From: an uncultured virus (IMG/VR IMGVR_UViG_3300033067_001366)
Lineage: Duplodnaviria; Heunggongvirae; Uroviricota; Caudoviricetes
DNA: 64,000 bases
Direction: 5' to 3' (one strand)
Virus record (IMG/VR): IMGVR_UViG_3300033067_001366
Below are positions 1-64,000 of this stretch, one piece after another; the stretch's first letter is position 1; each line of letters starts with the position of its first letter. The notes beneath the pieces were generated by a model. The model made no database searches. It was not told the origin of the DNA and was given only the letters and a program-made list of their open reading frames with translations. The position numbers were made by a program, and so were the translations under genes.

Positions 1-111
1 TATGAAGTCGGCAGGGCATGAAAAAAGCACTGCATCCCGAAAGGGCGATCACCCTGGACGCCGCGTTAGCGGGTGCGTGGACTCGACTTCTCCCAATTTG
101 AAGGAACATCA

Positions 112-252
112 ATGATTGACCAATGGACACCAGCAGGCTTTGACGAAGATCGAGATTACGGGAATGAGCCGGAGCCGGAGCGCACGGAAGCGGAGATGGA
201 AGCGGAGCGCGCGCGATGGGCCGCGATGGTCAACGAACCGGCAGAGTTCTAA
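112..252 (+). CDS. Small acidic hypothetical protein (46 aa)
   Basis: AAGGAA RBS, ATG at 112, TAA at 250-252; MIDQWTPAGFDEDRDYG... Confidence 0.5.
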   Translation: MIDQWTPAGFDEDRDYGNEPEPERTEAEMEAERARWAAMVNEPAEF

Positions 253-362
253 AGATTTCCCGCAGTTATTGCCGCCCGGCTGCGAGGGAACGATAAGGGG
301 CGGATGCAACGGAGGAAGCCGGGCGGATCGGGACCGCCCGGCAAGTCACAGAGGGGTGAGAG

Positions 363-1004
363 ATGAGCGCACAGATTTACGAATTGATGCCGAAGGTTAT
401 GGCGGACGTTGGGGCCATTGAGAAGGGCCGCAAGAATACTCAACAGAACTATGCGTTTCGCGGCATTGACGATGTGCTGAGCGCGTTTCAGCCCGTGCTG
501 GCAAAGCATCAGGTGTTTTTCATCCCTGAAGTGCTGAACAAGGAAGTTACCGACCGCGAAAGCAAATCCGGTAACGTGCTGATTTACACAACGCTTCAGG
601 TCGCCTACACGTTTTACGCGCCGGACGGGTCGAGCGTGCGCGCTGTCGTTGTCGGTGAGGCAATGGATTCGGCGGACAAGTCCAGCAACAAGGCAATGAG
701 CGCGGCGCTGAAATACGCACTCCTGCAAATCTTCTGCGTGCCGACGGAAGCCAATGAAGACGCCGACGCAACAACGCACGACGTTAGACCGCGCCAGCCG
801 GCAAAGCCTGCCGCAACCAGGCCGCAAGCCGTGCCGCCCGCCGCTGATGCTGCGCCATCGCCCACAGTGTTTTGGCAATTACAGAAAGCCGGGAACGTTC
901 CAAAAGAGCAGGCTCAACAGATCGTCAACGCCTGTCCGAATGACTGGACAGAGGCGGTGTCCCGACTGAAGACCGTTATCGCGGAAATTCAAAAGGCCGC
1001 GTAA
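363..1004 (+). CDS. erf: ERF-family ssDNA annealing protein
   Basis: AIEKGRKNTQQNYAFRGIDDV...GEAMDSADKSSNKAMSAALKYALLQIFCVPT..DAD is the ERF signature. Confidence 0.9.
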   Translation: MSAQIYELMPKVMADVGAIEKGRKNTQQNYAFRGIDDVLSAFQPVLAKHQVFFIPEVLNKEVTDRESKSGNVLIYTTLQVAYTFYAPDGSSVRAVVVGEAMDSADKSSNKAMSAALKYALLQIFCVPTEANEDADATTHDVRPRQPAKPAATRPQAVPPAADAAPSPTVFWQLQKAGNVPKEQAQQIVNACPNDWTEAVSRLKTVIAEIQKAA

Positions 1005-1032
1005 CCAGCGACCTCGGTGTCGAAGGAGAGAG

Positions 1033-1407
1033 ATGTCGTATTCATACTCGTTTAATGAAGAGAGCTATACCGGCCAATTTGATACCCGCGAGGGTGCGAT
1101 CAAAGAAGCGATGGCGACGATTGACGAAGGCCGCACGGCTTTCTGGACGGGGTCGAATCGAAAACCGGAGTTTGACCTGCACGCACTGGACGGCGACTTG
1201 ATCATCGAAGGCCTTCAGGATTCCGAAGATGACTTGATGATCGAGCAGGCCGACGAATGGCCGAACGCGACCAGGGCGCAGGTGGACGATCTGACCGCGA
1301 CTCTTCGCGCGGCGTTTAATCAGTGGGTTTCGCGGCACGAGCTTGAGCCGAAGTTCTGGCTGGTTGAAAACGTGCAGGAGCATCAAGTTGGCGCAAAGGC
1401 GCTGTGA
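1033..1407 (+). CDS. Phage hypothetical protein
   Basis: AAGGAG RBS, protein-like composition. Confidence 0.7.
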   Translation: MSYSYSFNEESYTGQFDTREGAIKEAMATIDEGRTAFWTGSNRKPEFDLHALDGDLIIEGLQDSEDDLMIEQADEWPNATRAQVDDLTATLRAAFNQWVSRHELEPKFWLVENVQEHQVGAKAL

Positions 1408-1444
1408 CTATCAATCGTTAATCGGTGACATCAAGGGGGCACAG

Positions 1445-1765
1445 GTGTACTACGAAGATCAACAAGCCGATGAGGCGGCATTTCACGAAGCAATGGCAAA
1501 CGAAGCCAGCCTTACGGCAGAAGCGACCAAGCCTGACCTGGCCACATTGCGCAGCGACTACGACGCGCGACGGCAGCACGCCGATGATGCGGCAGAGCGC
1601 TATGGAGTCAAGTTTGCCGAGCTTCAAGCGCAGATCCAGCAACTTGAAGAGCAGTGGGCCGAATCAAACGCCGAGCTGATCAGCGAATACCATCAGATTG
1701 GCGCGGATTCCCGCCCGCCAGTAGTTGACTCGCTCCGCCCCGATGGGGCAGGCGCTCGTTTCTAA
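1445..1765 (+). CDS. Coiled-coil hypothetical protein, possibly truncated
   Basis: GTG after AAGGGGG; helical heptad pattern that decays at the C-terminus. Confidence 0.5.
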   Translation: MYYEDQQADEAAFHEAMANEASLTAEATKPDLATLRSDYDARRQHADDAAERYGVKFAELQAQIQQLEEQWAESNAELISEYHQIGADSRPPVVDSLRPDGAGARF

Positions 1766-1832
1766 CATTCCGCCGCCCCTTCGGGTTTTCTCGAAGTGGG
1801 CTGGCGGCGAAATAACAGGAGATTTATAGATC

Positions 1833-2213
1833 ATGGGCACTAAAAACAATCCAGGTGATTTTGACTGCTACACCAATGCCGACCCAGATGAACCGATGTT
1901 TATTCTACTTGGGCGTGACCCGCTTGCGCCCCTTTTGGTTGAGATATGGGCCGACGTGAGGGCTGCTTTAGTCGGGGGCGGCCCAAAGATCGCAGAGGCG
2001 CGAAACTGTGCGCGTACAATGCGCGAATGGCCCGTCACGAAGAAACTGAACCATAAGATTAAACCTGAAGAGTCGTTGTACTGGGAAGTCGTCAACGCGA
2101 TTGTCCAGTCATACCTTGGCGCAGAAGCGGAGAAAAACGGTATCACCACCCCCGATGCTCTTACGCCATCCGGCGTGGCGAGCACGGGGCAGCGGGGCGG
2201 GCGGGATACATAA
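1833..2213 (+). CDS. Conserved phage hypothetical protein (DEPMFILLGRD family)
   Basis: AGGAG RBS; MGTKNNPGxFDCY..DEPMFxLLxRD motif recalled from phage proteins. Confidence 0.75.
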   Translation: MGTKNNPGDFDCYTNADPDEPMFILLGRDPLAPLLVEIWADVRAALVGGGPKIAEARNCARTMREWPVTKKLNHKIKPEESLYWEVVNAIVQSYLGAEAEKNGITTPDALTPSGVASTGQRGGRDT

Positions 2214-2332
2214 GGCAGCCCTGGCCCGCCTCCATTCCGCAGGCGTCGCTAAGTCGCGCCGCACTGCTTCACTGCCGGGGGCCGGGGGTCGTCGTCGGCC
2301 CCTACAGGGCGCGCCTCCTTCTTTGAACTCAG

Positions 2333-2956
2333 ATGAATAGATCGCTTTATGAAATCAGCGCCGATCTTTCCGCGCTGGAAGACGCACTGCTGGAATCCGG
2401 TGGGGAAGCAGATGAGCAGCTTGAAGCGTGGTTTGATCAAATCGGCGAAGAGCGCAATCGAAAAATAGTTGATTACTGCAAGCTGATTGCCAGTCTAGAA
2501 GCAGGCGCAGAGAGGTGCGAGACGGAAATTGCCCGCCTCGCTGCACTACGCTCGGCTCAAGAAAACGCAGCTAGGCGGCTGAAGGAACGACTGAAGGCCT
2601 TCTTCGAGGCGCACGGTCTGGTCAAACTACAGCTTGGCATTTTCAATCCGCGCATCCAGTCCAACGGCGGCAAGGCACCGCTGATAATGCCCGCGAAATG
2701 GGCGGGAGATCCGGCCAGCGCGCCGGAAGCGTTCCAGCGCCGGGCGGTCTTCGTGGACGCCGAGGTCGTGCGAAGTGTTGTTACTGCCAGTTCGGACGGC
2801 CTGGTTTGTCCCTCCTGCGGTGAAGAGATTGTGGTTGACGCTGAGGAGGAGAAAACACCAGAGCCCAAAGTTTTAGCTTGTTCCTGCATGTGGACAGGAA
2901 GCCGCGAGGAGGCGGTGCAACTAGGCGCGCGTGGCACGCACCTTCGGTTGCGCTGA
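2333..2956 (+). CDS. Siphovirus Gp157-family protein with C-terminal Cys-cluster insertion
   Basis: SLYEISADL...KIVDYCKLIASLE...EIARLAALR...RLKERL, ending RGTHLRLR; CPSC...CSC insert. Confidence 0.8.
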   Translation: MNRSLYEISADLSALEDALLESGGEADEQLEAWFDQIGEERNRKIVDYCKLIASLEAGAERCETEIARLAALRSAQENAARRLKERLKAFFEAHGLVKLQLGIFNPRIQSNGGKAPLIMPAKWAGDPASAPEAFQRRAVFVDAEVVRSVVTASSDGLVCPSCGEEIVVDAEEEKTPEPKVLACSCMWTGSREEAVQLGARGTHLRLR

Positions 2957-3097
2957 CGACGAAATACCTAATCAACAACAAGCGCGGCGAGTACCTGCTG
3001 GCGCCCGTCATACTCGACGAGTGGTTGGAAGGGAAGTGCAAGCGGGGACTAGAAAAGCCCGGCGGATCGCCACTGGTCCGTCGGGCAGGGGAGTGTT

Positions 3098-3493
3098 ATG
3101 GCAGATGATGATTCGGTCGAAATGCGGGTGGTCACGCATCCGATGGTGGATGGGTTTACCGACGCGCATTTGCGCATTCTGGCAGGGCCAAACGGCTCCG
3201 GTGGAGTGCCGCATCATTACGTGGTTACCACAAGGAATGATCTCGCAACGCCTCCGGTCGTGATCGGCGAGATTCGATTGCAGGAGGGACCTGTCGCCGA
3301 CGGCGTCAATGGAATGCTCAATACGACGCTGCTTCTGATCGTTCTCGACTTTCTGCAACAGGCTCAAAAGGGTCTTCTGCCGAGTCGCGAGACTGCGCTC
3401 CAGATCACCGAGATTGAGAGCGTGCTTCACTGGTCCAAGCAGCGCGAGCTGGACCGCAAGAGTCGAAGCGTGCTCGGCACGTACCAAAAGTAA
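3098..3493 (+). CDS. tad1: Tad1/Acb2-like nucleotide-signal sponge (anti-Thoeris/CBASS)
   Basis: GSGGVPHHYVV, IRLQEGP..GVNG, LLLIVLD, SRETALQITEIESVLHW, R..DRKSRSVLGT follow the Tad1 motif order as recalled. Confidence 0.75.
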   Translation: MADDDSVEMRVVTHPMVDGFTDAHLRILAGPNGSGGVPHHYVVTTRNDLATPPVVIGEIRLQEGPVADGVNGMLNTTLLLIVLDFLQQAQKGLLPSRETALQITEIESVLHWSKQRELDRKSRSVLGTYQK

Positions 3494-3706
3494 TAACGCA
3501 TTCGCTTAGGCCTCGCGACTGATCGAGTCTGTATGGCCGTCTGATCGAAGCGATCGTCCTACCTAATCTACGTTCGCTTCGATCTTCATTCGCGCAATCC
3601 AACCCCGCACGCGACGTTTGGTGCCCCTCGGTCGCGTGAACCAAATTTACTATCGAGCTGCCCTGAGCTCGCATCGCGCTGTCATTTTTGGCGCAATGGT
3701 ATAAGT

Positions 3707-4801
3707 GTGGCTTTTGTTCCGGACCAAATGGTACGCGAATTCCGCGAGGTGTCCTCGATCGCTCGATCGATCGCGTACTACTATTGCCTGCACGCCAACC
3801 AGACAACTGGCGAGTGCTGGGTCGCGCAGAAAACGGTCGCGGAGGATCTCCAGTATCGCCTGGATCACATCAAGACCTACGAGGTTGAGCTAATCGCAAG
3901 AGGCTGGATCGAAATCACGCCCGATCCTCGGCTGGGCCGAATCGTCCGAATCGTTAAGGGCTGGCAGTCTGTCGAGGAACGTCGTCAGAAGCGCAGAGGC
4001 GTTGCCGGTGCCGTTGCTGCCGTGCCCGAAGATTCCCCAAATTTTGGGAAATCGCCTTCCCAGAATTTGGGTAAAACTTCCCAAACTTTGGGTAAATCTT
4101 CCCAAAATTTGGGCAAGTCTTCCCAAAATTTGGGAACGCATGATAGGAAGAACCAGTCTTTTAACCAGCCTCTTAACGAGCCAATTAACCAGCGCGATCT
4201 TGCGCGCGAAAATGGCGAGCAAGAAGGTGCGCAAATCGATCAACCGGGTCCGGATTCTCCGGCCAGTCTGGTCGAAGAGATTTTCGAGACTCGCCTCAGC
4301 ATTTTCACCAGCGAGCAGCTCAACGCCGAGATCACTGATCTGACTGCTTGGCACGCTGTTCTGGTCGAGTGGAAATTGAACGACAAGTGGTCGCCCACGA
4401 ATTATGCCGGAATGAGGCGGCATTACCGGGAGTATGTGGTGAAGGCTGCAAAGTCTTCAGGGAATGCCTATGTTGGCGCTGCGCCGACAAAAGCGCCCAG
4501 GTCGCAATCGAAGGCGGCGAAGAATGCGTTGCAACCTTTGCCGGATCCTCCTGAGGTCTGGTCGCGTCTGCTGGCTGATCTTCAAAGTCGACTGCCGGCT
4601 GCGCCGTTTACGACTTGGTTCAAGCCTCTGGGGTTTGTTGCGCTCGACGAAGCGACGCTGACGGTGCGCGCGCCGTTTCCAGTGTTTGAGGATTGGATTT
4701 TAAATAATTTCCGCGAAGAGTTTCAGCTTGCAATGAGTGCCGTCGGGATCGAAGCCGAGTCGGTGGTTTTTGAATCAGAGGGCGATCCGGCCGAGCGTTG
4801 A
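3707..4801 (+). CDS. Phage replication initiator: N-terminal HTH, internal iterons, C-terminal DnaA_N-like domain
   Basis: CWVAQKTVAEDL HTH; SQNLGK repeats; WSRLLADLQSRL...FTTWFKPL...LTVRAPFPVFEDWILNNF resembles DnaA domain I. Start may be ATG 3728. Confidence 0.8.
   Translation: MAFVPDQMVREFREVSSIARSIAYYYCLHANQTTGECWVAQKTVAEDLQYRLDHIKTYEVELIARGWIEITPDPRLGRIVRIVKGWQSVEERRQKRRGVAGAVAAVPEDSPNFGKSPSQNLGKTSQTLGKSSQNLGKSSQNLGTHDRKNQSFNQPLNEPINQRDLARENGEQEGAQIDQPGPDSPASLVEEIFETRLSIFTSEQLNAEITDLTAWHAVLVEWKLNDKWSPTNYAGMRRHYREYVVKAAKSSGNAYVGAAPTKAPRSQSKAAKNALQPLPDPPEVWSRLLADLQSRLPAAPFTTWFKPLGFVALDEATLTVRAPFPVFEDWILNNFREEFQLAMSAVGIEAESVVFESEGDPAER
4036..4134. repeat. Replication origin iterons: five quasi-palindromic CCCA(A/G)ANTTTGGG units
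   Basis: Units at 4036, 4059, 4080, 4101, 4122 (21-bp period after the first), followed by TTAAC(C/G)AG 12-bp repeats at about 4151-4192. Confidence 0.8.
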
Positions 4802-4840
4802 TGCTAATCGGCGCTCGCCAGGTTTATTTTTGGAGGAAGT

Positions 4841-5068
4841 ATGGCCAGGAATTTTCAGCGCATTCAGGTACGTCGCCGATTATTCGGCGTTCGGGTTGGC
4901 CAGATGCTGGTCGGCGTAAAGGAGTACAAGACCAGGGTGATGCCCGATCCCGCCGGGAAGGGGTTGTCGTTCCTGCTGACGTCTCAGGGGGCGTTCCGGC
5001 CATCTTTCTGGGGGACTGTTGATCGTCTGGCTGTTCGTAGGGAGATTCTTCGTCGGCTTGATTCGTAG
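4841..5068 (+). CDS. Small basic hypothetical protein
   Basis: Strong GGAGGA RBS before ATG. Confidence 0.6.
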   Translation: MARNFQRIQVRRRLFGVRVGQMLVGVKEYKTRVMPDPAGKGLSFLLTSQGAFRPSFWGTVDRLAVRREILRRLDS

Positions 5069-5097
5069 CATTTCTTCGAAGGGTTAAGAGGGGCACA

Positions 5098-5391
5098 TTG
5101 AAAAAGAAAGAAATTGCAGACGCGATAGGCTCTGGGCCGCCAGATGATTCGGTGTCGGGCGCGCGCCCAGGACCGGCCAGTCCCGACCTGGTTGATATTC
5201 TCTGTTTTCGCTGCGTTGGACGCGGGCGAAGAGGATTGGTGGGGCAGATCGAGAAGTACGACCATCACCTGGTTATTCAAACCGCAATTAAAGTCAGAAG
5301 ACCGCTGGCGATGCTGATTATTAAATGCCATCGCTGCGGAGAGTGGGTGGAATATCCGCTGGGATTGGTGGGTGATGTGGGCCTTCTGTGA
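5098..5391 (+). CDS. Zinc-finger protein, Mu Com-like
   Basis: CFRC...IIKCHRCG; GAGGGG RBS before TTG. Confidence 0.55.
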   Translation: MKKKEIADAIGSGPPDDSVSGARPGPASPDLVDILCFRCVGRGRRGLVGQIEKYDHHLVIQTAIKVRRPLAMLIIKCHRCGEWVEYPLGLVGDVGLL

Positions 5392-5398
5392 AAAAGCG

Positions 5399-5428
5399 TT
5401 GCACTGTCGGCACTGTTTAGTGTAGTCT
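5399..5428 (+). promoter_or_regulatory. Putative sigma70-type promoter for the late operon
   Basis: TTGCAC-N18-TAGTCT in the intergenic gap before the metacaspase. Confidence 0.35.
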
Positions 5429-5558
5429 CCGGCTCGATTTTGCGCGGCGAGAGCCCAACGGCCAAAAACGTCGCGCGCTACAACCAGATCCCGAGAGGAC
5501 GAATAGTCAGGACCACGGTCCAGAGATTGTTCGTCCTCTTTTTGTTTTATGGGGACTT

Positions 5559-6386
5559 ATGCCGAAAATTGCAGCGCTGTTTGTGGGCATCAATAAGTAT
5601 CCGGCACCGAATCGGCTCGCCGGTTGTGTGCCGGATATTAAAAGCCTCACTCCCTGGCTGACGCAAAATCGCGGCCTGATTCCAAAGTACACGCACACGC
5701 TGCTCGACGGGAATGCCACGCGGGGCAGTATCATCGGCGGCCTTCAGTGGCTTGCTTTTCAAAATGCCGACACGTCGTTGTTTGTTTATTCAGGACACGG
5801 CGCACAGGTCCCGGATCTGGACGGGGACGAGGATGACAAGTTTGATGAAGCGATTGTTCCGGTGGACTTCCAGCACGCCGGACTCATTACCGACGACGTG
5901 CTCCAGCGCGAATACCTGAAGTTTCCGTCTGACAGCAAGCTGGTAATTCACTTCGACTCCTGCCATTCGGGTAATTCCGACCGCTCCTTTTCCTTGGCGA
6001 TCACGGAAGCCTTCTACAAATTCAGCGGCAAGCGTAAGCCTCGGTTTATCAAGCCGGATCAGATCACCGAGCAGGCCTTGAAGGCGACGCAGGATGGTCC
6101 ATCGGCCCGTTGGCGTAAGTTGCCGGCAGAGACGAGGCGCGAGGTGGTCCTGCTCGCGGGCTGCCGTGATTTCGAGACCAGTGCCGACGCGTACATTAGC
6201 CGAGCCGTGGGCTATCGCGGCGCATTCACTTATTACGTCGAGCAGGCGATCCGCACGCTCGGTCCCAATGCTACCTACACGCAAATTTCTGCGGAGACTC
6301 AGCGCCTATTGGGCGAACGAGGTTATTCGCAAATTCCGCCACTGAAGGGGCCGGCCGAATGGCTGTCTGCTCCGATTTACTCTTAA
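5559..6386 (+). CDS. Metacaspase (peptidase C14)
   Basis: ALFVGINKY, LAGCVPD, YSGHG (catalytic His), DLDGDEDDKFDEAIVPVDF acidic loop, DSCHSG (catalytic Cys), ETSADA, GAFTY, QIPPL. Confidence 0.95.
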   Translation: MPKIAALFVGINKYPAPNRLAGCVPDIKSLTPWLTQNRGLIPKYTHTLLDGNATRGSIIGGLQWLAFQNADTSLFVYSGHGAQVPDLDGDEDDKFDEAIVPVDFQHAGLITDDVLQREYLKFPSDSKLVIHFDSCHSGNSDRSFSLAITEAFYKFSGKRKPRFIKPDQITEQALKATQDGPSARWRKLPAETRREVVLLAGCRDFETSADAYISRAVGYRGAFTYYVEQAIRTLGPNATYTQISAETQRLLGERGYSQIPPLKGPAEWLSAPIYS

Positions 6387-6393
6387 GGAGCTT

Positions 6394-7443
6394 ATGTTCA
6401 GACAACGTGTTCTTACTTACCTGGGTGTTATCATCGCTGTTTCTGGCGCGGTCGCCGGTCATCTTCAGACGATCAGTCCGACCGCTGCCTTGTGGGTAAT
6501 CCTGATCGGCGCGCTTGCCACTGCGGCTGGTGGCGCAGTTACTAAATTTCTGGAATCCAATCGCGCTGTGACGGTCACGGGCGTGCTGGTTGCTGTGCTG
6601 GGCGTGCTCGGCCAGGCGTCCAATCTGATCGGCAACAAGTGGGCGCAGGTGGCCGTGATTGTCGGCGCGGCCTTTACTGCGATTGGCAAATCTCTTTTCG
6701 GATGGACCGACGATGCGCCTGTTATCGGCTCCGGCGTTCCGACTCGGAGCGCTTTCGGTCTGTTGCTGATCTTTGCGCTGGGGTTCAGTTCTGTGGCCTG
6801 CAATTTCAAGAAGGTGGAGCGACCGCTGACCTCGGCCGGTTATAACTTCCAGATCACGATTCTGGCAGCCGCGCGGACGACTGGCGCGATTCGTGAGTTG
6901 AAGCCTGGTTCGATCCAGGACGATAAGGCGCGCACGCTGTTCGAGTCGTTGCAGAAAACTAGCCAAATTGGCCAAGGCTTCTCCCAGGCAATTGATAAGA
7001 CTGTCGAGGTGAATCCGCAGAGCAAGGTCGCGCTGCTGGACGAGGCCGAGCGCTATCTCAAGCAGGTGGACTCGACGATCGCTTTAATTGATTCGAGTAA
7101 TACTCGGCTCCGCAATGGCCTGCTGGTTGTGCGAGAGATTGCGGTCGCATTCAAGCTCTCGATCGCTGCGATTGAGATCACCACGCCGACGCAGAAGGTT
7201 CTGGCCGACGTCACTAAGGCGAAGGGTATTGCCGTCACAACCTCCGGGACGCGTGATATCAACGACACGGTCGCCCTGGTGAATGCGCTGGGCGTGATCT
7301 CCGCTGATTTCGCTGCCGACGTGGTAGCTCAGAAGGGGCTAGATGTGGCGGCGCTCAGGTCCCTGCGTGATGCCAAGTATAACGCGGTTCAATCTTATAT
7401 TGCCGAGCAGCTTGCCAAGATTCCGGCACCATCGAAGCTGTAA
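6394..7443 (+). CDS. Membrane protein: about 4 TM helices, internal lipoprotein signal, helical domain (holin/spanin-like candidate)
   Basis: AAGGAG RBS; two repeated TM hairpins; RSAFGLLLIFALGFSSVA-C lipobox-like segment. Confidence 0.65.
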   Translation: MFRQRVLTYLGVIIAVSGAVAGHLQTISPTAALWVILIGALATAAGGAVTKFLESNRAVTVTGVLVAVLGVLGQASNLIGNKWAQVAVIVGAAFTAIGKSLFGWTDDAPVIGSGVPTRSAFGLLLIFALGFSSVACNFKKVERPLTSAGYNFQITILAAARTTGAIRELKPGSIQDDKARTLFESLQKTSQIGQGFSQAIDKTVEVNPQSKVALLDEAERYLKQVDSTIALIDSSNTRLRNGLLVVREIAVAFKLSIAAIEITTPTQKVLADVTKAKGIAVTTSGTRDINDTVALVNALGVISADFAADVVAQKGLDVAALRSLRDAKYNAVQSYIAEQLAKIPAPSKL

Positions 7444-7486
7444 TCCGCAGCGACCGCTCCTCACTTCTTCCCCTATTGGAGACGTG

Positions 7487-7789
7487 ATGAAACCGTACCA
7501 CTTTCGTGCCTCAAGGAATCTCGACGACGTGCTACCAGCGCCGGACGACAATTCAAGTATTTTCAGTCCGGCTGTGGCTGTGCTCTCAGGGCTGATCGCC
7601 CAGATGGCGTTTATCGTCCCGAGCATTCCTGGCTGGGTAATTCAAACGATCATCGGGGTGCTTACTGGTCCGCTGGTCTTTGCGATTAACAAGTGGATCG
7701 GTCGCGTAATGGACGACCGACGTGAAAGGAGACTGCGGCTTGCTGAGCAACAGCGTGCCGCCGAACTAAGTCGGCCTGCTGAAAAGTAG
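7487..7789 (+). CDS. Small 2-TM protein with basic tail (holin-like)
   Basis: GGAGA RBS; two hydrophobic segments then DDRRERRLR. Confidence 0.55.
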   Translation: MKPYHFRASRNLDDVLPAPDDNSSIFSPAVAVLSGLIAQMAFIVPSIPGWVIQTIIGVLTGPLVFAINKWIGRVMDDRRERRLRLAEQQRAAELSRPAEK

Positions 7790-7806
7790 GCCGCGCATTT
7801 TTCAGG

Positions 7807-7903
7807 ATTGGCGAGCCGTCGCCCAGAGACGTCAGGGATGCTGGCTCTGGAAATACCAAGGGGGCAGACGGGGCAACGGATCCTCCTTGGTAGGCTCGCC
7901 AAT
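7807..7903 (+). ncRNA. Candidate structured RNA (three-way junction)
   Basis: P1 7807-7817/7893-7903 (11 perfect bp); P2 7823-7828/7845-7850; P3 7854-7864/7882-7892 (11 bp, one G-U). Confidence 0.55.
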
Positions 7904-7937
7904 AAAACTTGTTTAGGCTGATCCCTCCGGGTCGATC

Positions 7938-7987
7938 GCCGTCACGATACGCACTGGCAGTAGTGCGCGCGTGACGGCTTTTTGTTT
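7938..7987 (+). terminator. Rho-independent terminator or attenuator
   Basis: GCCGTCACG...CGTGACGGC stem followed by TTTTTGTTT. Confidence 0.7.
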
Positions 7988-8419
7988 ATGCAGCAAGAAG
8001 TAATCAAAGTGAAGCCAAGATCGAGACGAGCGCCATCCTTCAAGGTGTATTGGGAGCTGGGGACGCACACGGTGAATGCCTCACAGTGGCAGCGGGCGGT
8101 GCTCTGCGGCTGGATCGTGCCGGTTGATCCAATGGATGGCACTAGGCCTCGTATTGCCGGTCTGGCGCGTGGCGTGGTCGCTCGGCTGAAAGACGGCATT
8201 TTGCTGTTGCATGACGCTGAGGTCGACAAATCGGTTTCGATCTATACATCGTGGGCTTCCATTGATCGGCTTGCTCCTCCGCGTGGTGAGTTTTATCAGC
8301 GAGAGATCGAAAACCAGTATGGCGATCGCAAGTATCGAGCCTGGGACTCCGGGTTGCCCTGGTATGACCGGTGTCCGGGGCCTCTGCCAGTGCCAATGAC
8401 CACCGTGGGGACTGTGTAA
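7988..8419 (+). CDS. Hypothetical protein
   Basis: Coupled to next ORF by TAATG overlap. Confidence 0.55.
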   Translation: MQQEVIKVKPRSRRAPSFKVYWELGTHTVNASQWQRAVLCGWIVPVDPMDGTRPRIAGLARGVVARLKDGILLLHDAEVDKSVSIYTSWASIDRLAPPRGEFYQREIENQYGDRKYRAWDSGLPWYDRCPGPLPVPMTTVGTV

Positions 8420-8697
8420 TGAGTAACGAGCTTCCAAAGTCTCCGACGAAGGAGAACCGGTTTATCTCCGAGCTGCTCATCACTCCAGATTCACACGTGA
8501 CACTGCCGTTGCATCTGCACGACGCGGGGTTTCTTCCGGACCGGTACAAGTCGGTTCTGGTGTGGTGCGCTGAGGGTGGCCGCCTGTTGGCTCGGATGGG
8601 TATTTTTACTGGACTGGATTGGCGTGAAACTCCCAACGGGTTTTTGATTCGCGATCCGCTCTATTGGGCGGAAGTGCCTATTCCTGGGAACGGATAA
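8419..8697 (+). CDS. DUF551-like small protein
   Basis: LP...VLVW...YWAEVP pattern; TAATG coupling at both ends. Confidence 0.55.
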   Translation: MSNELPKSPTKENRFISELLITPDSHVTLPLHLHDAGFLPDRYKSVLVWCAEGGRLLARMGIFTGLDWRETPNGFLIRDPLYWAEVPIPGNG

Positions 8698-9188
8698 TGC
8701 CGGCAAAAAAGCCAACCAAGAAGCTGGCCAAGGAAGCGCCCAGGCTGGTCAAGAAGGCCTCCAAGAAGGCTTCAGGCAAACCGGCTAATGCCCGCTCTCG
8801 ATCTGGCGCCAAGAATCATCCGGCCTCCGTTGTCGCGAAGGCGCTGGCAGAGATGGTTGCTGGTTCAACTGTCGCCGAAGTAAGTGAGAAGTATTCGATT
8901 CCCCAGCAAACTGTTTCGGGCTGGAAGGCGCTTTTGCCACCCGAACTCGGTGAAACTCGGACAAAAAGAGAGACCGTTGAGGAATTGCTTTCGATCTATC
9001 TGGAGAAGATATTGCGGGCGAACATTGCCCAGCTAGACGTGTTCGCCAATGCCGATTGGATTCAAAGGCAACGAGCCTCCGAGCTTGCCATCCTTCAGGG
9101 CGTCCTTTTCGACAAGGCAATTCGAATTTTCGACGCCGCGCGAAGAGGAGAGCAACAGCCTCAGCAGTTACAACCAGCTCCGGGTTAA
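8697..9188 (+). CDS. terS: Terminase small subunit
   Basis: HTH (STVAEVSEKYSIPQQTVSGWK); directly upstream of terL. Confidence 0.75.
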   Translation: MPAKKPTKKLAKEAPRLVKKASKKASGKPANARSRSGAKNHPASVVAKALAEMVAGSTVAEVSEKYSIPQQTVSGWKALLPPELGETRTKRETVEELLSIYLEKILRANIAQLDVFANADWIQRQRASELAILQGVLFDKAIRIFDAARRGEQQPQQLQPAPG

Positions 9189-11091
9189 TCAGCTTGAGGC
9201 TGCCGGCTGGCGCGCGTGGTATGCCGAGATGTTTGGTGCCGATTTCGTCGCTGCGCTGGCTCCTCATCACGTCGAAGCAATCACCTGGCATTGGGATGCG
9301 CGAATGGCGCAGCGGCGCGGCGAGCCGGTCCGATACGACGCGTACATTGCTCCCTGGTCCCGTGGCCATATGAAGTCGACGCTGGCGCGTCGGCTGGCTG
9401 TTTGTGATGCCTGTCTCGCGGTGACCGACGGTAAGGGCGGCTATTGTCTGTATGTTTCAGGCACGAAGGATAAGGTTCGAGGTCACGCACTTTCGCTGGA
9501 GACGTTGATCACGTCGCCGAAAGTGATTGAGCATTATCCGGCGCTGGCCAGAGTTCGAAAATCAGAGGCGAAGACGTCTAAGGGCTGGACGCGCGATTTC
9601 ATTTATACCGACGCAGGATACGTCTTTCATTTCGTTTCGCTCGACGAGGGTGTTGCCGGTGCGAACGTTGATAACGTTCGGCCGACACTGATCATTCCCG
9701 ACGACATTGATGATCGCAGGAGTTCTCCGGCGGTGTCGGAGAAGCGCTTTCAGATATTCACGCGGGAGGTCCTGCCGACCAAGCAGAAGGGCACGCTCTT
9801 TTACCTGGCGCAGAACCTGGTCAGCCGATTCGGGGTCGTTTATCGAATTCTGAAGCAGAAGGTCCGGGCGCTGACCAATCGGTTCCCGACCAAGCCGGTG
9901 CCGGCCTTCCACAATTTAACGTGGGAGACGCGCACGGTTGACGGAATGGTGAAAGACATTCTGACCGGCGGCGAGCCGACCTGGCCGTTGTTTGATCTGA
10001 CGCGTGGCCAGGAGGACGTGGACGTTTACGGCCTTGAAGCGTTTCTGATTGAGTGTCAGCACGACGTGGAGCGACAAAAGACAGGGTTAATTCTTCCGGA
10101 GTGGGACGAGAAAGTTCATCTCATCACCTGGAGCGAGTTTCATCGCGTTTATGGCCAGCGTGAGATTCCTCGGCACTGGCAGAAGTACGTCGGCCACGAT
10201 TGGGGCAACACGCATCCTTGCACGGTCAATTCGGTTGCCGTCTCCGCGCAGAACTCGTCGCTGCCTGGTCTTCACTTCTTGTGGGCCGGAATGACCTTTC
10301 CGGCGAACACGATGGCCGACGACGTGGCGCTGGGCGTGATCGGTCGGTTCAATCCGAAGCTCGATCTTTCGGCGATGCGGAATCTGCCGACGGACCTGCT
10401 CCAGGAGTGGTCCCGCAATCGCATCACCGACATTTTAAATGCGCCGCGCGAGGTGGCCGTTGATAAGATTCGCAGTCAGGTCAATAAGTGGCTGACGAAG
10501 GATCAGACCTGGGGAATGTGGCACATGAGCCACGAACAGAAGACGGTCCGGACCACGTATCAGTCCATCTACGGCTTACCGTTTACGGCCTGCAATCCTG
10601 GTGCTGCCGGCGGGATTGAGCAGCTCCGCCATTTCCTGCGCGTGGATTATACGCAGGAGCATCCGTTCCGGCCTGGCGAGCGCGGCCTGGCTGGCTTCTA
10701 CGTGATTGTCGCGGACGACCAGATCGACGAGGCGCGTGATGATTTTGGGTTCAAGCTCCTCCGGGATCAATGGCCAGAATGGATCTGGCGCGACGTCCAA
10801 CTGACCGAGCTCGGCCTTCAAGCAGACAAGCCCATCAAGGTGCACGACGACGTCGGCAACTCCTTGATGATGATTTACGTTCACTTCCAAACCGGTGCGA
10901 CGCCGCTTTCCGATGAGGAGCGCGATGAGAGCCGGTTGCCTGATTACCTCCGGGACCTGGCGAAGTTGCAGGAGGGGGACAATCCCGATGGCCGCATTGC
11001 TGCGCGCCGGCACGCGCTCGCCGATATGAAGAGAGAGCGCGAAGAAGAAGAGGGCGGCAACGCCTTCGATATTTGGAACAACTCAGTTTAA
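9049..11091 (+). CDS. terL: Terminase large subunit (start uncertain)
   Basis: Walker A variant SRGHMKST, Walker B LIIPDDID, nuclease motifs GHDWG and HDDVGNSL. Confidence 0.9.
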   Translation: MPIGFKGNEPPSLPSFRASFSTRQFEFSTPREEESNSLSSYNQLRVNQLEAAGWRAWYAEMFGADFVAALAPHHVEAITWHWDARMAQRRGEPVRYDAYIAPWSRGHMKSTLARRLAVCDACLAVTDGKGGYCLYVSGTKDKVRGHALSLETLITSPKVIEHYPALARVRKSEAKTSKGWTRDFIYTDAGYVFHFVSLDEGVAGANVDNVRPTLIIPDDIDDRRSSPAVSEKRFQIFTREVLPTKQKGTLFYLAQNLVSRFGVVYRILKQKVRALTNRFPTKPVPAFHNLTWETRTVDGMVKDILTGGEPTWPLFDLTRGQEDVDVYGLEAFLIECQHDVERQKTGLILPEWDEKVHLITWSEFHRVYGQREIPRHWQKYVGHDWGNTHPCTVNSVAVSAQNSSLPGLHFLWAGMTFPANTMADDVALGVIGRFNPKLDLSAMRNLPTDLLQEWSRNRITDILNAPREVAVDKIRSQVNKWLTKDQTWGMWHMSHEQKTVRTTYQSIYGLPFTACNPGAAGGIEQLRHFLRVDYTQEHPFRPGERGLAGFYVIVADDQIDEARDDFGFKLLRDQWPEWIWRDVQLTELGLQADKPIKVHDDVGNSLMMIYVHFQTGATPLSDEERDESRLPDYLRDLAKLQEGDNPDGRIAARRHALADMKREREEEEGGNAFDIWNNSV

Positions 11092-11100
11092 GGAGCTCTT

Positions 11101-11430
11101 ATGCCTATTTTTCCCTACGAGAAGATTCCGGTCGCGCACGCGGCGATGAATGCGCTGAATAATTCCGCGCTGGCCGACGCGACTGTTGACGCGCTTGCGA
11201 ACGCGGCGGCACTGGTCACTGCGGTGAAAAACCAGGCGATCAAGTACGCCGACCAGACAGCAGACTACCTGCGCTGGTCACAGGATATTCAGGTCGCAAT
11301 TGACGCCGGCATTTTTACTGACGCAAACGTCGTGGCGGTCACGACGCTTCAGGGACTCCGGGCACTGCTGATCGCGATTGATCCGAACCTGTCGAGCTCG
11401 CATCAGGCCGGCGCTCACTGGACGGCTTAA
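11101..11430 (+). CDS. Ala-rich hypothetical protein, possibly virion-associated
   Basis: AAGGAG RBS; inside the packaging/head operon. Confidence 0.65.
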   Translation: MPIFPYEKIPVAHAAMNALNNSALADATVDALANAAALVTAVKNQAIKYADQTADYLRWSQDIQVAIDAGIFTDANVVAVTTLQGLRALLIAIDPNLSSSHQAGAHWTA

Positions 11431-12159
11431 ATGATCAAGTCAATCCGATCCCTTCTGCTGGCCACGCTTGTCGTGGCCAGTTCTGTTTGCGTCTCAGCCA
11501 GGGCACAGGAACTAAGCGTTCGCAATCTGGCCAGCGGGGTGGGTGTTACCGCGCCTGGTTCGCTGGCAATGGTTGCGGGTGCGCAGTTCGTGGATCAGGG
11601 CGTCAACGCAAAGAGTATGGCCGATCTTCCATTCGATCTTGATGGCATTCGTGTGCTGGTCGGCGGAGTGCCTGCCGGCATTCGTGGCGCTGGTCCAGAT
11701 GGCATCGTCATTCAGGTGCCGACGCGAACGATCAAGTGGGGCAATGTGAGTGCGTTCTGGCTGCGAGGCTGGTTCTCGATCGAGGTCGAAACGCCCAAGG
11801 GTCGGTGGGTCGGTTGGTTAACCGAGCAGTCGGTGTCTCCGGGGATCTTTACCAATCCCGACGGCGCGGCGCAGGGCGTCGCGAGGTGCGGCAATGATCC
11901 TGCGATCGTCACGCTGGGCAAGCCAATCGAAAACCGCAACACGCGCATTCAATTGATCTGCACTGGCCTGCTGGCAGTTCGCGAGGTTGTTGTGTTTGTC
12001 GGCGAGGATGCGGTTCAAGGCAGCGTTGATCGGTTCGGCACATTTACCGGTCTGGACAGTGTTTCGTTTGACCTGCCGGCGTCGGCGCACGGCGATGTTC
12101 CGGTCCTGTTGTTCGTCGGCGGCCGGGTGTCGAATCAAATCACGTTGAGGGTTCAATAA
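11431..12159 (+). CDS. Secreted TIGR03437 (Solibacter C-terminal domain)-like protein
   Basis: Signal peptide ending ARA-Q; VRNLAS..APGSL..LPFDLDGIRVLVGGVPA..SPGIFT..LICTGL..GLDSVSFDLP..SNQITL. Confidence 0.8.
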   Translation: MIKSIRSLLLATLVVASSVCVSARAQELSVRNLASGVGVTAPGSLAMVAGAQFVDQGVNAKSMADLPFDLDGIRVLVGGVPAGIRGAGPDGIVIQVPTRTIKWGNVSAFWLRGWFSIEVETPKGRWVGWLTEQSVSPGIFTNPDGAAQGVARCGNDPAIVTLGKPIENRNTRIQLICTGLLAVREVVVFVGEDAVQGSVDRFGTFTGLDSVSFDLPASAHGDVPVLLFVGGRVSNQITLRVQ

Positions 12160-12524
12160 TGGAAAACTGGAACACGCTTGGTCAGAAGCTTCTCAGCTCC
12201 TTTCCGGTTGAGCAGTTCGACGGAAATAAGCGAGGCCTGCGGCACGTCAAGTTCAGCGGCGATTTCCTGCGCGAGCATTGCATCGGCGCGGCCTATGCCT
12301 GGCTGGATGCGTTCAAGGCTGCGTTGCCGGCCGACACTGCATTGATCGTGACTGACGGCGTTGCACTTCGCCAGTGCCTATCGGCGTATCAGGTCGCCGA
12401 TCTTTACAGTATCACTCTGGCTAGCGAGGAGTGGCCGCCGCTGCGATATGGGTTGGAGATCCCCGAGCTGGTGCTCGCCTTTACCACCAACGGCGATGGC
12501 GTTCTGGTCTGTAAGGCGAATTGA
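12159..12524 (+). CDS. Hypothetical protein
   Basis: TAATG coupling. Confidence 0.6.
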   Translation: MENWNTLGQKLLSSFPVEQFDGNKRGLRHVKFSGDFLREHCIGAAYAWLDAFKAALPADTALIVTDGVALRQCLSAYQVADLYSITLASEEWPPLRYGLEIPELVLAFTTNGDGVLVCKAN

Positions 12525-12898
12525 TGAGTTTGAAAACCTTTCTATTCGGTCCGGCCGAGATGCCGGTTCAGATCCACGATCGCGTGGTGCTGGAGTTAAA
12601 CGCGCGGATCGCTGAGTTGGAGCGGGATCGCGACTTCTATCGAAGCATCGTGCTGGGCGAGATTGAGCCTCCTCCACCATTCCAGCCTCGGAAAGCTCGT
12701 CGATCTGCACAGTTGTTGGCCGAAGATGCGGCCGCGCAGTCTTTCGAGAGCTTCGATTCTGACTGGTCCGAAGATGACCACATGATGTTCAACGAGTGGT
12801 GCGGCACGCAGCCGGAAGCACGGCAGGGCGTGAACATGCGAAAGCTGTGGCACGCGAAGTATGGCAGTCAGCCTCCCATTATGGTTTTGTCCGTTTAA
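12524..12898 (+). CDS. Hypothetical protein with short coiled coil
   Basis: TGATG coupling; upstream of portal. Confidence 0.6.
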   Translation: MSLKTFLFGPAEMPVQIHDRVVLELNARIAELERDRDFYRSIVLGEIEPPPPFQPRKARRSAQLLAEDAAAQSFESFDSDWSEDDHMMFNEWCGTQPEARQGVNMRKLWHAKYGSQPPIMVLSV

Positions 12899-12925
12899 TA
12901 ACCGGCGCACCTCTTAATTCATAAA

Positions 12926-15349
12926 ATGCTTTCAGTAGACAATCAGGCGCTGATCCAGACTCGTCTTCAGGAGACGATGCAGGTGGCGCAGATCCGCCCG
13001 GAACAGGTTCAGCGGAATCAGCCGGACCTGGTGTCGTTTTACCCCTGGGTCAAGAAGCTTTGCGATGACATTCTGCTGCGGCAGAAGTCTCTGTGGATGG
13101 GCGATTACCTGGAATGGACGCGCACGGCGCTCTACTACAATGGCCATCAGATCCTGACGCCCAACGGCTCTTTCGGCTACAACATTCAGCGACTGCGCGG
13201 CAATAACCATCGGCTCTATGTCTTCAACAAGCTCCGGCCAGTGTCCGACACGGTCACGGCCGCCTGGACGCAGGCGCATCCCGAAGTGCTGTTTGCCGTG
13301 CTGGAGCAGATGAACCGGAAGGCTCGTCGTGCCGTCTGGGAGATTGGCGACCTCAATGAGTACTTCAATCATCTACATTTCACGGAAGAGATCCGGCAGG
13401 AGATTGCGCAGGCTGGTCAGTTCTGCGGCAACTATCACGGCGAAGTCTTCTGGAATAAAAAAGCGAAGTACGGTTCGGAGTGGGCCGAAGACTGGCAGCA
13501 CGTTCAAGTGCCCGATCAGACGATGTATCAGTGTCTGCATCCGGACTGCGGCCAGGTCGGCTCGCTCAATGATCGGCTTTCTTCTCCGCTTGAAACGCTC
13601 AACTATGCGGAGCCGAAGTGCCCGACGTGCATGTCGCCAGTGGGGCTGTGGAATGAGCCTGGCTACCAGTATCCACAAAAGACCGGGGAAGGATTTCGTC
13701 CGTCGGGTGATGTTGGGTTCGCAATGGTTCCGGCCTGGTGCATGCGCTATTCGCGCGTAACTGGTCCGAATCTGTCTCCGTATCGGTATGTCGGCCAGGA
13801 CGTGCCTAAAGAGGTGTTAGAAGCGGAGTACGGCAGACTGCCATCTGCAGCGACCGGCGATTCGTGGGCAATTGACGAGATGATGATGCCAGAGCGCATT
13901 CTGCGCAGGGCGTCTCGAATGGATGGCTCGCTGGACGATGATCGGGAGGCTATTTGCAAGCAGCGATTCTGGCTTCAGCCGGACATGCTGCATTTTGCCA
14001 AGCTGAAGGAGCCGGCCACGCTGCCGAGCGGGGAAGTGTTGCCAGCGGGCACGGTGTTGTCGGAGCGGTTCAAGGATGGAGCGCTGATAACCACGGCACC
14101 AGGGATGCCCGAGTTTCTCGACGTTGAAGATGATGATCATTCGCTGCGATTCATTGATGGTCGGTATGGTGTCACCTACGGTTCGACGGTTGGACACGGC
14201 ATCGAAGACACGGTCAATAACCAGAAGCACTACAATGTATTTCGGTCCGGCGTCGCCTATTACTTCAATAAGTTCCTGATCCCGTCGGTTGCAGTTGATA
14301 CCCGGGTCTTTCCGGATAAGAAGCTTTTCAATCGGCAGGATCCGATCATTCCAACGAATGTCGCGATGCCCGACAATGTTAAGGTGAGCGACGGCTATTC
14401 GATCATTCAGCCACCAAGCCTCAACGGGAACATTTGGAATTTGCTTGAGGCCTATCAGTCGGACATTAAAGAGGGCGCGCAGGCTTTTGACTCTGAGGGC
14501 GATTATGCTGGCGCAGCAAATGACACGGCGACGGCCGCGCGCATCGGCTTGGGCAAAGCCTCGATGATGACCAACCTTCATCTGAGCCTGTTTGCGGGCT
14601 GGATGAAGAATGTCGCTGTTCGTCGGCTCGAAGTCGCGCGCGACAATTACGGCGATAAGCGAATGATTACGGTCCCTGCGGCGCACGGCGATCGCAGCCA
14701 GCGCATCTCTCGAATTCTGCGCTCGATCCATATTCGCTGTTCGATTATGGCCTGGGTTAAGCCAGGCAGTTACTCTCCGGATCTAAAACTGGAAAAGCAG
14801 GAATCCACGATGGCGCGGCTCAACGCGCAGGCGCTGCTGATGAAGTGCGGAATGGATTCGCCAGCCAATCGTCGCACTCTTGACGAGGTCTTCCAGTCGG
14901 AACTGGGCAGGGAATCCACAGCCAGCAGGCTCGACGCCTGTGACGATAAGCTCGACGACATGATCGCGCTCTACGAGCGAATGCAGGGGATGGTTGAAGC
15001 CGTTCATCTGTACGAGATTTATCCGGTTGATCCCTATGAGAAAGATTTGGATCTGCGCCGGGACTGGTGGCAGGAATGGCTCGGCACGCCTGAGGGTCGC
15101 GGAGCTGCTCTCGTTATCCGGCAGGCCGTCAAGATGGAGATCGAGGCGTTGTGGCAAGCGACGCTCTCTCAGCAAGTTAGTTTCACAGGTGCGCCGTTAC
15201 CAGGCGCGATCGCAGGTTCTCCGGTCGGAGCCGGAGACGCGGCGAGCCCGATGTTGGGCCTGCCGCCGGCAACTAACCCCAGCGGTGATTCGACGGGGGG
15301 CGCTGCTGGCGCTCAGCCGCAGGCACTGCTGCCCAATTCGATGGAGTAA
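12926..15349 (+). CDS. Portal protein (P22-like) with Zn-ribbon insertion
   Basis: Size and position; YYNGHQ, VFNKLRP, NDTATAARI motifs; CLHPDC...CPTC insert. Confidence 0.8.
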   Translation: MLSVDNQALIQTRLQETMQVAQIRPEQVQRNQPDLVSFYPWVKKLCDDILLRQKSLWMGDYLEWTRTALYYNGHQILTPNGSFGYNIQRLRGNNHRLYVFNKLRPVSDTVTAAWTQAHPEVLFAVLEQMNRKARRAVWEIGDLNEYFNHLHFTEEIRQEIAQAGQFCGNYHGEVFWNKKAKYGSEWAEDWQHVQVPDQTMYQCLHPDCGQVGSLNDRLSSPLETLNYAEPKCPTCMSPVGLWNEPGYQYPQKTGEGFRPSGDVGFAMVPAWCMRYSRVTGPNLSPYRYVGQDVPKEVLEAEYGRLPSAATGDSWAIDEMMMPERILRRASRMDGSLDDDREAICKQRFWLQPDMLHFAKLKEPATLPSGEVLPAGTVLSERFKDGALITTAPGMPEFLDVEDDDHSLRFIDGRYGVTYGSTVGHGIEDTVNNQKHYNVFRSGVAYYFNKFLIPSVAVDTRVFPDKKLFNRQDPIIPTNVAMPDNVKVSDGYSIIQPPSLNGNIWNLLEAYQSDIKEGAQAFDSEGDYAGAANDTATAARIGLGKASMMTNLHLSLFAGWMKNVAVRRLEVARDNYGDKRMITVPAAHGDRSQRISRILRSIHIRCSIMAWVKPGSYSPDLKLEKQESTMARLNAQALLMKCGMDSPANRRTLDEVFQSELGRESTASRLDACDDKLDDMIALYERMQGMVEAVHLYEIYPVDPYEKDLDLRRDWWQEWLGTPEGRGAALVIRQAVKMEIEALWQATLSQQVSFTGAPLPGAIAGSPVGAGDAASPMLGLPPATNPSGDSTGGAAGAQPQALLPNSME

Positions 15350-15352
15350 ACG

Positions 15353-15841
15353 ATGGCAAACAGGCAAAAACCGCGCGGCGCCGAGACTGAGGTGCCCGCA
15401 GAAGAATTAGCGACGACGTCGGCCAGTGAAACGCTGCCGGCAGATTTCCCAGTTACTGGAGGCGATCCGATGGTTCAACCGGTGGATGGTCCGGAGGTTC
15501 CGCCGGAGCATCTGCTTGATCATGTTGAGGAGTCGCTTGCAGTAGTCGAGGTCGAAAAGGAGCATCTTCCGGAAATCGTCCATGAAGAAGATCTCGCGTG
15601 TTCGGCGGTCTGGCCCGCGCCTCTGGCCTCGCCGTCATTTGGCCTGGCTAATGTTCATTCGCTTCCGGACCACGTCCGGGCCTGCTACGCCTATGAGCGA
15701 ATGTGCAAAGAGGAAGGCCTGGCGTTTCCGCGCTGGTTTGATCAGGACCAGACGACGCGGGATGCGTACCTGACCGCGCTTCGGCATCACGACGAGATTG
15801 GCGGGCCTAGCGAAAATCTGTTCCGCAAGTATATCGATTAA
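15353..15841 (+). CDS. Acidic hypothetical protein
   Basis: GGAG RBS; between portal and scaffold. Confidence 0.6.
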   Translation: MANRQKPRGAETEVPAEELATTSASETLPADFPVTGGDPMVQPVDGPEVPPEHLLDHVEESLAVVEVEKEHLPEIVHEEDLACSAVWPAPLASPSFGLANVHSLPDHVRACYAYERMCKEEGLAFPRWFDQDQTTRDAYLTALRHHDEIGGPSENLFRKYID

Positions 15842-15928
15842 GTCGCTAGCACAACTAGGGAAGATTTAAACCGAACTTTCAAATGATCTTTGAAAGTTCG
15901 GTTTTCTCTTTTTTTGAGGACAACTGAG

Positions 15929-17305
15929 ATGGACGATAACGATAACGCAAACGAATTAGGAGCTGATATTGGCTCGATGGTGCATACCGCCTTTGCGGAG
16001 CCAGTCGGTGGCGCTGCTGCTGGCGAACAAGCTGGGGCGCCGGCACAGACGCAGGTGCAGGAGCCTGCACAACAAGCTCCTGCGGGCGATCAGCCTGCCG
16101 GTCAACAGGGCGATCCATGGACGCGCTTTTTGCAGCCGGAACAGGCCGCGCAGCCGGCCGAGGATCCCTGGACGCGGTTCACGCGCGAAGGTTTGGAAAA
16201 GGTTCAGGATCCAGCGCAACTGCGCGCCGAGGCGGTCGCTCGTCAGGAGTTTCTGGAAAACAGCAAGGGCGATCTGACGACTTATGGCGAGTGGAAGGCG
16301 CTGGCCGAGGACCTGGGCGGGCCGGAGCACGTCCCGACGGCGATCCGCATGGTCAAGGACCTGTTCTGGGGGAATGAGGCAGTGGATCCGAAGAATCCAG
16401 ACGTTACTCATTTCGACAGCTTCCTGACGCAACTCAAAACGGTGTCGGGTGATACCTACAACGGTCTAATCGGTCGCGTGGTTCTACCGATGCTGGATCC
16501 CGAAAAGGGCGGCAAGGACTATCAGTTCATTCGCAAGGCTGTATTGGAAGCCGAGGGTTTGCCGGTCCAGATGCTGGATCAGTTCAAGGAGGTCGCGCTC
16601 GCCGGTGGTCTGCAATCACTGGAGATCGATACAAAGGTTTCCGACTTCCTGAAGGAAGTGCCCGATCATCTGCATGAGATGTTTCGATCCCTGCCGCCCA
16701 AGGTGCAGAAAGATTACATCAAGCGCGACGCCGACGTGGCAACGTTCGAACTTAATGCTCATTACCAGAACTGGAAGCGCACTCAGGACGAAGCTCAGGT
16801 TAATCAGGCGCGCCAGATCGAAGAGAGCGCCGCGCGATCTTTTACGACCGAGAAGACGTTCTACAACAGCCAGGTCGAAGCCGTGCAGGCCGTGGTTACC
16901 CATTTCAAGGCGCAAGGGCTGAATGATCTGGAAGCGCTGGGGGCGACGGCCGCGGCGTTTATGGATCTTGAGAAGTCCTATTGGGAGGGTGACGCGGAGG
17001 CCAAAACGCTCTTTTCGGACTGGCGTCGGCACGTCGAGAAAGGGCATCAGCCTGGTATTAAATCGGTGCGTGGTTCGTACCAGCAACGCCTGCAAGCCAA
17101 GGCAACCGAGATTTGCCGCACAGAGGCACAGCGCCGACTCAGCAAAGTGCCGTCTCCACCCCCGCCTCCGGCCAATGGCGGCGGTCGCAATTTTCAACAG
17201 CAATATCCCGCGGACGCTGAACCCGGTCAGTTATCTGGTCTTGAGGACCTGTCATCCTCAATTCGTCAGGTGATGACTCAACACGGGTTCGGCTCCCGCT
17301 CCTAG
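15929..17305 (+). CDS. Putative scaffolding protein
   Basis: GAGGA RBS; disordered N-terminus, helical body, Pro-rich tail; directly before capsid. Confidence 0.65.
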   Translation: MDDNDNANELGADIGSMVHTAFAEPVGGAAAGEQAGAPAQTQVQEPAQQAPAGDQPAGQQGDPWTRFLQPEQAAQPAEDPWTRFTREGLEKVQDPAQLRAEAVARQEFLENSKGDLTTYGEWKALAEDLGGPEHVPTAIRMVKDLFWGNEAVDPKNPDVTHFDSFLTQLKTVSGDTYNGLIGRVVLPMLDPEKGGKDYQFIRKAVLEAEGLPVQMLDQFKEVALAGGLQSLEIDTKVSDFLKEVPDHLHEMFRSLPPKVQKDYIKRDADVATFELNAHYQNWKRTQDEAQVNQARQIEESAARSFTTEKTFYNSQVEAVQAVVTHFKAQGLNDLEALGATAAAFMDLEKSYWEGDAEAKTLFSDWRRHVEKGHQPGIKSVRGSYQQRLQAKATEICRTEAQRRLSKVPSPPPPPANGGGRNFQQQYPADAEPGQLSGLEDLSSSIRQVMTQHGFGSRS

Positions 17306-17371
17306 TTTTCCTTCATACCGCTGAAAAACCCCATTTATTCCTTCCTTTTATTGCACTCATAGGGGGCATTT

Positions 17372-18664
17372 ATGGCATTAGCCAACGCTCAGTCGTTGTC
17401 GAAAGCTGACGCTGTGATGATGGAGGTGTACGACAAGAAAGTCGCTCATCTTCCGGAACTTAAGACTCCGATGTCTGATCGCGTCAAGGCGGGGGCCACT
17501 ACCGTCAAAATCAACCAGAAGGGCCGTGTAAAACCCTTCACTTCGGATTTCCGCATGCAGATTAAAGGCGGCAATCCTGATATGGACTATCCGATCGGGT
17601 CCGACTGGAAGCGTGGTCGGTGGCGCGTGACGCCTGTCAAACAGGTGGCCACATACGCCATTGATGACGCGACTTACGAAGACTACACGCGGGGCGACGA
17701 AAACACGTTCGTTGACCTGGCGATGGAGTTGAAAGAGGTTGCTGCCGGGTTTGCCTATTACCAGGAAGTCTTCCTGGGCGGGGATGGCTCGGGCGCGTTG
17801 GCGACCGTCAAGACCGGCCTAGCCTCTGGCAATGCGACTGTGGCCATTGACGATGTTCCGGACGGCACACACGCGAAAGCGTTCGGTGTTGAGTTCCTGC
17901 GTCGAAACGTGGACTACGAAGTTCGGGCAACTGATGGGACCTTCCGTCAGTACATTAAGATCCTCGACACTGCTGCGGGTATCAACTATTCCACGAACCA
18001 GATCACGCTGACCGCGAACACGACTGTCAACCTGGTTGCGGGCGATCGAATCTACTTCAAGGATTCGTATGGCTACGCGATGCACGGGTTCTCGTACCTT
18101 TTCCAGGGTGGCAAGACTGGCTGGTGGCAGGGGTACAACTGCAATGGCGAGCCGAACACGAACACGCCGTACTACAACGCGGGCGGGCGTTCAATCTCGA
18201 ACGCTGCCATTGAGGCAATGCTTCAAGCGCACGCGTTCCGCGATGGTGATGGCTTTAACGCCACGTTCAAGTTCTACGCGTCTCCGTCGTTGATTTCGAT
18301 CTTCAAGACGGCGGCCTGGGGAATGAAGCGCCTGAGCAATCAGGACTCGACCTATAACGCGGGCGTCAAGGACGCGCGTTACGAGGACTCGATGTTTGTC
18401 CCTGCGCCGAAGTTTGATCCGGATGCCATTTACGGTGCCGACTTCACTGATTTGTTCTACCTGGAGCAGACCAAGTTGGGTCCGATCGTGGTGGACAGTC
18501 AGATGTGGCATCAATCAGTCGGTGCCGCAAACTATGGTGCCGGTACTCGCTACATGCAGTACGGCAAAATGGATCAATACGCCATTGACCAGCCGCAAAA
18601 GCACGTGGTCGGCCGTAACTTCGACGTGACCGGATCGAAGACGATCGCCAACTTCCGGCAGTAA
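17372..18664 (+). CDS. Major capsid protein
   Basis: 430 aa; FLGGDGSGALA motif typical of HK97-fold capsids; follows scaffold, followed by terminator. Confidence 0.8.
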   Translation: MALANAQSLSKADAVMMEVYDKKVAHLPELKTPMSDRVKAGATTVKINQKGRVKPFTSDFRMQIKGGNPDMDYPIGSDWKRGRWRVTPVKQVATYAIDDATYEDYTRGDENTFVDLAMELKEVAAGFAYYQEVFLGGDGSGALATVKTGLASGNATVAIDDVPDGTHAKAFGVEFLRRNVDYEVRATDGTFRQYIKILDTAAGINYSTNQITLTANTTVNLVAGDRIYFKDSYGYAMHGFSYLFQGGKTGWWQGYNCNGEPNTNTPYYNAGGRSISNAAIEAMLQAHAFRDGDGFNATFKFYASPSLISIFKTAAWGMKRLSNQDSTYNAGVKDARYEDSMFVPAPKFDPDAIYGADFTDLFYLEQTKLGPIVVDSQMWHQSVGAANYGAGTRYMQYGKMDQYAIDQPQKHVVGRNFDVTGSKTIANFRQ

Positions 18665-18696
18665 CGATTTACCTCTCTGTCTTTTCTCTTGTTTGT

Positions 18697-18731
18697 GGGC
18701 GGGGCTTCGCGGCCTCGCCCATTTTTTATTT
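18697..18731 (+). terminator. Rho-independent terminator after capsid gene
   Basis: GGGCGGGGC-TTCGCG-GCCTCGCCC then ATTTTTTATTT. Confidence 0.8.
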
Positions 18732-18747
18732 CCTTCAAGGAGGCTCG

Positions 18748-19044
18748 ATGGCACTTGCAATCGCTCAAAAGACCTACAACACGGGGTCGTTTCAAAACTT
18801 CCTCGGCAACGAAGTCGAGGAGTATTTTGAGATCACCGGCGACGGCGTCGGCGGCACGGCCACGCTCACGCCCAAGCGCATGCGGACGATTGACGCAGTA
18901 GACTTCGGCAAAGAGGTGGACGTCGCTGGATTCAATTACACGGTCACTAACACTGCTGGCGCTCCCTCGGTCGCAATCACGATCCCTGCCGGCCTGACCA
19001 ACGGTAAGATTCTGAAGGTCCGGCTGCGCGGCCAGTTCCAGTAA
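18748..19044 (+). CDS. Small beta-rich virion protein (decoration-like)
   Basis: AAGGAGG RBS; position after capsid. Confidence 0.6.
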   Translation: MALAIAQKTYNTGSFQNFLGNEVEEYFEITGDGVGGTATLTPKRMRTIDAVDFGKEVDVAGFNYTVTNTAGAPSVAITIPAGLTNGKILKVRLRGQFQ

Positions 19045-19048
19045 TCCC

Positions 19049-19867
19049 ATGAAAGCAATCAAGTGGCTGAATTCCCACGACTGGAAGCAGAACGCCGAGG
19101 CACCGACCTTCGGCAGCTTCAATGCGAAAGGTTTCCAGCTTGACCTCGACAAGATTGTCGGCACTGAGCCCGACGGCACGAAGCGCTGGCGGCTGATCTG
19201 GGGCTGCGATCTCAGTAAAACCGAGATCTGGGACCGGTATCGCCGGGAGTATCGGCCTCGTTACGCCTGGCGCCAGAACAAGGTGTTTCGGAAATTGCCA
19301 GGCCTGATCAGTACCTATCAGACTCACGAGTGGGTCTGTGTTCCTCGGTGGTTTATCGAATGCCTGGTTCCGGCCGCGGCGCGCGATGAACGGGCCGAGG
19401 AGGCTGGTGTTGAAACGGGGACCATTAATCATCCCGATGGGCGAGTTGAGGAGATTGTCACGGCCAGTTTCACGGAGCGGCGCGTCGAAGGTGCAGATTA
19501 CATGCTCCTAACGCCGATCTATGAGCACAGCACGGTGATGGTTTCCGGCTGGCGGTCCTGTTGCCTGGAGGCGCAAAAGCACGGCTATAAGTGCTTCGGT
19601 CTGTTTCGACAGCCGGACCAAAAGGACCTCGATCATCTGGCCGAGGGGTGGGCGGAGCGCGTCGCCGAGCACAACAAGCCCGGCGAAATGACCGCCGAGG
19701 ATCGCGCGATCATCTTTCACGAGATGGCCGCGCAAAAAGCGCAAGAAAAAGCCGAGAAGGCTGTGCGCGATCAGGAGCTTCGTGGCTGGATCCGCAATCG
19801 CGTGGTCTGGGAGAAGCGCAACACTAATCCAGGCACGATGAAGGGTGCCATTTCCTTACCGAGTTAA
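19049..19867 (+). CDS. Hypothetical protein
   Basis: Long co-oriented ORF in structural operon. Confidence 0.65.
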   Translation: MKAIKWLNSHDWKQNAEAPTFGSFNAKGFQLDLDKIVGTEPDGTKRWRLIWGCDLSKTEIWDRYRREYRPRYAWRQNKVFRKLPGLISTYQTHEWVCVPRWFIECLVPAAARDERAEEAGVETGTINHPDGRVEEIVTASFTERRVEGADYMLLTPIYEHSTVMVSGWRSCCLEAQKHGYKCFGLFRQPDQKDLDHLAEGWAERVAEHNKPGEMTAEDRAIIFHEMAAQKAQEKAEKAVRDQELRGWIRNRVVWEKRNTNPGTMKGAISLPS

Positions 19868-19873
19868 AACCCT

Positions 19874-20821
19874 ATGGAAGTTACAACAAACACGATTGGT
19901 TCAATTCGCCAGCGCACGCAGCGCATGGTGGATCGCTTTCAGGAGAAGTTCGTATTTTCTCCAGTCTTCACGTTCCCTTGGCACGGCACGCCGGATGGCG
20001 GCGTCGTGGGTGGGCGAATTACTTGCCTGTCGCCGCAATCGCAGCGCTATCCATATTCCGAGTTGCTCGCCGCAGATGTTCGGGCGGATTCAATGGAGAT
20101 CATGGGTTTTGAAGGTTTTGAAGGTAAGACGGTCCAAACCTTGCCGACGGACAAGTCCAGGGGAATCTACGCCATCGTTGCCACGCAGCCGGGAATCATT
20201 GCGGATGCGCTCTGTGCCAATCACGGCAACGAGGGAGTAATCATTCTTCGATCTCTGTTGAGCGTGACGGCCGAGCAGTGGCTTGATTGGGAGTTGAATT
20301 CGATTCTCTTCGGCGACGAGGAGATTCGGACATTGGCAGGAATGCGGACGCGGCTCGCCAGTGTGCAGTCCATAACAACGGGCGGTCGCAGAAAGTTAAT
20401 TGATGACATTGTTAAAGAGTTGACGATCTCGCTGGACGTGGCCGAGAGGAAATACCGGCAGGAAATTCGGGAGACGCATGCCGAGATGGACCAGGCACGC
20501 GGCGGCAATACGACGGCCAAGGCTACGTATGATCGTCGCGACTTGCGGTTGCTGGAATGGTTGCAATTGACGCCACGCGGTGATGCTCTGGATCGCCTGG
20601 CAGATTCGTACAACCTGGTTCCTGGAATGCTTCAGGGCTTGCAGCAGCCTGCCGCTGCGGCACCACAGCCTTCGGTTGATCCCTTAATGGTCGGCGAAAT
20701 GGTCAAAGAGGGCATCAAGGAGGGGATGACGGCGGTCGCTGGCGTCTTTGCTGAGATACTTGAGAGGCAGCAGGCGAGGCCAGAAGAGCCCTCGACTAAA
20801 GGTAACAAGAAAGCCAGCTAA
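19874..20821 (+). CDS. Hypothetical protein
   Basis: Long co-oriented ORF, coupled to next gene. Confidence 0.65.
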   Translation: MEVTTNTIGSIRQRTQRMVDRFQEKFVFSPVFTFPWHGTPDGGVVGGRITCLSPQSQRYPYSELLAADVRADSMEIMGFEGFEGKTVQTLPTDKSRGIYAIVATQPGIIADALCANHGNEGVIILRSLLSVTAEQWLDWELNSILFGDEEIRTLAGMRTRLASVQSITTGGRRKLIDDIVKELTISLDVAERKYRQEIRETHAEMDQARGGNTTAKATYDRRDLRLLEWLQLTPRGDALDRLADSYNLVPGMLQGLQQPAAAAPQPSVDPLMVGEMVKEGIKEGMTAVAGVFAEILERQQARPEEPSTKGNKKAS

Positions 20822-21579
20822 TGCCGTACCAATTCATCAGAATCATCGGTGAGGTTCGACAGGACTGCGCCAATCCGGAGCAGAACACGCCCACCGACGA
20901 TCTCATCCTGCAGAAGGTCGGGGACGTCTCGCAGCAGCTCCAGAACCAGGCGCAGAACTCGTCGTTCTCCTGGGATGTTGGATACTTCGATCTTCAGGTT
21001 CAGGCCGACAAGGGCGAGTATCTGATTCCAGATGCGAAGCGTGGCGGCAAGGTGCAGTGGATCCACACTATTCAGCCGAATGACCGGTTTCATATTAATC
21101 GTCCCGTGCCGGTGATCGAACGGCAGCATCTGCCGGAGGTTTACCAAGGGCCAGTAACGGCGATGGGGGGTAATTCGGGTAGCTCGCAGCATTCGGCCGA
21201 GGCGATGATCCTGTACTACACAAGCGGCAGTTTATATGTCGAGGTTGTGCCGCGGCCGCAGGCAGCTTGCACGTATCGCCTCTGGTTCGAGTCCGGTGAG
21301 ATTCCGGAGCCGCTGTTGGATGGGAGGGTGGCCAACCTGGTCCCGTTCCATCGGTTTGTCCGACTGAAGACGTCTTACCTGGTGCTGCCGTATTGCGGGT
21401 GGAGCGGCCTGTCGCGCACAGAGGCGAAAGAGTATCGAGCAGAGCTGCGTGGTCCGATGGCGCCTTTCTTGATGCAATGGGAGCGCGATTACGCCAATTA
21501 TATTTCGACCTCACATCAGGCTGGCTATGAGGGTGGCGGAGGATTCGTCTCGGACGATTACCTTGGAGGTGATAGTTAA
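20821..21579 (+). CDS. Head-tail adaptor-like protein
   Basis: ADKGEYLIP...VEVVPRPQAACTYRLWF pattern of podoviral adaptors; position. Confidence 0.55.
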   Translation: MPYQFIRIIGEVRQDCANPEQNTPTDDLILQKVGDVSQQLQNQAQNSSFSWDVGYFDLQVQADKGEYLIPDAKRGGKVQWIHTIQPNDRFHINRPVPVIERQHLPEVYQGPVTAMGGNSGSSQHSAEAMILYYTSGSLYVEVVPRPQAACTYRLWFESGEIPEPLLDGRVANLVPFHRFVRLKTSYLVLPYCGWSGLSRTEAKEYRAELRGPMAPFLMQWERDYANYISTSHQAGYEGGGGFVSDDYLGGDS

Positions 21580-22325
21580 TGCCTCGAATCACGACCTATT
21601 GGGCCATTGAGCGGGAAGTCATGGACCTGCTCAACATCCTGAAGTCCGACGATGTTGCGACCGCAGAGACGACATTTGTTAAGTCTACCGGATTGGTAGA
21701 TGCGGACGTTGACGACGCGGCGTTTCCGAAGTCGGCAGTGCGCAGGCACATCCTGACCGCACAGCAGCTCATTGTTCTGGCGATCATTCAGACCGAGGGG
21801 CATCCTCGTCGGCGCGATTACATGAAGACGACGTCTGTCGCGCATCTGTCGCAGCTCCCGTCGGGGATTGGTCCATTGGGTGCGATTTATGATGATGTGA
21901 CGGGGGAGTCTTACACACTGCGGTCAGTGGACGACGTCAACCGGATTCGGCGCAATCCGATCACGATCGGCGGGGTGACGCCGACGTTTCGTTATTACGC
22001 GCTCGATGGCACGCGCATCTTCCTGACCAATGCCTTCGCCATTCTTGAGTACGCCGACTACAACGATTTTGCGGGCTTCAGCCAGGCCAATATTGATGCG
22101 GCCTTTTCGACGTCAGCGGTCCTGTCGTTTACCACAATCTTGCTGCCAGACGAGTTTGCGCCGGCATTGGTTTTTGCGTCGGTGGCGATCGCTGCTGGCA
22201 AGGCTGCGGGCTATACCGACGCGGGCTCTTATTACGGCCAGTTGTTTCAGGCGGCGATGGAGATTCAGGGCGTTCGGAAGGTCCCGCTCGACTTCAGAGC
22301 CGAGCCAGACGGGAAGGGCAATTGA
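21579..22325 (+). CDS. Adaptor/neck-like protein
   Basis: YYALDGTRIFL...LPDEFAPALV adaptor-like pattern. Confidence 0.5.
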   Translation: MPRITTYWAIEREVMDLLNILKSDDVATAETTFVKSTGLVDADVDDAAFPKSAVRRHILTAQQLIVLAIIQTEGHPRRRDYMKTTSVAHLSQLPSGIGPLGAIYDDVTGESYTLRSVDDVNRIRRNPITIGGVTPTFRYYALDGTRIFLTNAFAILEYADYNDFAGFSQANIDAAFSTSAVLSFTTILLPDEFAPALVFASVAIAAGKAAGYTDAGSYYGQLFQAAMEIQGVRKVPLDFRAEPDGKGN

Positions 22326-22645
22326 GCGACTTCTTTCTAATGTTCTTCAAGTTGGCGGTCTGTCATTTCCTGGCGGACTATCCGCTCCAGGGTGACTTTC
22401 TGTCCAAGGCGAAGAATCACAAGCAGCCGATTCCTGGGGTGCCGTTTTATCACGCGCTGGTCGCTCATTCGACGATTCAGGCCGGTGGAGTCTGGTTGGT
22501 GACCGGATCTCTCTGGCTGGCACTGGTCGAGCTCGTTATTCACGCGGCGGTTGATTACGCCAAGTGCGATGGGCGCATCTCTTACGATGCCGACCAGGAG
22601 CTACATCTGCTCTGCAAGGTGATTTATGTCGCTCTCTGTTTCTGA
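22322..22645 (+). CDS. DUF3307-family membrane protein
   Basis: HFLADYPLQ...HS..HAAVDYAK...DQELH. Confidence 0.85.
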   Translation: MSDFFLMFFKLAVCHFLADYPLQGDFLSKAKNHKQPIPGVPFYHALVAHSTIQAGGVWLVTGSLWLALVELVIHAAVDYAKCDGRISYDADQELHLLCKVIYVALCF

Positions 22646-23207
22646 TCTGGTTATTCGCGCAGGGCAGTTGGCACGTGGCGGAGCCTCCGAAGAAAACACT
22701 GGCATCTGGGACGACAATGTCTGGCGTCTGGTCCCGAATGCGCTCCATAAGCTGGCGACGGCGATCTCCATGGACTCTGTTCGTCGGGGCATTCTGACGC
22801 GATCCTTCGGCCTGCCGATGATTGAGGGTCGAGCCGACCTTGCCTCGCCAGCGTTGGCGCCTCTGCTGCGATCTTCGTTTCCTTATGCGCGGTTTTACGA
22901 TCCTGAGGACGCTGATCAGCTCTATCCGTACATCTGGAAGGCCAGTCCGGCAGAGCTGAAGGGATGGCTCAATCCAGCCTTCGGTTACTTCTCGGTGGAC
23001 GCGAATTCCATTTACACGCGGAAGCGCGGCGTCCCGATCCCTGACGCGCTGACAGCGATTAAAGACGGCAACGCGATTATCTTCGCGATGTACATCCCCG
23101 ACGGCGGGCCCAATCCGATTCCGGATGACGCCGGCGACGAGGCTGTCGAGTTTCTAGCAGCACTGGCGGTTGCTGGTGCGAAGGAAATCACAGCCGGTCT
23201 GGGGTAA
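22626..23207 (+). CDS. Adaptor/neck-like protein
   Basis: FGYFSVDANSIY motif similar to preceding adaptor-like genes. Confidence 0.5.
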   Translation: MSLSVSDLVIRAGQLARGGASEENTGIWDDNVWRLVPNALHKLATAISMDSVRRGILTRSFGLPMIEGRADLASPALAPLLRSSFPYARFYDPEDADQLYPYIWKASPAELKGWLNPAFGYFSVDANSIYTRKRGVPIPDALTAIKDGNAIIFAMYIPDGGPNPIPDDAGDEAVEFLAALAVAGAKEITAGLG

Positions 23208-23215
23208 GGGGTTTT

Positions 23216-23518
23216 ATGGATTCTCTTGGGTTCCCGAATCTAGCTTTTACGAACGGCACTCTGAAAGGGTTTGCGCTGCGATCGGTCAGCCGAGAGTGGC
23301 TGAATTATAAATTTGGCCCTCTCTCTGTGCCGGAGTGGGATGCGCTTACGGGTCGCGCTGCAGATTACAAGACGTGCGCTCCGATCCTTTTTGCTGTGTT
23401 TACGCTCGATGATGGGACGGAGATCGAGCGGCCTGCGTCCGAATATGCCGGTCGGCAGATCGGATCAGTCTTTCCTTTGTTGGTTCACAACTCAGTCAAT
23501 GCCTACAGCACCAGATAG
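23216..23518 (+). CDS. Hypothetical protein
   Basis: AAGGGG RBS. Confidence 0.5.
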   Translation: MDSLGFPNLAFTNGTLKGFALRSVSREWLNYKFGPLSVPEWDALTGRAADYKTCAPILFAVFTLDDGTEIERPASEYAGRQIGSVFPLLVHNSVNAYSTR

Positions 23519-25508
23519 CGAGACTTTTACCTTTGAAGCGGGGTATGTCCCTGATCAGGCACTAATTGGTCAGGGCCTGAAAGGGACGATCTTTGCCGGC
23601 GAGCAGGTTCTGCTGGAGAACGGCCGCCTGCGCGTTGCCGCGCCTCCTCTGGACGTGAACGAGACGACGCCGCTCGCGACGTATGGCTTCACGGCCACGC
23701 TGGTCGCGGGCAGCGACGTGGCCACGCTGTCGGCCGGCGCAACAGCGCGCACCGACATTCGATCTGGCCAGCACGTTCTGATCGGTACGGACTTATATCT
23801 GGTCAAGCGGACGCCGACAGATCTAACTCTCAGAATTTCACCGAAGCCGACGGCAAGTGCCGCTGGGCTGGCTGTCAAGTTCATTCCGACGATCTCAGCG
23901 TTGGATCTTGATCGCGGGACGCTTTATGGCGGGAATGCCGTTAAGTTTCGGCAGGAAGCACTCTTTGGGGTTGGGGTGGGTCCTCTCCGGGTCAACGGGA
24001 CAGCGTTGAGTGCGGCATTCTCGGCCTCCAACAAATTGCGGGTGGCGTATCCGGATTACGGAACGCCTGGCACTTATATTGTCCATGACGCGGGCTTCAC
24101 GGAGCCGACGGGATTCACGGTCGCCCAGGGCGGGGTGGGTGTGAAGGACATGCCGGCGGCGGACTATCCGATTCGCCTGTCAAAGAAGCGTGCGGGCTTC
24201 TCCGGTTATGGCAACCCGTCAGATCAGAAGGTTGCGACGACGACGGCTAATGGCAAGAAGATCGCAATCAGTTTGCCGGCGTTTGACGCATCCGAGGGGC
24301 AGACTGCCTGGTTTGTCTGGGTGCCAAAGATATTCACCTTAGGCCAGCCGGACAAGGTTTTCGGCCTCCATTCGGAGGTGCTTGTTGATTCCACGACCAT
24401 TGAAATTGAATGGTTTGATGTAGAGATCGTGGAGTTAATGAGCTTCGACAATGATCCGCCTCCGGTCGCGCAGTTCGTCTTCACGATGTCGGATTACCTG
24501 ATGCTTGCTGGGTGTGATGGCCAGCCAGACGGATCGGGACAAGCGACGACGCCTGGTCCCGGCGTTGCCGCATCGAAGCTTAATAATCCAGAGGCCTTCT
24601 CGCCGGCATTTCGGGCAACGATGTCGAGCGGCGAGCTGATCAATGGGGTCCACGTGGGCGCGCAGGCCAACAGCGTAGAGCAGGAAACTGTTAAGGCGTT
24701 TCTGACCAGCGAGAACACGCTGCAGGTCCTGCTTGTTAATAAGAACACGGCAGCAGCCAATCCGATTGATATTCGCCCAAGCTGGCAGTACGGCTTCGAG
24801 CACTACGCTTCTGCTGTAATGGCTGAAGGCGATTTCTACGGCCACACGGGCGGCACGTTGGCGCGCGCGGTCGGCAGCTCCGATCAGCGCGAGGTTCGAT
24901 TCTCGACGCGCGTGCGCTCGATCCTGAAATTGTTTAAGCCTGGTCGGACGTTCGTCGGCTGGGATCCTTACGGCAAGTACGTTGTCGTCATTCACAGCCA
25001 GCACGGACAGCAGTCGGGCAAGTGGTATTCGATCGGGCTTTCGTATCAGGTCGAAGACGACGCCTGGTCGCCGCCGGTCCGGCTGGGTGATACCTCGGCA
25101 GACTTCATTGTCTGCGGTCGGGCGACGGTCGGCGGCCGCTTATACCTGGTGACCACCGACGGAAAGACCTGGCGCTGGGATGACGGCACGGTCAGTCAGT
25201 CGGGCTGGGTTGCGACACCATTTTTCGATTTCGGATCTACCGATCTTCAGAAGACTGCGCGCCGCGTTATCACTAATGGTTCAGCCAATGGTCAGGTTCG
25301 TCTGTATCGCGATCGCGACGAGACAGGCCTTAAAGCTGGGGCAGCGGCACCGTCGAAGGCGCTCTCCGGCAGCCGCACGCTCTGGAAGTCCAATGTGCGT
25401 GGCAAGAATCACGCGGTGCGCGTGGATTTCACGGATCAGGCACCGAAGACGAATGTGCTCGACGCCGTAACGGTTGCGGTCGAAGAGCGCGGGGGGCTAA
25501 GCAATTGA
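23499..25508 (+). CDS. Tail nozzle / DNA stabilisation protein (P22 gp10 or T7 gp12-like)
   Basis: About 670 aa, beta-rich; SKLNNPEAF and ATPFFDFG..DLQK motifs; position before GNAT-like and ejection genes. Confidence 0.6.
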   Translation: MPTAPDSETFTFEAGYVPDQALIGQGLKGTIFAGEQVLLENGRLRVAAPPLDVNETTPLATYGFTATLVAGSDVATLSAGATARTDIRSGQHVLIGTDLYLVKRTPTDLTLRISPKPTASAAGLAVKFIPTISALDLDRGTLYGGNAVKFRQEALFGVGVGPLRVNGTALSAAFSASNKLRVAYPDYGTPGTYIVHDAGFTEPTGFTVAQGGVGVKDMPAADYPIRLSKKRAGFSGYGNPSDQKVATTTANGKKIAISLPAFDASEGQTAWFVWVPKIFTLGQPDKVFGLHSEVLVDSTTIEIEWFDVEIVELMSFDNDPPPVAQFVFTMSDYLMLAGCDGQPDGSGQATTPGPGVAASKLNNPEAFSPAFRATMSSGELINGVHVGAQANSVEQETVKAFLTSENTLQVLLVNKNTAAANPIDIRPSWQYGFEHYASAVMAEGDFYGHTGGTLARAVGSSDQREVRFSTRVRSILKLFKPGRTFVGWDPYGKYVVVIHSQHGQQSGKWYSIGLSYQVEDDAWSPPVRLGDTSADFIVCGRATVGGRLYLVTTDGKTWRWDDGTVSQSGWVATPFFDFGSTDLQKTARRVITNGSANGQVRLYRDRDETGLKAGAAAPSKALSGSRTLWKSNVRGKNHAVRVDFTDQAPKTNVLDAVTVAVEERGGLSN

Positions 25509-25954
25509 GCCCGGACGTGGTGTTAATTGATCACACTGATCCGCTGCATCAGGACTGGCTGCGCGAGGCCTGGGGTTGGCTGCAAGCCGATCCTGACCGA
25601 TACAACCACGACGGTCGGTATGGTTCCGAGGCGGAGTTTCTATGCTGCCCGATGGCGTCCATCGAGTGGGCGGTGCTTTATCAGGGCGGGCTGCAAGCCA
25701 TTGTGACCGGCACTTTCGACCAGAGCGCATCCTGTAGCGCGCACATTACCTCTCGACCACGGCCAACAATGGTGGCGCTGCTCGACGCGCTCCGTCAGAT
25801 CGAAGCGGTCGTGTTTCGTAGCTGCACCGACATTCTGGTTACGATCCCCGACCTTCCTCCCTTTGCTCCGACGCGCAAATTGGCTCAGGCAATGGGCTAT
25901 CGAAAAGTCTCAAATTCTCAATGGGTGAAATGGTTTTATGAGCAGAGGCAGTAA
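25505..25954 (+). CDS. GNAT-like protein (position of podoviral gp13-like gene)
   Basis: About 150 aa; TRKLAQAMGYRKV resembles GNAT motif B. Confidence 0.5.
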   Translation: MSPDVVLIDHTDPLHQDWLREAWGWLQADPDRYNHDGRYGSEAEFLCCPMASIEWAVLYQGGLQAIVTGTFDQSASCSAHITSRPRPTMVALLDALRQIEAVVFRSCTDILVTIPDLPPFAPTRKLAQAMGYRKVSNSQWVKWFYEQRQ

Positions 25955-26402
25955 AGCAGACGCACGCGACTTCGAGACAAATCATGCCTATGGGCAAATC
26001 TCGGCCGACAGTACGCCCGAATTCGAGGCGTTCAAGGCTTATCAGCCCGACAAGACGCTGCTTAATGCCGGCACGGCGGCGACGTTCGACCAGGCGCGGC
26101 GCGGGATTACAGAGGGAACCAGTTCTCCGTATTCAGGTGTCAATCCGGTCCTGCGGGCACGGCTGGGAGCGCTCGGCCAGCAGGAACTGGCCACCAAGCA
26201 GTCCGGCGCGCTGGCCGACGCTGATCTGGAACGCGACCGCCTGCAATTAGAGCAAAAGCGGATTGCAATGGAGTACAAAAAGCCGCAGGTCGTGGAAACG
26301 AAGACGTCCGGCTTTGGTCAGCAGCAGCAGCAGCAGGGCGGCGGCGGTGGCCTGGTCAGTGGAATCGTTTCGGGAATCGCAGGAGGCGTTTTGGCGTTTT
26401 AA
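25938..26402 (+). CDS. Small ejection (DNA transfer) protein
   Basis: Helical Q/A-rich body with Gly-rich hydrophobic end GLVSGIVSGIAGGVLAF. Confidence 0.55.
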   Translation: MSRGSKADARDFETNHAYGQISADSTPEFEAFKAYQPDKTLLNAGTAATFDQARRGITEGTSSPYSGVNPVLRARLGALGQQELATKQSGALADADLERDRLQLEQKRIAMEYKKPQVVETKTSGFGQQQQQQGGGGGLVSGIVSGIAGGVLAF

Positions 26403-27241
26403 TGGATAAAGCTTACAGCACTCTTAATCAAATTATGGAGCCGTTGATGGATGCGAAGCGTCCTTGCGTGCTCTATTCCGGCGGCCACGATTCGCAGGTT
26501 CTACTCTGGCTGGCCAGGCAGGCGCGTCCGGACGTGACGGCCGTGTACTGCGAAATGCACGAGGACGCCCGCAAGCAGGCCTTTGTCAGCGAAAGCTGCC
26601 ACATGTGGGGCATTCGCCTGGACGTCCGTCGGCCGTTCGCGCGCGATCTGATCGGCAACGGGGACCACATTGAAGTCTTCAACGCATTTCCGCTGGGCGA
26701 GTCGGTCCTGCGGATGGGAATGCAGGCAACTGGGCGCGAGACCAATGCACGCCATCTTTGCGCGGTCCGGCTGCGCTGCGAGGATCTGCCACCGAGGGAG
26801 TCCTGGGATTATGACCTGGCGTTAATGGGGCAGCGCGACGACGACACGGATCCAGCGTATGGGCCTGTTCCGGTTGGCTTGGACGAGCTCACTGTTGGCG
26901 GCGTCCGGGTTCTTTTCCCCATTCGCCAGTGGACGAATGCCGATGTCTGGACCGTCACGCGCCAATACGGCATCCCGCAGAATTGGCGTCGGTACGATAA
27001 GGCGACCGGCGAGAAGCTTACCAATTCAACGTGGGACAATGATCGTTACCACCTCTGCACGACTTGCTTGGAGCCTGGTCAGGACGTTGACCTGGTGGAG
27101 TGTCCAAGGAATGGCAAAGCCATCTACCTGGGCGATTTGATTGATTTGGAATCGCGTCGGCTGGCCTATTGGAATGCGGCGCTTAACGTAAGGAGCGAAA
27201 ATGGAGCAGGCATTCGGAGTGTCGGCAGTACTGCTGGCTAG
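26402..27241 (+). CDS. PAPS reductase-family (PP-loop) protein
   Basis: LYSGGHDS, MGQRDDD, PIRQWTNADVW; C-terminal CTTC...CP. Confidence 0.85.
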   Translation: MDKAYSTLNQIMEPLMDAKRPCVLYSGGHDSQVLLWLARQARPDVTAVYCEMHEDARKQAFVSESCHMWGIRLDVRRPFARDLIGNGDHIEVFNAFPLGESVLRMGMQATGRETNARHLCAVRLRCEDLPPRESWDYDLALMGQRDDDTDPAYGPVPVGLDELTVGGVRVLFPIRQWTNADVWTVTRQYGIPQNWRRYDKATGEKLTNSTWDNDRYHLCTTCLEPGQDVDLVECPRNGKAIYLGDLIDLESRRLAYWNAALNVRSENGAGIRSVGSTAG

Positions 27242-27521
27242 CGGAGGGACGCAGACGGGCAATTGGGTTCCGGTCGAAGATGCGATCAGCACGCAGGTGC
27301 AACTGGAAGCCGACGCGCTGGCGGCGGGCGATGTATTCATCGAGCAGACTCGCGAGAAGACTGGCACGCCCGTGGTCACTTTGCAGACGTGGACGATTGT
27401 CGCAGTGGTCGGTGGTCAGACCGCGCCCTATGAGCTTGGGCGACTGATTGGGTTTATTCGAGTTCGGACGGCTCTGTCGGCCGGTAACGTCGGCGCGTAC
27501 TTCAACAAGCTCGTCTCTTAG
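27201..27521 (+). CDS. Small beta-sandwich virion protein
   Basis: AAGGAG RBS; jelly-roll-like alternating pattern. Confidence 0.6.
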   Translation: MEQAFGVSAVLLASGGTQTGNWVPVEDAISTQVQLEADALAAGDVFIEQTREKTGTPVVTLQTWTIVAVVGGQTAPYELGRLIGFIRVRTALSAGNVGAYFNKLVS

Positions 27522-27545
27522 TTCTACCTGGTTTCTTAAATTCCG

Positions 27546-30500
27546 ATGAAAAAGATTTTCCTTCTCGCATTATTGCTTTGCGCAGGGCATCGCCTCGTCT
27601 TCGCGACCGATATCACTATCAACGCAAGCGCGATCCCAAACGCCAACATGTCCGCAGGCTCCGACCTGGTCAGTGTGTGCGCCGTCACAAATGGTAGCAA
27701 TGTTGTCAGCGCTTCGGGCGCGTTCCGGTCGACAATGGTCGGCCTGGGCGGATTTCAGATTACGATCAATGGCACGCGTTACACCGTTGACGGGGTTCAA
27801 AGTGCCAATCAACTGACGCTGACGACTCCCTACGCCGGCACGACCTCGGCGTCGGCCTCCTTTACGCTCTACAGGTATGTTTTGCTGCGGATATACGCGC
27901 TCAACTACTTCACGCCAGGTGGTGCGAGCTACGTCGTTCCCGCGGGCGATCCGACTGGCGGCGAGTTTTATAAGCAAGCGGCCTGCTCGTTAATCAATAC
28001 GGGCAGCGGCGCGACGCTCTACATTCCTGCCATCACATTGCCGGCGACGACGGATGCAACCAATCCAGAAGAGCGCGATTCGCGATACTTCGCGGGGTTC
28101 TATACGGCGGGCGGGGCACAGATCCGGCCGTACGATTGTTTCAGCTCCTTCAGGCTTCCTTTTTCACCGACGGTGACCACCTGGACGGCGCTCTGTACAG
28201 TTCAATCGCCTGGCGGCAGTCCTCCCGTGGAATACGATGGATATGTTAAGTCTCAGGTCTACAACAAGGGCGAGATCAATGCCATTTTGCCCGAATGTGC
28301 GGCTGGCCAGATTGCGTTTTTCAAAACGAATGGGCGCATTCAGAAGTGCCTGGGCCTTGGGATCAATCTTTCGATTGATGCGAGCGACACGCTCAACGCG
28401 TCGGGGTCTGGATCGAGCGGCGGCGGTTATAGTCAGTTGCAAAACAATGGGACGAATGTCGCTCAACGGCTGACGCTGAATTTCTCGGACAACCTGGTTG
28501 CGGTTGATGACGCCGCCAATACGCGCACGAACCTGCGGCTGGGGCGTGTGCCGACGGGCGTCTATAATCTGATCACTGATTACAACGCCTCGGGCATACC
28601 AGACGAAACCACGGGAACGGCCAGTGCGGGGTCCAACCAGGTCGTACTTCCGGCGTTTCCCTCCTACCAATGGAAGCCTGGCTTCGGGATTTTAATTGTC
28701 GGCGCAGGGCCGAGCGGCTCCGACCTGCTGACGACGGTGGCGAGCGTTGCGAGCAATGTTCTAACACTTCAGGCCTCTGCCTCAACGAACATTAGTAATG
28801 CCGTCGTTCGCCATGATGACACGGCGGCAGTACAGGCTGCGGTCAACGCCAAGGGAGATGTTTACGGACCGCAAGGTCACTATATTGTTTCGCAGCCAAT
28901 TTCGCTGCCGGCAACGACCGAGGGGGCATCGCTCACATTTGAAGGGGCAGGGAAGCAGGGCGAAACCACGTTCCATTATCAGGGACTTGGTTCGATGTTT
29001 ATCGGTGCGGATGGCGCGAGCGAGGGGTTGGTTTTCAGGAACTTCGCGATTGCCACGTCCACGCCGGGGAGTTATTCCACAGTGCGCCCGACGGTCAACC
29101 GTGGAAGTGCGTTCGATTTCTCAAAGTCCGCAGTTGTAAGTTGGCCAACATTTGAGCAGCTCCGCATTATTGGCTGGGGTCGCTGGGGCATCTATTGCGC
29201 GAACTGCCAAGGCGGCTGGTACCACAACAATATCTTCCGCTCGAACGCGCAAGGGCATCTGGGTCTGGTTGGACCGGAAACGCTTTCGCCTGGCGCGCCG
29301 GAGCCGAACGTTTCGAGCATTCGAGACAACTGGTTCGACCAGGCTCCCTACATCAACGACGCCGACGTGGCCATCGCGGGCGGCTCAATGGCTAATAATT
29401 CATATGTTCTGACGGTCACGGCGGCGACGTTCACGACAAGCCACGAAGGGCGCATGCTGCGAATTGTGGGCGCTGGCGCTGGCGGAGGCGATCTGATCGG
29501 CTTGATCAAGTCGGTGGACTCATCGCTCCAGGCAACGCTTTCGGTGCGCAATCAGACCGGCGGAAACCTGACAGGCCTTTCCGGGACGATCTATAAGAGC
29601 AACTACGCGGGCATTTACCTGCATCGCTCGAACAATGACACCCTGGCTTCGAATATTATTCAGGGGAACTGGTCGGGCAGCCCGGGCAATGTGCCGTCTT
29701 TGAAGGTCGAAAACGCAAAGGCGGTCAGTATCGAAAACGTCTGGATCGAATCCACTGGCGGCGCGGCGGGCTTCGACATTGACCTGGTTGGCACGAAGGC
29801 CATCACAATCAAGAATTACCACTCGAACGCAGATCCCGTAACTGCGAACGAGAACGCTGGCGGCAATATCAAGCTGACCGGCGCGCTCAATACTTACATT
29901 GTCGGAATGGACAATCCGAATCCGACGATTCATATCAGCGCGGACGCCAATACGCGCGGCACTGTAATCGAAGGCTCCTACCTCTCTGCGCCGGAAAACC
30001 TCTTTAATCAATACGACCTTTCGCCCGACCGCATCACCGTCGGCGAAGGTGTGACGTTTGCTAATGACGCGGCGACCGGCGCGGGCCGCAGAGGGACAGC
30101 AACGATCTACGACGACGTGCTGGGCCTGAATTGGATGGTGAATCCGCGCGGCGACGATGGGTCGGGTTATGGATCCTGGACGAACACGAACGCGACGTAT
30201 TCGACCTATGTCAGCGGCGGCTCGAATCGTTACCAGAAGTATTGGGACGTCAACACGCAGGCGCTGGTTGACGGTGGCGTGAACACAGCGTTCGAGCAGG
30301 TTATCTCGATTCCTGATAGTTACGGTGCAGGCCCCTGGGCGCTCGGGTACGACTTCTATGTGACGAACTTCGGTGCGGCTCCTGCGGTCGGGCGCGAAGT
30401 CCAGGTGCTGGTCGCCGTGTCGGCCGGCACTGGCTATGATGGCTTCAAAATCACCAGTCAGAACGCCTCGAACCTGCCGACGGGAAAATGGGAGCGTGGC

Positions 30501-33011
30501 CAGTACGTCTTTTACCTTGGTGCGGGCACGTCGCGGACGATTACCGTGCGAGTGCGCGCTTCGACGGGCACCAATACGCCGCGCGTCCGGCTTGGGAATT
30601 TTCGATTGATGCCAGGCAAGCATGCGACGGGATCGCGCGACGAGGCGATCACGGAACTGGTCGGAGGGCGCATTCGCGCAGCGGCAGGCCTCTCGATTGA
30701 CAATGCACTGACCTTCAACGGCTCGGCCTCGCCTGGATCGCCAGTCGGTGGCACAGGTCGAATGCGCTTCGACACGTCGTCGGGCAAGTTTAAATGCTCG
30801 GAGAACGGCGCGGCGGAAGTGAATTGCATCGGCGCTGGCGGAGGATCGGGAACGGGCACGCAGGTGACGATCTCTCAGACTGGACACGGGTTCAGCACGT
30901 CGGCGTGCAGCACGTCGGGCGGGGTCTGCCTTGTGCGCCCTATCTTCTTTGGTGCAGCAAATCTTGTCGAAAGCGCCCGCAATGATACGCAGACGAAGTG
31001 GTCGACGGGACTGATCGTCGCGGTTCCTGATGCAAATACTTTGACAGTCGCACTGGCTCCGGGCTTTTACACAGTGACCGGCCACGGCCTGACAACGAAG
31101 ATTTACTTCTTGTCCGACACGGGAGGTCTAACCGACACACCAGGCTCGACGAATCGTCAGGCGGTCCTGGAAGTTTACGATGCGAACACGATTCACTACT
31201 TCGGCCTGTTGCAGAATCCTGGCGGCGGCACGCTGGGGACGGTCAGCAGTGTTGCCATGTCGGTGCCGTCTTTTCTGAGCGTCTCAGGCTCGCCGATTAA
31301 CACGTCGGGCACGTTTGCCGTGTCGCTGACTTCGCAGACCTCCAATCTTGGGTTTATGTCTCCGGATGCGGCGAGCGGCGTCCCTGGGTTTCGCAAGGTC
31401 GTGATTGCCGACCTGAACAGCACAGCGCTATCGGGCAATGGGACGAAGCTTGCCACGATCGCGGGCACGACTTCGAGTGGTAAATGTCTGGAATGGGACG
31501 GCGGTGGCAATGTTGTCACTTCGGCTTCAAATCTGCCTTGCGGCTCCGGCGGCGGCGGCGGGTTCGGTCCTCCGGCGTCGAACGGCTTCGTCGTCAATGT
31601 TGGCGGCTCTCCGGTCGCGCGCAACATTGTTGGCACGGCAAGTCAGGTCACAGTGGTCGACGGCGACGGTCAGGCTGGATCGGCAGTGATCAGCCTGCCG
31701 AGCACGGTCAGACTTGGGACACCGAGCGGTGCTGCGGGCACGCTTCAACTGGCGAATTCCAGCAACGCGTTCATTGTCTCTTTTAGCGCAGGCACACCGA
31801 CGGCGAGCTTTAGTCTGATCGCGCCGACCTCTCTGCCTGGCTCAACGCTCTGTATGACGCTGAGCGCGACGGGGCAGATGGGCACGTCTGCCTGCGGTTC
31901 GGGTGGCGGCCTGGCTGATCCGGGCGCGGATGGATGGGTGTCGCGGACAGGGTCAAATACGCTTGTGCCGCGCACGTTCGTTGCTGGGACGAATATGTCC
32001 ATCACCTTCACGACGGGCGCTGGCAATCCAACCTTTGGCGTGACTGGTCCTCCGTCGGTTTCCACGTTGACGACTAACGGCGTGCTCTACGGGGCTGGGA
32101 CAGGTCCCATTCAGGCGACAGCGGCATCGTCAAGCGGCACATTCTGTTTGGTGTCCGCGAACGGCGGACCGCCAACTTGGGGAAGCTGCGCAGGTACGGC
32201 GTCAACGTCGTGGTCGTCACTCTCGAATCCCTCAGCAAATCTGGCGATCAATCTCGGCACGTTCACAAGCACATTTACTGTTTCTTCCTCCGACTCTGCG
32301 ACCACGCGGCGAGCGATCACCTTCTCCGGGACTTCTACAAGCGCAGTCTCTCCGGGCTATGGGGTTGGGGTTGGGTTCACGCTTAAAGATTCGGCTGGCG
32401 TTATTCAGGATGCCGGCGACCTGGCCTTCGAGTGGTGGATCCATTCGTCAGCAAATCGCAGCTCCCAGACGCGCTTCCGGCAGATTTACTCGGGCAGTAC
32501 GGGAACGGCCTTGCAGACGACGGCGCTGCTGCGCCCTGATCGCCTGGTGTTCTCTGCGTATGATGTGACGGCGGGCAGTATTCCAGAGCTTCTCTGGACG
32601 GGATTGAACGCCAACACGTCGGGCTTCAAGGGGGCAGACAATCCGGTCACTTCCTATTCGTTCGTGATGCCGGCCTCGGTGCCTGGTGGCCTGCCAGGAT
32701 CGAATAGTGATTACGCGCTGACGGTTCAGTCAGGGAACGTTCTGGCTGTTACGCAGCTCCAAAAGCGGTTCACGGTGACCGCGCCGCTCGTCTATAACAG
32801 TGGGACGGACGTGCTGAGCATTCCCTCCGCTATGACGCAGTCAGGCGGTTTCTATAGCTTCAGCGCGACGGTTCTGTTTGCCTCCCTGGGCACACCAGCT
32901 AATTTCACGGTCGCAGCCTGCGCAGACTGCGCTGCGAACACAAATCCCTGTACAGGCGGCGGCACTGGAGCCATTGCCAAGCGTCTCAATGGCGCGTGGG
33001 ACTGCCGCTGA
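27546..33011 (+). CDS. Tail fibre/tailspike-like protein with pectate-lyase-like beta-helix and signal peptide
   Basis: MKKIFLLALLLCAGHRLVFA-T; NLITDYNA...DDTAAVQAAVNA..VYGPQGHYIVS tailspike motif; G/S/T fibre repeats; about 22 mature Cys. Confidence 0.8.
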   Translation: MKKIFLLALLLCAGHRLVFATDITINASAIPNANMSAGSDLVSVCAVTNGSNVVSASGAFRSTMVGLGGFQITINGTRYTVDGVQSANQLTLTTPYAGTTSASASFTLYRYVLLRIYALNYFTPGGASYVVPAGDPTGGEFYKQAACSLINTGSGATLYIPAITLPATTDATNPEERDSRYFAGFYTAGGAQIRPYDCFSSFRLPFSPTVTTWTALCTVQSPGGSPPVEYDGYVKSQVYNKGEINAILPECAAGQIAFFKTNGRIQKCLGLGINLSIDASDTLNASGSGSSGGGYSQLQNNGTNVAQRLTLNFSDNLVAVDDAANTRTNLRLGRVPTGVYNLITDYNASGIPDETTGTASAGSNQVVLPAFPSYQWKPGFGILIVGAGPSGSDLLTTVASVASNVLTLQASASTNISNAVVRHDDTAAVQAAVNAKGDVYGPQGHYIVSQPISLPATTEGASLTFEGAGKQGETTFHYQGLGSMFIGADGASEGLVFRNFAIATSTPGSYSTVRPTVNRGSAFDFSKSAVVSWPTFEQLRIIGWGRWGIYCANCQGGWYHNNIFRSNAQGHLGLVGPETLSPGAPEPNVSSIRDNWFDQAPYINDADVAIAGGSMANNSYVLTVTAATFTTSHEGRMLRIVGAGAGGGDLIGLIKSVDSSLQATLSVRNQTGGNLTGLSGTIYKSNYAGIYLHRSNNDTLASNIIQGNWSGSPGNVPSLKVENAKAVSIENVWIESTGGAAGFDIDLVGTKAITIKNYHSNADPVTANENAGGNIKLTGALNTYIVGMDNPNPTIHISADANTRGTVIEGSYLSAPENLFNQYDLSPDRITVGEGVTFANDAATGAGRRGTATIYDDVLGLNWMVNPRGDDGSGYGSWTNTNATYSTYVSGGSNRYQKYWDVNTQALVDGGVNTAFEQVISIPDSYGAGPWALGYDFYVTNFGAAPAVGREVQVLVAVSAGTGYDGFKITSQNASNLPTGKWERGQYVFYLGAGTSRTITVRVRASTGTNTPRVRLGNFRLMPGKHATGSRDEAITELVGGRIRAAAGLSIDNALTFNGSASPGSPVGGTGRMRFDTSSGKFKCSENGAAEVNCIGAGGGSGTGTQVTISQTGHGFSTSACSTSGGVCLVRPIFFGAANLVESARNDTQTKWSTGLIVAVPDANTLTVALAPGFYTVTGHGLTTKIYFLSDTGGLTDTPGSTNRQAVLEVYDANTIHYFGLLQNPGGGTLGTVSSVAMSVPSFLSVSGSPINTSGTFAVSLTSQTSNLGFMSPDAASGVPGFRKVVIADLNSTALSGNGTKLATIAGTTSSGKCLEWDGGGNVVTSASNLPCGSGGGGGFGPPASNGFVVNVGGSPVARNIVGTASQVTVVDGDGQAGSAVISLPSTVRLGTPSGAAGTLQLANSSNAFIVSFSAGTPTASFSLIAPTSLPGSTLCMTLSATGQMGTSACGSGGGLADPGADGWVSRTGSNTLVPRTFVAGTNMSITFTTGAGNPTFGVTGPPSVSTLTTNGVLYGAGTGPIQATAASSSGTFCLVSANGGPPTWGSCAGTASTSWSSLSNPSANLAINLGTFTSTFTVSSSDSATTRRAITFSGTSTSAVSPGYGVGVGFTLKDSAGVIQDAGDLAFEWWIHSSANRSSQTRFRQIYSGSTGTALQTTALLRPDRLVFSAYDVTAGSIPELLWTGLNANTSGFKGADNPVTSYSFVMPASVPGGLPGSNSDYALTVQSGNVLAVTQLQKRFTVTAPLVYNSGTDVLSIPSAMTQSGGFYSFSATVLFASLGTPANFTVAACADCAANTNPCTGGGTGAIAKRLNGAWDCR

Positions 33012-33074
33012 TCCTCGGCAAAAAAACCGCGAATAATATTCCAGAAATATTCCACAGCCCTTCTAAGTTAAATT

Positions 33075-34871
33075 ATGAAACGACTTCTCGCAGTTCTACT
33101 TCTTGCGCTCGTACCGGTGTGCGCGTTTGGCCAAAAGACGAACGCTGATAAAACCTTCGGCGGCGGATCCGGCGGCGGCGCAGGAACGGTGACGAGTGTC
33201 AGCACCGGCAACGGATTGTCGGGTGGGCCAATCACTTCGACCGGCACGATTGATCTGCGACTGAGCACGACGGGCGGCCTGTCGAAGACGCAAGGCGGCG
33301 GGTCGAACGAGCTCGGCGTTGACGCGCTGGGTATTACGGCTGCGATGCTGTTTGGAGCGATCCCAGATTCCAAGTTGAGCACGATCTCCACGTCCGGCAA
33401 GGTCGCGGATTCGGCGCTGTCGGCCAATGTCTCGTTGCTCGGCAATACAACGTCGGGAACGGGCAGTGTTCTGCGCAGCGGGTCGCCGACGATCAGCGCG
33501 CCGATCATCGCCGACTTCTCAGGCTCGACGCACAATCACTCGAATGCGGCGGGCGGAGGCCAGATCGACACGTCGGCCTTCCCGTCGGGATCGAAGACGG
33601 GCAACGGGACAAAATTTGCAACCTCAACTGGCACGCTGACCAGTGGGCGCTGCGCGGAATGGGACGCGTCGGGAAACCTGGTGCAGTCCGCTGCTGGTTG
33701 CGCAGCCGCGGCGGTGACGAGCGTTGGGCTAAGTCTGCCATCAGTCTTTACCATTTCCGGTTCTCCAGTGACCGCGTCCGGCACGCTGGGCGCCACGTTT
33801 GCGACTGGCCAGATCGCAAGTCGTGTGTTGGCGACTGATACGTCATCAAGCGCGCTCGATCTCCGGCAGATTGATGCGACCTACATTGCGGCGGCAGCGA
33901 AGTCGGGCAACGGGACGAAGCTGGTTACGCTCGGCGCGGCGTCCACGTCCGGCAAGTGTGCGGAGTTCGACGCCAGCGGCAATGTGACAGTGTCGGTTAG
34001 CAATGTGCCCTGTGGATCGGCTAGTGCGGCAGGGTCGTCCGGTAACGTGCAGGTTAATAATGGCGGCGCTTTTGGGGCCTGGGGCAACACTTCAGTGTCG
34101 GGGAATAATTTGACCATGGACGGGCGACTGATATGGTCAATGAGCAGCGGCGCAGTGCTGCCACTGGCCATCAACCAGCCGGGCTCGCCATCTCAACCTG
34201 CCGCAGTATTCCAGCAGGGCGGTACGACTTACTTCAGCGTTACGGAGCGAAGGACGACGAACTATCAAAGTATCGCCGATCCGGGCACTCCATCCGATGG
34301 CGATTTCTGGAAGTCTTCGACGCAGAAAGCAATCGCCTACGCGGACTTTTCGCGCAATTTCTACCTGCCGGTCGTGCTTGGCGTCTCGGCCTCAACGGTC
34401 AGCCTGACGAATAACACGGAGATTTCACTGATTGGCTCGTCGCTGACAGGCTCAAAGACTATTCCTGCAAATTATCAGGTGATCGGCAAGGAGATTTGCG
34501 TGGAAGGTCACGGTTACATGACCACGTCAGCATCGCCACCGAACTTTACAGGCAAGTACGTCCTCGGGTCGACGATAGCTATGCAGACCGGCGCGAACAC
34601 TCCTCCGGCAAGTTTATCCAACCGCGCTGTGATCGTGAATGCGTGCTACACGGTGCGAACGACTGGTGCGGGCGGGACGGCAATCGGGCAGGGGACGTTT
34701 TCATTCCGCGACAACTCCGGCGTCCTACAGGTCTGGGATATGGTCGTCACGTCGCCTGTGACCATAGACACCACGACGGCGCAGACGCTTGATTTCCTGG
34801 GTGCGTGGTCGAGCACCGTTGGCGGAAACTCAGTAACGATGACGAACTGGAAACTGATGGCGGCCAATTAA
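33075..34871 (+). CDS. Fibre-like protein with signal peptide
   Basis: MKRLLAVLLLALVPVCAFG-Q; GTVTSVSTGNGLSGGPITSTGTI fibre motif; Cys pairs. Confidence 0.75.
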   Translation: MKRLLAVLLLALVPVCAFGQKTNADKTFGGGSGGGAGTVTSVSTGNGLSGGPITSTGTIDLRLSTTGGLSKTQGGGSNELGVDALGITAAMLFGAIPDSKLSTISTSGKVADSALSANVSLLGNTTSGTGSVLRSGSPTISAPIIADFSGSTHNHSNAAGGGQIDTSAFPSGSKTGNGTKFATSTGTLTSGRCAEWDASGNLVQSAAGCAAAAVTSVGLSLPSVFTISGSPVTASGTLGATFATGQIASRVLATDTSSSALDLRQIDATYIAAAAKSGNGTKLVTLGAASTSGKCAEFDASGNVTVSVSNVPCGSASAAGSSGNVQVNNGGAFGAWGNTSVSGNNLTMDGRLIWSMSSGAVLPLAINQPGSPSQPAAVFQQGGTTYFSVTERRTTNYQSIADPGTPSDGDFWKSSTQKAIAYADFSRNFYLPVVLGVSASTVSLTNNTEISLIGSSLTGSKTIPANYQVIGKEICVEGHGYMTTSASPPNFTGKYVLGSTIAMQTGANTPPASLSNRAVIVNACYTVRTTGAGGTAIGQGTFSFRDNSGVLQVWDMVVTSPVTIDTTTAQTLDFLGAWSSTVGGNSVTMTNWKLMAAN

Positions 34872-34883
34872 GGTGAGCTAATT

Positions 34884-36722
34884 ATGCGATTATTGAGAAT
34901 TTATACTTTTCTTATTCTGGCGGTGGCCTGCGGTCCGACGGCATTCGGGCAGGGATCAACACGGGCTTCGACGAAGCTGATCGGCGGCGGCACGCTGCCA
35001 TCGAAGTGTTCGCCTGCGACCGTGTCGCAGGGTGCGGATATGTTCGTAAAAACCGGTGCCAGTGCTGGTCTTTACTACTGCTCTGCGGCAAACACTTGGA
35101 CGGCGGTCGGCGGTTCGGCTGGCACCGGCGATGTCGTTGGGCCTGGTTCCTCGACGGACAACTCGGTAGTTCGTTTCGATCTTGCGACCGGCAAGTTGAT
35201 TCAGGTCTCGGCTGTGTTGATTGATGACTCTGGGAACGTCACGGGCCTGGGAACGCTGAACAGTAAGACGCTTCCGACTGGGACCGACACGCTTGCCGGC
35301 CTGGGAACTGCGCAGACGTTCACGGCGAATCAAACGGTTAATAGTGCTGTTCTGACGTCGCAGCGTAATTCAATTGGCGCGACCTCAACTGACGGTATCG
35401 TGCTGCAAAACACCACGGCGGCGGCGGCGGGCGCTCAACAGTTCTCGCCCCGGATTCATTTCATAGGTCAAGGATGGAAAACCAATGCAACTGCGGCTTC
35501 GCAGGCAGACGATTTCATTATTGAATTGCAGCCTGGTCAGGGCGCTGCGCAAGCGTATAGTGATTTAGTTCTAAGTCGGCAGATCAATGGGGGCGGCTAT
35601 AATCCCGTTGCTTCGTTCGGCTATGAAATAAATAACAGTAATCCCGCGATGGCATTTGGTGGGCCAGTCTCGGCCAATAATCTGACGGGTATTACTGCTG
35701 CGCCGACTTCAGCCCTCACGGTTCAAGTTAATGGAATAAATCGGGGGAGTTTTCTAGCTTCACCTTCAGTATTAGAGCTTCCATCAACAAGTTGTTTTGG
35801 TTGGTCAAACAGCACGGCGACGACAGTCACACCCGACACCTGGAGTTGCAGAGGTGGAGCGGCTGCGACTGTGCGACAGGGTGCGGCGGATAATGCCACT
35901 CCCGTAGCCAATATTTACATCATCGGTGAATCCTCACGCGGTGGCACCGATTCCAACGTAGCAGGCGCGAATGGCACTGTCCGTCCAGGTAATGGCACAG
36001 GCACAGGGGGCAGCGGGGCCTTCAAAATCCAAGTTGCGCCTCCTGGTTCTACCGGCAGTGTTGCCAATACCTACGCCGACGCACTTTCGATCAGTAATGC
36101 CAAGGTTGCCACCTTCTCCGGCGACCTCCAGGGAGTAACAGCAACCTTCTCTGGCGCAATCAACGTTGCCTCCTGCACCGGCTGTGGCTCCGGCACGACG
36201 TACGCGACCTCTGGTAACTACTGGCCCTTTCCACAGGAAAACTTTGGCAGTGCCGCCAACTCGTCCGCGCTGGTTGGCTCGGCTAACCAGGTCCGGGCGG
36301 TCAAGGTCTTCCTGAATCGTGCGATTACAGTTGACCGATTGGGCATTAAGGGTGCGGCGGGCAGTGCGGGACTGGCCAGCTTCGCAATCTACAACGCCGA
36401 CGGCTCCTCTCGCCTGGTCTACTCCGGCACGATTGATTCCAATACCGGCTGGACTTCCGCGCAGGCCGTCACAGTCAGTGCCTCTGGAACTGTCGGCCCT
36501 GGTTATGTGATGGTCGCCTGGACGGCAGATAACACCAGCGCCACGATCTACACCCACGCCTACAACTCCAACTGGTTGCAGCTTCAAACCGTTGGCACGA
36601 CTGCGGTCGTCGGAACCTGCGCGAACGCGGCCACCTCCGGCGCGCTCCCGTCCACCTGCGGCACGTTCACGGCGGACAGTTCAATCACGAACTTTCCAAT
36701 GCTTAACTGGTTCAAGAACTAG
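34884..36722 (+). CDS. Fibre-like protein with signal peptide
   Basis: MRLLRIYTFLILAVACGPTAFG-Q; GDVVGPGSSTDNSVVRFD..TGKLIQ fibre motif. Confidence 0.75.
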   Translation: MRLLRIYTFLILAVACGPTAFGQGSTRASTKLIGGGTLPSKCSPATVSQGADMFVKTGASAGLYYCSAANTWTAVGGSAGTGDVVGPGSSTDNSVVRFDLATGKLIQVSAVLIDDSGNVTGLGTLNSKTLPTGTDTLAGLGTAQTFTANQTVNSAVLTSQRNSIGATSTDGIVLQNTTAAAAGAQQFSPRIHFIGQGWKTNATAASQADDFIIELQPGQGAAQAYSDLVLSRQINGGGYNPVASFGYEINNSNPAMAFGGPVSANNLTGITAAPTSALTVQVNGINRGSFLASPSVLELPSTSCFGWSNSTATTVTPDTWSCRGGAAATVRQGAADNATPVANIYIIGESSRGGTDSNVAGANGTVRPGNGTGTGGSGAFKIQVAPPGSTGSVANTYADALSISNAKVATFSGDLQGVTATFSGAINVASCTGCGSGTTYATSGNYWPFPQENFGSAANSSALVGSANQVRAVKVFLNRAITVDRLGIKGAAGSAGLASFAIYNADGSSRLVYSGTIDSNTGWTSAQAVTVSASGTVGPGYVMVAWTADNTSATIYTHAYNSNWLQLQTVGTTAVVGTCANAATSGALPSTCGTFTADSSITNFPMLNWFKN

Positions 36723-36737
36723 CACCCCAGGAGGCTT

Positions 36738-36938
36738 ATGGTTTTTGTTATATGTAATGACGGCACGTCTCCCGGACTGCGCGTCGAAGATTTCCCAACC
36801 CTCGACGAGGCCAACGACTGGATTAAAGGTCAACTGATCGTCGTCGAGGGAGTGGGTCAGCGCACGCGAAAAATGTATCGCGTCATCGAGGGGGAAGAGG
36901 TAAAACTAGAGGAATTCTGCCTGACGGTTCAGAGATAA
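36738..36938 (+). CDS. Small hypothetical protein
   Basis: AGGAGG RBS. Confidence 0.6.
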   Translation: MVFVICNDGTSPGLRVEDFPTLDEANDWIKGQLIVVEGVGQRTRKMYRVIEGEEVKLEEFCLTVQR

Positions 36939-37176
36939 AAAATCGAACAGCCTCTTCTTCAATCCAAGATCGAAGATGGGGCCCATGCTGCCGATGAATG
37001 CCGTCAACAACCCATCCGGTGATTGGGTCAAAATACCCCCAAGCGCAATGATGGCCGTCGCCCAGGATTATAACCCGACGGCGATGAATCGGCGGGTCGT
37101 CTATAGATTTCGTGGGCACTCTTTTGTTGCCTCGCATGCTTTGCATTTTACCAAATTCACTATGAATAGGCTAACA

Positions 37177-39996
37177 ATGAAAAAAACACTCTTATTGCTC
37201 GCCCTCTGCGCGTTCTGTGGTGAAGTGCGCGCCCAGGTGTCCGGATGGAAGAACGGAGACGTCGGCGCGCCATCTGTTTCCGGTAATGCCTCCGAGGCCT
37301 CAGGCACGGTCACGATCTCGGATGCTGGCCTGCAGCTCTACGATCGTCAGAAATCCTCCGGCCACGCGGTCTATAACCGCACGAAAGAAGAAGGCTCGTC
37401 GAAGTGGGTCACGGCTCGTATTACGGCGATCAGCTCGCCCGATCCGCAGGCGCAGGCTTGTGTGGGGTTCTTTGATGGCAGGAATCACGACTCGCGATTC
37501 GCGGCGCTGTGTATCACCAAGTCGGCCGGACTGAAGTTCTACTCCCGATACGCCGAGCGATCGTTTGCCGTGGTTGCGGAGCTGTCTGGGATCACTGCGC
37601 CGGTCTACCTGCGTGCGCGACGCGTGCTGGACGCAACCGCTGGTGGGTACGACGTGACGGCGCAATATTCGTCGGATGGCTCGACCTGGACGACTGTCGG
37701 TACCGTAAGGGTTCCGCAACTGGCGTACATTTGCATGGTCGGCGTCGCCACAAGTGCGCATTCAACCAGCCTTCAGACGACGACGGTCACGAATCTGGCC
37801 AGCGATTACACTCCGCTCTCAGCTTTCTATGTTTCGCCGACGGCCTCTGGGAGTGGCAACGGATCGGAGGATTCGCCCTGGACGTTAGATCAGGCCTGGC
37901 GTACACAGTTCGGAAGCATTCCGGCAGGCTCAATCCTTTTCATGCGGGACGGTTCGGCAGGCAATCCTGTCAATCAGCAGCCGTACCGAGCAAAGCTCAC
38001 TGTGAAAACGAGCGGCACACTCGGTTCTCCGATCGAGCATCGTGCTTATCCTGGCGAGCTGCCGATTGTGAATGGTCGAGTGGTCAAGCGACTGGTAACG
38101 CCGATTACGGCGGCGACAGGGCCGAATTCCTGCGGGTTTACTTTGGACAATGGCGACTTCCTGGAGTCGGGGGTCAAACTTTCGATTGATGGTCCAGGTA
38201 TTCGCGGCGAGGATCTGCGCGTTACGAATTGTACCGTCGGTTGCACAGTGATCGGCGATGCAACGCCGACGGGCTGCCTGCGTGGGGACAATGGCACGAC
38301 GCCTGCGACGTATCCCGCTGGGCAGATTGTCGGCATCTGGGGGACGGTGGTTACCGTCACTGGCAGTTATAACGACTTCTACGATTTGGAGGTCACGCAG
38401 GACGCCATTTCCCGCGTCAATGTGGATGGTCGCTATGCTGGTGTGACTCAGAATGAGGATCAGCAGTGGCCCTCCTTTGTTGGTCCGGCCTTCTCTAATC
38501 AGGGCGTCAAGAACAACTTTTATGGATTGAATATCAACAACAATGCCGACGGCATGTCGGGTTTCACGGCGACCGACGGGGATATGGACTCGATCTATAT
38601 TCACAACAATGGCGGCGGCGGCAACAATCGCTGCAATGGCCATGGCACTTACCTGCAGAGCAAGTCGCCGAACACGCGCTACATCCGTCGCGCAATGAGT
38701 ATTAACAATTTTGCCGCGGCGATTAAGATCGGGGCCGTTTCCGGTCCGGTGCTCAATTACAGCCTGCTTGATTCTATTGGCCAGAATGGTGGCGCGCAGT
38801 GTTTGCGCGGCTCCTGGGGGGCGACAGGGCAGGGCGTGCAAACGCTGGACCTGGTGACTGATGGTCTGCCGATTCAGAACGCGACCGTGGATAACAGTGT
38901 CTTTTGGGGCAATCCGAAGTCCTCCACACAGGTTGCCTTCTTTGGCTACGTCAATGCCAATAACGACAATGGCACCCTGACGAACAGCTATATCCTGAAT
39001 GGCAATCGCCTGCTGCTGTCGCAGAATTGGCGCCGATTAAACCTGTCGGGAAACTTCTTCTATGCGACGAACACGGCGCAGGCTCCGGAGATCGTCAACA
39101 GTAAGTGGACGACGTACGGTCCCTTCGCCGGCAAGGCGAATCTGACGGGCACGACGCTGACGCGCGTCAGTGGTGACAACTTCCAGCCGACGAGCTGGTC
39201 GAACTCTCTGTGCGTGGAAGGTTGCCAATCTCAGCTCAGCTTGTCGGGTGGGGCCTGCGGAAACGGCAACTATAACGTCGTGGTTGATTCAGTGTCGGCA
39301 GATGGCCAGACGCTGCAATTGACGCAGGGCGTCGCCGGGACGTGCTCGAACCTGAATTTTAGTGTGAGTCAGGTCCAGTCGCATCCCATCGCCGGGAGTT
39401 ACGCGTACAACAACAACACCTACTGGAATAATCTGGCGGGGAACGATTTCGGCACGACGCCGGCCAGCAGTGACAACGCGACCTATGTGTTCGCCTGGTC
39501 GCGCAATGCTCGCTCGGCTGCGATTGCCAATGTGTTTCACGCGACGTCCGGGATCTGCTCCGGCGGCTCGACGCTGACGGCTCCTCCAAACTTCAGCGGA
39601 CCGACGGATTGCAGTTGGCGTGGCTGGTCCGGCAATGACGCAACGTCAACTTTCAACACGGGCAAGCCCACCTCGGCGGCCAACTTCGTCAAATTCTACA
39701 AGTTGATCGACGGCCTGGCGACCGGCTGGCGCGCGTTCGTCTGGGCGCAGGATTGGGCCGACACTGGCCTGGTCACTCTCTCATCAGCCAACCTCGACAC
39801 GATCATGAAGCCGGGGGACCTCTTCGAAGTTCGAAAGGGCGAGAACTACGACGCCATTGTTTTTTCCGGGACCTATGCGGGTTCCACGATTACGTTCAAT
39901 GTCACTGACCAGACCGTGAAGGCGGCAAAAGGTCATGGCTACAACCTCAAGAGCACTTTCCCAAGAGGCGGAGCGCTCATCGTTCGAGTCAAATAA
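37177..39996 (+). CDS. Secreted lectin-like + beta-helix (polysaccharide lyase-like) protein
   Basis: Start re-called to MKKTLLLLALCAFCGEVRA-Q; ConA-like N-domain, FYVSPTASGSGNGSEDSPW and RAYPGELPIVNG beta-helix motifs. Confidence 0.75.
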   Translation: MKKTLLLLALCAFCGEVRAQVSGWKNGDVGAPSVSGNASEASGTVTISDAGLQLYDRQKSSGHAVYNRTKEEGSSKWVTARITAISSPDPQAQACVGFFDGRNHDSRFAALCITKSAGLKFYSRYAERSFAVVAELSGITAPVYLRARRVLDATAGGYDVTAQYSSDGSTWTTVGTVRVPQLAYICMVGVATSAHSTSLQTTTVTNLASDYTPLSAFYVSPTASGSGNGSEDSPWTLDQAWRTQFGSIPAGSILFMRDGSAGNPVNQQPYRAKLTVKTSGTLGSPIEHRAYPGELPIVNGRVVKRLVTPITAATGPNSCGFTLDNGDFLESGVKLSIDGPGIRGEDLRVTNCTVGCTVIGDATPTGCLRGDNGTTPATYPAGQIVGIWGTVVTVTGSYNDFYDLEVTQDAISRVNVDGRYAGVTQNEDQQWPSFVGPAFSNQGVKNNFYGLNINNNADGMSGFTATDGDMDSIYIHNNGGGGNNRCNGHGTYLQSKSPNTRYIRRAMSINNFAAAIKIGAVSGPVLNYSLLDSIGQNGGAQCLRGSWGATGQGVQTLDLVTDGLPIQNATVDNSVFWGNPKSSTQVAFFGYVNANNDNGTLTNSYILNGNRLLLSQNWRRLNLSGNFFYATNTAQAPEIVNSKWTTYGPFAGKANLTGTTLTRVSGDNFQPTSWSNSLCVEGCQSQLSLSGGACGNGNYNVVVDSVSADGQTLQLTQGVAGTCSNLNFSVSQVQSHPIAGSYAYNNNTYWNNLAGNDFGTTPASSDNATYVFAWSRNARSAAIANVFHATSGICSGGSTLTAPPNFSGPTDCSWRGWSGNDATSTFNTGKPTSAANFVKFYKLIDGLATGWRAFVWAQDWADTGLVTLSSANLDTIMKPGDLFEVRKGENYDAIVFSGTYAGSTITFNVTDQTVKAAKGHGYNLKSTFPRGGALIVRVK

Positions 39997-40017
39997 CCCT
40001 ACAAGGAGAATCGAATT

Positions 40018-40557
40018 ATGCGAATCAGTAAATTCTGCGCAGCCGCAACTGCGGCTCTTTTTGCCATTGCTATTTCTTTGGTCTGTTTCACTGGAGGACG
40101 CGCGCAAGCGGCGACACCTCCCAATGCTGGAAAGTGTTGGACGAAGACTGGTTGGGTGAAATGCACGCCGACGCAGCGCAAGAAACAGGACGAGATCGTG
40201 AGCGCGGCGACGTTGAAGCTTCAGGAAGTAGCCAAGAATGCGCCCAAGGCTGACGCGAAGAAGGCAGACAAGGTTCCAGCCATCATTACGATCGAAATTG
40301 CATCTGTCGTCGAACTGCAAAAGCGCCAGATCGAAGCGCTCGCTGCAGAGGTGGAGGTTAAGCGCCTGGAAGACCGGTTAAATGATCAGCGCAAGAAGGC
40401 GCAGACCGCGCAGGCCGCGTTTCAGACAGCCGTCGAAGAGGCCGCTGTCAAAGCTGGCGTTCCGAAGGAGAAGTTGCCTGATTACGAGATCACAGAAGGG
40501 CAGTCTGGCACCTGGATCGTTAAGCGAAAGGATTTAGCGAAGCTGCCGCCTCAGTAA
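40018..40557 (+). CDS. Secreted coiled-coil protein
   Basis: AAGGAG RBS; signal peptide ending AQA-A; CWTKTGWVKC pair; coiled coil. Confidence 0.7.
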   Translation: MRISKFCAAATAALFAIAISLVCFTGGRAQAATPPNAGKCWTKTGWVKCTPTQRKKQDEIVSAATLKLQEVAKNAPKADAKKADKVPAIITIEIASVVELQKRQIEALAAEVEVKRLEDRLNDQRKKAQTAQAAFQTAVEEAAVKAGVPKEKLPDYEITEGQSGTWIVKRKDLAKLPPQ

Positions 40558-40606
40558 TTGAGTGGGTGATCTTCTTTTCTGATAACTGAAAACCAGGAGA
40601 AACGCG

Positions 40607-41959
40607 ATGCCATTAGGTTTAGAAAAACTCGGAGAATTCTTTAAGCACATTCTCAGTATGGATCCGGACAAGGGGGTTCTGGGCAGCATTGCTCAGAAGG
40701 CCAAGCCTCCGGCTGGTATGGACTCCAGTGCGTTAACGCCAGGCATCGCGGGCGGCAATCCTTTAGAGATTGCCGCCCGTTCTGGTATTGGCGACGGTGG
40801 TGGCGTGCAAGGAGAGTCGGCTGCGCCTGGGAATTGGGGCATTCGCCTGCCGGAGCCGGGGGCAATGACAAGGCCGCCTATTTCGCAGCCTGGAATGTCT
40901 GGGCCGAGGCTAATGACGCAGGATCCATCTGGAATGGCGCATCCCGATTTGCAGCCACCGCAAATGGACCTGGATCGCAGCCATGCGCCCATTCCGCAGC
41001 TCCCTGGCCGATCCGGGCCGCCGCGTCCCTGGGATCCGCGGACAGAGCACGAGTATGACTGGATGATGAAGCATCTGCCGCTGGAGCGCAGCGAGGTCAC
41101 GAATCCGGACGGATCCACATTCGAGGGAGATACGCTTCGGGAGCCGACGGGCGGCGATCGCTTCAAGTCCGGGCTAAAGAGCGCGGGCATCAGCATGCTT
41201 CGATCTGTGGCGACCGCGCCTCCGGGCACTTCAACTCGGAATTTGCTGGGTCGCGCGATCGGCGCTGGTGGCGCTGGTGGCGTCGCTGGTGCGTATTCTC
41301 CTGCGGGCGAGAAGCAGCTCGAGTACGACACGTTCGAGGAGCCGAATTTCGAGCGAGAACATCAGCGCCAGAGTCAGTACCAGCGCGAGCAGCGCGACAC
41401 GCAGGGTGGGATTCTCGACCAGCAGGCGAAGGCCGCCAATATTGGCCACACGCGCGCGCAAACGCATGAAATCGAAGACTCCATTCTTAACGGGAAGGCG
41501 CGCGATCGTTACCTTCCTGTGCGCGACGGCCTCTGGGACAGCAAGGAGCAGTATTGGGTTCGCGAGCCGAACGACAAGCCGCAGATCCGCAGTGCAGTTG
41601 ATCCCGACGGCGTCTCTCGAACTTACGCCTACTACTCAGACGGCGAGAAGGTGATGCTTGGTGAATCGGAGCGCGCCAAGGTTGCCGGTGATGCCAATAC
41701 CTCACGCGAGAAGATCGCTGGCGACCGCAATAAAACCACCGTACAGACAACGCAGATGCGTCAGGACGGTGCGAACGGTCGGGCTGCCTCGTCGCAGGCT
41801 GGCCAGGATCGCCGAACCACTCAGCGCCAGGCTGGTAAGGGCGGTGGCGCTGGAAAGGTTGCAACGATGGGCCAGGTCCAGCAATACGCTTCAGATCACA
41901 AGATGAGCGTCGAGGCGGCCAAGCAAAAAGCAATTTCCGAAGGATTCACGATCAAGTAA
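40607..41959 (+). CDS. Ejection (DNA transfer) protein
   Basis: AGGAG RBS; disordered, Gly-rich hydrophobic hairpin; precedes giant ORF. Confidence 0.6.
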   Translation: MPLGLEKLGEFFKHILSMDPDKGVLGSIAQKAKPPAGMDSSALTPGIAGGNPLEIAARSGIGDGGGVQGESAAPGNWGIRLPEPGAMTRPPISQPGMSGPRLMTQDPSGMAHPDLQPPQMDLDRSHAPIPQLPGRSGPPRPWDPRTEHEYDWMMKHLPLERSEVTNPDGSTFEGDTLREPTGGDRFKSGLKSAGISMLRSVATAPPGTSTRNLLGRAIGAGGAGGVAGAYSPAGEKQLEYDTFEEPNFEREHQRQSQYQREQRDTQGGILDQQAKAANIGHTRAQTHEIEDSILNGKARDRYLPVRDGLWDSKEQYWVREPNDKPQIRSAVDPDGVSRTYAYYSDGEKVMLGESERAKVAGDANTSREKIAGDRNKTTVQTTQMRQDGANGRAASSQAGQDRRTTQRQAGKGGGAGKVATMGQVQQYASDHKMSVEAAKQKAISEGFTIK

Positions 41960-41966
41960 TAAGTCT

Positions 41967-44900
41967 ATGTTCGAAGATCAAGGACAAGATCCAGTCGAAA
42001 GCTTTGGCGATTTTGTTTCGCGGACGAGCACGAGTGCGCCTGCGAAGCGAAAGCCTGCACCAGTACCAGCACCGTCAGTGCCAGCGCCTGGCAGTTTCGG
42101 AGAGTTCGTTCAGCGGTCGAAGTCGCAGCGACAGCCGGATGGTCCAGAGGTTCCTGATTGGGCACTGCGCCAGCAACGCACGATTGACGTGGTTCCGGAC
42201 GCGCTCGATTTTCGAGGGCCGACGGAAGGGGACAAGCTTGTTGACCGGGCAATGACTGCCGCTGGGGCTGTGGCTCCTCCGCCGACGGAAGCTCGGATTG
42301 GACGCACGGCGTTTGCGCGCAAGGTTCGCCCGCAGCGCTCGGCCGCGGCCGTTGCTTCTGACGATGCGGCCGCGCAGAGTTTCCAGCGGTCGACCACGCC
42401 GGAATGGACGGACAACGAGCCGTTAACGCCCGAAGAGCGCCATCAGGCCAGCGAAGGGTTCCTGGCGTCGTTGGCGCTCGACAAGCAGGCCCGGGAGCAG
42501 GAAGCCAAGGCCGCGGTCGAAGCCGAGGCCAGGCGTGCGCCGAAGGATGCATTCAGTCGGGTGGGTGGTAATTTCGCTCGGGGTGTGGTCAGTGGGGCTG
42601 GCCAGCCGATCGAGATGATGGCCACCGACGATCGTCATCCGGTTCTGAAAGAGGTTGCAGCTAAAACGCTGGGCGATATCGAAGACGTCGCGCGGGAGTA
42701 TTTTCCGCTGGACCATCGGGATCCTGCCAAGCTGAATCCATTTAAGGGCGATTTCTACTCGGCCGACAACGCCGGCAAGATTCTGACGGAGTCCATTCCG
42801 TATGCGGCAGGCACGACAGTCCCGTTTGCAGCCATTTCTGCTGGCGCTGGCGGCGTGGCGTCATTGCTTGCTCCGGAGGCGGCGGCCGCTGAGGTTATTC
42901 CTCGAATGACAGTGGCCGACGCGATTCCGGCCTGGGCCGCGCGCCGATTGCCATCCAGGCTGGCCGCGCGCGAGCTAACCGAGGGCGTGACCGGTGCAGA
43001 TCTGGTTGGTCGCGCGTCGGCGTCTGCGACAGGTGCGTCGTCGACGGCCGCGCAAGAATACGAGGCGGCAAAACGTGCCGGCATGAGCGATAACGAGGCT
43101 GCGCGGTCGGCAGCGATTGGCGCGGTGATTGGGATGTCGGAAGGCCTCGGCGCTCCGTCTACCGTCGGCCAGTTCCGTCGGGGAGCGCATATCGCGAATG
43201 AGGCGATCGAGGAGGCTCTCCAAGAAGGCTTCTCGCAGGCAGCGACTGGCGTCAATGCCAAGTATCTGACGGGCTACGATCCCAACAAGCCTGTTTCAGA
43301 AATTGCCGGCGAAGCTGCTGGGAACGCCCTGGTCGGCGGCGCTGTCGGTGGCCTGATGGCAACGCCTGGCGGAATCAGCAAACCGCACACGGCCCCGTCT
43401 CCGCAAACGCATATTCGACCACAGATTGATGAGCGGTCCCGGCTGAACGAGGCCGCGCTCGCACAAGCTGCTACGTCGCCAGCCGCGCCGGCCGCGCCTA
43501 CTAACCAAGGTGGAACTCAGGCGAATCCTCAGCCGGCCGCGCCTCCTCAATCAGCTCCGGCTGTATTGTTTCCAAATGCCCAGGTTCAGCCAGCAGTTGA
43601 AGACCTTTCCTCGCTGTCGCCGACGGATCGAGTTGCTAAGCTCCTGGAACGCACGAAGCAGATGCGCGAAGGGAAAACACAGGCCAATGTTGAGCAGCAG
43701 CTCAATAAAGAGTTTACGGAGGCCTCCGGGCTTCTGGACGCGGCAGAGCAGGGCTGGGATGTGGACCGTCCGACCGCTGAGTTGTATGTCCAAGCGGGCG
43801 CGAAGCGGCTGAAGGCCGCGCTGGGTACACTTCAATCCTCTCCGGGCTTCCAAGCGGAACTTCAGGCGGCGGCATCGGGTCAGCCGTTACCGGCGACTCC
43901 GTACACGACGGCAGTTCGGACAATTCAGGATCGCCTGGCCAACGCGGACGCGCTGGTCAATCGAGATGCCGACATTGAGCGTATTCAGAAAGAGGGCCAG
44001 ACCGAGGTTGATCGCATTCAGAAAGAGCTTCAGGTCGAGGCCGACCAGGCTCAAAAAGAACAGGTCAAGCTCCAGCGACGGGACGCGAAGGAGCAGGCCA
44101 AGTTCGATCGAAAGGCCCAGAAGGAAGAAGACAGGGCGAGCCGCCTGGAGGCTCGCCGGCAGCAGCAAGAAGCAAACAAAAAAGCGCGCCAGGTGGAGAT
44201 GGAGAACCAGCGCCAGACCGCCCAAAATGAGCGCGATCGCAAGCTTGCCGTGGCAGAGCTTCAGCGAATTTCTGCCCACAATGCGGCGCTTCAGCAGGCC
44301 GACGAAGCGGGTCGGCGCTCCCTGCAGTACCACAACGAGGGCCGCACTTCGGAGGCGGTTGCCGAGTTAGTCGTGCAGCAAAATCAGATCCGGGACGCGG
44401 TGAAGTATCTGCCTCGAACCCCAGATGCGCAGGCCGTTAAGGCTGATCTGAATCGGTATTCTGGCCAGATCGGCAATCGGATCGGAGACCTGCGCAGGCA
44501 GATGCGCGGCGGTCGTAGTGGGCGCGGCGAGGTGACGCAACCGATTCCTTCGCTGCTGTCTGCGGATGCGATTGTTAATCCGGAAGGCGGAGTGCCTAGA
44601 ATGCCGAAGCCTTACGAGGAGGCGCATTATCAGCCTGGCTCCTCGTTCCAGCGTCTGGCAGAAGAGCAGCGCGACGAGACAGAGGAGACGACGCCACTAC
44701 TGACCGCGATTCGTCGTCTGGGCGGCATTCGTGACGATGGCATCACGGGCGGCGAGCTTCGTCGGCTGGGGGTGAAAGAGTCTGGAACGACCGGGATTGC
44801 CAATCGCAACGGCTCTCCGCCAGATCGGATGCGCGAGATGCTGGCCAGTGAAGGCTACCTGCCAGATGACTCGACGGTTAGCGACCTGTTTGATGCGATC

Positions 44901-47900
44901 GAAGCCGAGATGCGTGGGGGCAGTGATACCAGCGAGGAGGAAAGCTTCGACGAATACTATCGGCGCCTGGCCGAAGAAGAACGCAACGCACAACGTCGGG
45001 GCGACGGGGAGGCGGGGAGAGATTCTTTCGAGGAGTACCTGGCTAGGCAGGATCGTCGCGCGGAGAATGTGCCGACGGAAGGTCGAGCCGACAATACGCA
45101 TGCGAATGATTCGTTTACAGAATTTCTCGACAAGCATGGCAAGGATTTGACAGACGAAGAGGCCGAGGATTTTGCCGCCTATGAGCGGACGATTAAACGA
45201 TCCCTGTCGGAAAATCCCAGGCCGTATGGCGAGCGCACTCGGCCACCAGAACCTGGTTCCAGTGGGCTGTCGTTCTCCGGGTTCAATATCATGCTTCGGC
45301 GTAATGGGGAGAAGATCGAGCGTCTGCGCACGATGGACCTCAACTCGCCCAAGGCGCAGCAGATCATTTCCGAGATCGAAGCTGACAACGCTCGTATGGG
45401 CCTGGAGGATAATCGGAGCCATCTGACGCCACACCTGGAAGAGCTGATCACGATGATCATGTCTGATCAGTTTGAGGCGCTCGCGGAGGAGGAAGAGACT
45501 CTTCTGGATCAGATCGGGGACGAGGCGGAATTACATCCCGAAGAGGATCGGCCCGCAATTGACAGGGAGATTGCCGCGCTCGATCTTGTTTTTGAAGACA
45601 AAGATTTGCTGGAACTACTTGAAGTCGCCTCCAGGGGTGATGATAATGCGGCCAGCCAGTTTATTGACTATGGAACTCAGTTTTATGGAATCACAGAGCA
45701 AACAGCCCAAGACCTTATCGAAACTCGAAGAGCAGCGCGCGCAGCTCGCCGAGAAAACTTGGCGCATCACGATGCTCCGAGGCCTGCTCAGCAAGCTCCA
45801 AGCGCGCCGGAAAAACTCACCGACCGAGAAGTCCAGCTCCTAAGAACCAATCCGTCTGACGTTTTCGACGAGCAGTTCGATTCGTACATGCACGCGATCG
45901 AAGACCTGCATGCGCGCGCCGTGCGCGGTGAAGTGGATGTGGATCCGGGGACTATCTATGATCCTGCTCGGTGGGTGGGCGTGCCGTCGGATGTGGTCAG
46001 CAGGCTGATTGAAAATAAGTCAGCACCTCGAGCACCGCTGCTTAATCGGATTCACGGTAATCGAGGGGGTCGGGTTGAGAAGAACCGCCTGCCTGCGCGT
46101 GAGAATGTTGAGATTATCAACAAGTATAAAAACGCGGACCTGCTACGCCTGGCCAAGCCGACGCGCGCCAATAGAATGAGCCGGCTGACGCAGATCATTA
46201 ACGCTGCGAAGATAACGGTCGAGAAGAATCCATCAGGCGCTTCCAAGGTTTGGATGGGCGAGGTTCGCGATCTGCTGGAGCGTGCGCTGGCTGCGCGCGC
46301 TCAGTACGAGAAGGAGAATCCGCCGAAAGCTCCGGCCGCCAAGCCTGTTCCTGGAGCCGTCGTGCATCCGGATCCCAAGCTGGACGGCAAGCCAGTGCTG
46401 GCCAGAACGTCCGATGGGCGCGTCGTGGTCGAGAATCCCGATAATAAGGGCGGCGTTTCGATCGTCAAGGATCGCTCCGGCGAAGTGGAGGGCAGGGAGT
46501 TCGTGCCGCTGGCTGGACCGACTGATCCGGCCGTGATCAAGAATCGCAAGCGCGAGATCGGCAAGCTGATGCCTTTCAATATTCAGGGCAACAAGTCCGA
46601 TCTGCTGGCGAAGGGGCTAGGGGCATTGATGGAGCGTGCAGCCAAGGGCACCCGCCGGATGATTGACGCGTTCGCTGGCTCCGGGACCTATACGCACTAC
46701 ATGCGGTCGCGAAAAATTGCGAACCAGGGCGACATTCTGAACGAGTTCGAGCCGCTCAGGTATATCGCCCACAAGCAGCTCCGGGACAATCCGGAAGCCG
46801 TGGCGGCTGAGGCCGATCGGGTGGTGGCGGATCTGCGCAAGCTGACCGCGCCGATCCGTGAGGGAGAACCGTTCAGCGATACGCACGATCGCATTCGACA
46901 GCAGGTCGCTGCCTACTTTCAGGGCCGCCTTCGGGCGCTGGTTGTCGAGGGGGAAAGCCTCAACGAGCGCGGTCGGACGGGCGAGCCCGTGGAGATGGTG
47001 GACTCGCCGGAGACGGCGGGCATATATCTGGTTCTTCAGAATCAGTCGTTTAATTTCCTGCCGGTCCAGGCAGAGGTGTCGGCGCCGACGGTTAGCGAAA
47101 ACCAGAGCGCGTTTAATTTCTACGAAGAAGATGCAGCCGCGCGTGAGCCGAAGTTCCGGTTGCCTGGGTTCGGCGTCATCAGCAATGAGGGCGGCAAGGT
47201 CGGACTGTTTGCACACGGTCGCGAGCGGATCCTGCAATCCGGGTCGCGTGCGATTGAAGCGGGCCGTCGAATGCAGGGTGTTGATGTTCGTCGGGGCGAT
47301 GGCTGGGCGCTGATCGGCCGCGAGGCCAAGGCGGGCGATCTGGTTCCGGTGGATACGTCGTATCTCAATCGTGGCAGCCAGGAGACCTCGAATTACAACA
47401 AGGCGACCGCCGAAGACGCTGTGCCGGCCATTTATAACGAGAAGGTTCGGAAGAATCTCTTGCCAGCCTGGGATCGCGGAGCTAAGCTCGTTATCACCAA
47501 TAATTGGGACGAGGGTGTCGCATCTTTCTTGCGGTCGCTAGGGTTCCGACTGGTGAAAGCCTTTAGACAAGGAGCTTCAAAAGATGACATCCAATCAGGA
47601 GGCGCGGCCGAACTCATCGCCGTCAACTTCGATCCCGCAACCGGCGAATTCTTTGAACGGCGACGAGATGATGCACCTGGCGTCGCTGCCGAAATCGTTA
47701 GCCGCCCAGCTCTCGACCGACGAGGCGCTGCTGGTGGTCAGGTCGAGTCCGGACGCCTGGCCGGACAGCCTGAAGGAAAAGATGCGGCCGTTCGCGGACG
47801 AGGAGTTGATTCAGGCAATGCAGGCCAGTTAACCGAGGAGCCGTCGTGGGTGACTGAGGCGCGCGCTCGCGTTGCCGGCGGTCGCCCGCAGCTCCCAGAC

Positions 47901-50900
47901 CAGGTGGACGTCGTCGGTTATGAGACGTATCGGCCTGGAATGACTCGTCCAGAATGGACGAACGCCGTTACCGAGAAGCTCGGCCGCGGCGCCCAGCGAT
48001 TCACAGACGCAACCTGGCAGCGACTTCAGCCGCCGCCGCCAAAGATTCACCGACGCGTTGAAGAGACTCCCGCCTTTTACTCCCAGCTCGAACGAACGAT
48101 CGAAGCCAAGATGCCCGCCAAGGCCTCCGCTGATCAGGTTCGGGCGATTCTTATCAATCCACAGAATGGTGTGAAAGCGGACGAGGTCAAATGGTCTGGC
48201 CTCGACGACTTCCTGCGGGACAAGCGGTCGGTAACCAAGCAGGAGGTTTCCGAATTCCTGGCGGCAAATCGGATTGAAGTCCGGGACGTCATGAAGGGCG
48301 GCGCTGGCCAGTACGAGAACAGCGAAGATGGCCTATCGAGGCTCATTGAGGACGCTGCAGCAGATCCAGGCCTTTGGGAAAAGCTTGACACAGGTGTTGC
48401 CTTTGACAATTTTGAAGATACCGAGGAGCGGGCGATGTATCTGGCCAGCGGGAATCCAGAGGCTGCCGGCTTTTACATCACCAACGTCGACCATCCTGGG
48501 GAGTTCGTTCAGTATGCAGATCACGTCTTACCCGGCGCGAAGCCTGATAGTTACCGCGAATTACTACTGACACTGCCGCGCAAAAAACAGGGGCAGGAAT
48601 TTGCCGATGAATATAACCGCTACTTCTCTGCATTGCATCGTAAATACGGCGACGGGGTTCGGGTCAAGGCGTCACAGTCAGAGCTTGATGAGTTAGATAG
48701 ACTGAATTCGATGTCTGAGCGAGGCGAGGGGGAAAACTACACATCGGGCCACTTCGACGATCCCAATGTGCTGGCGCACGTTCGGTTCAATGATCGAACC
48801 GATGCAGACGGCAAGCGAGTGCTGTTTCTGGAAGAGATTCAGTCCGACTGGCATCAGAAAGGGCGAAAGTCTGGGTATCGAGAAAAATGGCCACAGGCAA
48901 AAGTGGATCGGTTCACAGTTGATCCAACAACAGGCAATTTCGGTTACTGGACAGTGAGAGATGGAGATGGGTACATCATTGCCCAGCCTCCGCTTCAGTT
49001 CAATAAGACGCCGGAGGCTGCGCTGGCCTTGGTTAAAAAGTCCGCTCTTGATGGCACGCTTAATGGAATGGGCAGGGTTCCCGATGCGCCTTTTAAGAAG
49101 AATTGGCACGAATTTGCTTTCAAGCGAATGCTTCGGTATGCGGCTGAAAAGGGCTACGACCGTGTGGCCTGGACAACGGGCGAGCAGCAAGCAGATCGCT
49201 ATGATCTCTCGAAGCACGTGGATCGGCTCGCGCTAGTGCGAAGCACTGCTCCAGGCGACAACGGGCAGTTAACTCTTTTTGCCTATAAAGGAGGCCGGCA
49301 GATTTTGGCAAAAGAAACTGCCGCCGAGGAGTTACCAGACATCGTGGGTAAGGATGTTGCGCAGCGCCTGCTGGATCAGCCGGAGTCTAAGCCGAGTCAG
49401 TTTATGACTACTGAGCGGTCCCTGTCGGGGGTCGACTTAAGGGTCGGCGGCGAGGGGATGAAGGGTTTCTACGACAGGATTCTGCCAGCGTTCGCTGCAA
49501 AATACGGGAAGAAATGGGGCACGAGAGTCGAACAGATTGATGTCGGTCCCAAGGCGAGTTTCAGTTTGCGTTTCGATGATCGCCGACAGTTTCACGGCGA
49601 ACTCCTGCGCGACGATAATAATCAGCCGCTTACATTTAAGTCGTCGCTGGAGGCAGAGTCTTTCATTCAGGAAGCTGGGTTGCCTGAGATGGAGGTCGTC
49701 AGAAATCCAGACCTGCTGGTTCATTCGGTTCAGGTCACGCCAGAGATGCGTGCTTCGGTGATGAAGGGGCAGCCGCTGTTCCGCAAGGAGCCTGTCTTCT
49801 ATTCGCAGCTCGAGCGGACGATTAACGCCAAGATGCCGGCGAAGGCCTCCGCTGCGCAGATCCGGGCGATTATCGAGAATCCACAGAGCGGCGTAAAAGC
49901 CGACGAGTTGAAGTGGACAGGCCTGGACGATCTGCTGGAGCGCGGTGGTCATTTCACCAAGGAGCAAGTGCTTGATCATCTGCGTCAGAATCGCGTTCAG
50001 TTTGATGAAGTCGTTAAAGGGGCGCGACCAGGAGTCGAGCGCCGTCTGCCTCCCGATCAGATCGTTCGGCGTCTTAACGAGGAGGATGCGGACATTTTCG
50101 GCGAGCCGGTCGGAAGCTGGGGGCTGTTCTCCGTAATTGAGGTCTCCGATGAGGACGATCTGATTGTTCCGTTGGGTAATTGGCCAACCTACGAGCATGC
50201 TGTCGATGCAGCCTTCGCTTCCGCAGAAGAGGCGGGCATTGATTACGAAGAGCATATGGGGGCAGTCTCTAACACTGATGCTAAATTCTCGCATTACACC
50301 TTGCCGGGAGAGAGGGCCGACTATACGGAACTCCTTCTCACGCTGCCTGTCGAGGATCGGACGGTGCGAGAGCTTCCTGCGGGCTACAAAGTCGAGCAGC
50401 CGCGTCCGGGTGGTGATGGGTGGACGGTCTACGATCCCCAGGGCCGTGATTATGGGTACGGCGACACCAGGGAGCAGGCCATTGAGGATGCGCTGAGGCT
50501 GCTGAATGATTTGGCCGAGCCTTCCGAGGGAGTCTATAACTCCTCTCACTACGGTGAGCCGAATATCCTGGCGCACGTCCGTTTCGACACTCGAACCGAC
50601 GCCGACGGCAAGCGCATTCTGTTTTTGGAAGAGGTTCAGTCCGACTGGCATCAGGAGGGGCGCAAGCGCGGTTACAAGCCGAACTCTCGCGATCTTGATG
50701 CATTGGATAAAGAATTAGAGCAAGCGTTGAGTGTCTACAACCAGGCACTCGCGCGGTGGCGTGAGGCGACCGGCGGGCGAAATGTAGCAGTGTTTGATTC
50801 CACGCCCGAAGGTGCGGAGATGCTCGGTCGACTTCGCGAGCTGCAGCAGAGCAGGTATCCTTCGGGCAATGCGGTTCCCGACGCGCCGTTCAAAAAGACC

Positions 50901-53900
50901 TGGCACGAGTTGGTCTTCAAGCGGATGCTGCGTCACGCGGCAGAGAATGGCTTTGATCGGATGGGCTGGACGACTGGTGCGCAGCAGGCGGATCGCTACG
51001 ACCTGGCCAAGCAGGTGTCGGAGATTCGAGTCTATAAGCGATATAACGGGGACGGTTTCAATGTTAACGCGAGAGGCTTGAATGGCGAGATGGTTGTTAT
51101 GCAGCACGCAAAGACTGCCGACGATCTCGCCGATTTAATTGGCAAGGATGCAGCTCAAAAAGCTTTGGACATTATTGAGTCGGGCAATCGGCTGCCGACA
51201 GGCGAGCAGGCTGCGTTCCTGCGCGGCGATGATTTAAAGGTCGGGGGCAGTGGAATGCGCGGCTTTTACGACAAGATTCTACCGGCGTTCGCGTCGAAGT
51301 ATGCCAAGAAATGGGGTGTTAAGGTCGGCGAGACCAGCCTGGCAGATGCCTACGGCCACGATGATGCGACCATCCCAAGAGACCGGGTTGTTAACCATCC
51401 TGCATTCATTCGGGATCGAGAGCAGGGACTCAGCTACGACGATGCTTACATGAATGCCGAGGGTGAAATCTTCCAGGAGAGGGCGGCACAGCAGGGGTTT
51501 AATAAAATTCATTTCATTGATGTCACGCCGGCAATGCGTGAGAGCGTGCTGGAAGGGCAGCCGCTGTTTCAGAAGCCTGGCGCACAGGGCCTTCCAGGGC
51601 TTACGGAGGCCGATCTGCCACAGATCATTGCCGACGCCCGCGTCACGTTTAAATCGGGTAAGCGCGGAGCTCCGGGCACGGTTTACGCGAATGATTCCGC
51701 ATCTCACATCCTTCGGGCTGCATTCAAAGAGATTTACGGCGAGGACGCCGACCTGCTCAACTTCAATACGGAATCGTCCGTCATTCAGGCGATGGTCGAC
51801 GTGATCGAGAAGGATGCCGGCGACGCCTACTTCCAGGCTAAAACGCGGAAGCAGTTGCGTGCGATCGCGCGGGAGCTCCGGGCGGCCGCCGATGCTGCCG
51901 ATACCGTGTCAGTGATCTTTGCCGACAAGGGGCGCGGATTCTCAGATATTGCAAAATCGCGCCGTCATGAGTTAACACACGCAGCACAGTCCGGGCTTCA
52001 GAACTCGCGAGGGTTTTTGCAGGGGCATCGGTTCGGTCGAGTGATCGCAGATCACCTGGCTGAGATGGGTTATGCGTTGGATGATCGAACGATGGAGGCT
52101 GCGGCGTTTGTCGCTGGCGGCGAATGGCAACGGGTCGGACTGACCGAGCAACAGGGCAGGGAATTCCTGCACGATTACTTCGACGACATTGCCCGGACCA
52201 ACGGACGCGAGGCGCTGGAACGGTTTGTAACACTGGCGCCGAAGATCAAATCGGCTCTGGCCGAGGTAAAGGAGCGTTATGGCACTCAGAGACAGGATCC
52301 TGCAGGAAGCGAACGCGGCGCAGCAGCGTCGGGAGATGGAGAATCTTCAGAAGCTCGACAATCTAGCAGCGGAGGCTCAAAAGTATCTCGACGAGTCGAG
52401 CCCGGAGCCGAGGGCCACGGCCGAGCCGACGGCAAAGACTCCTCCGAACCCCGAGGGAAAAAGGTAGATGGTCGGGGGTTCAGCATCGGTCCTCTGGAAA
52501 ACGAGCCGACAGGGCCGATTGCAGCGTCTGCGTTGGGCGTTTTACAGCAGGCGGCTGCCGGCAAGAATCCAAAAACGACGCCGCTGCGGGAGATCGTGGC
52601 AGAGCATCGCCCAATTCTGGTGGATCCTCTTAAAATTCAGGACCAGGCCTTGGAGGCCATCGTCAAGGCTGGGGTCGCTCGAACGCTGCCTGGCGCGCGG
52701 GCGCTTCATTGGGCTGACAAACTAAAAGCACGGGGTCTGACGAATCGCCTGGCCAACCGCCAGGCCAAATTCATCGAAGACGCCATTGCCAGAACGAGCA
52801 GCATTATTGAGGCCTCCGAGCGGATGGGCCGCGCCGATCGCGGTGGGGCCGAGTATCAGAAAGCGAAGAAAGAACTGCAGCAGCTCCGTCGCGAGCTGCA
52901 TGCGCAATTAGCCAAACTCTCCGACTATTCCGGTCCGGTCGAGTACGCTGCTAAATACTCGAAGGCCGCACTTCTGACGGCTGCACACATCCTGACTAAT
53001 AACATTCTCGATCAGGTGGCATCATTTCCGCTTCACGAAGCGCAAAAGATGCTCGGCTTTATGCTGCCGGTGAAGGCGCTGCAAAAATGGGGCGTTGATG
53101 TCGAGCGTTCCTCGGTGGACTTCCGTGACCTGGTTCCTGCGATCGCGCGCGAGTTTGGCGCAGTTCTGCGTGGGACGAAGGATGCGCTGCCGGACATTGT
53201 TCAGATGCTCCGGTATGGCACCACGGACCTGCTCCTGGACGAAGAGGTCGCGCGTCAGCAGGCCGACGATCTGGACGAAGAAGGAAGACCGCGAACGGGC
53301 GGCGCGGACCGCTATGAGTTGGGCAAGCGCGCCAGGGGCGTGCCTGGTTTGGATCAGACGATCGCCGCGATCGGGCGCATGCACGGCGCGGCTGACGCGT
53401 TTGGCCGTCGCTGGGCACTGACGACGGCACTGACAGCACAGGCGAACGCCATCGCCAAGAAGGTCGGAAAAGAGCACGGCCTTTCCGCGAAGGAGATTAA
53501 AGACCTGGCTGTGGATCTGGCGTCGGAGCCTTCGCCGCAGATGATGGTCCTGGCGGCCGACGAAGCGAACCGGTTTATTCTCGACTTTCCGACGTTTATT
53601 CATAACGCGATTCAGACGCTTCGGAAGGTGGGATCCAGCGATCCCAAGCACAAGCTGGCCAACCTGGCGTTCAACCGCGCGCTGGACTTTGTCGTTAAGT
53701 TTGAAAAGATTCCGCTGGCTGCGCAGATGCAGTCCCTGGTGCACTATTCGCCCGTCGGCTTGATTGGTCAGGCGTACAGTGTGCGCCAGGCTTCGCTGGC
53801 CAAGAAGGCGGGCAAGCCGATCTCCAAGGCCGACTCAGCCGAAATTGCAGAGCGGTTGCGCCAGGCAATGCTGGGCACGCTGATGTGGGCTGGCGTCGGG

Positions 53901-54986
53901 GTTCTGGGCAGTCTGGGTTACTTGCAGTTTACCGGTGGCGGTGATGACCGGGACCGTGTTCGCAACGCCGAGGGCGCGCTTGGCGAGAATCCATTCGAGC
54001 CGGAGTTGGTGGTCGGGGACACGGCTTTCGGTATCAATAAGCTGGGGGTGGTCGGTCGCGCAGGGTCACTGGCTGCGCGCGTGGCGACCGCAGCGCGTCG
54101 TCGCACGGATCCGCTGACAGGCGAACAGGAGCCTGCTTCAAAGGTCGCCACGAGAAGCGCGAAGGCTGTTGCCGAGGGGCTGATCAATGACAATCCGGTC
54201 GGCCGCGGCGTCGGCGAGATTATCGGGCCAGCACTATCTGGGCAGTTCGGTGATTTCGGTCAGAAGTTTTTGCGCGGTCAGGTTCGGAGTTTCGTGCCTG
54301 GGATTTTGCGCGACCTGGCCAAGTTGCAGGATTCGACGGCACGCATTCCAGATGACACCAGTTTCAGCTCTCAGATCAACGCGGACTTCCGGTCGGGCAA
54401 CCCTTGGACGCGCAGCAGCCTTGAGCCTCGCTTGGACGCAATGGGCCGACCGGTTAAGGAGGCGAATCCGTTCCTTCCTTATCGTTCAATCGAAGACGTT
54501 CCGCGTCGGCGAGAGCTTGAGGAGATGCGTCGGCTGGGAACAGGGCCGTCTGCGGAAAAAAGAGAGAAGGGAACTAGCGCCTCTGATTTCAATAAGCAGG
54601 TCAGCAGTCGCGCGGCCCAGACGAAGGCCGCGCTGGATCGGATCGCGCCTGGTCAGGCTGTGCGCTCAGACGCCGCAAGGGCGCGCGTCTACGCGTCCGG
54701 GCTGACGAGCGCTGCAATGAAACGCGCTGACAAGCTCTCCGACGGGTCGGTGCAGGCGAAGTACGATATCGAAGCTCTGCGCGCGGATGCGTATTCGGCG
54801 TTGCGAGAGCTGCCCGCTTATCAGGCTTTGAGCGATCGCCAGAAAGAGGCCGCTCGAAAACGCGTTGATGAACGCCTCAAGGGTAGCAAGGCGCGTGCGG
54901 CGAGTTCCCGTGCCGGTGAGAAAGCGGCGGCGCTGCCAGACGCCTCGGGTCGAGACCTGGCGCGCGAGGCGATTTCGTCCAGGTAG
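41967..54986 (+). CDS. Giant polyvalent ejection protein (4339 aa)
   Basis: Ala/Gly hydrophobic N-region; Dam-like domain about 46569-47630; duplicated module 48075-49781 and 49797-51569; HELTH 51966-51980; helical C-region. Confidence 0.85.
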   Translation: MFEDQGQDPVESFGDFVSRTSTSAPAKRKPAPVPAPSVPAPGSFGEFVQRSKSQRQPDGPEVPDWALRQQRTIDVVPDALDFRGPTEGDKLVDRAMTAAGAVAPPPTEARIGRTAFARKVRPQRSAAAVASDDAAAQSFQRSTTPEWTDNEPLTPEERHQASEGFLASLALDKQAREQEAKAAVEAEARRAPKDAFSRVGGNFARGVVSGAGQPIEMMATDDRHPVLKEVAAKTLGDIEDVAREYFPLDHRDPAKLNPFKGDFYSADNAGKILTESIPYAAGTTVPFAAISAGAGGVASLLAPEAAAAEVIPRMTVADAIPAWAARRLPSRLAARELTEGVTGADLVGRASASATGASSTAAQEYEAAKRAGMSDNEAARSAAIGAVIGMSEGLGAPSTVGQFRRGAHIANEAIEEALQEGFSQAATGVNAKYLTGYDPNKPVSEIAGEAAGNALVGGAVGGLMATPGGISKPHTAPSPQTHIRPQIDERSRLNEAALAQAATSPAAPAAPTNQGGTQANPQPAAPPQSAPAVLFPNAQVQPAVEDLSSLSPTDRVAKLLERTKQMREGKTQANVEQQLNKEFTEASGLLDAAEQGWDVDRPTAELYVQAGAKRLKAALGTLQSSPGFQAELQAAASGQPLPATPYTTAVRTIQDRLANADALVNRDADIERIQKEGQTEVDRIQKELQVEADQAQKEQVKLQRRDAKEQAKFDRKAQKEEDRASRLEARRQQQEANKKARQVEMENQRQTAQNERDRKLAVAELQRISAHNAALQQADEAGRRSLQYHNEGRTSEAVAELVVQQNQIRDAVKYLPRTPDAQAVKADLNRYSGQIGNRIGDLRRQMRGGRSGRGEVTQPIPSLLSADAIVNPEGGVPRMPKPYEEAHYQPGSSFQRLAEEQRDETEETTPLLTAIRRLGGIRDDGITGGELRRLGVKESGTTGIANRNGSPPDRMREMLASEGYLPDDSTVSDLFDAIEAEMRGGSDTSEEESFDEYYRRLAEEERNAQRRGDGEAGRDSFEEYLARQDRRAENVPTEGRADNTHANDSFTEFLDKHGKDLTDEEAEDFAAYERTIKRSLSENPRPYGERTRPPEPGSSGLSFSGFNIMLRRNGEKIERLRTMDLNSPKAQQIISEIEADNARMGLEDNRSHLTPHLEELITMIMSDQFEALAEEEETLLDQIGDEAELHPEEDRPAIDREIAALDLVFEDKDLLELLEVASRGDDNAASQFIDYGTQFYGITEQTAQDLIETRRAARAARRENLAHHDAPRPAQQAPSAPEKLTDREVQLLRTNPSDVFDEQFDSYMHAIEDLHARAVRGEVDVDPGTIYDPARWVGVPSDVVSRLIENKSAPRAPLLNRIHGNRGGRVEKNRLPARENVEIINKYKNADLLRLAKPTRANRMSRLTQIINAAKITVEKNPSGASKVWMGEVRDLLERALAARAQYEKENPPKAPAAKPVPGAVVHPDPKLDGKPVLARTSDGRVVVENPDNKGGVSIVKDRSGEVEGREFVPLAGPTDPAVIKNRKREIGKLMPFNIQGNKSDLLAKGLGALMERAAKGTRRMIDAFAGSGTYTHYMRSRKIANQGDILNEFEPLRYIAHKQLRDNPEAVAAEADRVVADLRKLTAPIREGEPFSDTHDRIRQQVAAYFQGRLRALVVEGESLNERGRTGEPVEMVDSPETAGIYLVLQNQSFNFLPVQAEVSAPTVSENQSAFNFYEEDAAAREPKFRLPGFGVISNEGGKVGLFAHGRERILQSGSRAIEAGRRMQGVDVRRGDGWALIGREAKAGDLVPVDTSYLNRGSQETSNYNKATAEDAVPAIYNEKVRKNLLPAWDRGAKLVITNNWDEGVASFLRSLGFRLVKAFRQGASKDDIQSGGAAELIAVNFDPATGEFFERRRDDAPGVAAEIVSRPALDRRGAAGGQVESGRLAGQPEGKDAAVRGRGVDSGNAGQLTEEPSWVTEARARVAGGRPQLPDQVDVVGYETYRPGMTRPEWTNAVTEKLGRGAQRFTDATWQRLQPPPPKIHRRVEETPAFYSQLERTIEAKMPAKASADQVRAILINPQNGVKADEVKWSGLDDFLRDKRSVTKQEVSEFLAANRIEVRDVMKGGAGQYENSEDGLSRLIEDAAADPGLWEKLDTGVAFDNFEDTEERAMYLASGNPEAAGFYITNVDHPGEFVQYADHVLPGAKPDSYRELLLTLPRKKQGQEFADEYNRYFSALHRKYGDGVRVKASQSELDELDRLNSMSERGEGENYTSGHFDDPNVLAHVRFNDRTDADGKRVLFLEEIQSDWHQKGRKSGYREKWPQAKVDRFTVDPTTGNFGYWTVRDGDGYIIAQPPLQFNKTPEAALALVKKSALDGTLNGMGRVPDAPFKKNWHEFAFKRMLRYAAEKGYDRVAWTTGEQQADRYDLSKHVDRLALVRSTAPGDNGQLTLFAYKGGRQILAKETAAEELPDIVGKDVAQRLLDQPESKPSQFMTTERSLSGVDLRVGGEGMKGFYDRILPAFAAKYGKKWGTRVEQIDVGPKASFSLRFDDRRQFHGELLRDDNNQPLTFKSSLEAESFIQEAGLPEMEVVRNPDLLVHSVQVTPEMRASVMKGQPLFRKEPVFYSQLERTINAKMPAKASAAQIRAIIENPQSGVKADELKWTGLDDLLERGGHFTKEQVLDHLRQNRVQFDEVVKGARPGVERRLPPDQIVRRLNEEDADIFGEPVGSWGLFSVIEVSDEDDLIVPLGNWPTYEHAVDAAFASAEEAGIDYEEHMGAVSNTDAKFSHYTLPGERADYTELLLTLPVEDRTVRELPAGYKVEQPRPGGDGWTVYDPQGRDYGYGDTREQAIEDALRLLNDLAEPSEGVYNSSHYGEPNILAHVRFDTRTDADGKRILFLEEVQSDWHQEGRKRGYKPNSRDLDALDKELEQALSVYNQALARWREATGGRNVAVFDSTPEGAEMLGRLRELQQSRYPSGNAVPDAPFKKTWHELVFKRMLRHAAENGFDRMGWTTGAQQADRYDLAKQVSEIRVYKRYNGDGFNVNARGLNGEMVVMQHAKTADDLADLIGKDAAQKALDIIESGNRLPTGEQAAFLRGDDLKVGGSGMRGFYDKILPAFASKYAKKWGVKVGETSLADAYGHDDATIPRDRVVNHPAFIRDREQGLSYDDAYMNAEGEIFQERAAQQGFNKIHFIDVTPAMRESVLEGQPLFQKPGAQGLPGLTEADLPQIIADARVTFKSGKRGAPGTVYANDSASHILRAAFKEIYGEDADLLNFNTESSVIQAMVDVIEKDAGDAYFQAKTRKQLRAIARELRAAADAADTVSVIFADKGRGFSDIAKSRRHELTHAAQSGLQNSRGFLQGHRFGRVIADHLAEMGYALDDRTMEAAAFVAGGEWQRVGLTEQQGREFLHDYFDDIARTNGREALERFVTLAPKIKSALAEVKERYGTQRQDPAGSERGAAASGDGESSEARQSSSGGSKVSRRVEPGAEGHGRADGKDSSEPRGKKVDGRGFSIGPLENEPTGPIAASALGVLQQAAAGKNPKTTPLREIVAEHRPILVDPLKIQDQALEAIVKAGVARTLPGARALHWADKLKARGLTNRLANRQAKFIEDAIARTSSIIEASERMGRADRGGAEYQKAKKELQQLRRELHAQLAKLSDYSGPVEYAAKYSKAALLTAAHILTNNILDQVASFPLHEAQKMLGFMLPVKALQKWGVDVERSSVDFRDLVPAIAREFGAVLRGTKDALPDIVQMLRYGTTDLLLDEEVARQQADDLDEEGRPRTGGADRYELGKRARGVPGLDQTIAAIGRMHGAADAFGRRWALTTALTAQANAIAKKVGKEHGLSAKEIKDLAVDLASEPSPQMMVLAADEANRFILDFPTFIHNAIQTLRKVGSSDPKHKLANLAFNRALDFVVKFEKIPLAAQMQSLVHYSPVGLIGQAYSVRQASLAKKAGKPISKADSAEIAERLRQAMLGTLMWAGVGVLGSLGYLQFTGGGDDRDRVRNAEGALGENPFEPELVVGDTAFGINKLGVVGRAGSLAARVATAARRRTDPLTGEQEPASKVATRSAKAVAEGLINDNPVGRGVGEIIGPALSGQFGDFGQKFLRGQVRSFVPGILRDLAKLQDSTARIPDDTSFSSQINADFRSGNPWTRSSLEPRLDAMGRPVKEANPFLPYRSIEDVPRRRELEEMRRLGTGPSAEKREKGTSASDFNKQVSSRAAQTKAALDRIAPGQAVRSDAARARVYASGLTSAAMKRADKLSDGSVQAKYDIEALRADAYSALRELPAYQALSDRQKEAARKRVDERLKGSKARAASSRAGEKAAALPDASGRDLAREAISSR
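47584..47832 (+). CDS. Candidate overprinted small gene (+1 frame) at end of MTase domain
   Basis: AAGGAG 47569-47574, 9-nt spacer, ATG; helical product over a low-complexity host linker. Confidence 0.55.
   Translation: MTSNQEARPNSSPSTSIPQPANSLNGDEMMHLASLPKSLAAQLSTDEALLVVRSSPDAWPDSLKEKMRPFADEELIQAMQAS
52279..52467 (+). CDS. Candidate overprinted small gene (+1 frame) after HExxH domain
   Basis: GAGGTAAAGGAG upstream of ATG; MALRDRILQEANAAQQRREMENLQKLDNLAAEAQKYLDE over a G/S/R/E linker. Confidence 0.55.
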   Translation: MALRDRILQEANAAQQRREMENLQKLDNLAAEAQKYLDESSPEPRATAEPTAKTPPNPEGKR

Positions 54987-55015
54987 AAAAAAGTAAAGGG
55001 CATCTTTCGATGCCC
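54987..55015. terminator. Terminator hairpin between convergent blocks
   Basis: A-rich run then GGGCATC-TTTC-GATGCCC. Confidence 0.55.
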
Positions 55016-55128
55016 AAATTCAGCAGCGTCCTCAGCCATTAGGGTATTTACCGCTGCCAGTTGAGTAAAGACTAGCATGGTTTCGGCTGGCCTGGCTAGC
55101 CCTGCTAGTGGAAATGTAAAGATGTCGT

Positions 55129-55386
55129 TTACTTCTTTACATTGACCAGAAACTCCCAAGCCTGGCGCGTCCACCTCGCGTCGGATAGGGCATTGTGCTC
55201 ATCTTTGCCGGCGGCTGGCAACTGCGGATCGCCCACGTCGGATCGGTCATGCCACTCCGCAGGTAATATTTGATGCGACGGCCAAGCGTCTTTTGCGCGC
55301 CCAATTCGTTCTTCAAGACTGGCAAGTATCTTTTGCAGCGCACCAGCATGCTGCCGGATTGCTTCAATCTCGTTATCTAAGTCCAT
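55129..55386 (-). pseudogene. Remnant of 3'-5' exoribonuclease (Rv2179c/DUF5051-like C-terminus)
   Basis: PQLP..GKDEHNALSDARWTRQAWEFL present, N-terminal DxE motif absent. Confidence 0.5.
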
Positions 55387-55422
55387 TTTCCTCTCTCCGT
55401 TTTCGACGTGGCGCAGGAATCG

Positions 55423-55917
55423 TTATGTAGGATTGACGTTTTGGTCGAACTCCTGGCAAGTGCATTGTGCGCAGTTGATCGGGTCGTGATCTGCCAGGCG
55501 GTGGCCACAATTACAGATCATCACTGGAAGCCTCGGCGCGACCGGGATCAGGAAGCCATACTCCTCTTCGGTGAGCAGCCCGTCGCCCGACGGATGTGGG
55601 TCGTGAACGATCTTGCCTGCCCTCCCTACGACGCTATGACGGTAGCCGCGTGGGCCCTGGCCACTAATGACATGGTATCCCGCAAACTCGAAGATGTGCT
55701 CCGCGCGCATATCAGCCGGGACGCCGACGTCGAGATAGAAGAGTCCATAATCTTTCAGCCACACGTTTGTTATGCCGCGCCAGTCATCTGAAAGGCAGAA
55801 GTGCGGCACCTCTTCAACTGGCAAATCTAGAATGCACGCGATCGCCGTCGAAAAGCAGTTCCCACGCGTCTGACCGTCAGTTCCATTGCCGAAAATTGTT
55901 TGATGCTGGATCTTCAT
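55423..55917 (-). CDS. Putative papain-like cysteine peptidase with C-terminal Cys/His cluster
   Basis: Q...GNCFSTAIACIL, HSVV, VHDP. Confidence 0.55.
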   Translation of the reverse strand: MKIQHQTIFGNGTDGQTRGNCFSTAIACILDLPVEEVPHFCLSDDWRGITNVWLKDYGLFYLDVGVPADMRAEHIFEFAGYHVISGQGPRGYRHSVVGRAGKIVHDPHPSGDGLLTEEEYGFLIPVAPRLPVMICNCGHRLADHDPINCAQCTCQEFDQNVNPT

Positions 55918-56181
55918 TTAGTACTCCGTTGAGGCAAACGCCCGCGGAAACTGCTCGCCGGCCTTCACCATCTCTTCTAGCTTCTGGCGGAATGACTTCT
56001 GTGTGTCGCAGTAATGATCCTCCGCATAGATGAATTCGTTCATCTCCTCGTCGGTCAGCTCCGCTGGTTCTTCGATCGTGTCTTCATCCGGGTAATCTGC
56101 GACGCACTCTTCGAGGGTGGCACCCGCCCACCAATCGCAATCATTCATCTTGAACACTTTGATTCCATTGATTCCCTGCAT
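55918..56181 (-). CDS. Acidic phage hypothetical protein
   Basis: KVFKMNDCDWWAG...FASTEY; abuts next ORF. Confidence 0.7.
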   Translation of the reverse strand: MQGINGIKVFKMNDCDWWAGATLEECVADYPDEDTIEEPAELTDEEMNEFIYAEDHYCDTQKSFRQKLEEMVKAGEQFPRAFASTEY

Positions 56182-56271
56182 ATTTCGCTCTCTTTTTTCA
56201 TAAACGAGCCGGAATTTGAATAATTATTTTCTAAGTTCCGGCTTCATCCTGATTTTCGGGATTTTGATTTT

Positions 56272-56643
56272 TTACTTCAAAATTCCGGCTCCGGCGCGAG
56301 TTTGAGAAAATTGATTTTTATTTTCTAAATTCCCAGGAATGGCCTTACTGCTCACCTCGCGGGTCACCAGGCTAATCTCAGACACCACCGTATGCCTGGT
56401 GATGTTCCCGGCCTCGCTACGGACATAAACATCCATGCGTTCAATCTGGCCATCGCCGTGCGAGCATTGAAGCTCCAGATACCTCTCTGCGGCGGCTCGT
56501 GCACTGCTGGCACTGATTCTTCGATACCAGTCAATGGCATCAAGTTCCGCTTGGGCTAGCTCGTTGATCTCTCGGTGGTCAGAGTCGTCGAACCACTCCG
56601 CTCGGTTGATTGCGTGGAAAGTTAATGGTTTCTGATTAGACAT
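56272..56643 (-). CDS. Hypothetical protein
   Basis: Coupled to parB end; GGAGAA RBS. Confidence 0.55.
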   Translation of the reverse strand: MSNQKPLTFHAINRAEWFDDSDHREINELAQAELDAIDWYRRISASSARAAAERYLELQCSHGDGQIERMDVYVRSEAGNITRHTVVSEISLVTREVSSKAIPGNLENKNQFSQTRAGAGILK

Positions 56644-58342
56644 GTGTGCGCTTCTCCTTTTCCCCGAGCTTCTTCGCAGGCTTTTTCCCCGGTGCATTCT
56701 TTGGCTTGGCTTTGTCTTTCAGTGCCTGGAGGTGGGCTGCGCGCAGCGCCTTCAAGTCAATGTTGAAGACCTCGAACGCCGCATCCATCGCCTTCTTCTT
56801 TGTGCCCCCAAGATCGTAATGGCCCAGTCGTATCAAGCTGATAATCAGACAGCCGACATAAGCTTCCTCTTCAGTAGCTTCGGCCAACCACTTGTTCGTC
56901 GCGTCAGACATGCCGCCCTGGAATTGGCCTTTCGGAACCTCGATCTCCATCGCCTTCGTGAAGACCTTCAGATCGTCGTCCCAAACCTGACCAAGGTATC
57001 CGACGGCGAGCGAGCGCCAGATGGTGCGCTGCGCCGGCGTCGCGAATTTCGGTACAGTGCTTTGGGCCGAAATTCTGGCGACTTGCAGTGCTTCGAGAAA
57101 GCCGAGCCGGTCGGCCTTCTGTTGCATCTCTCGTTTTTTCTCGGAATCGCTTTTCTGATTGTGCGATCCGTCGACAAGCGTAGTCAGACTGCCGGCGTCA
57201 CTCTTAATGCCCAATTTCTTGAGTGCCTCACTTACCTGGGCTTTGGGATAGAGATTGCGAACCGCACCAGTGGGGTCCACGACGACGACTGGCTCCACTT
57301 CCTTGCCGACGAGTTTTAGATAGCTGGTGCCCTTGCTGGCTGGTTTACTTCGATCAAGGAGCTTGTCTTTAACGTCCACGTATTGAGAGCCATGAGCGAT
57401 CGTGCCGTGGCCGTAGGGGAAGATGGCCTTGGCTTCCCTGTCGCTCAGCACTTTCAGGTTTTTGGCCCGAGCTTCTTCAATTGTTCGCTTCCGAAAGGCA
57501 TCTTTTTTGGTGGCGAAACATTTTGTGTTTAGGCAGAGATTCTTCTCTTTCATCTCTTCGAAGAGTTCCTGCTGATTGCCGGACCGGTGTGGGCATTTGC
57601 CGCAGGCACCAGCTTCTGGCACCAACATCACGTCCTCGGTCGGGAATGGCGCGCGCGACAGTTCAGTCATAAAACTGCGCTGAATCAGTGCAAGGGTTTC
57701 GGACGGGCCGAAAGGCTTGTGATCTGTGCTCCAGCTACCCTTGAGCACGGCTTCCGTCGCTTCGCCTCTGAGTTTCTCGTCCGGAATGCGGCTGAGATGA
57801 ACAGCCGAGCCGAGTGGTAGAGTCCCGGCTTCGATTGCGTCGAGGGCTTTCTTCGGAAGATCCAGCAGCCGAATGCGCTGGCCGACTGTCCTGGCCGATA
57901 GCCCTATCTTGGCGGCCGCATCCTCGGTGGAGTAATTGAACCGTTCAATTAAAGTTTTAATACCTCTTCCCTCTTCGACTGGAGTTAAGTTGGCGCGCTG
58001 CGCGTTCTCAATGATCGCGATCTCTGCTGCCTCCTGGTCACTGAGAGCGCGGATAATCGCGGGGACAGCTTCGAGGCCTGCCATCTTTGAAGCGCGCCAG
58101 CGGCGTTCGCCCGCGACGATTTCAAATATTTGTCTTGTAGTTGCACTGTCCAGACCTGCGAATGCTTTGACGATTGAGTTCTCTTCGGCGGATTGAAATG
58201 GCCTGACAAGGATCGGCTCCAACACGCCCTTCTGCCGGATGGAGTTGGCCAGTTCGGCGAGCTTTACGTCGTCGAAGTAAACTCGCGGGTTGTAGGCGGA
58301 AGCCTGAATGAGGCTGATATTGATTTCTCGAGATTGTTCCAC
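56636..58342 (-). CDS. parB: ParB/RepB/Spo0J-family protein with long C-terminal extension
   Basis: NPR..F, LANSIRQKGVLEPILVRP, IVAGERRWRA, ENAQRANL, HTH, CGKC...CLNTKC. Confidence 0.9.
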   Translation of the reverse strand: MEQSREINISLIQASAYNPRVYFDDVKLAELANSIRQKGVLEPILVRPFQSAEENSIVKAFAGLDSATTRQIFEIVAGERRWRASKMAGLEAVPAIIRALSDQEAAEIAIIENAQRANLTPVEEGRGIKTLIERFNYSTEDAAAKIGLSARTVGQRIRLLDLPKKALDAIEAGTLPLGSAVHLSRIPDEKLRGEATEAVLKGSWSTDHKPFGPSETLALIQRSFMTELSRAPFPTEDVMLVPEAGACGKCPHRSGNQQELFEEMKEKNLCLNTKCFATKKDAFRKRTIEEARAKNLKVLSDREAKAIFPYGHGTIAHGSQYVDVKDKLLDRSKPASKGTSYLKLVGKEVEPVVVVDPTGAVRNLYPKAQVSEALKKLGIKSDAGSLTTLVDGSHNQKSDSEKKREMQQKADRLGFLEALQVARISAQSTVPKFATPAQRTIWRSLAVGYLGQVWDDDLKVFTKAMEIEVPKGQFQGGMSDATNKWLAEATEEEAYVGCLIISLIRLGHYDLGGTKKKAMDAAFEVFNIDLKALRAAHLQALKDKAKPKNAPGKKPAKKLGEKEKRTHV

Positions 58343-58375
58343 TTGTACTCTCCTTTTTGAGTCTGAGTTGTTAAC

Positions 58376-58885
58376 TTACGCTTCGCTTGATTCCAGGACG
58401 GGCGACCTCCCTGGCTTTTTGGCGAGGCTGAATTGTTCTCGAACGGCATCCAGCGTCTCCTGGCACATATCCCAGAGATACAATCCTCCTGGGCTTGGCA
58501 CGGGCTCCGGCAGTTCAACGTATTCATCGAACAGCCAGGCAGAGGGTCCTGTAAACCATTTCTGCTGATCTTCTGGCAGGGACTGGCTCAATGTGATGAA
58601 TGCGGGCTGGCCCACTTCGGGAGCAGGTACGACGATTTTGCCGCCCCAGCGCACGACGGCGAAGATTTGACAGTTTGGATGCTGGATCTCTGGGGGCACC
58701 TTGACGCCGAGCGTTGCGGCAATGAAGTCCCGGTCCTTGGTAGCCCAGAACGGCCCCGCGTGAAGTGCGAAATACGCACCAACTAGTTCTCTGCTTGGTC
58801 GCCAGGATCGGTTTTCGATCCGCAAGCCGTGCTTGTATGCGAATGGCCAGGGCCTGGCCAGGGTTAATCCTCGAATGATTGCCAT
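58376..58885 (-). CDS. ASCH-domain protein
   Basis: GLTLARPW...IENRSW...ALHAG; WFTGP..W, GLYLW. Confidence 0.8.
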   Translation of the reverse strand: MAIIRGLTLARPWPFAYKHGLRIENRSWRPSRELVGAYFALHAGPFWATKDRDFIAATLGVKVPPEIQHPNCQIFAVVRWGGKIVVPAPEVGQPAFITLSQSLPEDQQKWFTGPSAWLFDEYVELPEPVPSPGGLYLWDMCQETLDAVREQFSLAKKPGRSPVLESSEA

Positions 58886-58886
58886 G

Positions 58887-59486
58887 CTATTGCCTCCTCG
58901 TTATGCCCAGAACCATCTGCTCCAGTGGAGTCAGGTCCCAGACGGCGACGACCGCACAGAGCGGCCATTTGATCGGGCGCAGGAGTGCTGGGTCTTTCGG
59001 CGCGGCTGTCGCAAATTTTTCCCACTTCGCTTCGGACAGGATGATGTACCCATCAAGTCGGCCTCTCGGCCTGAGCGCTGGTGGAATATTTGGAACGATG
59101 GACACCCAATCAGACTGGTGTCTATTTGTGTGCGTAAGGGTTCGGTGCGGTAGGTGGATCATATGGCGCGTTCCGCGCTCCCAGGTTTGCTTTCTGGGGT
59201 CACGAAACATTCCCATGCCTTCACTCCCGAAAGACCAGATAACATGGGGCCAGCCGGCGCGGGCCAAGAAGAGGTTCGGCCGCTGGAGGTCGTCGCTTCC
59301 TCCGGCAGTGATCATCTCAAAAGCATTGACGACGGCGCGTCCGCGGGCGATCTGCTGGTACATCTCCAGCATCATCGTGTCCTCTTCGGTCGAGTAGGAC
59401 TTCCCTCTTTTGAGCACTTCTCTGTAATGCTTAACGGCCTCGGCGGCTTGCGAGATTTCCGTTTCAGATGGATTAGCGATGTTCAT
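58887..59486 (-). CDS. Conserved hypothetical protein
   Basis: AGGAG RBS; VPNIPPALRP...ILSEAKW...DPALL...WDLTPLE. Confidence 0.7.
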   Translation of the reverse strand: MNIANPSETEISQAAEAVKHYREVLKRGKSYSTEEDTMMLEMYQQIARGRAVVNAFEMITAGGSDDLQRPNLFLARAGWPHVIWSFGSEGMGMFRDPRKQTWERGTRHMIHLPHRTLTHTNRHQSDWVSIVPNIPPALRPRGRLDGYIILSEAKWEKFATAAPKDPALLRPIKWPLCAVVAVWDLTPLEQMVLGITRRQ

Positions 59487-59823
59487 GAGTCTCCTTTGCG
59501 ACGGCCTCAGCGACGACTGTCGCCCAGCCGTCCGGGTCGGTTCTTCGATTCAGATATGCTCTCAGGAGGCCGTCGTCATAAAACACCAGGGCTTCGCAGG
59601 ACTGATGATGATCGAAGTAGAAGACCGGTCCGGACGCGTAGATCAGCGGTGACCTGGTCAATTCCGCAATCATTGCGCCGTATAAGTCCGACCGGATGAC
59701 GACGCCGACGGCGGTCCGTTCCGAGCCGGACTTCCGGTATTGATTGACGACCTGCTCCCAAATATCTGCAGTTAAATCAGCCATTAATTCCCTCTTTGGA
59801 ACGATCCAGTGCAGTGTTCGCAT
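59473..59823 (-). CDS. Hypothetical protein (start uncertain)
   Basis: Overlaps next ORF; protein-like. Confidence 0.5.
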   Translation of the reverse strand: MRTLHWIVPKRELMADLTADIWEQVVNQYRKSGSERTAVGVVIRSDLYGAMIAELTRSPLIYASGPVFYFDHHQSCEALVFYDDGLLRAYLNRRTDPDGWATVVAEAVAKETHEHR

Positions 59824-59947
59824 GTTGTAATTTTCGGTGGATTTCGGCACAACCGGCGGACAGAGTGATTGCAGGTCAGCCTGAGCAGCCAGGTCACTTT
59901 GACGTGCCCGAATCCGCCAACGACCGTGCTCGACAGGACGGTTCGCT

Positions 59948-60283
59948 TCATACGACCGCCTCCTCCAGGGGCGCGCAAATCGCGCGCTCCTGGAGGGTGG
60001 CGGCGCCCAGACGTGGCCGCTTGGCCATTTGTTGTGTGACGCGTGTCAGTTCGTCGATCACGGTGGCAATTTGCTCCCGAATTCGGACCATCTGTTTGTC
60101 GTCCTTGAATGCTGCTCCCTCGGCCTCGATCTGGGCGTTCTTCGCCGCGTGGAGCGCAGTGCTAATTCCCAGCCCCGAGACGCGTGGCGGCAGATTGTGC
60201 TCTGCCTCGCTTGGTTCGGTCGGCGAGGCAGTCTTCGATGTGGCCTTCGACGTAATCCTTGAGTTGCTGTTTTGCATCTTCAT
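59948..60283 (-). CDS. Hypothetical coiled-coil protein overlapping upstream ORF by 122 nt
   Basis: AGGGAG RBS on - strand; helical C-half. Confidence 0.5.
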   Translation of the reverse strand: MKMQNSNSRITSKATSKTASPTEPSEAEHNLPPRVSGLGISTALHAAKNAQIEAEGAAFKDDKQMVRIREQIATVIDELTRVTQQMAKRPRLGAATLQERAICAPLEEAVV

Positions 60284-61241
60284 TGGTTTGCTCCCTTAAG
60301 AATTTAAAGTTTGCTCTGCTCACCCGCGGATAGGGCTGGGTGATCTGTTTTGTTCGCTCCCTCCACTTCTGTTTGACAATGAATCCGTGGCCGTTTGCGG
60401 CCACGTCCCACCATCCCACAGACAGCGCCGGGAGTAGTGATTTCAGTAATTCTTCGTGCTCTTTGCGAGACTTCGCGGTTTCAATATCAAAACCGCTATC
60501 CTGCAACGTTTTCAACGAGATACCCTGCTCCCTAGTGAGCACTTTTTCGGGCGCTTTTTCCTGCTCCCTAGGGAGCAAGGTTTCGTTGGGTTTCAACTGC
60601 TCCCTAGGGAGCAGTTCTTCGGTTGTTTTTGCCTGCTCCCTAGGGAGCGGCTTGGGTGCGACAAAGGCTTCGGTCTGGGTGGATCGGACGCTTGCTTCCA
60701 GGTCCTGGTCCGTCAGTTTGGGAGCACGGCGTTCAGGATCGCGATGATTCCGGCGGTCAGTGCTCCCGCTGTCACGATCAGTCCAAGAATCGCGAGCAGG
60801 ATTGTCCAGGCGATCAAGCGGGGCGTCGTCCGGATCGTCCTGGTCGAACTGATTGTCCTCGGCGGGGAGTTCGTCTTCGATCTCAGAATCGAAGTCCAAT
60901 TCATCGTCATAGGGGGACTCCTGAAAGGGGGCGCGGTGCTCCCTTTGGTTGGATTGTCTGTCGAGTAGGGCGAGGTCTACTCCCTGCCCTGCCAATTCCT
61001 CGTCGTACACCCAGCGTTCTTTCCGATACGGAAGGCCGTTGGTCTGGCGGCCTTTTTCGGCGAGCAGCATTCGACCTGGACGATCGGCGAGTGCTGTCGT
61101 CCGGGCGTAATGAAGCGCCTCCTCTTCGTCAGTCGCATCCGTCGGGAGCGGGCGGAAGAGTTCAGCTCGCTCCTCCATGATCGCGTCCCAATCGAGAGGA
61201 ATAATGTCGTCCGTTTCATGTTCCGCAGAAGATTCGGACAC
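60162..61241 (-). CDS. Hypothetical protein with acidic linker and LPREQ repeats
   Basis: 359 aa, coupled to upstream membrane gene. Confidence 0.65.
   Translation of the reverse strand: MSESSAEHETDDIIPLDWDAIMEERAELFRPLPTDATDEEEALHYARTTALADRPGRMLLAEKGRQTNGLPYRKERWVYDEELAGQGVDLALLDRQSNQREHRAPFQESPYDDELDFDSEIEDELPAEDNQFDQDDPDDAPLDRLDNPARDSWTDRDSGSTDRRNHRDPERRAPKLTDQDLEASVRSTQTEAFVAPKPLPREQAKTTEELLPREQLKPNETLLPREQEKAPEKVLTREQGISLKTLQDSGFDIETAKSRKEHEELLKSLLPALSVGWWDVAANGHGFIVKQKWRERTKQITQPYPRVSRANFKFLREQTNEDAKQQLKDYVEGHIEDCLADRTKRGRAQSAATRLGAGN
60526..60649. repeat. Four 16-bp palindromes TGCTCCCTAGGGAGCA at 36-bp period
   Basis: Copies start at 60526 (1 mismatch), 60562, 60598, 60634 (1 mismatch). 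Confidence 0.9.
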
Positions 61242-62134
61242 TATCGTCTGCGGGTGGGTTTTCCCCCGTCGAAGTTCCCGTACTGCGGCCGCTGAGTCAG
61301 TCGGGCTCCTCTTTCTCCTCCGTCGCCAACGATCCTGTCGGCAAGTTGCCGCGCCTCAATCTCCGCGCGTTCGATCATCGCAAGCTGGACGTGCTCACTT
61401 TCGAGACCGTCTGTTTTCGCCTGGATAATCGTCTCCTGTTGTCTGCCCTGGTATAGCAGTTCCAGGCGGATCAGCCGACTGACCGGGTCGGCCAGGGTGA
61501 TGGCCAGCACGATCACAAGGACGCCGATGAAAACGCTTACAGCTCCCCAACTCAACCAGGTTTCCTGGAAGGGGGCGAGTTGCAGGTGTTTGACCATCAT
61601 GAAGTGCGTCACGATGTTGACGAACATTACGCAAACGATGAAGAGCATTCCGGACAGGCAGACGATTCGTTCGAGAAAAGAGGAGAACGCTCTGGTAAAG
61701 CCGTACACGAGCCAGATAAATGCTCCCTCGACCACGAGCACGGCGAAGAGCGAGAGGATGCCCTGGATAAAAAACGGCGTGTCAGAGAAGCCTTCACGGT
61801 AGATCATAAAACTCGACACGCAGCTCAGCAGGGTGATGCATGTCAGGATTAACCCTCCGCCGACGATCACATTCTGTCGGGCGCGGTTGTGTTTGAAGGC
61901 GTCCTGCACGGAGGCTCCCATTCCGAGCGAGATCGGCTGAGTTCCGACTGTGACGGTGGAGCCGATTGCAGCGGCGACGATGGCCAGCGCGACGGTTTCG
62001 ATGATCCGGCAGGTGGCTTCGTCCTGGGGCGCGATCGCGTCCATTAGCTTGAAGAACGGCGACAGGGCGACGGCAAGGGCTCGCCGCAGCGCCTGGCTAC
62101 GTTGAGAAAACTTCGAATTGTTCAATTGATTCAC
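61241..62134 (-). CDS. Multi-pass membrane protein
   Basis: 4-5 hydrophobic segments; GAGG RBS. Confidence 0.7.
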   Translation of the reverse strand: MNQLNNSKFSQRSQALRRALAVALSPFFKLMDAIAPQDEATCRIIETVALAIVAAAIGSTVTVGTQPISLGMGASVQDAFKHNRARQNVIVGGGLILTCITLLSCVSSFMIYREGFSDTPFFIQGILSLFAVLVVEGAFIWLVYGFTRAFSSFLERIVCLSGMLFIVCVMFVNIVTHFMMVKHLQLAPFQETWLSWGAVSVFIGVLVIVLAITLADPVSRLIRLELLYQGRQQETIIQAKTDGLESEHVQLAMIERAEIEARQLADRIVGDGGERGARLTQRPQYGNFDGGKPTRRR

Positions 62135-62266
62135 CTCTGAGGTAGAGGCGAGAACGGTGAGAACCGCTCCCGCAAAGGAGCGGCGGTTGGACTTGACGGG
62201 CGCAAGATAGCACGGTCGAGCGGGGAATTGCTAGATCGTTTTAGGTGGTACTTTAGGTGGGATAAG

Positions 62267-62298
62267 AAAAAAAAGAGCCGCGACCGTCGCCGCAACTC
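62267..62298 (-). terminator. Terminator downstream of the tRNA fragment
   Basis: Minus strand GAGTTGCG...CGCGGCTC then T8. Confidence 0.6.
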
Positions 62299-62309
62299 AA
62301 TTGTTCACA

Positions 62310-62355
<46 letters not shown>

Positions 62356-62503
62356 TTTTGAAGTTCCTAGCCAAGGAAAGGACTTACGGCTTCACTGTTG
62401 ATTTCAGTAGGTTTATCGGCGGAAATTCGCCTAAATTTTGCGGCGTATTTGCTGGATTTGCCAAATGATGACAAGTTCTGGTGGGACTGTTGGTGGTACT
62501 TTG

Positions 62504-63718
62504 TCATTCTTCTTTGTCCTTTTTAGCCTTCTCTTCCGCTACTCTTTTTTTCTTTTCGCGCAGGTTGGCCATCGCGTTGCCGGCTCCCTGAACAATCAAC
62601 ATGTCGGTCGTAAGATACCGACGGAAGGTTTTCTCCTGGGTATGACCTGTGATGTGCATGGCGTGGGCACGATCGCCGCCAGAGTCTGCAATTGCCTGGG
62701 CAAGCTCGGTTGTTGCCCAATGGCGCAGGTCCCTCGGTTGCAGGTTTGATATTCCAGTATCAAGCAGTGCTGCTGCCCAAGCTTTGCTTATGGACTTTAT
62801 TCCCCCGAAGATTGATGTGTCGGGATCCCGGAGGAGGAGATCGTGGTCTACCTTTCCGTGGGCAGGCGACAGTCGAAGCCATTCCCGAAGGCCGTCGTTC
62901 AGCCAGTCTTTTAGCGCCGCGATTAGCCGGTCGGAGATCGGCACCAGGCGTTTGCGATTCACTTTGGTCGTTGTGGCCTGGGCGATAATGATTTTGCTTT
63001 CAAAGTCGATGTCTTGAGGCCGAACCTTCAATCGCTCCTCCGGGCGTAGCGCGGTATCGGAGGCGAGTAGAATGTAAACCTTTAAGTGAGCGCGGCGGCC
63101 CTGGCAGGCGGCAAGTAATTTCTCCAGCTCTCCATCGCGTTCCTCTCGTTGGCGGGGCAGCTCGTCGGCAGCACTAAAGACCTGCTCGCCGACGTTGAAC
63201 GGATTCACTTTAAGCCAGCCATTGCGGATTGCGTAATTGAAGATAATCCGCAATTGCCGACACTGATGGTTTATATCGTAGATGCCTCTGGCCTTCCCGT
63301 AACGAGTTGGCGCCTTGATGAGATAGTCTTTGTAGTTGAGGAGATCTCGGTTGGTGATTTTCTTGATCGGCCATTCGCCGAAATATCGAACCAGTGCATT
63401 GACACGATTGCGCGTCGCCTCCGGCTTCTTGAGCCCTGACACTTTTCGCTCGCCGACATAAACGGCGGGAACTACTTTCTCCTTGGAGTAAATCTTAGCC
63501 AGTTCTCGGAAGGTCATCTTCCCGGCGTCAAGCAGCTCTGTTCCGCCGCTTAGAAATTCGACCTCCAATTCATCAAGGATCTGATTCGCGTGTTTGCGGC
63601 TGCGGGCTACTCGGTCTATTTCACGCCTGGTCCCGTCGGGATTTATGATTCGAAGTCGCGCGATTATCCCTTTGCGCGGCTTTTCGTAAATGAATCTGTA
63701 GTGGGTGCGAGCTGGCAT
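62504..63718 (-). CDS. int: Tyrosine integrase
   Basis: TALRPEE (R), TKVNR (K), RDLRH, ITGH..EKTFRRY (H, Y). Confidence 0.95.
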   Translation of the reverse strand: MPARTHYRFIYEKPRKGIIARLRIINPDGTRREIDRVARSRKHANQILDELEVEFLSGGTELLDAGKMTFRELAKIYSKEKVVPAVYVGERKVSGLKKPEATRNRVNALVRYFGEWPIKKITNRDLLNYKDYLIKAPTRYGKARGIYDINHQCRQLRIIFNYAIRNGWLKVNPFNVGEQVFSAADELPRQREERDGELEKLLAACQGRRAHLKVYILLASDTALRPEERLKVRPQDIDFESKIIIAQATTTKVNRKRLVPISDRLIAALKDWLNDGLREWLRLSPAHGKVDHDLLLRDPDTSIFGGIKSISKAWAAALLDTGISNLQPRDLRHWATTELAQAIADSGGDRAHAMHITGHTQEKTFRRYLTTDMLIVQGAGNAMANLREKKKRVAEEKAKKDKEE

Positions 63719-63724
63719 TGACGG

Positions 63725-64000
63725 TTATATGTCCCAGTACTCCAACAGCGTTTGTCGGTACTTTATGAGCCAAGTCGGATAACTGAATTCTTCGGCGATC
63801 TCGCTGGGCCAGTGATGGGCCAGCAGGGTTTTGGGAATCAGGGCACAAGCAGCGACCAAGTTAGCCTCAAACTCAATGTTTTTGTCCATCCCTAAAAAGA
63901 ACTGAATGCGGGGTGGATGAAGCCAGTGGTGCGCGAGTTCATGGTATAGCGTGTAAAGTCGGTCCACTCCTCTGAGCTGATCGTGGATGTAAATATGGAG
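63725..64000 (-). CDS. ImmA/IrrE-family metallopeptidase (5' end outside window)
   Basis: HELAH...EFEAN..AACALIP; upstream of int. Confidence 0.85.
   Translation of the reverse strand, partial: LHIYIHDQLRGVDRLYTLYHELAHHWLHPPRIQFFLGMDKNIEFEANLVAACALIPKTLLAHHWPSEIAEEFSYPTWLIKYRQTLLEYWDI

Follow-up and report, generated by a model that had tools for sequence, protein, structure and literature searches.

A conserved +1-frame gene nested at the end of the methyltransferase domain in a giant phage polyvalent-type gene

In the 64,000-nucleotide stretch of DNA from an uncultured member of the Caudoviricetes analyzed here (IMG/VR IMGVR_UViG_3300033067_001366; the window), an 82-aa gene at 47584..47832 on the + strand is nested in the +1 frame of a giant phage polyvalent-type gene of 4339 aa (41967..54986, + strand, from the ORF list), and we hold with high confidence that it is a real functional gene. 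Comparison with homologues establishes, at the level of sequence, that this +1 gene is conserved, that its start is built into the coding sequence of a methyltransferase (MTase) domain, and that the host frame is relaxed over the nested gene. The same comparisons establish that this partner gene stays linked to the MTase through domain shuffling and is lost occasionally.

The window is a temperate phage region with integrase, ParB, replication initiator, terminase and portal genes, and PHROG matches to the terminase (E 3.8e-9 at 9049) and the portal (E 8e-4 at 12926) lie upstream of the giant gene. The window also holds a caspase-domain gene (5559-6386), a PAPS-reductase-domain gene (26402-27241) and a long ParB gene (56636-58342). 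In the main text of Iyer et al. 2017 (PMC5512222), phage polyvalent proteins are giant multi-enzyme proteins encoded among portal and terminase late genes. The setting of the giant gene is the same: it lies near the late genes of a portal-terminase phage, and several unrelated enzymatic domains occur in one chain, namely an MTase fold, an HExxH domain and a duplicated domain. A Pfam search of the 4339-aa protein itself gave 0 matches, and the gene was assigned to the polyvalent class on the basis of the ART-PolyVal, LPD23, LPD37, LPD38 and SLT domains of proteins that have its MTase in common; InPase, GGDEF and helicase domains are likewise carried by its relatives. The words 'overlap', 'linker', 'disordered' and 'low complexity' are absent from the main text of PMC5512222, which describes no out-of-frame nested genes. 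The duplicated domain measures ~570 aa, has no assigned function and lies at ~48070-49770 and ~49790-51575 of the window; three copies are present in the related protein P0002, and at least 600 relatives occur in viral contigs.

Based on a structure model (pLDDT 85.7) and Foldseek, host residues 1528-1898 (46548..47660, + strand) form an MTase domain of the Dam-family fold. The best matches are 7m6b (E 2.7e-8) and DpnM (2dpm, E 9e-8), and E. coli and T4 Dam are also matched; 7m6b, labeled 'Mcbe1', is presumably M.CbeI. The fold and the SAM-binding motif (DAFAG at 46665) are common to the domain and these alpha-class MTases, whereas the domain is only 11-15% identical to them, is embedded in a giant protein and has DTSY as motif IV (47352-47363). 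In Dam-family MTases, in the usual motif nomenclature, the catalytic motif IV is DPPY. DTSY is also present in close relatives, and other homologues carry DPSY, DSSY or DPDY. Because motif IV is non-canonical, the activity and toxicity of this MTase are putative. A stand-alone relative of the domain matched the Pfam family MethyltransfD12 (E 3.3e-9). To our knowledge, no such partner gene has been described for Dam-family MTases.

The first-pass annotation had described an AAGGAG, a nine-nucleotide spacer and an ATG opening an 82-codon +1 ORF over an R/G/A-rich host linker, and all of these, together with the quoted peptide and linker sequences, are present. The Shine-Dalgarno (SD) sequence (47569..47574, + strand) lies in a variable loop ahead of the last strand of the MTase, the ATG is at 47584, and the TAA ends at 47832. 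The first ~26 codons of the nested gene overlap this last strand, and the host frame dictates their sequence. Residues ~24-73 make up the folded part, a helical core with invariant L-P, E, W-P and K, and the whole peptide is acidic (pI 4.5). Over the same DNA, the poorly conserved R/G/A-rich linker of the host frame (47661..47831, + strand) is the read-through of the nested gene. The peptide model consists of four helices (pLDDT 67), and its best structural match was to an HRDC domain (Z 4.5, not significant; rmsd 3.1, 59 aligned). No family was found for the peptide in Pfam, PHROGs, NCBIfam, ESM Atlas, BFVD or the PDB, and no match was found among annotated phages and plasmids. Matches to CagY and leucine-rich-repeat proteins were set aside as sums of weak repeat matches (best stretch E 0.37). 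A scan of window positions 47000-48000 for sigma-70 promoters gave none.

The ribosome-binding site and the ORF length are by themselves at chance level. The 48 giant genes contain three +1 ORFs of at least 80 codons with a 6-nt SD and an ATG, and 60 synonymous shuffles average 2.7. At this site, SD, ATG and length occurred together in 0.0013 of 20,000 recodings, a figure computed after the fact. A codon-phase screen misses the ORF; within host residues 1861-1950, base use at the third position nevertheless shifts, with A increasing to 0.32-0.35 and G decreasing to 0.07-0.10. What sets the ORF above chance is its homologues, in which peptide, start position and frame are conserved. In L001, a 3184-aa giant with an MTase 47% identical to that of the window, a 67-aa +1 ORF opens at the same place with GGAG-N6-ATG. 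The two peptides are identical at 24 of 63 positions (38%, E 2e-12), to which the host-dictated N-terminus contributes, the cores being 30% identical; the host-frame linkers barely align (E 0.039). In L008, the MTase has its own stop and further stops interrupt the host frame across the partner. The peptide is intact there as an ordinary gene, starts with AAGGGGG-N6-GTG in the same loop as in the window, and matches the L001 peptide at E 3e-12. Additionally, L012-L014, whose MTases are 33% identical, contain an AGGA-N7-ATG +1 ORF with a partial match that includes the W-P motif (E 0.004). The expectation that the +1 ORF and its ribosome-binding site recur in homologues held for L001, L008 and L012-L014; beside the MTases of P0004-P0006, L007 and L096 the partner is absent.

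A profile search over 46 candidates picked out 7 database proteins, 53-82 aa long, with E values of 1.6e-15 or lower. The called protein P0084 has the same start, stop and length as the nested peptide and is 79% identical to it, and it is compatible with the host-frame protein P0002 on one DNA at all 83 codons; 4 codons of this reconstruction are ambiguous, and two positions were confirmed in sequencing-run contigs. For the core, comparison with this close relative gave a pN/pS of 0.44 in the +1 frame and 1.62 in the host frame, on one pair with 28 differences. In the N-terminal overlap, 5 of 5 changes are silent for the MTase. The linker is identical to that of P0002 at 36 of 56 residues, and the whole aligned protein at 3366 of 3743. 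Similarly, at a contig end from run X2, 8 of 10 residues are identical in the +1 frame, with 5 codons changed silently, against 2 of 9 in the host frame (counted by eye). A substitution-class test on proteins alone gave 9/17 against 102/270 (p 0.16), and none of the three regions was significant. We also scored the +1 frame implied by the host-frame sequences of 82 proteins, 59 of which have enough sequence behind the domain, against up to 500 sampled background windows each. The profile signal peaks at the MTase end in 11 of these 59 homologues, at 9-45 bits, whereas no background window exceeded 5.9. For P0001-P0003, the window and P0084 rows were omitted from the profile, and the score of P0007 is circular.

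These data bear on two explanations in which the peptide itself would have no function. The ORF could be the decayed relic of a gene that the giant frame swallowed, or it could have arisen by chance, as the chance-level SD, ATG and length and the failed codon-phase screen would allow. However, it is open and conserved across deep divergence, and with P0084 and the pN/pS of 0.44 in addition, this explanation is largely refuted and we consider it very improbable. Alternatively, ribosomes in the +1 frame could tune the translation of the giant gene or the stability of its mRNA, the peptide being irrelevant, which would account for the conserved position of SD and start. Against this stand the invariant L-P, E, W-P and K, the purifying selection on the peptide, and the persistence of the gene in L008 after the host frame had stopped; a role in translation alone is thus scarcely likely.

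The supposition of the first-pass annotation that the nested gene travels with the MTase domain is borne out: the two are linked across giant proteins in which the domains flanking the MTase differ. Partner-less MTases also exist. P0004-P0006 have neither the linker nor a +1 signal, yet retain DAFxG and DTSY; these are known as proteins only, and an unlinked copy of the partner is possible. Behind the stand-alone MTases of L007 and L096 there is no partner, and in L010 a stop-broken partner remnant sits at exactly the partner position, the sole match in that genome. Since these MTases have intact-looking motifs, the partner is not an obligatory antitoxin. In a tree of 68 MTase domains, built by a quick method with a midpoint root, the stand-alone forms group together (support 98) within a larger group of 19 (support 97), the rest of which is mostly giant-embedded, nested forms, and P0004-P0006 are sister to the group of the window. 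This placement of stand-alone and partner-less MTases makes it likelier that the nested arrangement is ancestral in this MTase group and that release and losses followed. Several minor features of the stand-alone loci were observed. The C-terminal tails of P0013, P0014, P0019, L007 and L010 vary in length, and by eye the tail of P0013 corresponds to the -1 frame of the partner, as though new stops had cut an old read-through linker. In L010, positions 2479-4077 encode a stand-alone fusion of a phage-type Dam (PF05869) and a D12-like MTase, followed by the broken remnant. At ~1690-2165 of L007, a small ORF and a gene resembling a serine recombinase lie behind the partner-less MTase.

The peptide also has free-standing relatives. 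A narrow profile detected them in 4 of 401 genomes sampled from a phylum, and a wider profile in 80 of 401 deltaproteobacterial genomes sampled from a class, mostly as single copies. A strong MTase match occurred in 2 of the 401 genomes of the class sample, and in none of the 4 genomes with a free copy, which may be incomplete. We read 34 free-copy loci (L104-L137), whose neighbors vary. They represent an unnamed family of 54-74 aa single-copy proteins with the L-P, E, W-P motif and no Pfam family; in databases they are named 'hypothetical protein', and their sources include Desulfobacula, Desulfobacterium and Geobacter. When 1254 sequences were searched with a profile built from the 34 free copies alone, the window ORF came up at E 1.8e-7 and the next unrelated sequence at 0.16. 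In a peptide tree of 48 columns, 32 chromosomal copies stand apart from a 98-supported group of 9 MTase-linked and 2 free copies (L104 and L105), the MTase linkage of P0085-P0089 having been inferred from their sequence.

The free copies bear on how the nested gene arose and on what it does. Overprinted viral genes (reviewed in PMC8227390) give two proteins from one stretch of viral DNA. The nested gene resembles them in lying wholly within another gene on the same strand in another frame. However, overprinting means a new protein on an old frame, whereas here the nested protein is old, has homologues outside the overlap, and the host-frame linker is the by-product. The proposal of the first-pass annotation that the peptide is overprinted, if taken to mean a protein newly arisen on the host frame, is not supported, since the peptide is part of this older family, and a de novo overprint was rejected in view of the family, of the free gene behind the MTase in L008 and of the distant free genes without an MTase. 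The free copies could further suggest that the peptide is a passenger, a small protein that acts on the host, comes from an old cellular family and is linked to the MTase without acting on it, the nested position serving late expression. Their varied neighbors and lack of an MTase in the 80 genomes, the position of L104 and L105 within the MTase-linked subfamily, and the existence of partner-less MTases would all agree with this. In contrast, in phage giants the peptide is found solely at the MTase end, although the MTases range in identity from 98% to 33% and their flanks change, and the MTase coding sequence itself contains the SD and start, in the stand-alone cassette too. We regard a passenger role as rather unlikely.

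Instead, we propose that a two-gene cassette, consisting of a Dam-fold MTase and a small acidic helical partner, was built into a giant multi-domain virion gene. The stop-less giant frame would read the partner gene in its -1 frame as a disposable linker, and the partner, as the conservation of SD and start in the last loop of the MTase suggests, would be translated separately from them. Because this start lies inside the giant gene, the partner would be produced when and where the giant protein is, and would thus be co-expressed with this late gene. Most likely, the partner would bind the MTase and keep it quiet or folded in the phage-producing cell. It would then be left behind when the giant protein is packaged, and the MTase would act only after injection, presumably marking the incoming phage DNA against restriction. 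That the partner acts on the adjacent MTase as an inhibitor or a chaperone is a tentative reading, to which we give close to even credence. The opposite pI values of the MTase (8.9) and the partner peptides (4.4-5.5) agree with binding, without being proof of it. Co-folding of MTase and peptide gave a score of 0.15, under the mark of 0.32 and with no control pairs folded, which counts neither for nor against binding. The peptide might instead be a positive accessory subunit that activates the MTase, gives it specificity or is co-packaged, offsetting the non-canonical motif IV. The tight linkage and DTSY in place of DPPY would suit such a role, and a helper is easily imagined where other nested genes precede helicase-MTase modules, but the same DTSY is kept in partner-less MTases, and we consider an accessory subunit improbable.

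Polymorphic toxin/immunity pairs have a small gene directly behind the enzyme domain, the two move together, and orphan copies occur. The arrangement described here is alike in that the partner lies directly behind the enzyme domain and is shuffled along with it (11 of 59 homologues, differing flanks). It differs in that the enzyme is an internal domain, so that translation continues through the small gene, and in that toxicity is putative. Moreover, co-occurrence is not strict: an immunity gene would always stand beside an intact enzyme, whereas P0004-P0006, L007 and L096 are without the partner and that of L010 is broken. In Rpn systems (Zhong et al. 2023, PMC10400941), a small protein from an internal start within the enzyme gene blocks the enzyme. 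The likeness is this small protein from an internal start in an enzyme gene. However, RpnS is in frame with the long protein, as its C-terminal domain, whereas the nested peptide is in the +1 frame and has no sequence in common with its host, and the enzyme is blocked in Rpn, whereas here inhibition is our conjecture. By analogy, the nested gene would work like an Rpn antitoxin or an immunity gene, but it lacks their defining features, the frame of the former and the strict co-occurrence of the latter. GndA (PMC11230408), a frameshifted microprotein encoded within E. coli gnd, is similarly a same-strand, out-of-frame nested gene. In contrast, GndA lies in constrained enzyme sequence, whereas here the host frame loses constraint and turns into linker; the nested protein also has free-standing family members, and the cassette logic is absent in GndA.

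To extend the comparison to other giant genes, 83 loci were surveyed (the window, L001, L014 and 80 found via the repeated domain of the giant), which represent one selected family. The sample contained 48 non-redundant genes of at least 1200 aa (128,119 codons), with 168 control genes (93,832 codons), and +1 segments whose coding score exceeded that of the host frame by at least 20 bits were counted. The giant genes gave 15 such +1 segments, 14 of them SD-led, at 9 loci, and 0 in the +2 frame; in the control genes, 2 segments in +1 and 9 in +2 score as high, 0 of them with an SD start. A recount gave 14 segments, 13 SD-led, one match being borderline, while every one of 60 synonymous shuffles gave 0; the amino-acid make-up of the host is thus no explanation for the +1 segments. 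In 8 of the 15 segments, the coding signal reaches within 2 codons of the +1 stop. The nested ORFs sit behind GGDEF, RelA/SpoT-like, MTase and HExxH-type domains or ahead of helicase modules. Judged by codon phase and SD, giant phage genes appear to hold more proteins than are annotated, nested in a shifted frame.

Two homologous nested +1 genes of ~120 aa (L037 5307-5681 and L062 ~6615-6974, + strand; E 7e-10) lie ahead of the same helicase-MTase module in two different giants. Further +1 candidates from the survey are at L024 2520-2693 and 5691-6026; L031 5121-5276, 6303-6509, 7512-7679 and 8463-8651; L075 3450-3770; L020 8202-8438; L062 12459-12650; and L072 3924-4193. They lie behind GGDEF, MTase, RelA/SpoT-like and other domains, and no Pfam or PHROG family was found for them. 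We raise a wider reading, possible although somewhat doubtful, that polyvalent genes are polycistronic in two frames. Many R/G-rich linkers would then be the -1 read-through of small partner genes with translation of their own, one per domain cassette, each restraining or assisting the adjacent enzyme (MTase, RelA/SpoT-like, GGDEF, peptidase or helicase module) in the producing cell and shuffled with it, and free chromosomal copies would be host-kept inhibitors of the injected enzyme. A search of open-access PMC and bioRxiv literature found no report of nested genes in polyvalent proteins. Nested ORFs are discarded by gene callers, and annotation would then lack an entire layer of small phage proteins. 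Such genes may explain how potentially harmful enzymes can be produced as one chain in the phage's own host, and suggest that polyvalent proteins may grow by reading through cassettes and not by fusing clean domains. An R/G-rich linker, an inverted codon phase and an SD with a start together offer a simple screen, and the enzyme-partner pairs, which are ready for testing, may include natural inhibitors of DNA methyltransferases and other conflict enzymes.

Within the giant gene of the window, a third candidate in the +1 frame (45685-45843) is helical-looking with a slight phase shift and was rejected for its lack of a good SD and of a conservation signal. A second candidate nested +1 gene of 62 aa (52279..52467, + strand) is less well supported; no homologue of it was found, and P0003, P0005 and P0009 gave no signal. 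It lies behind the HExxH domain (motif 51966-51980), follows an AAGGAG at 52269-52274 with a 4-nt spacer, and scores 26.8 bits in the codon-phase screen. In L001, two protein-like +1 segments missed by the phase screen are present at 8790-8981 and 12189-12473, one of them behind LPD37.
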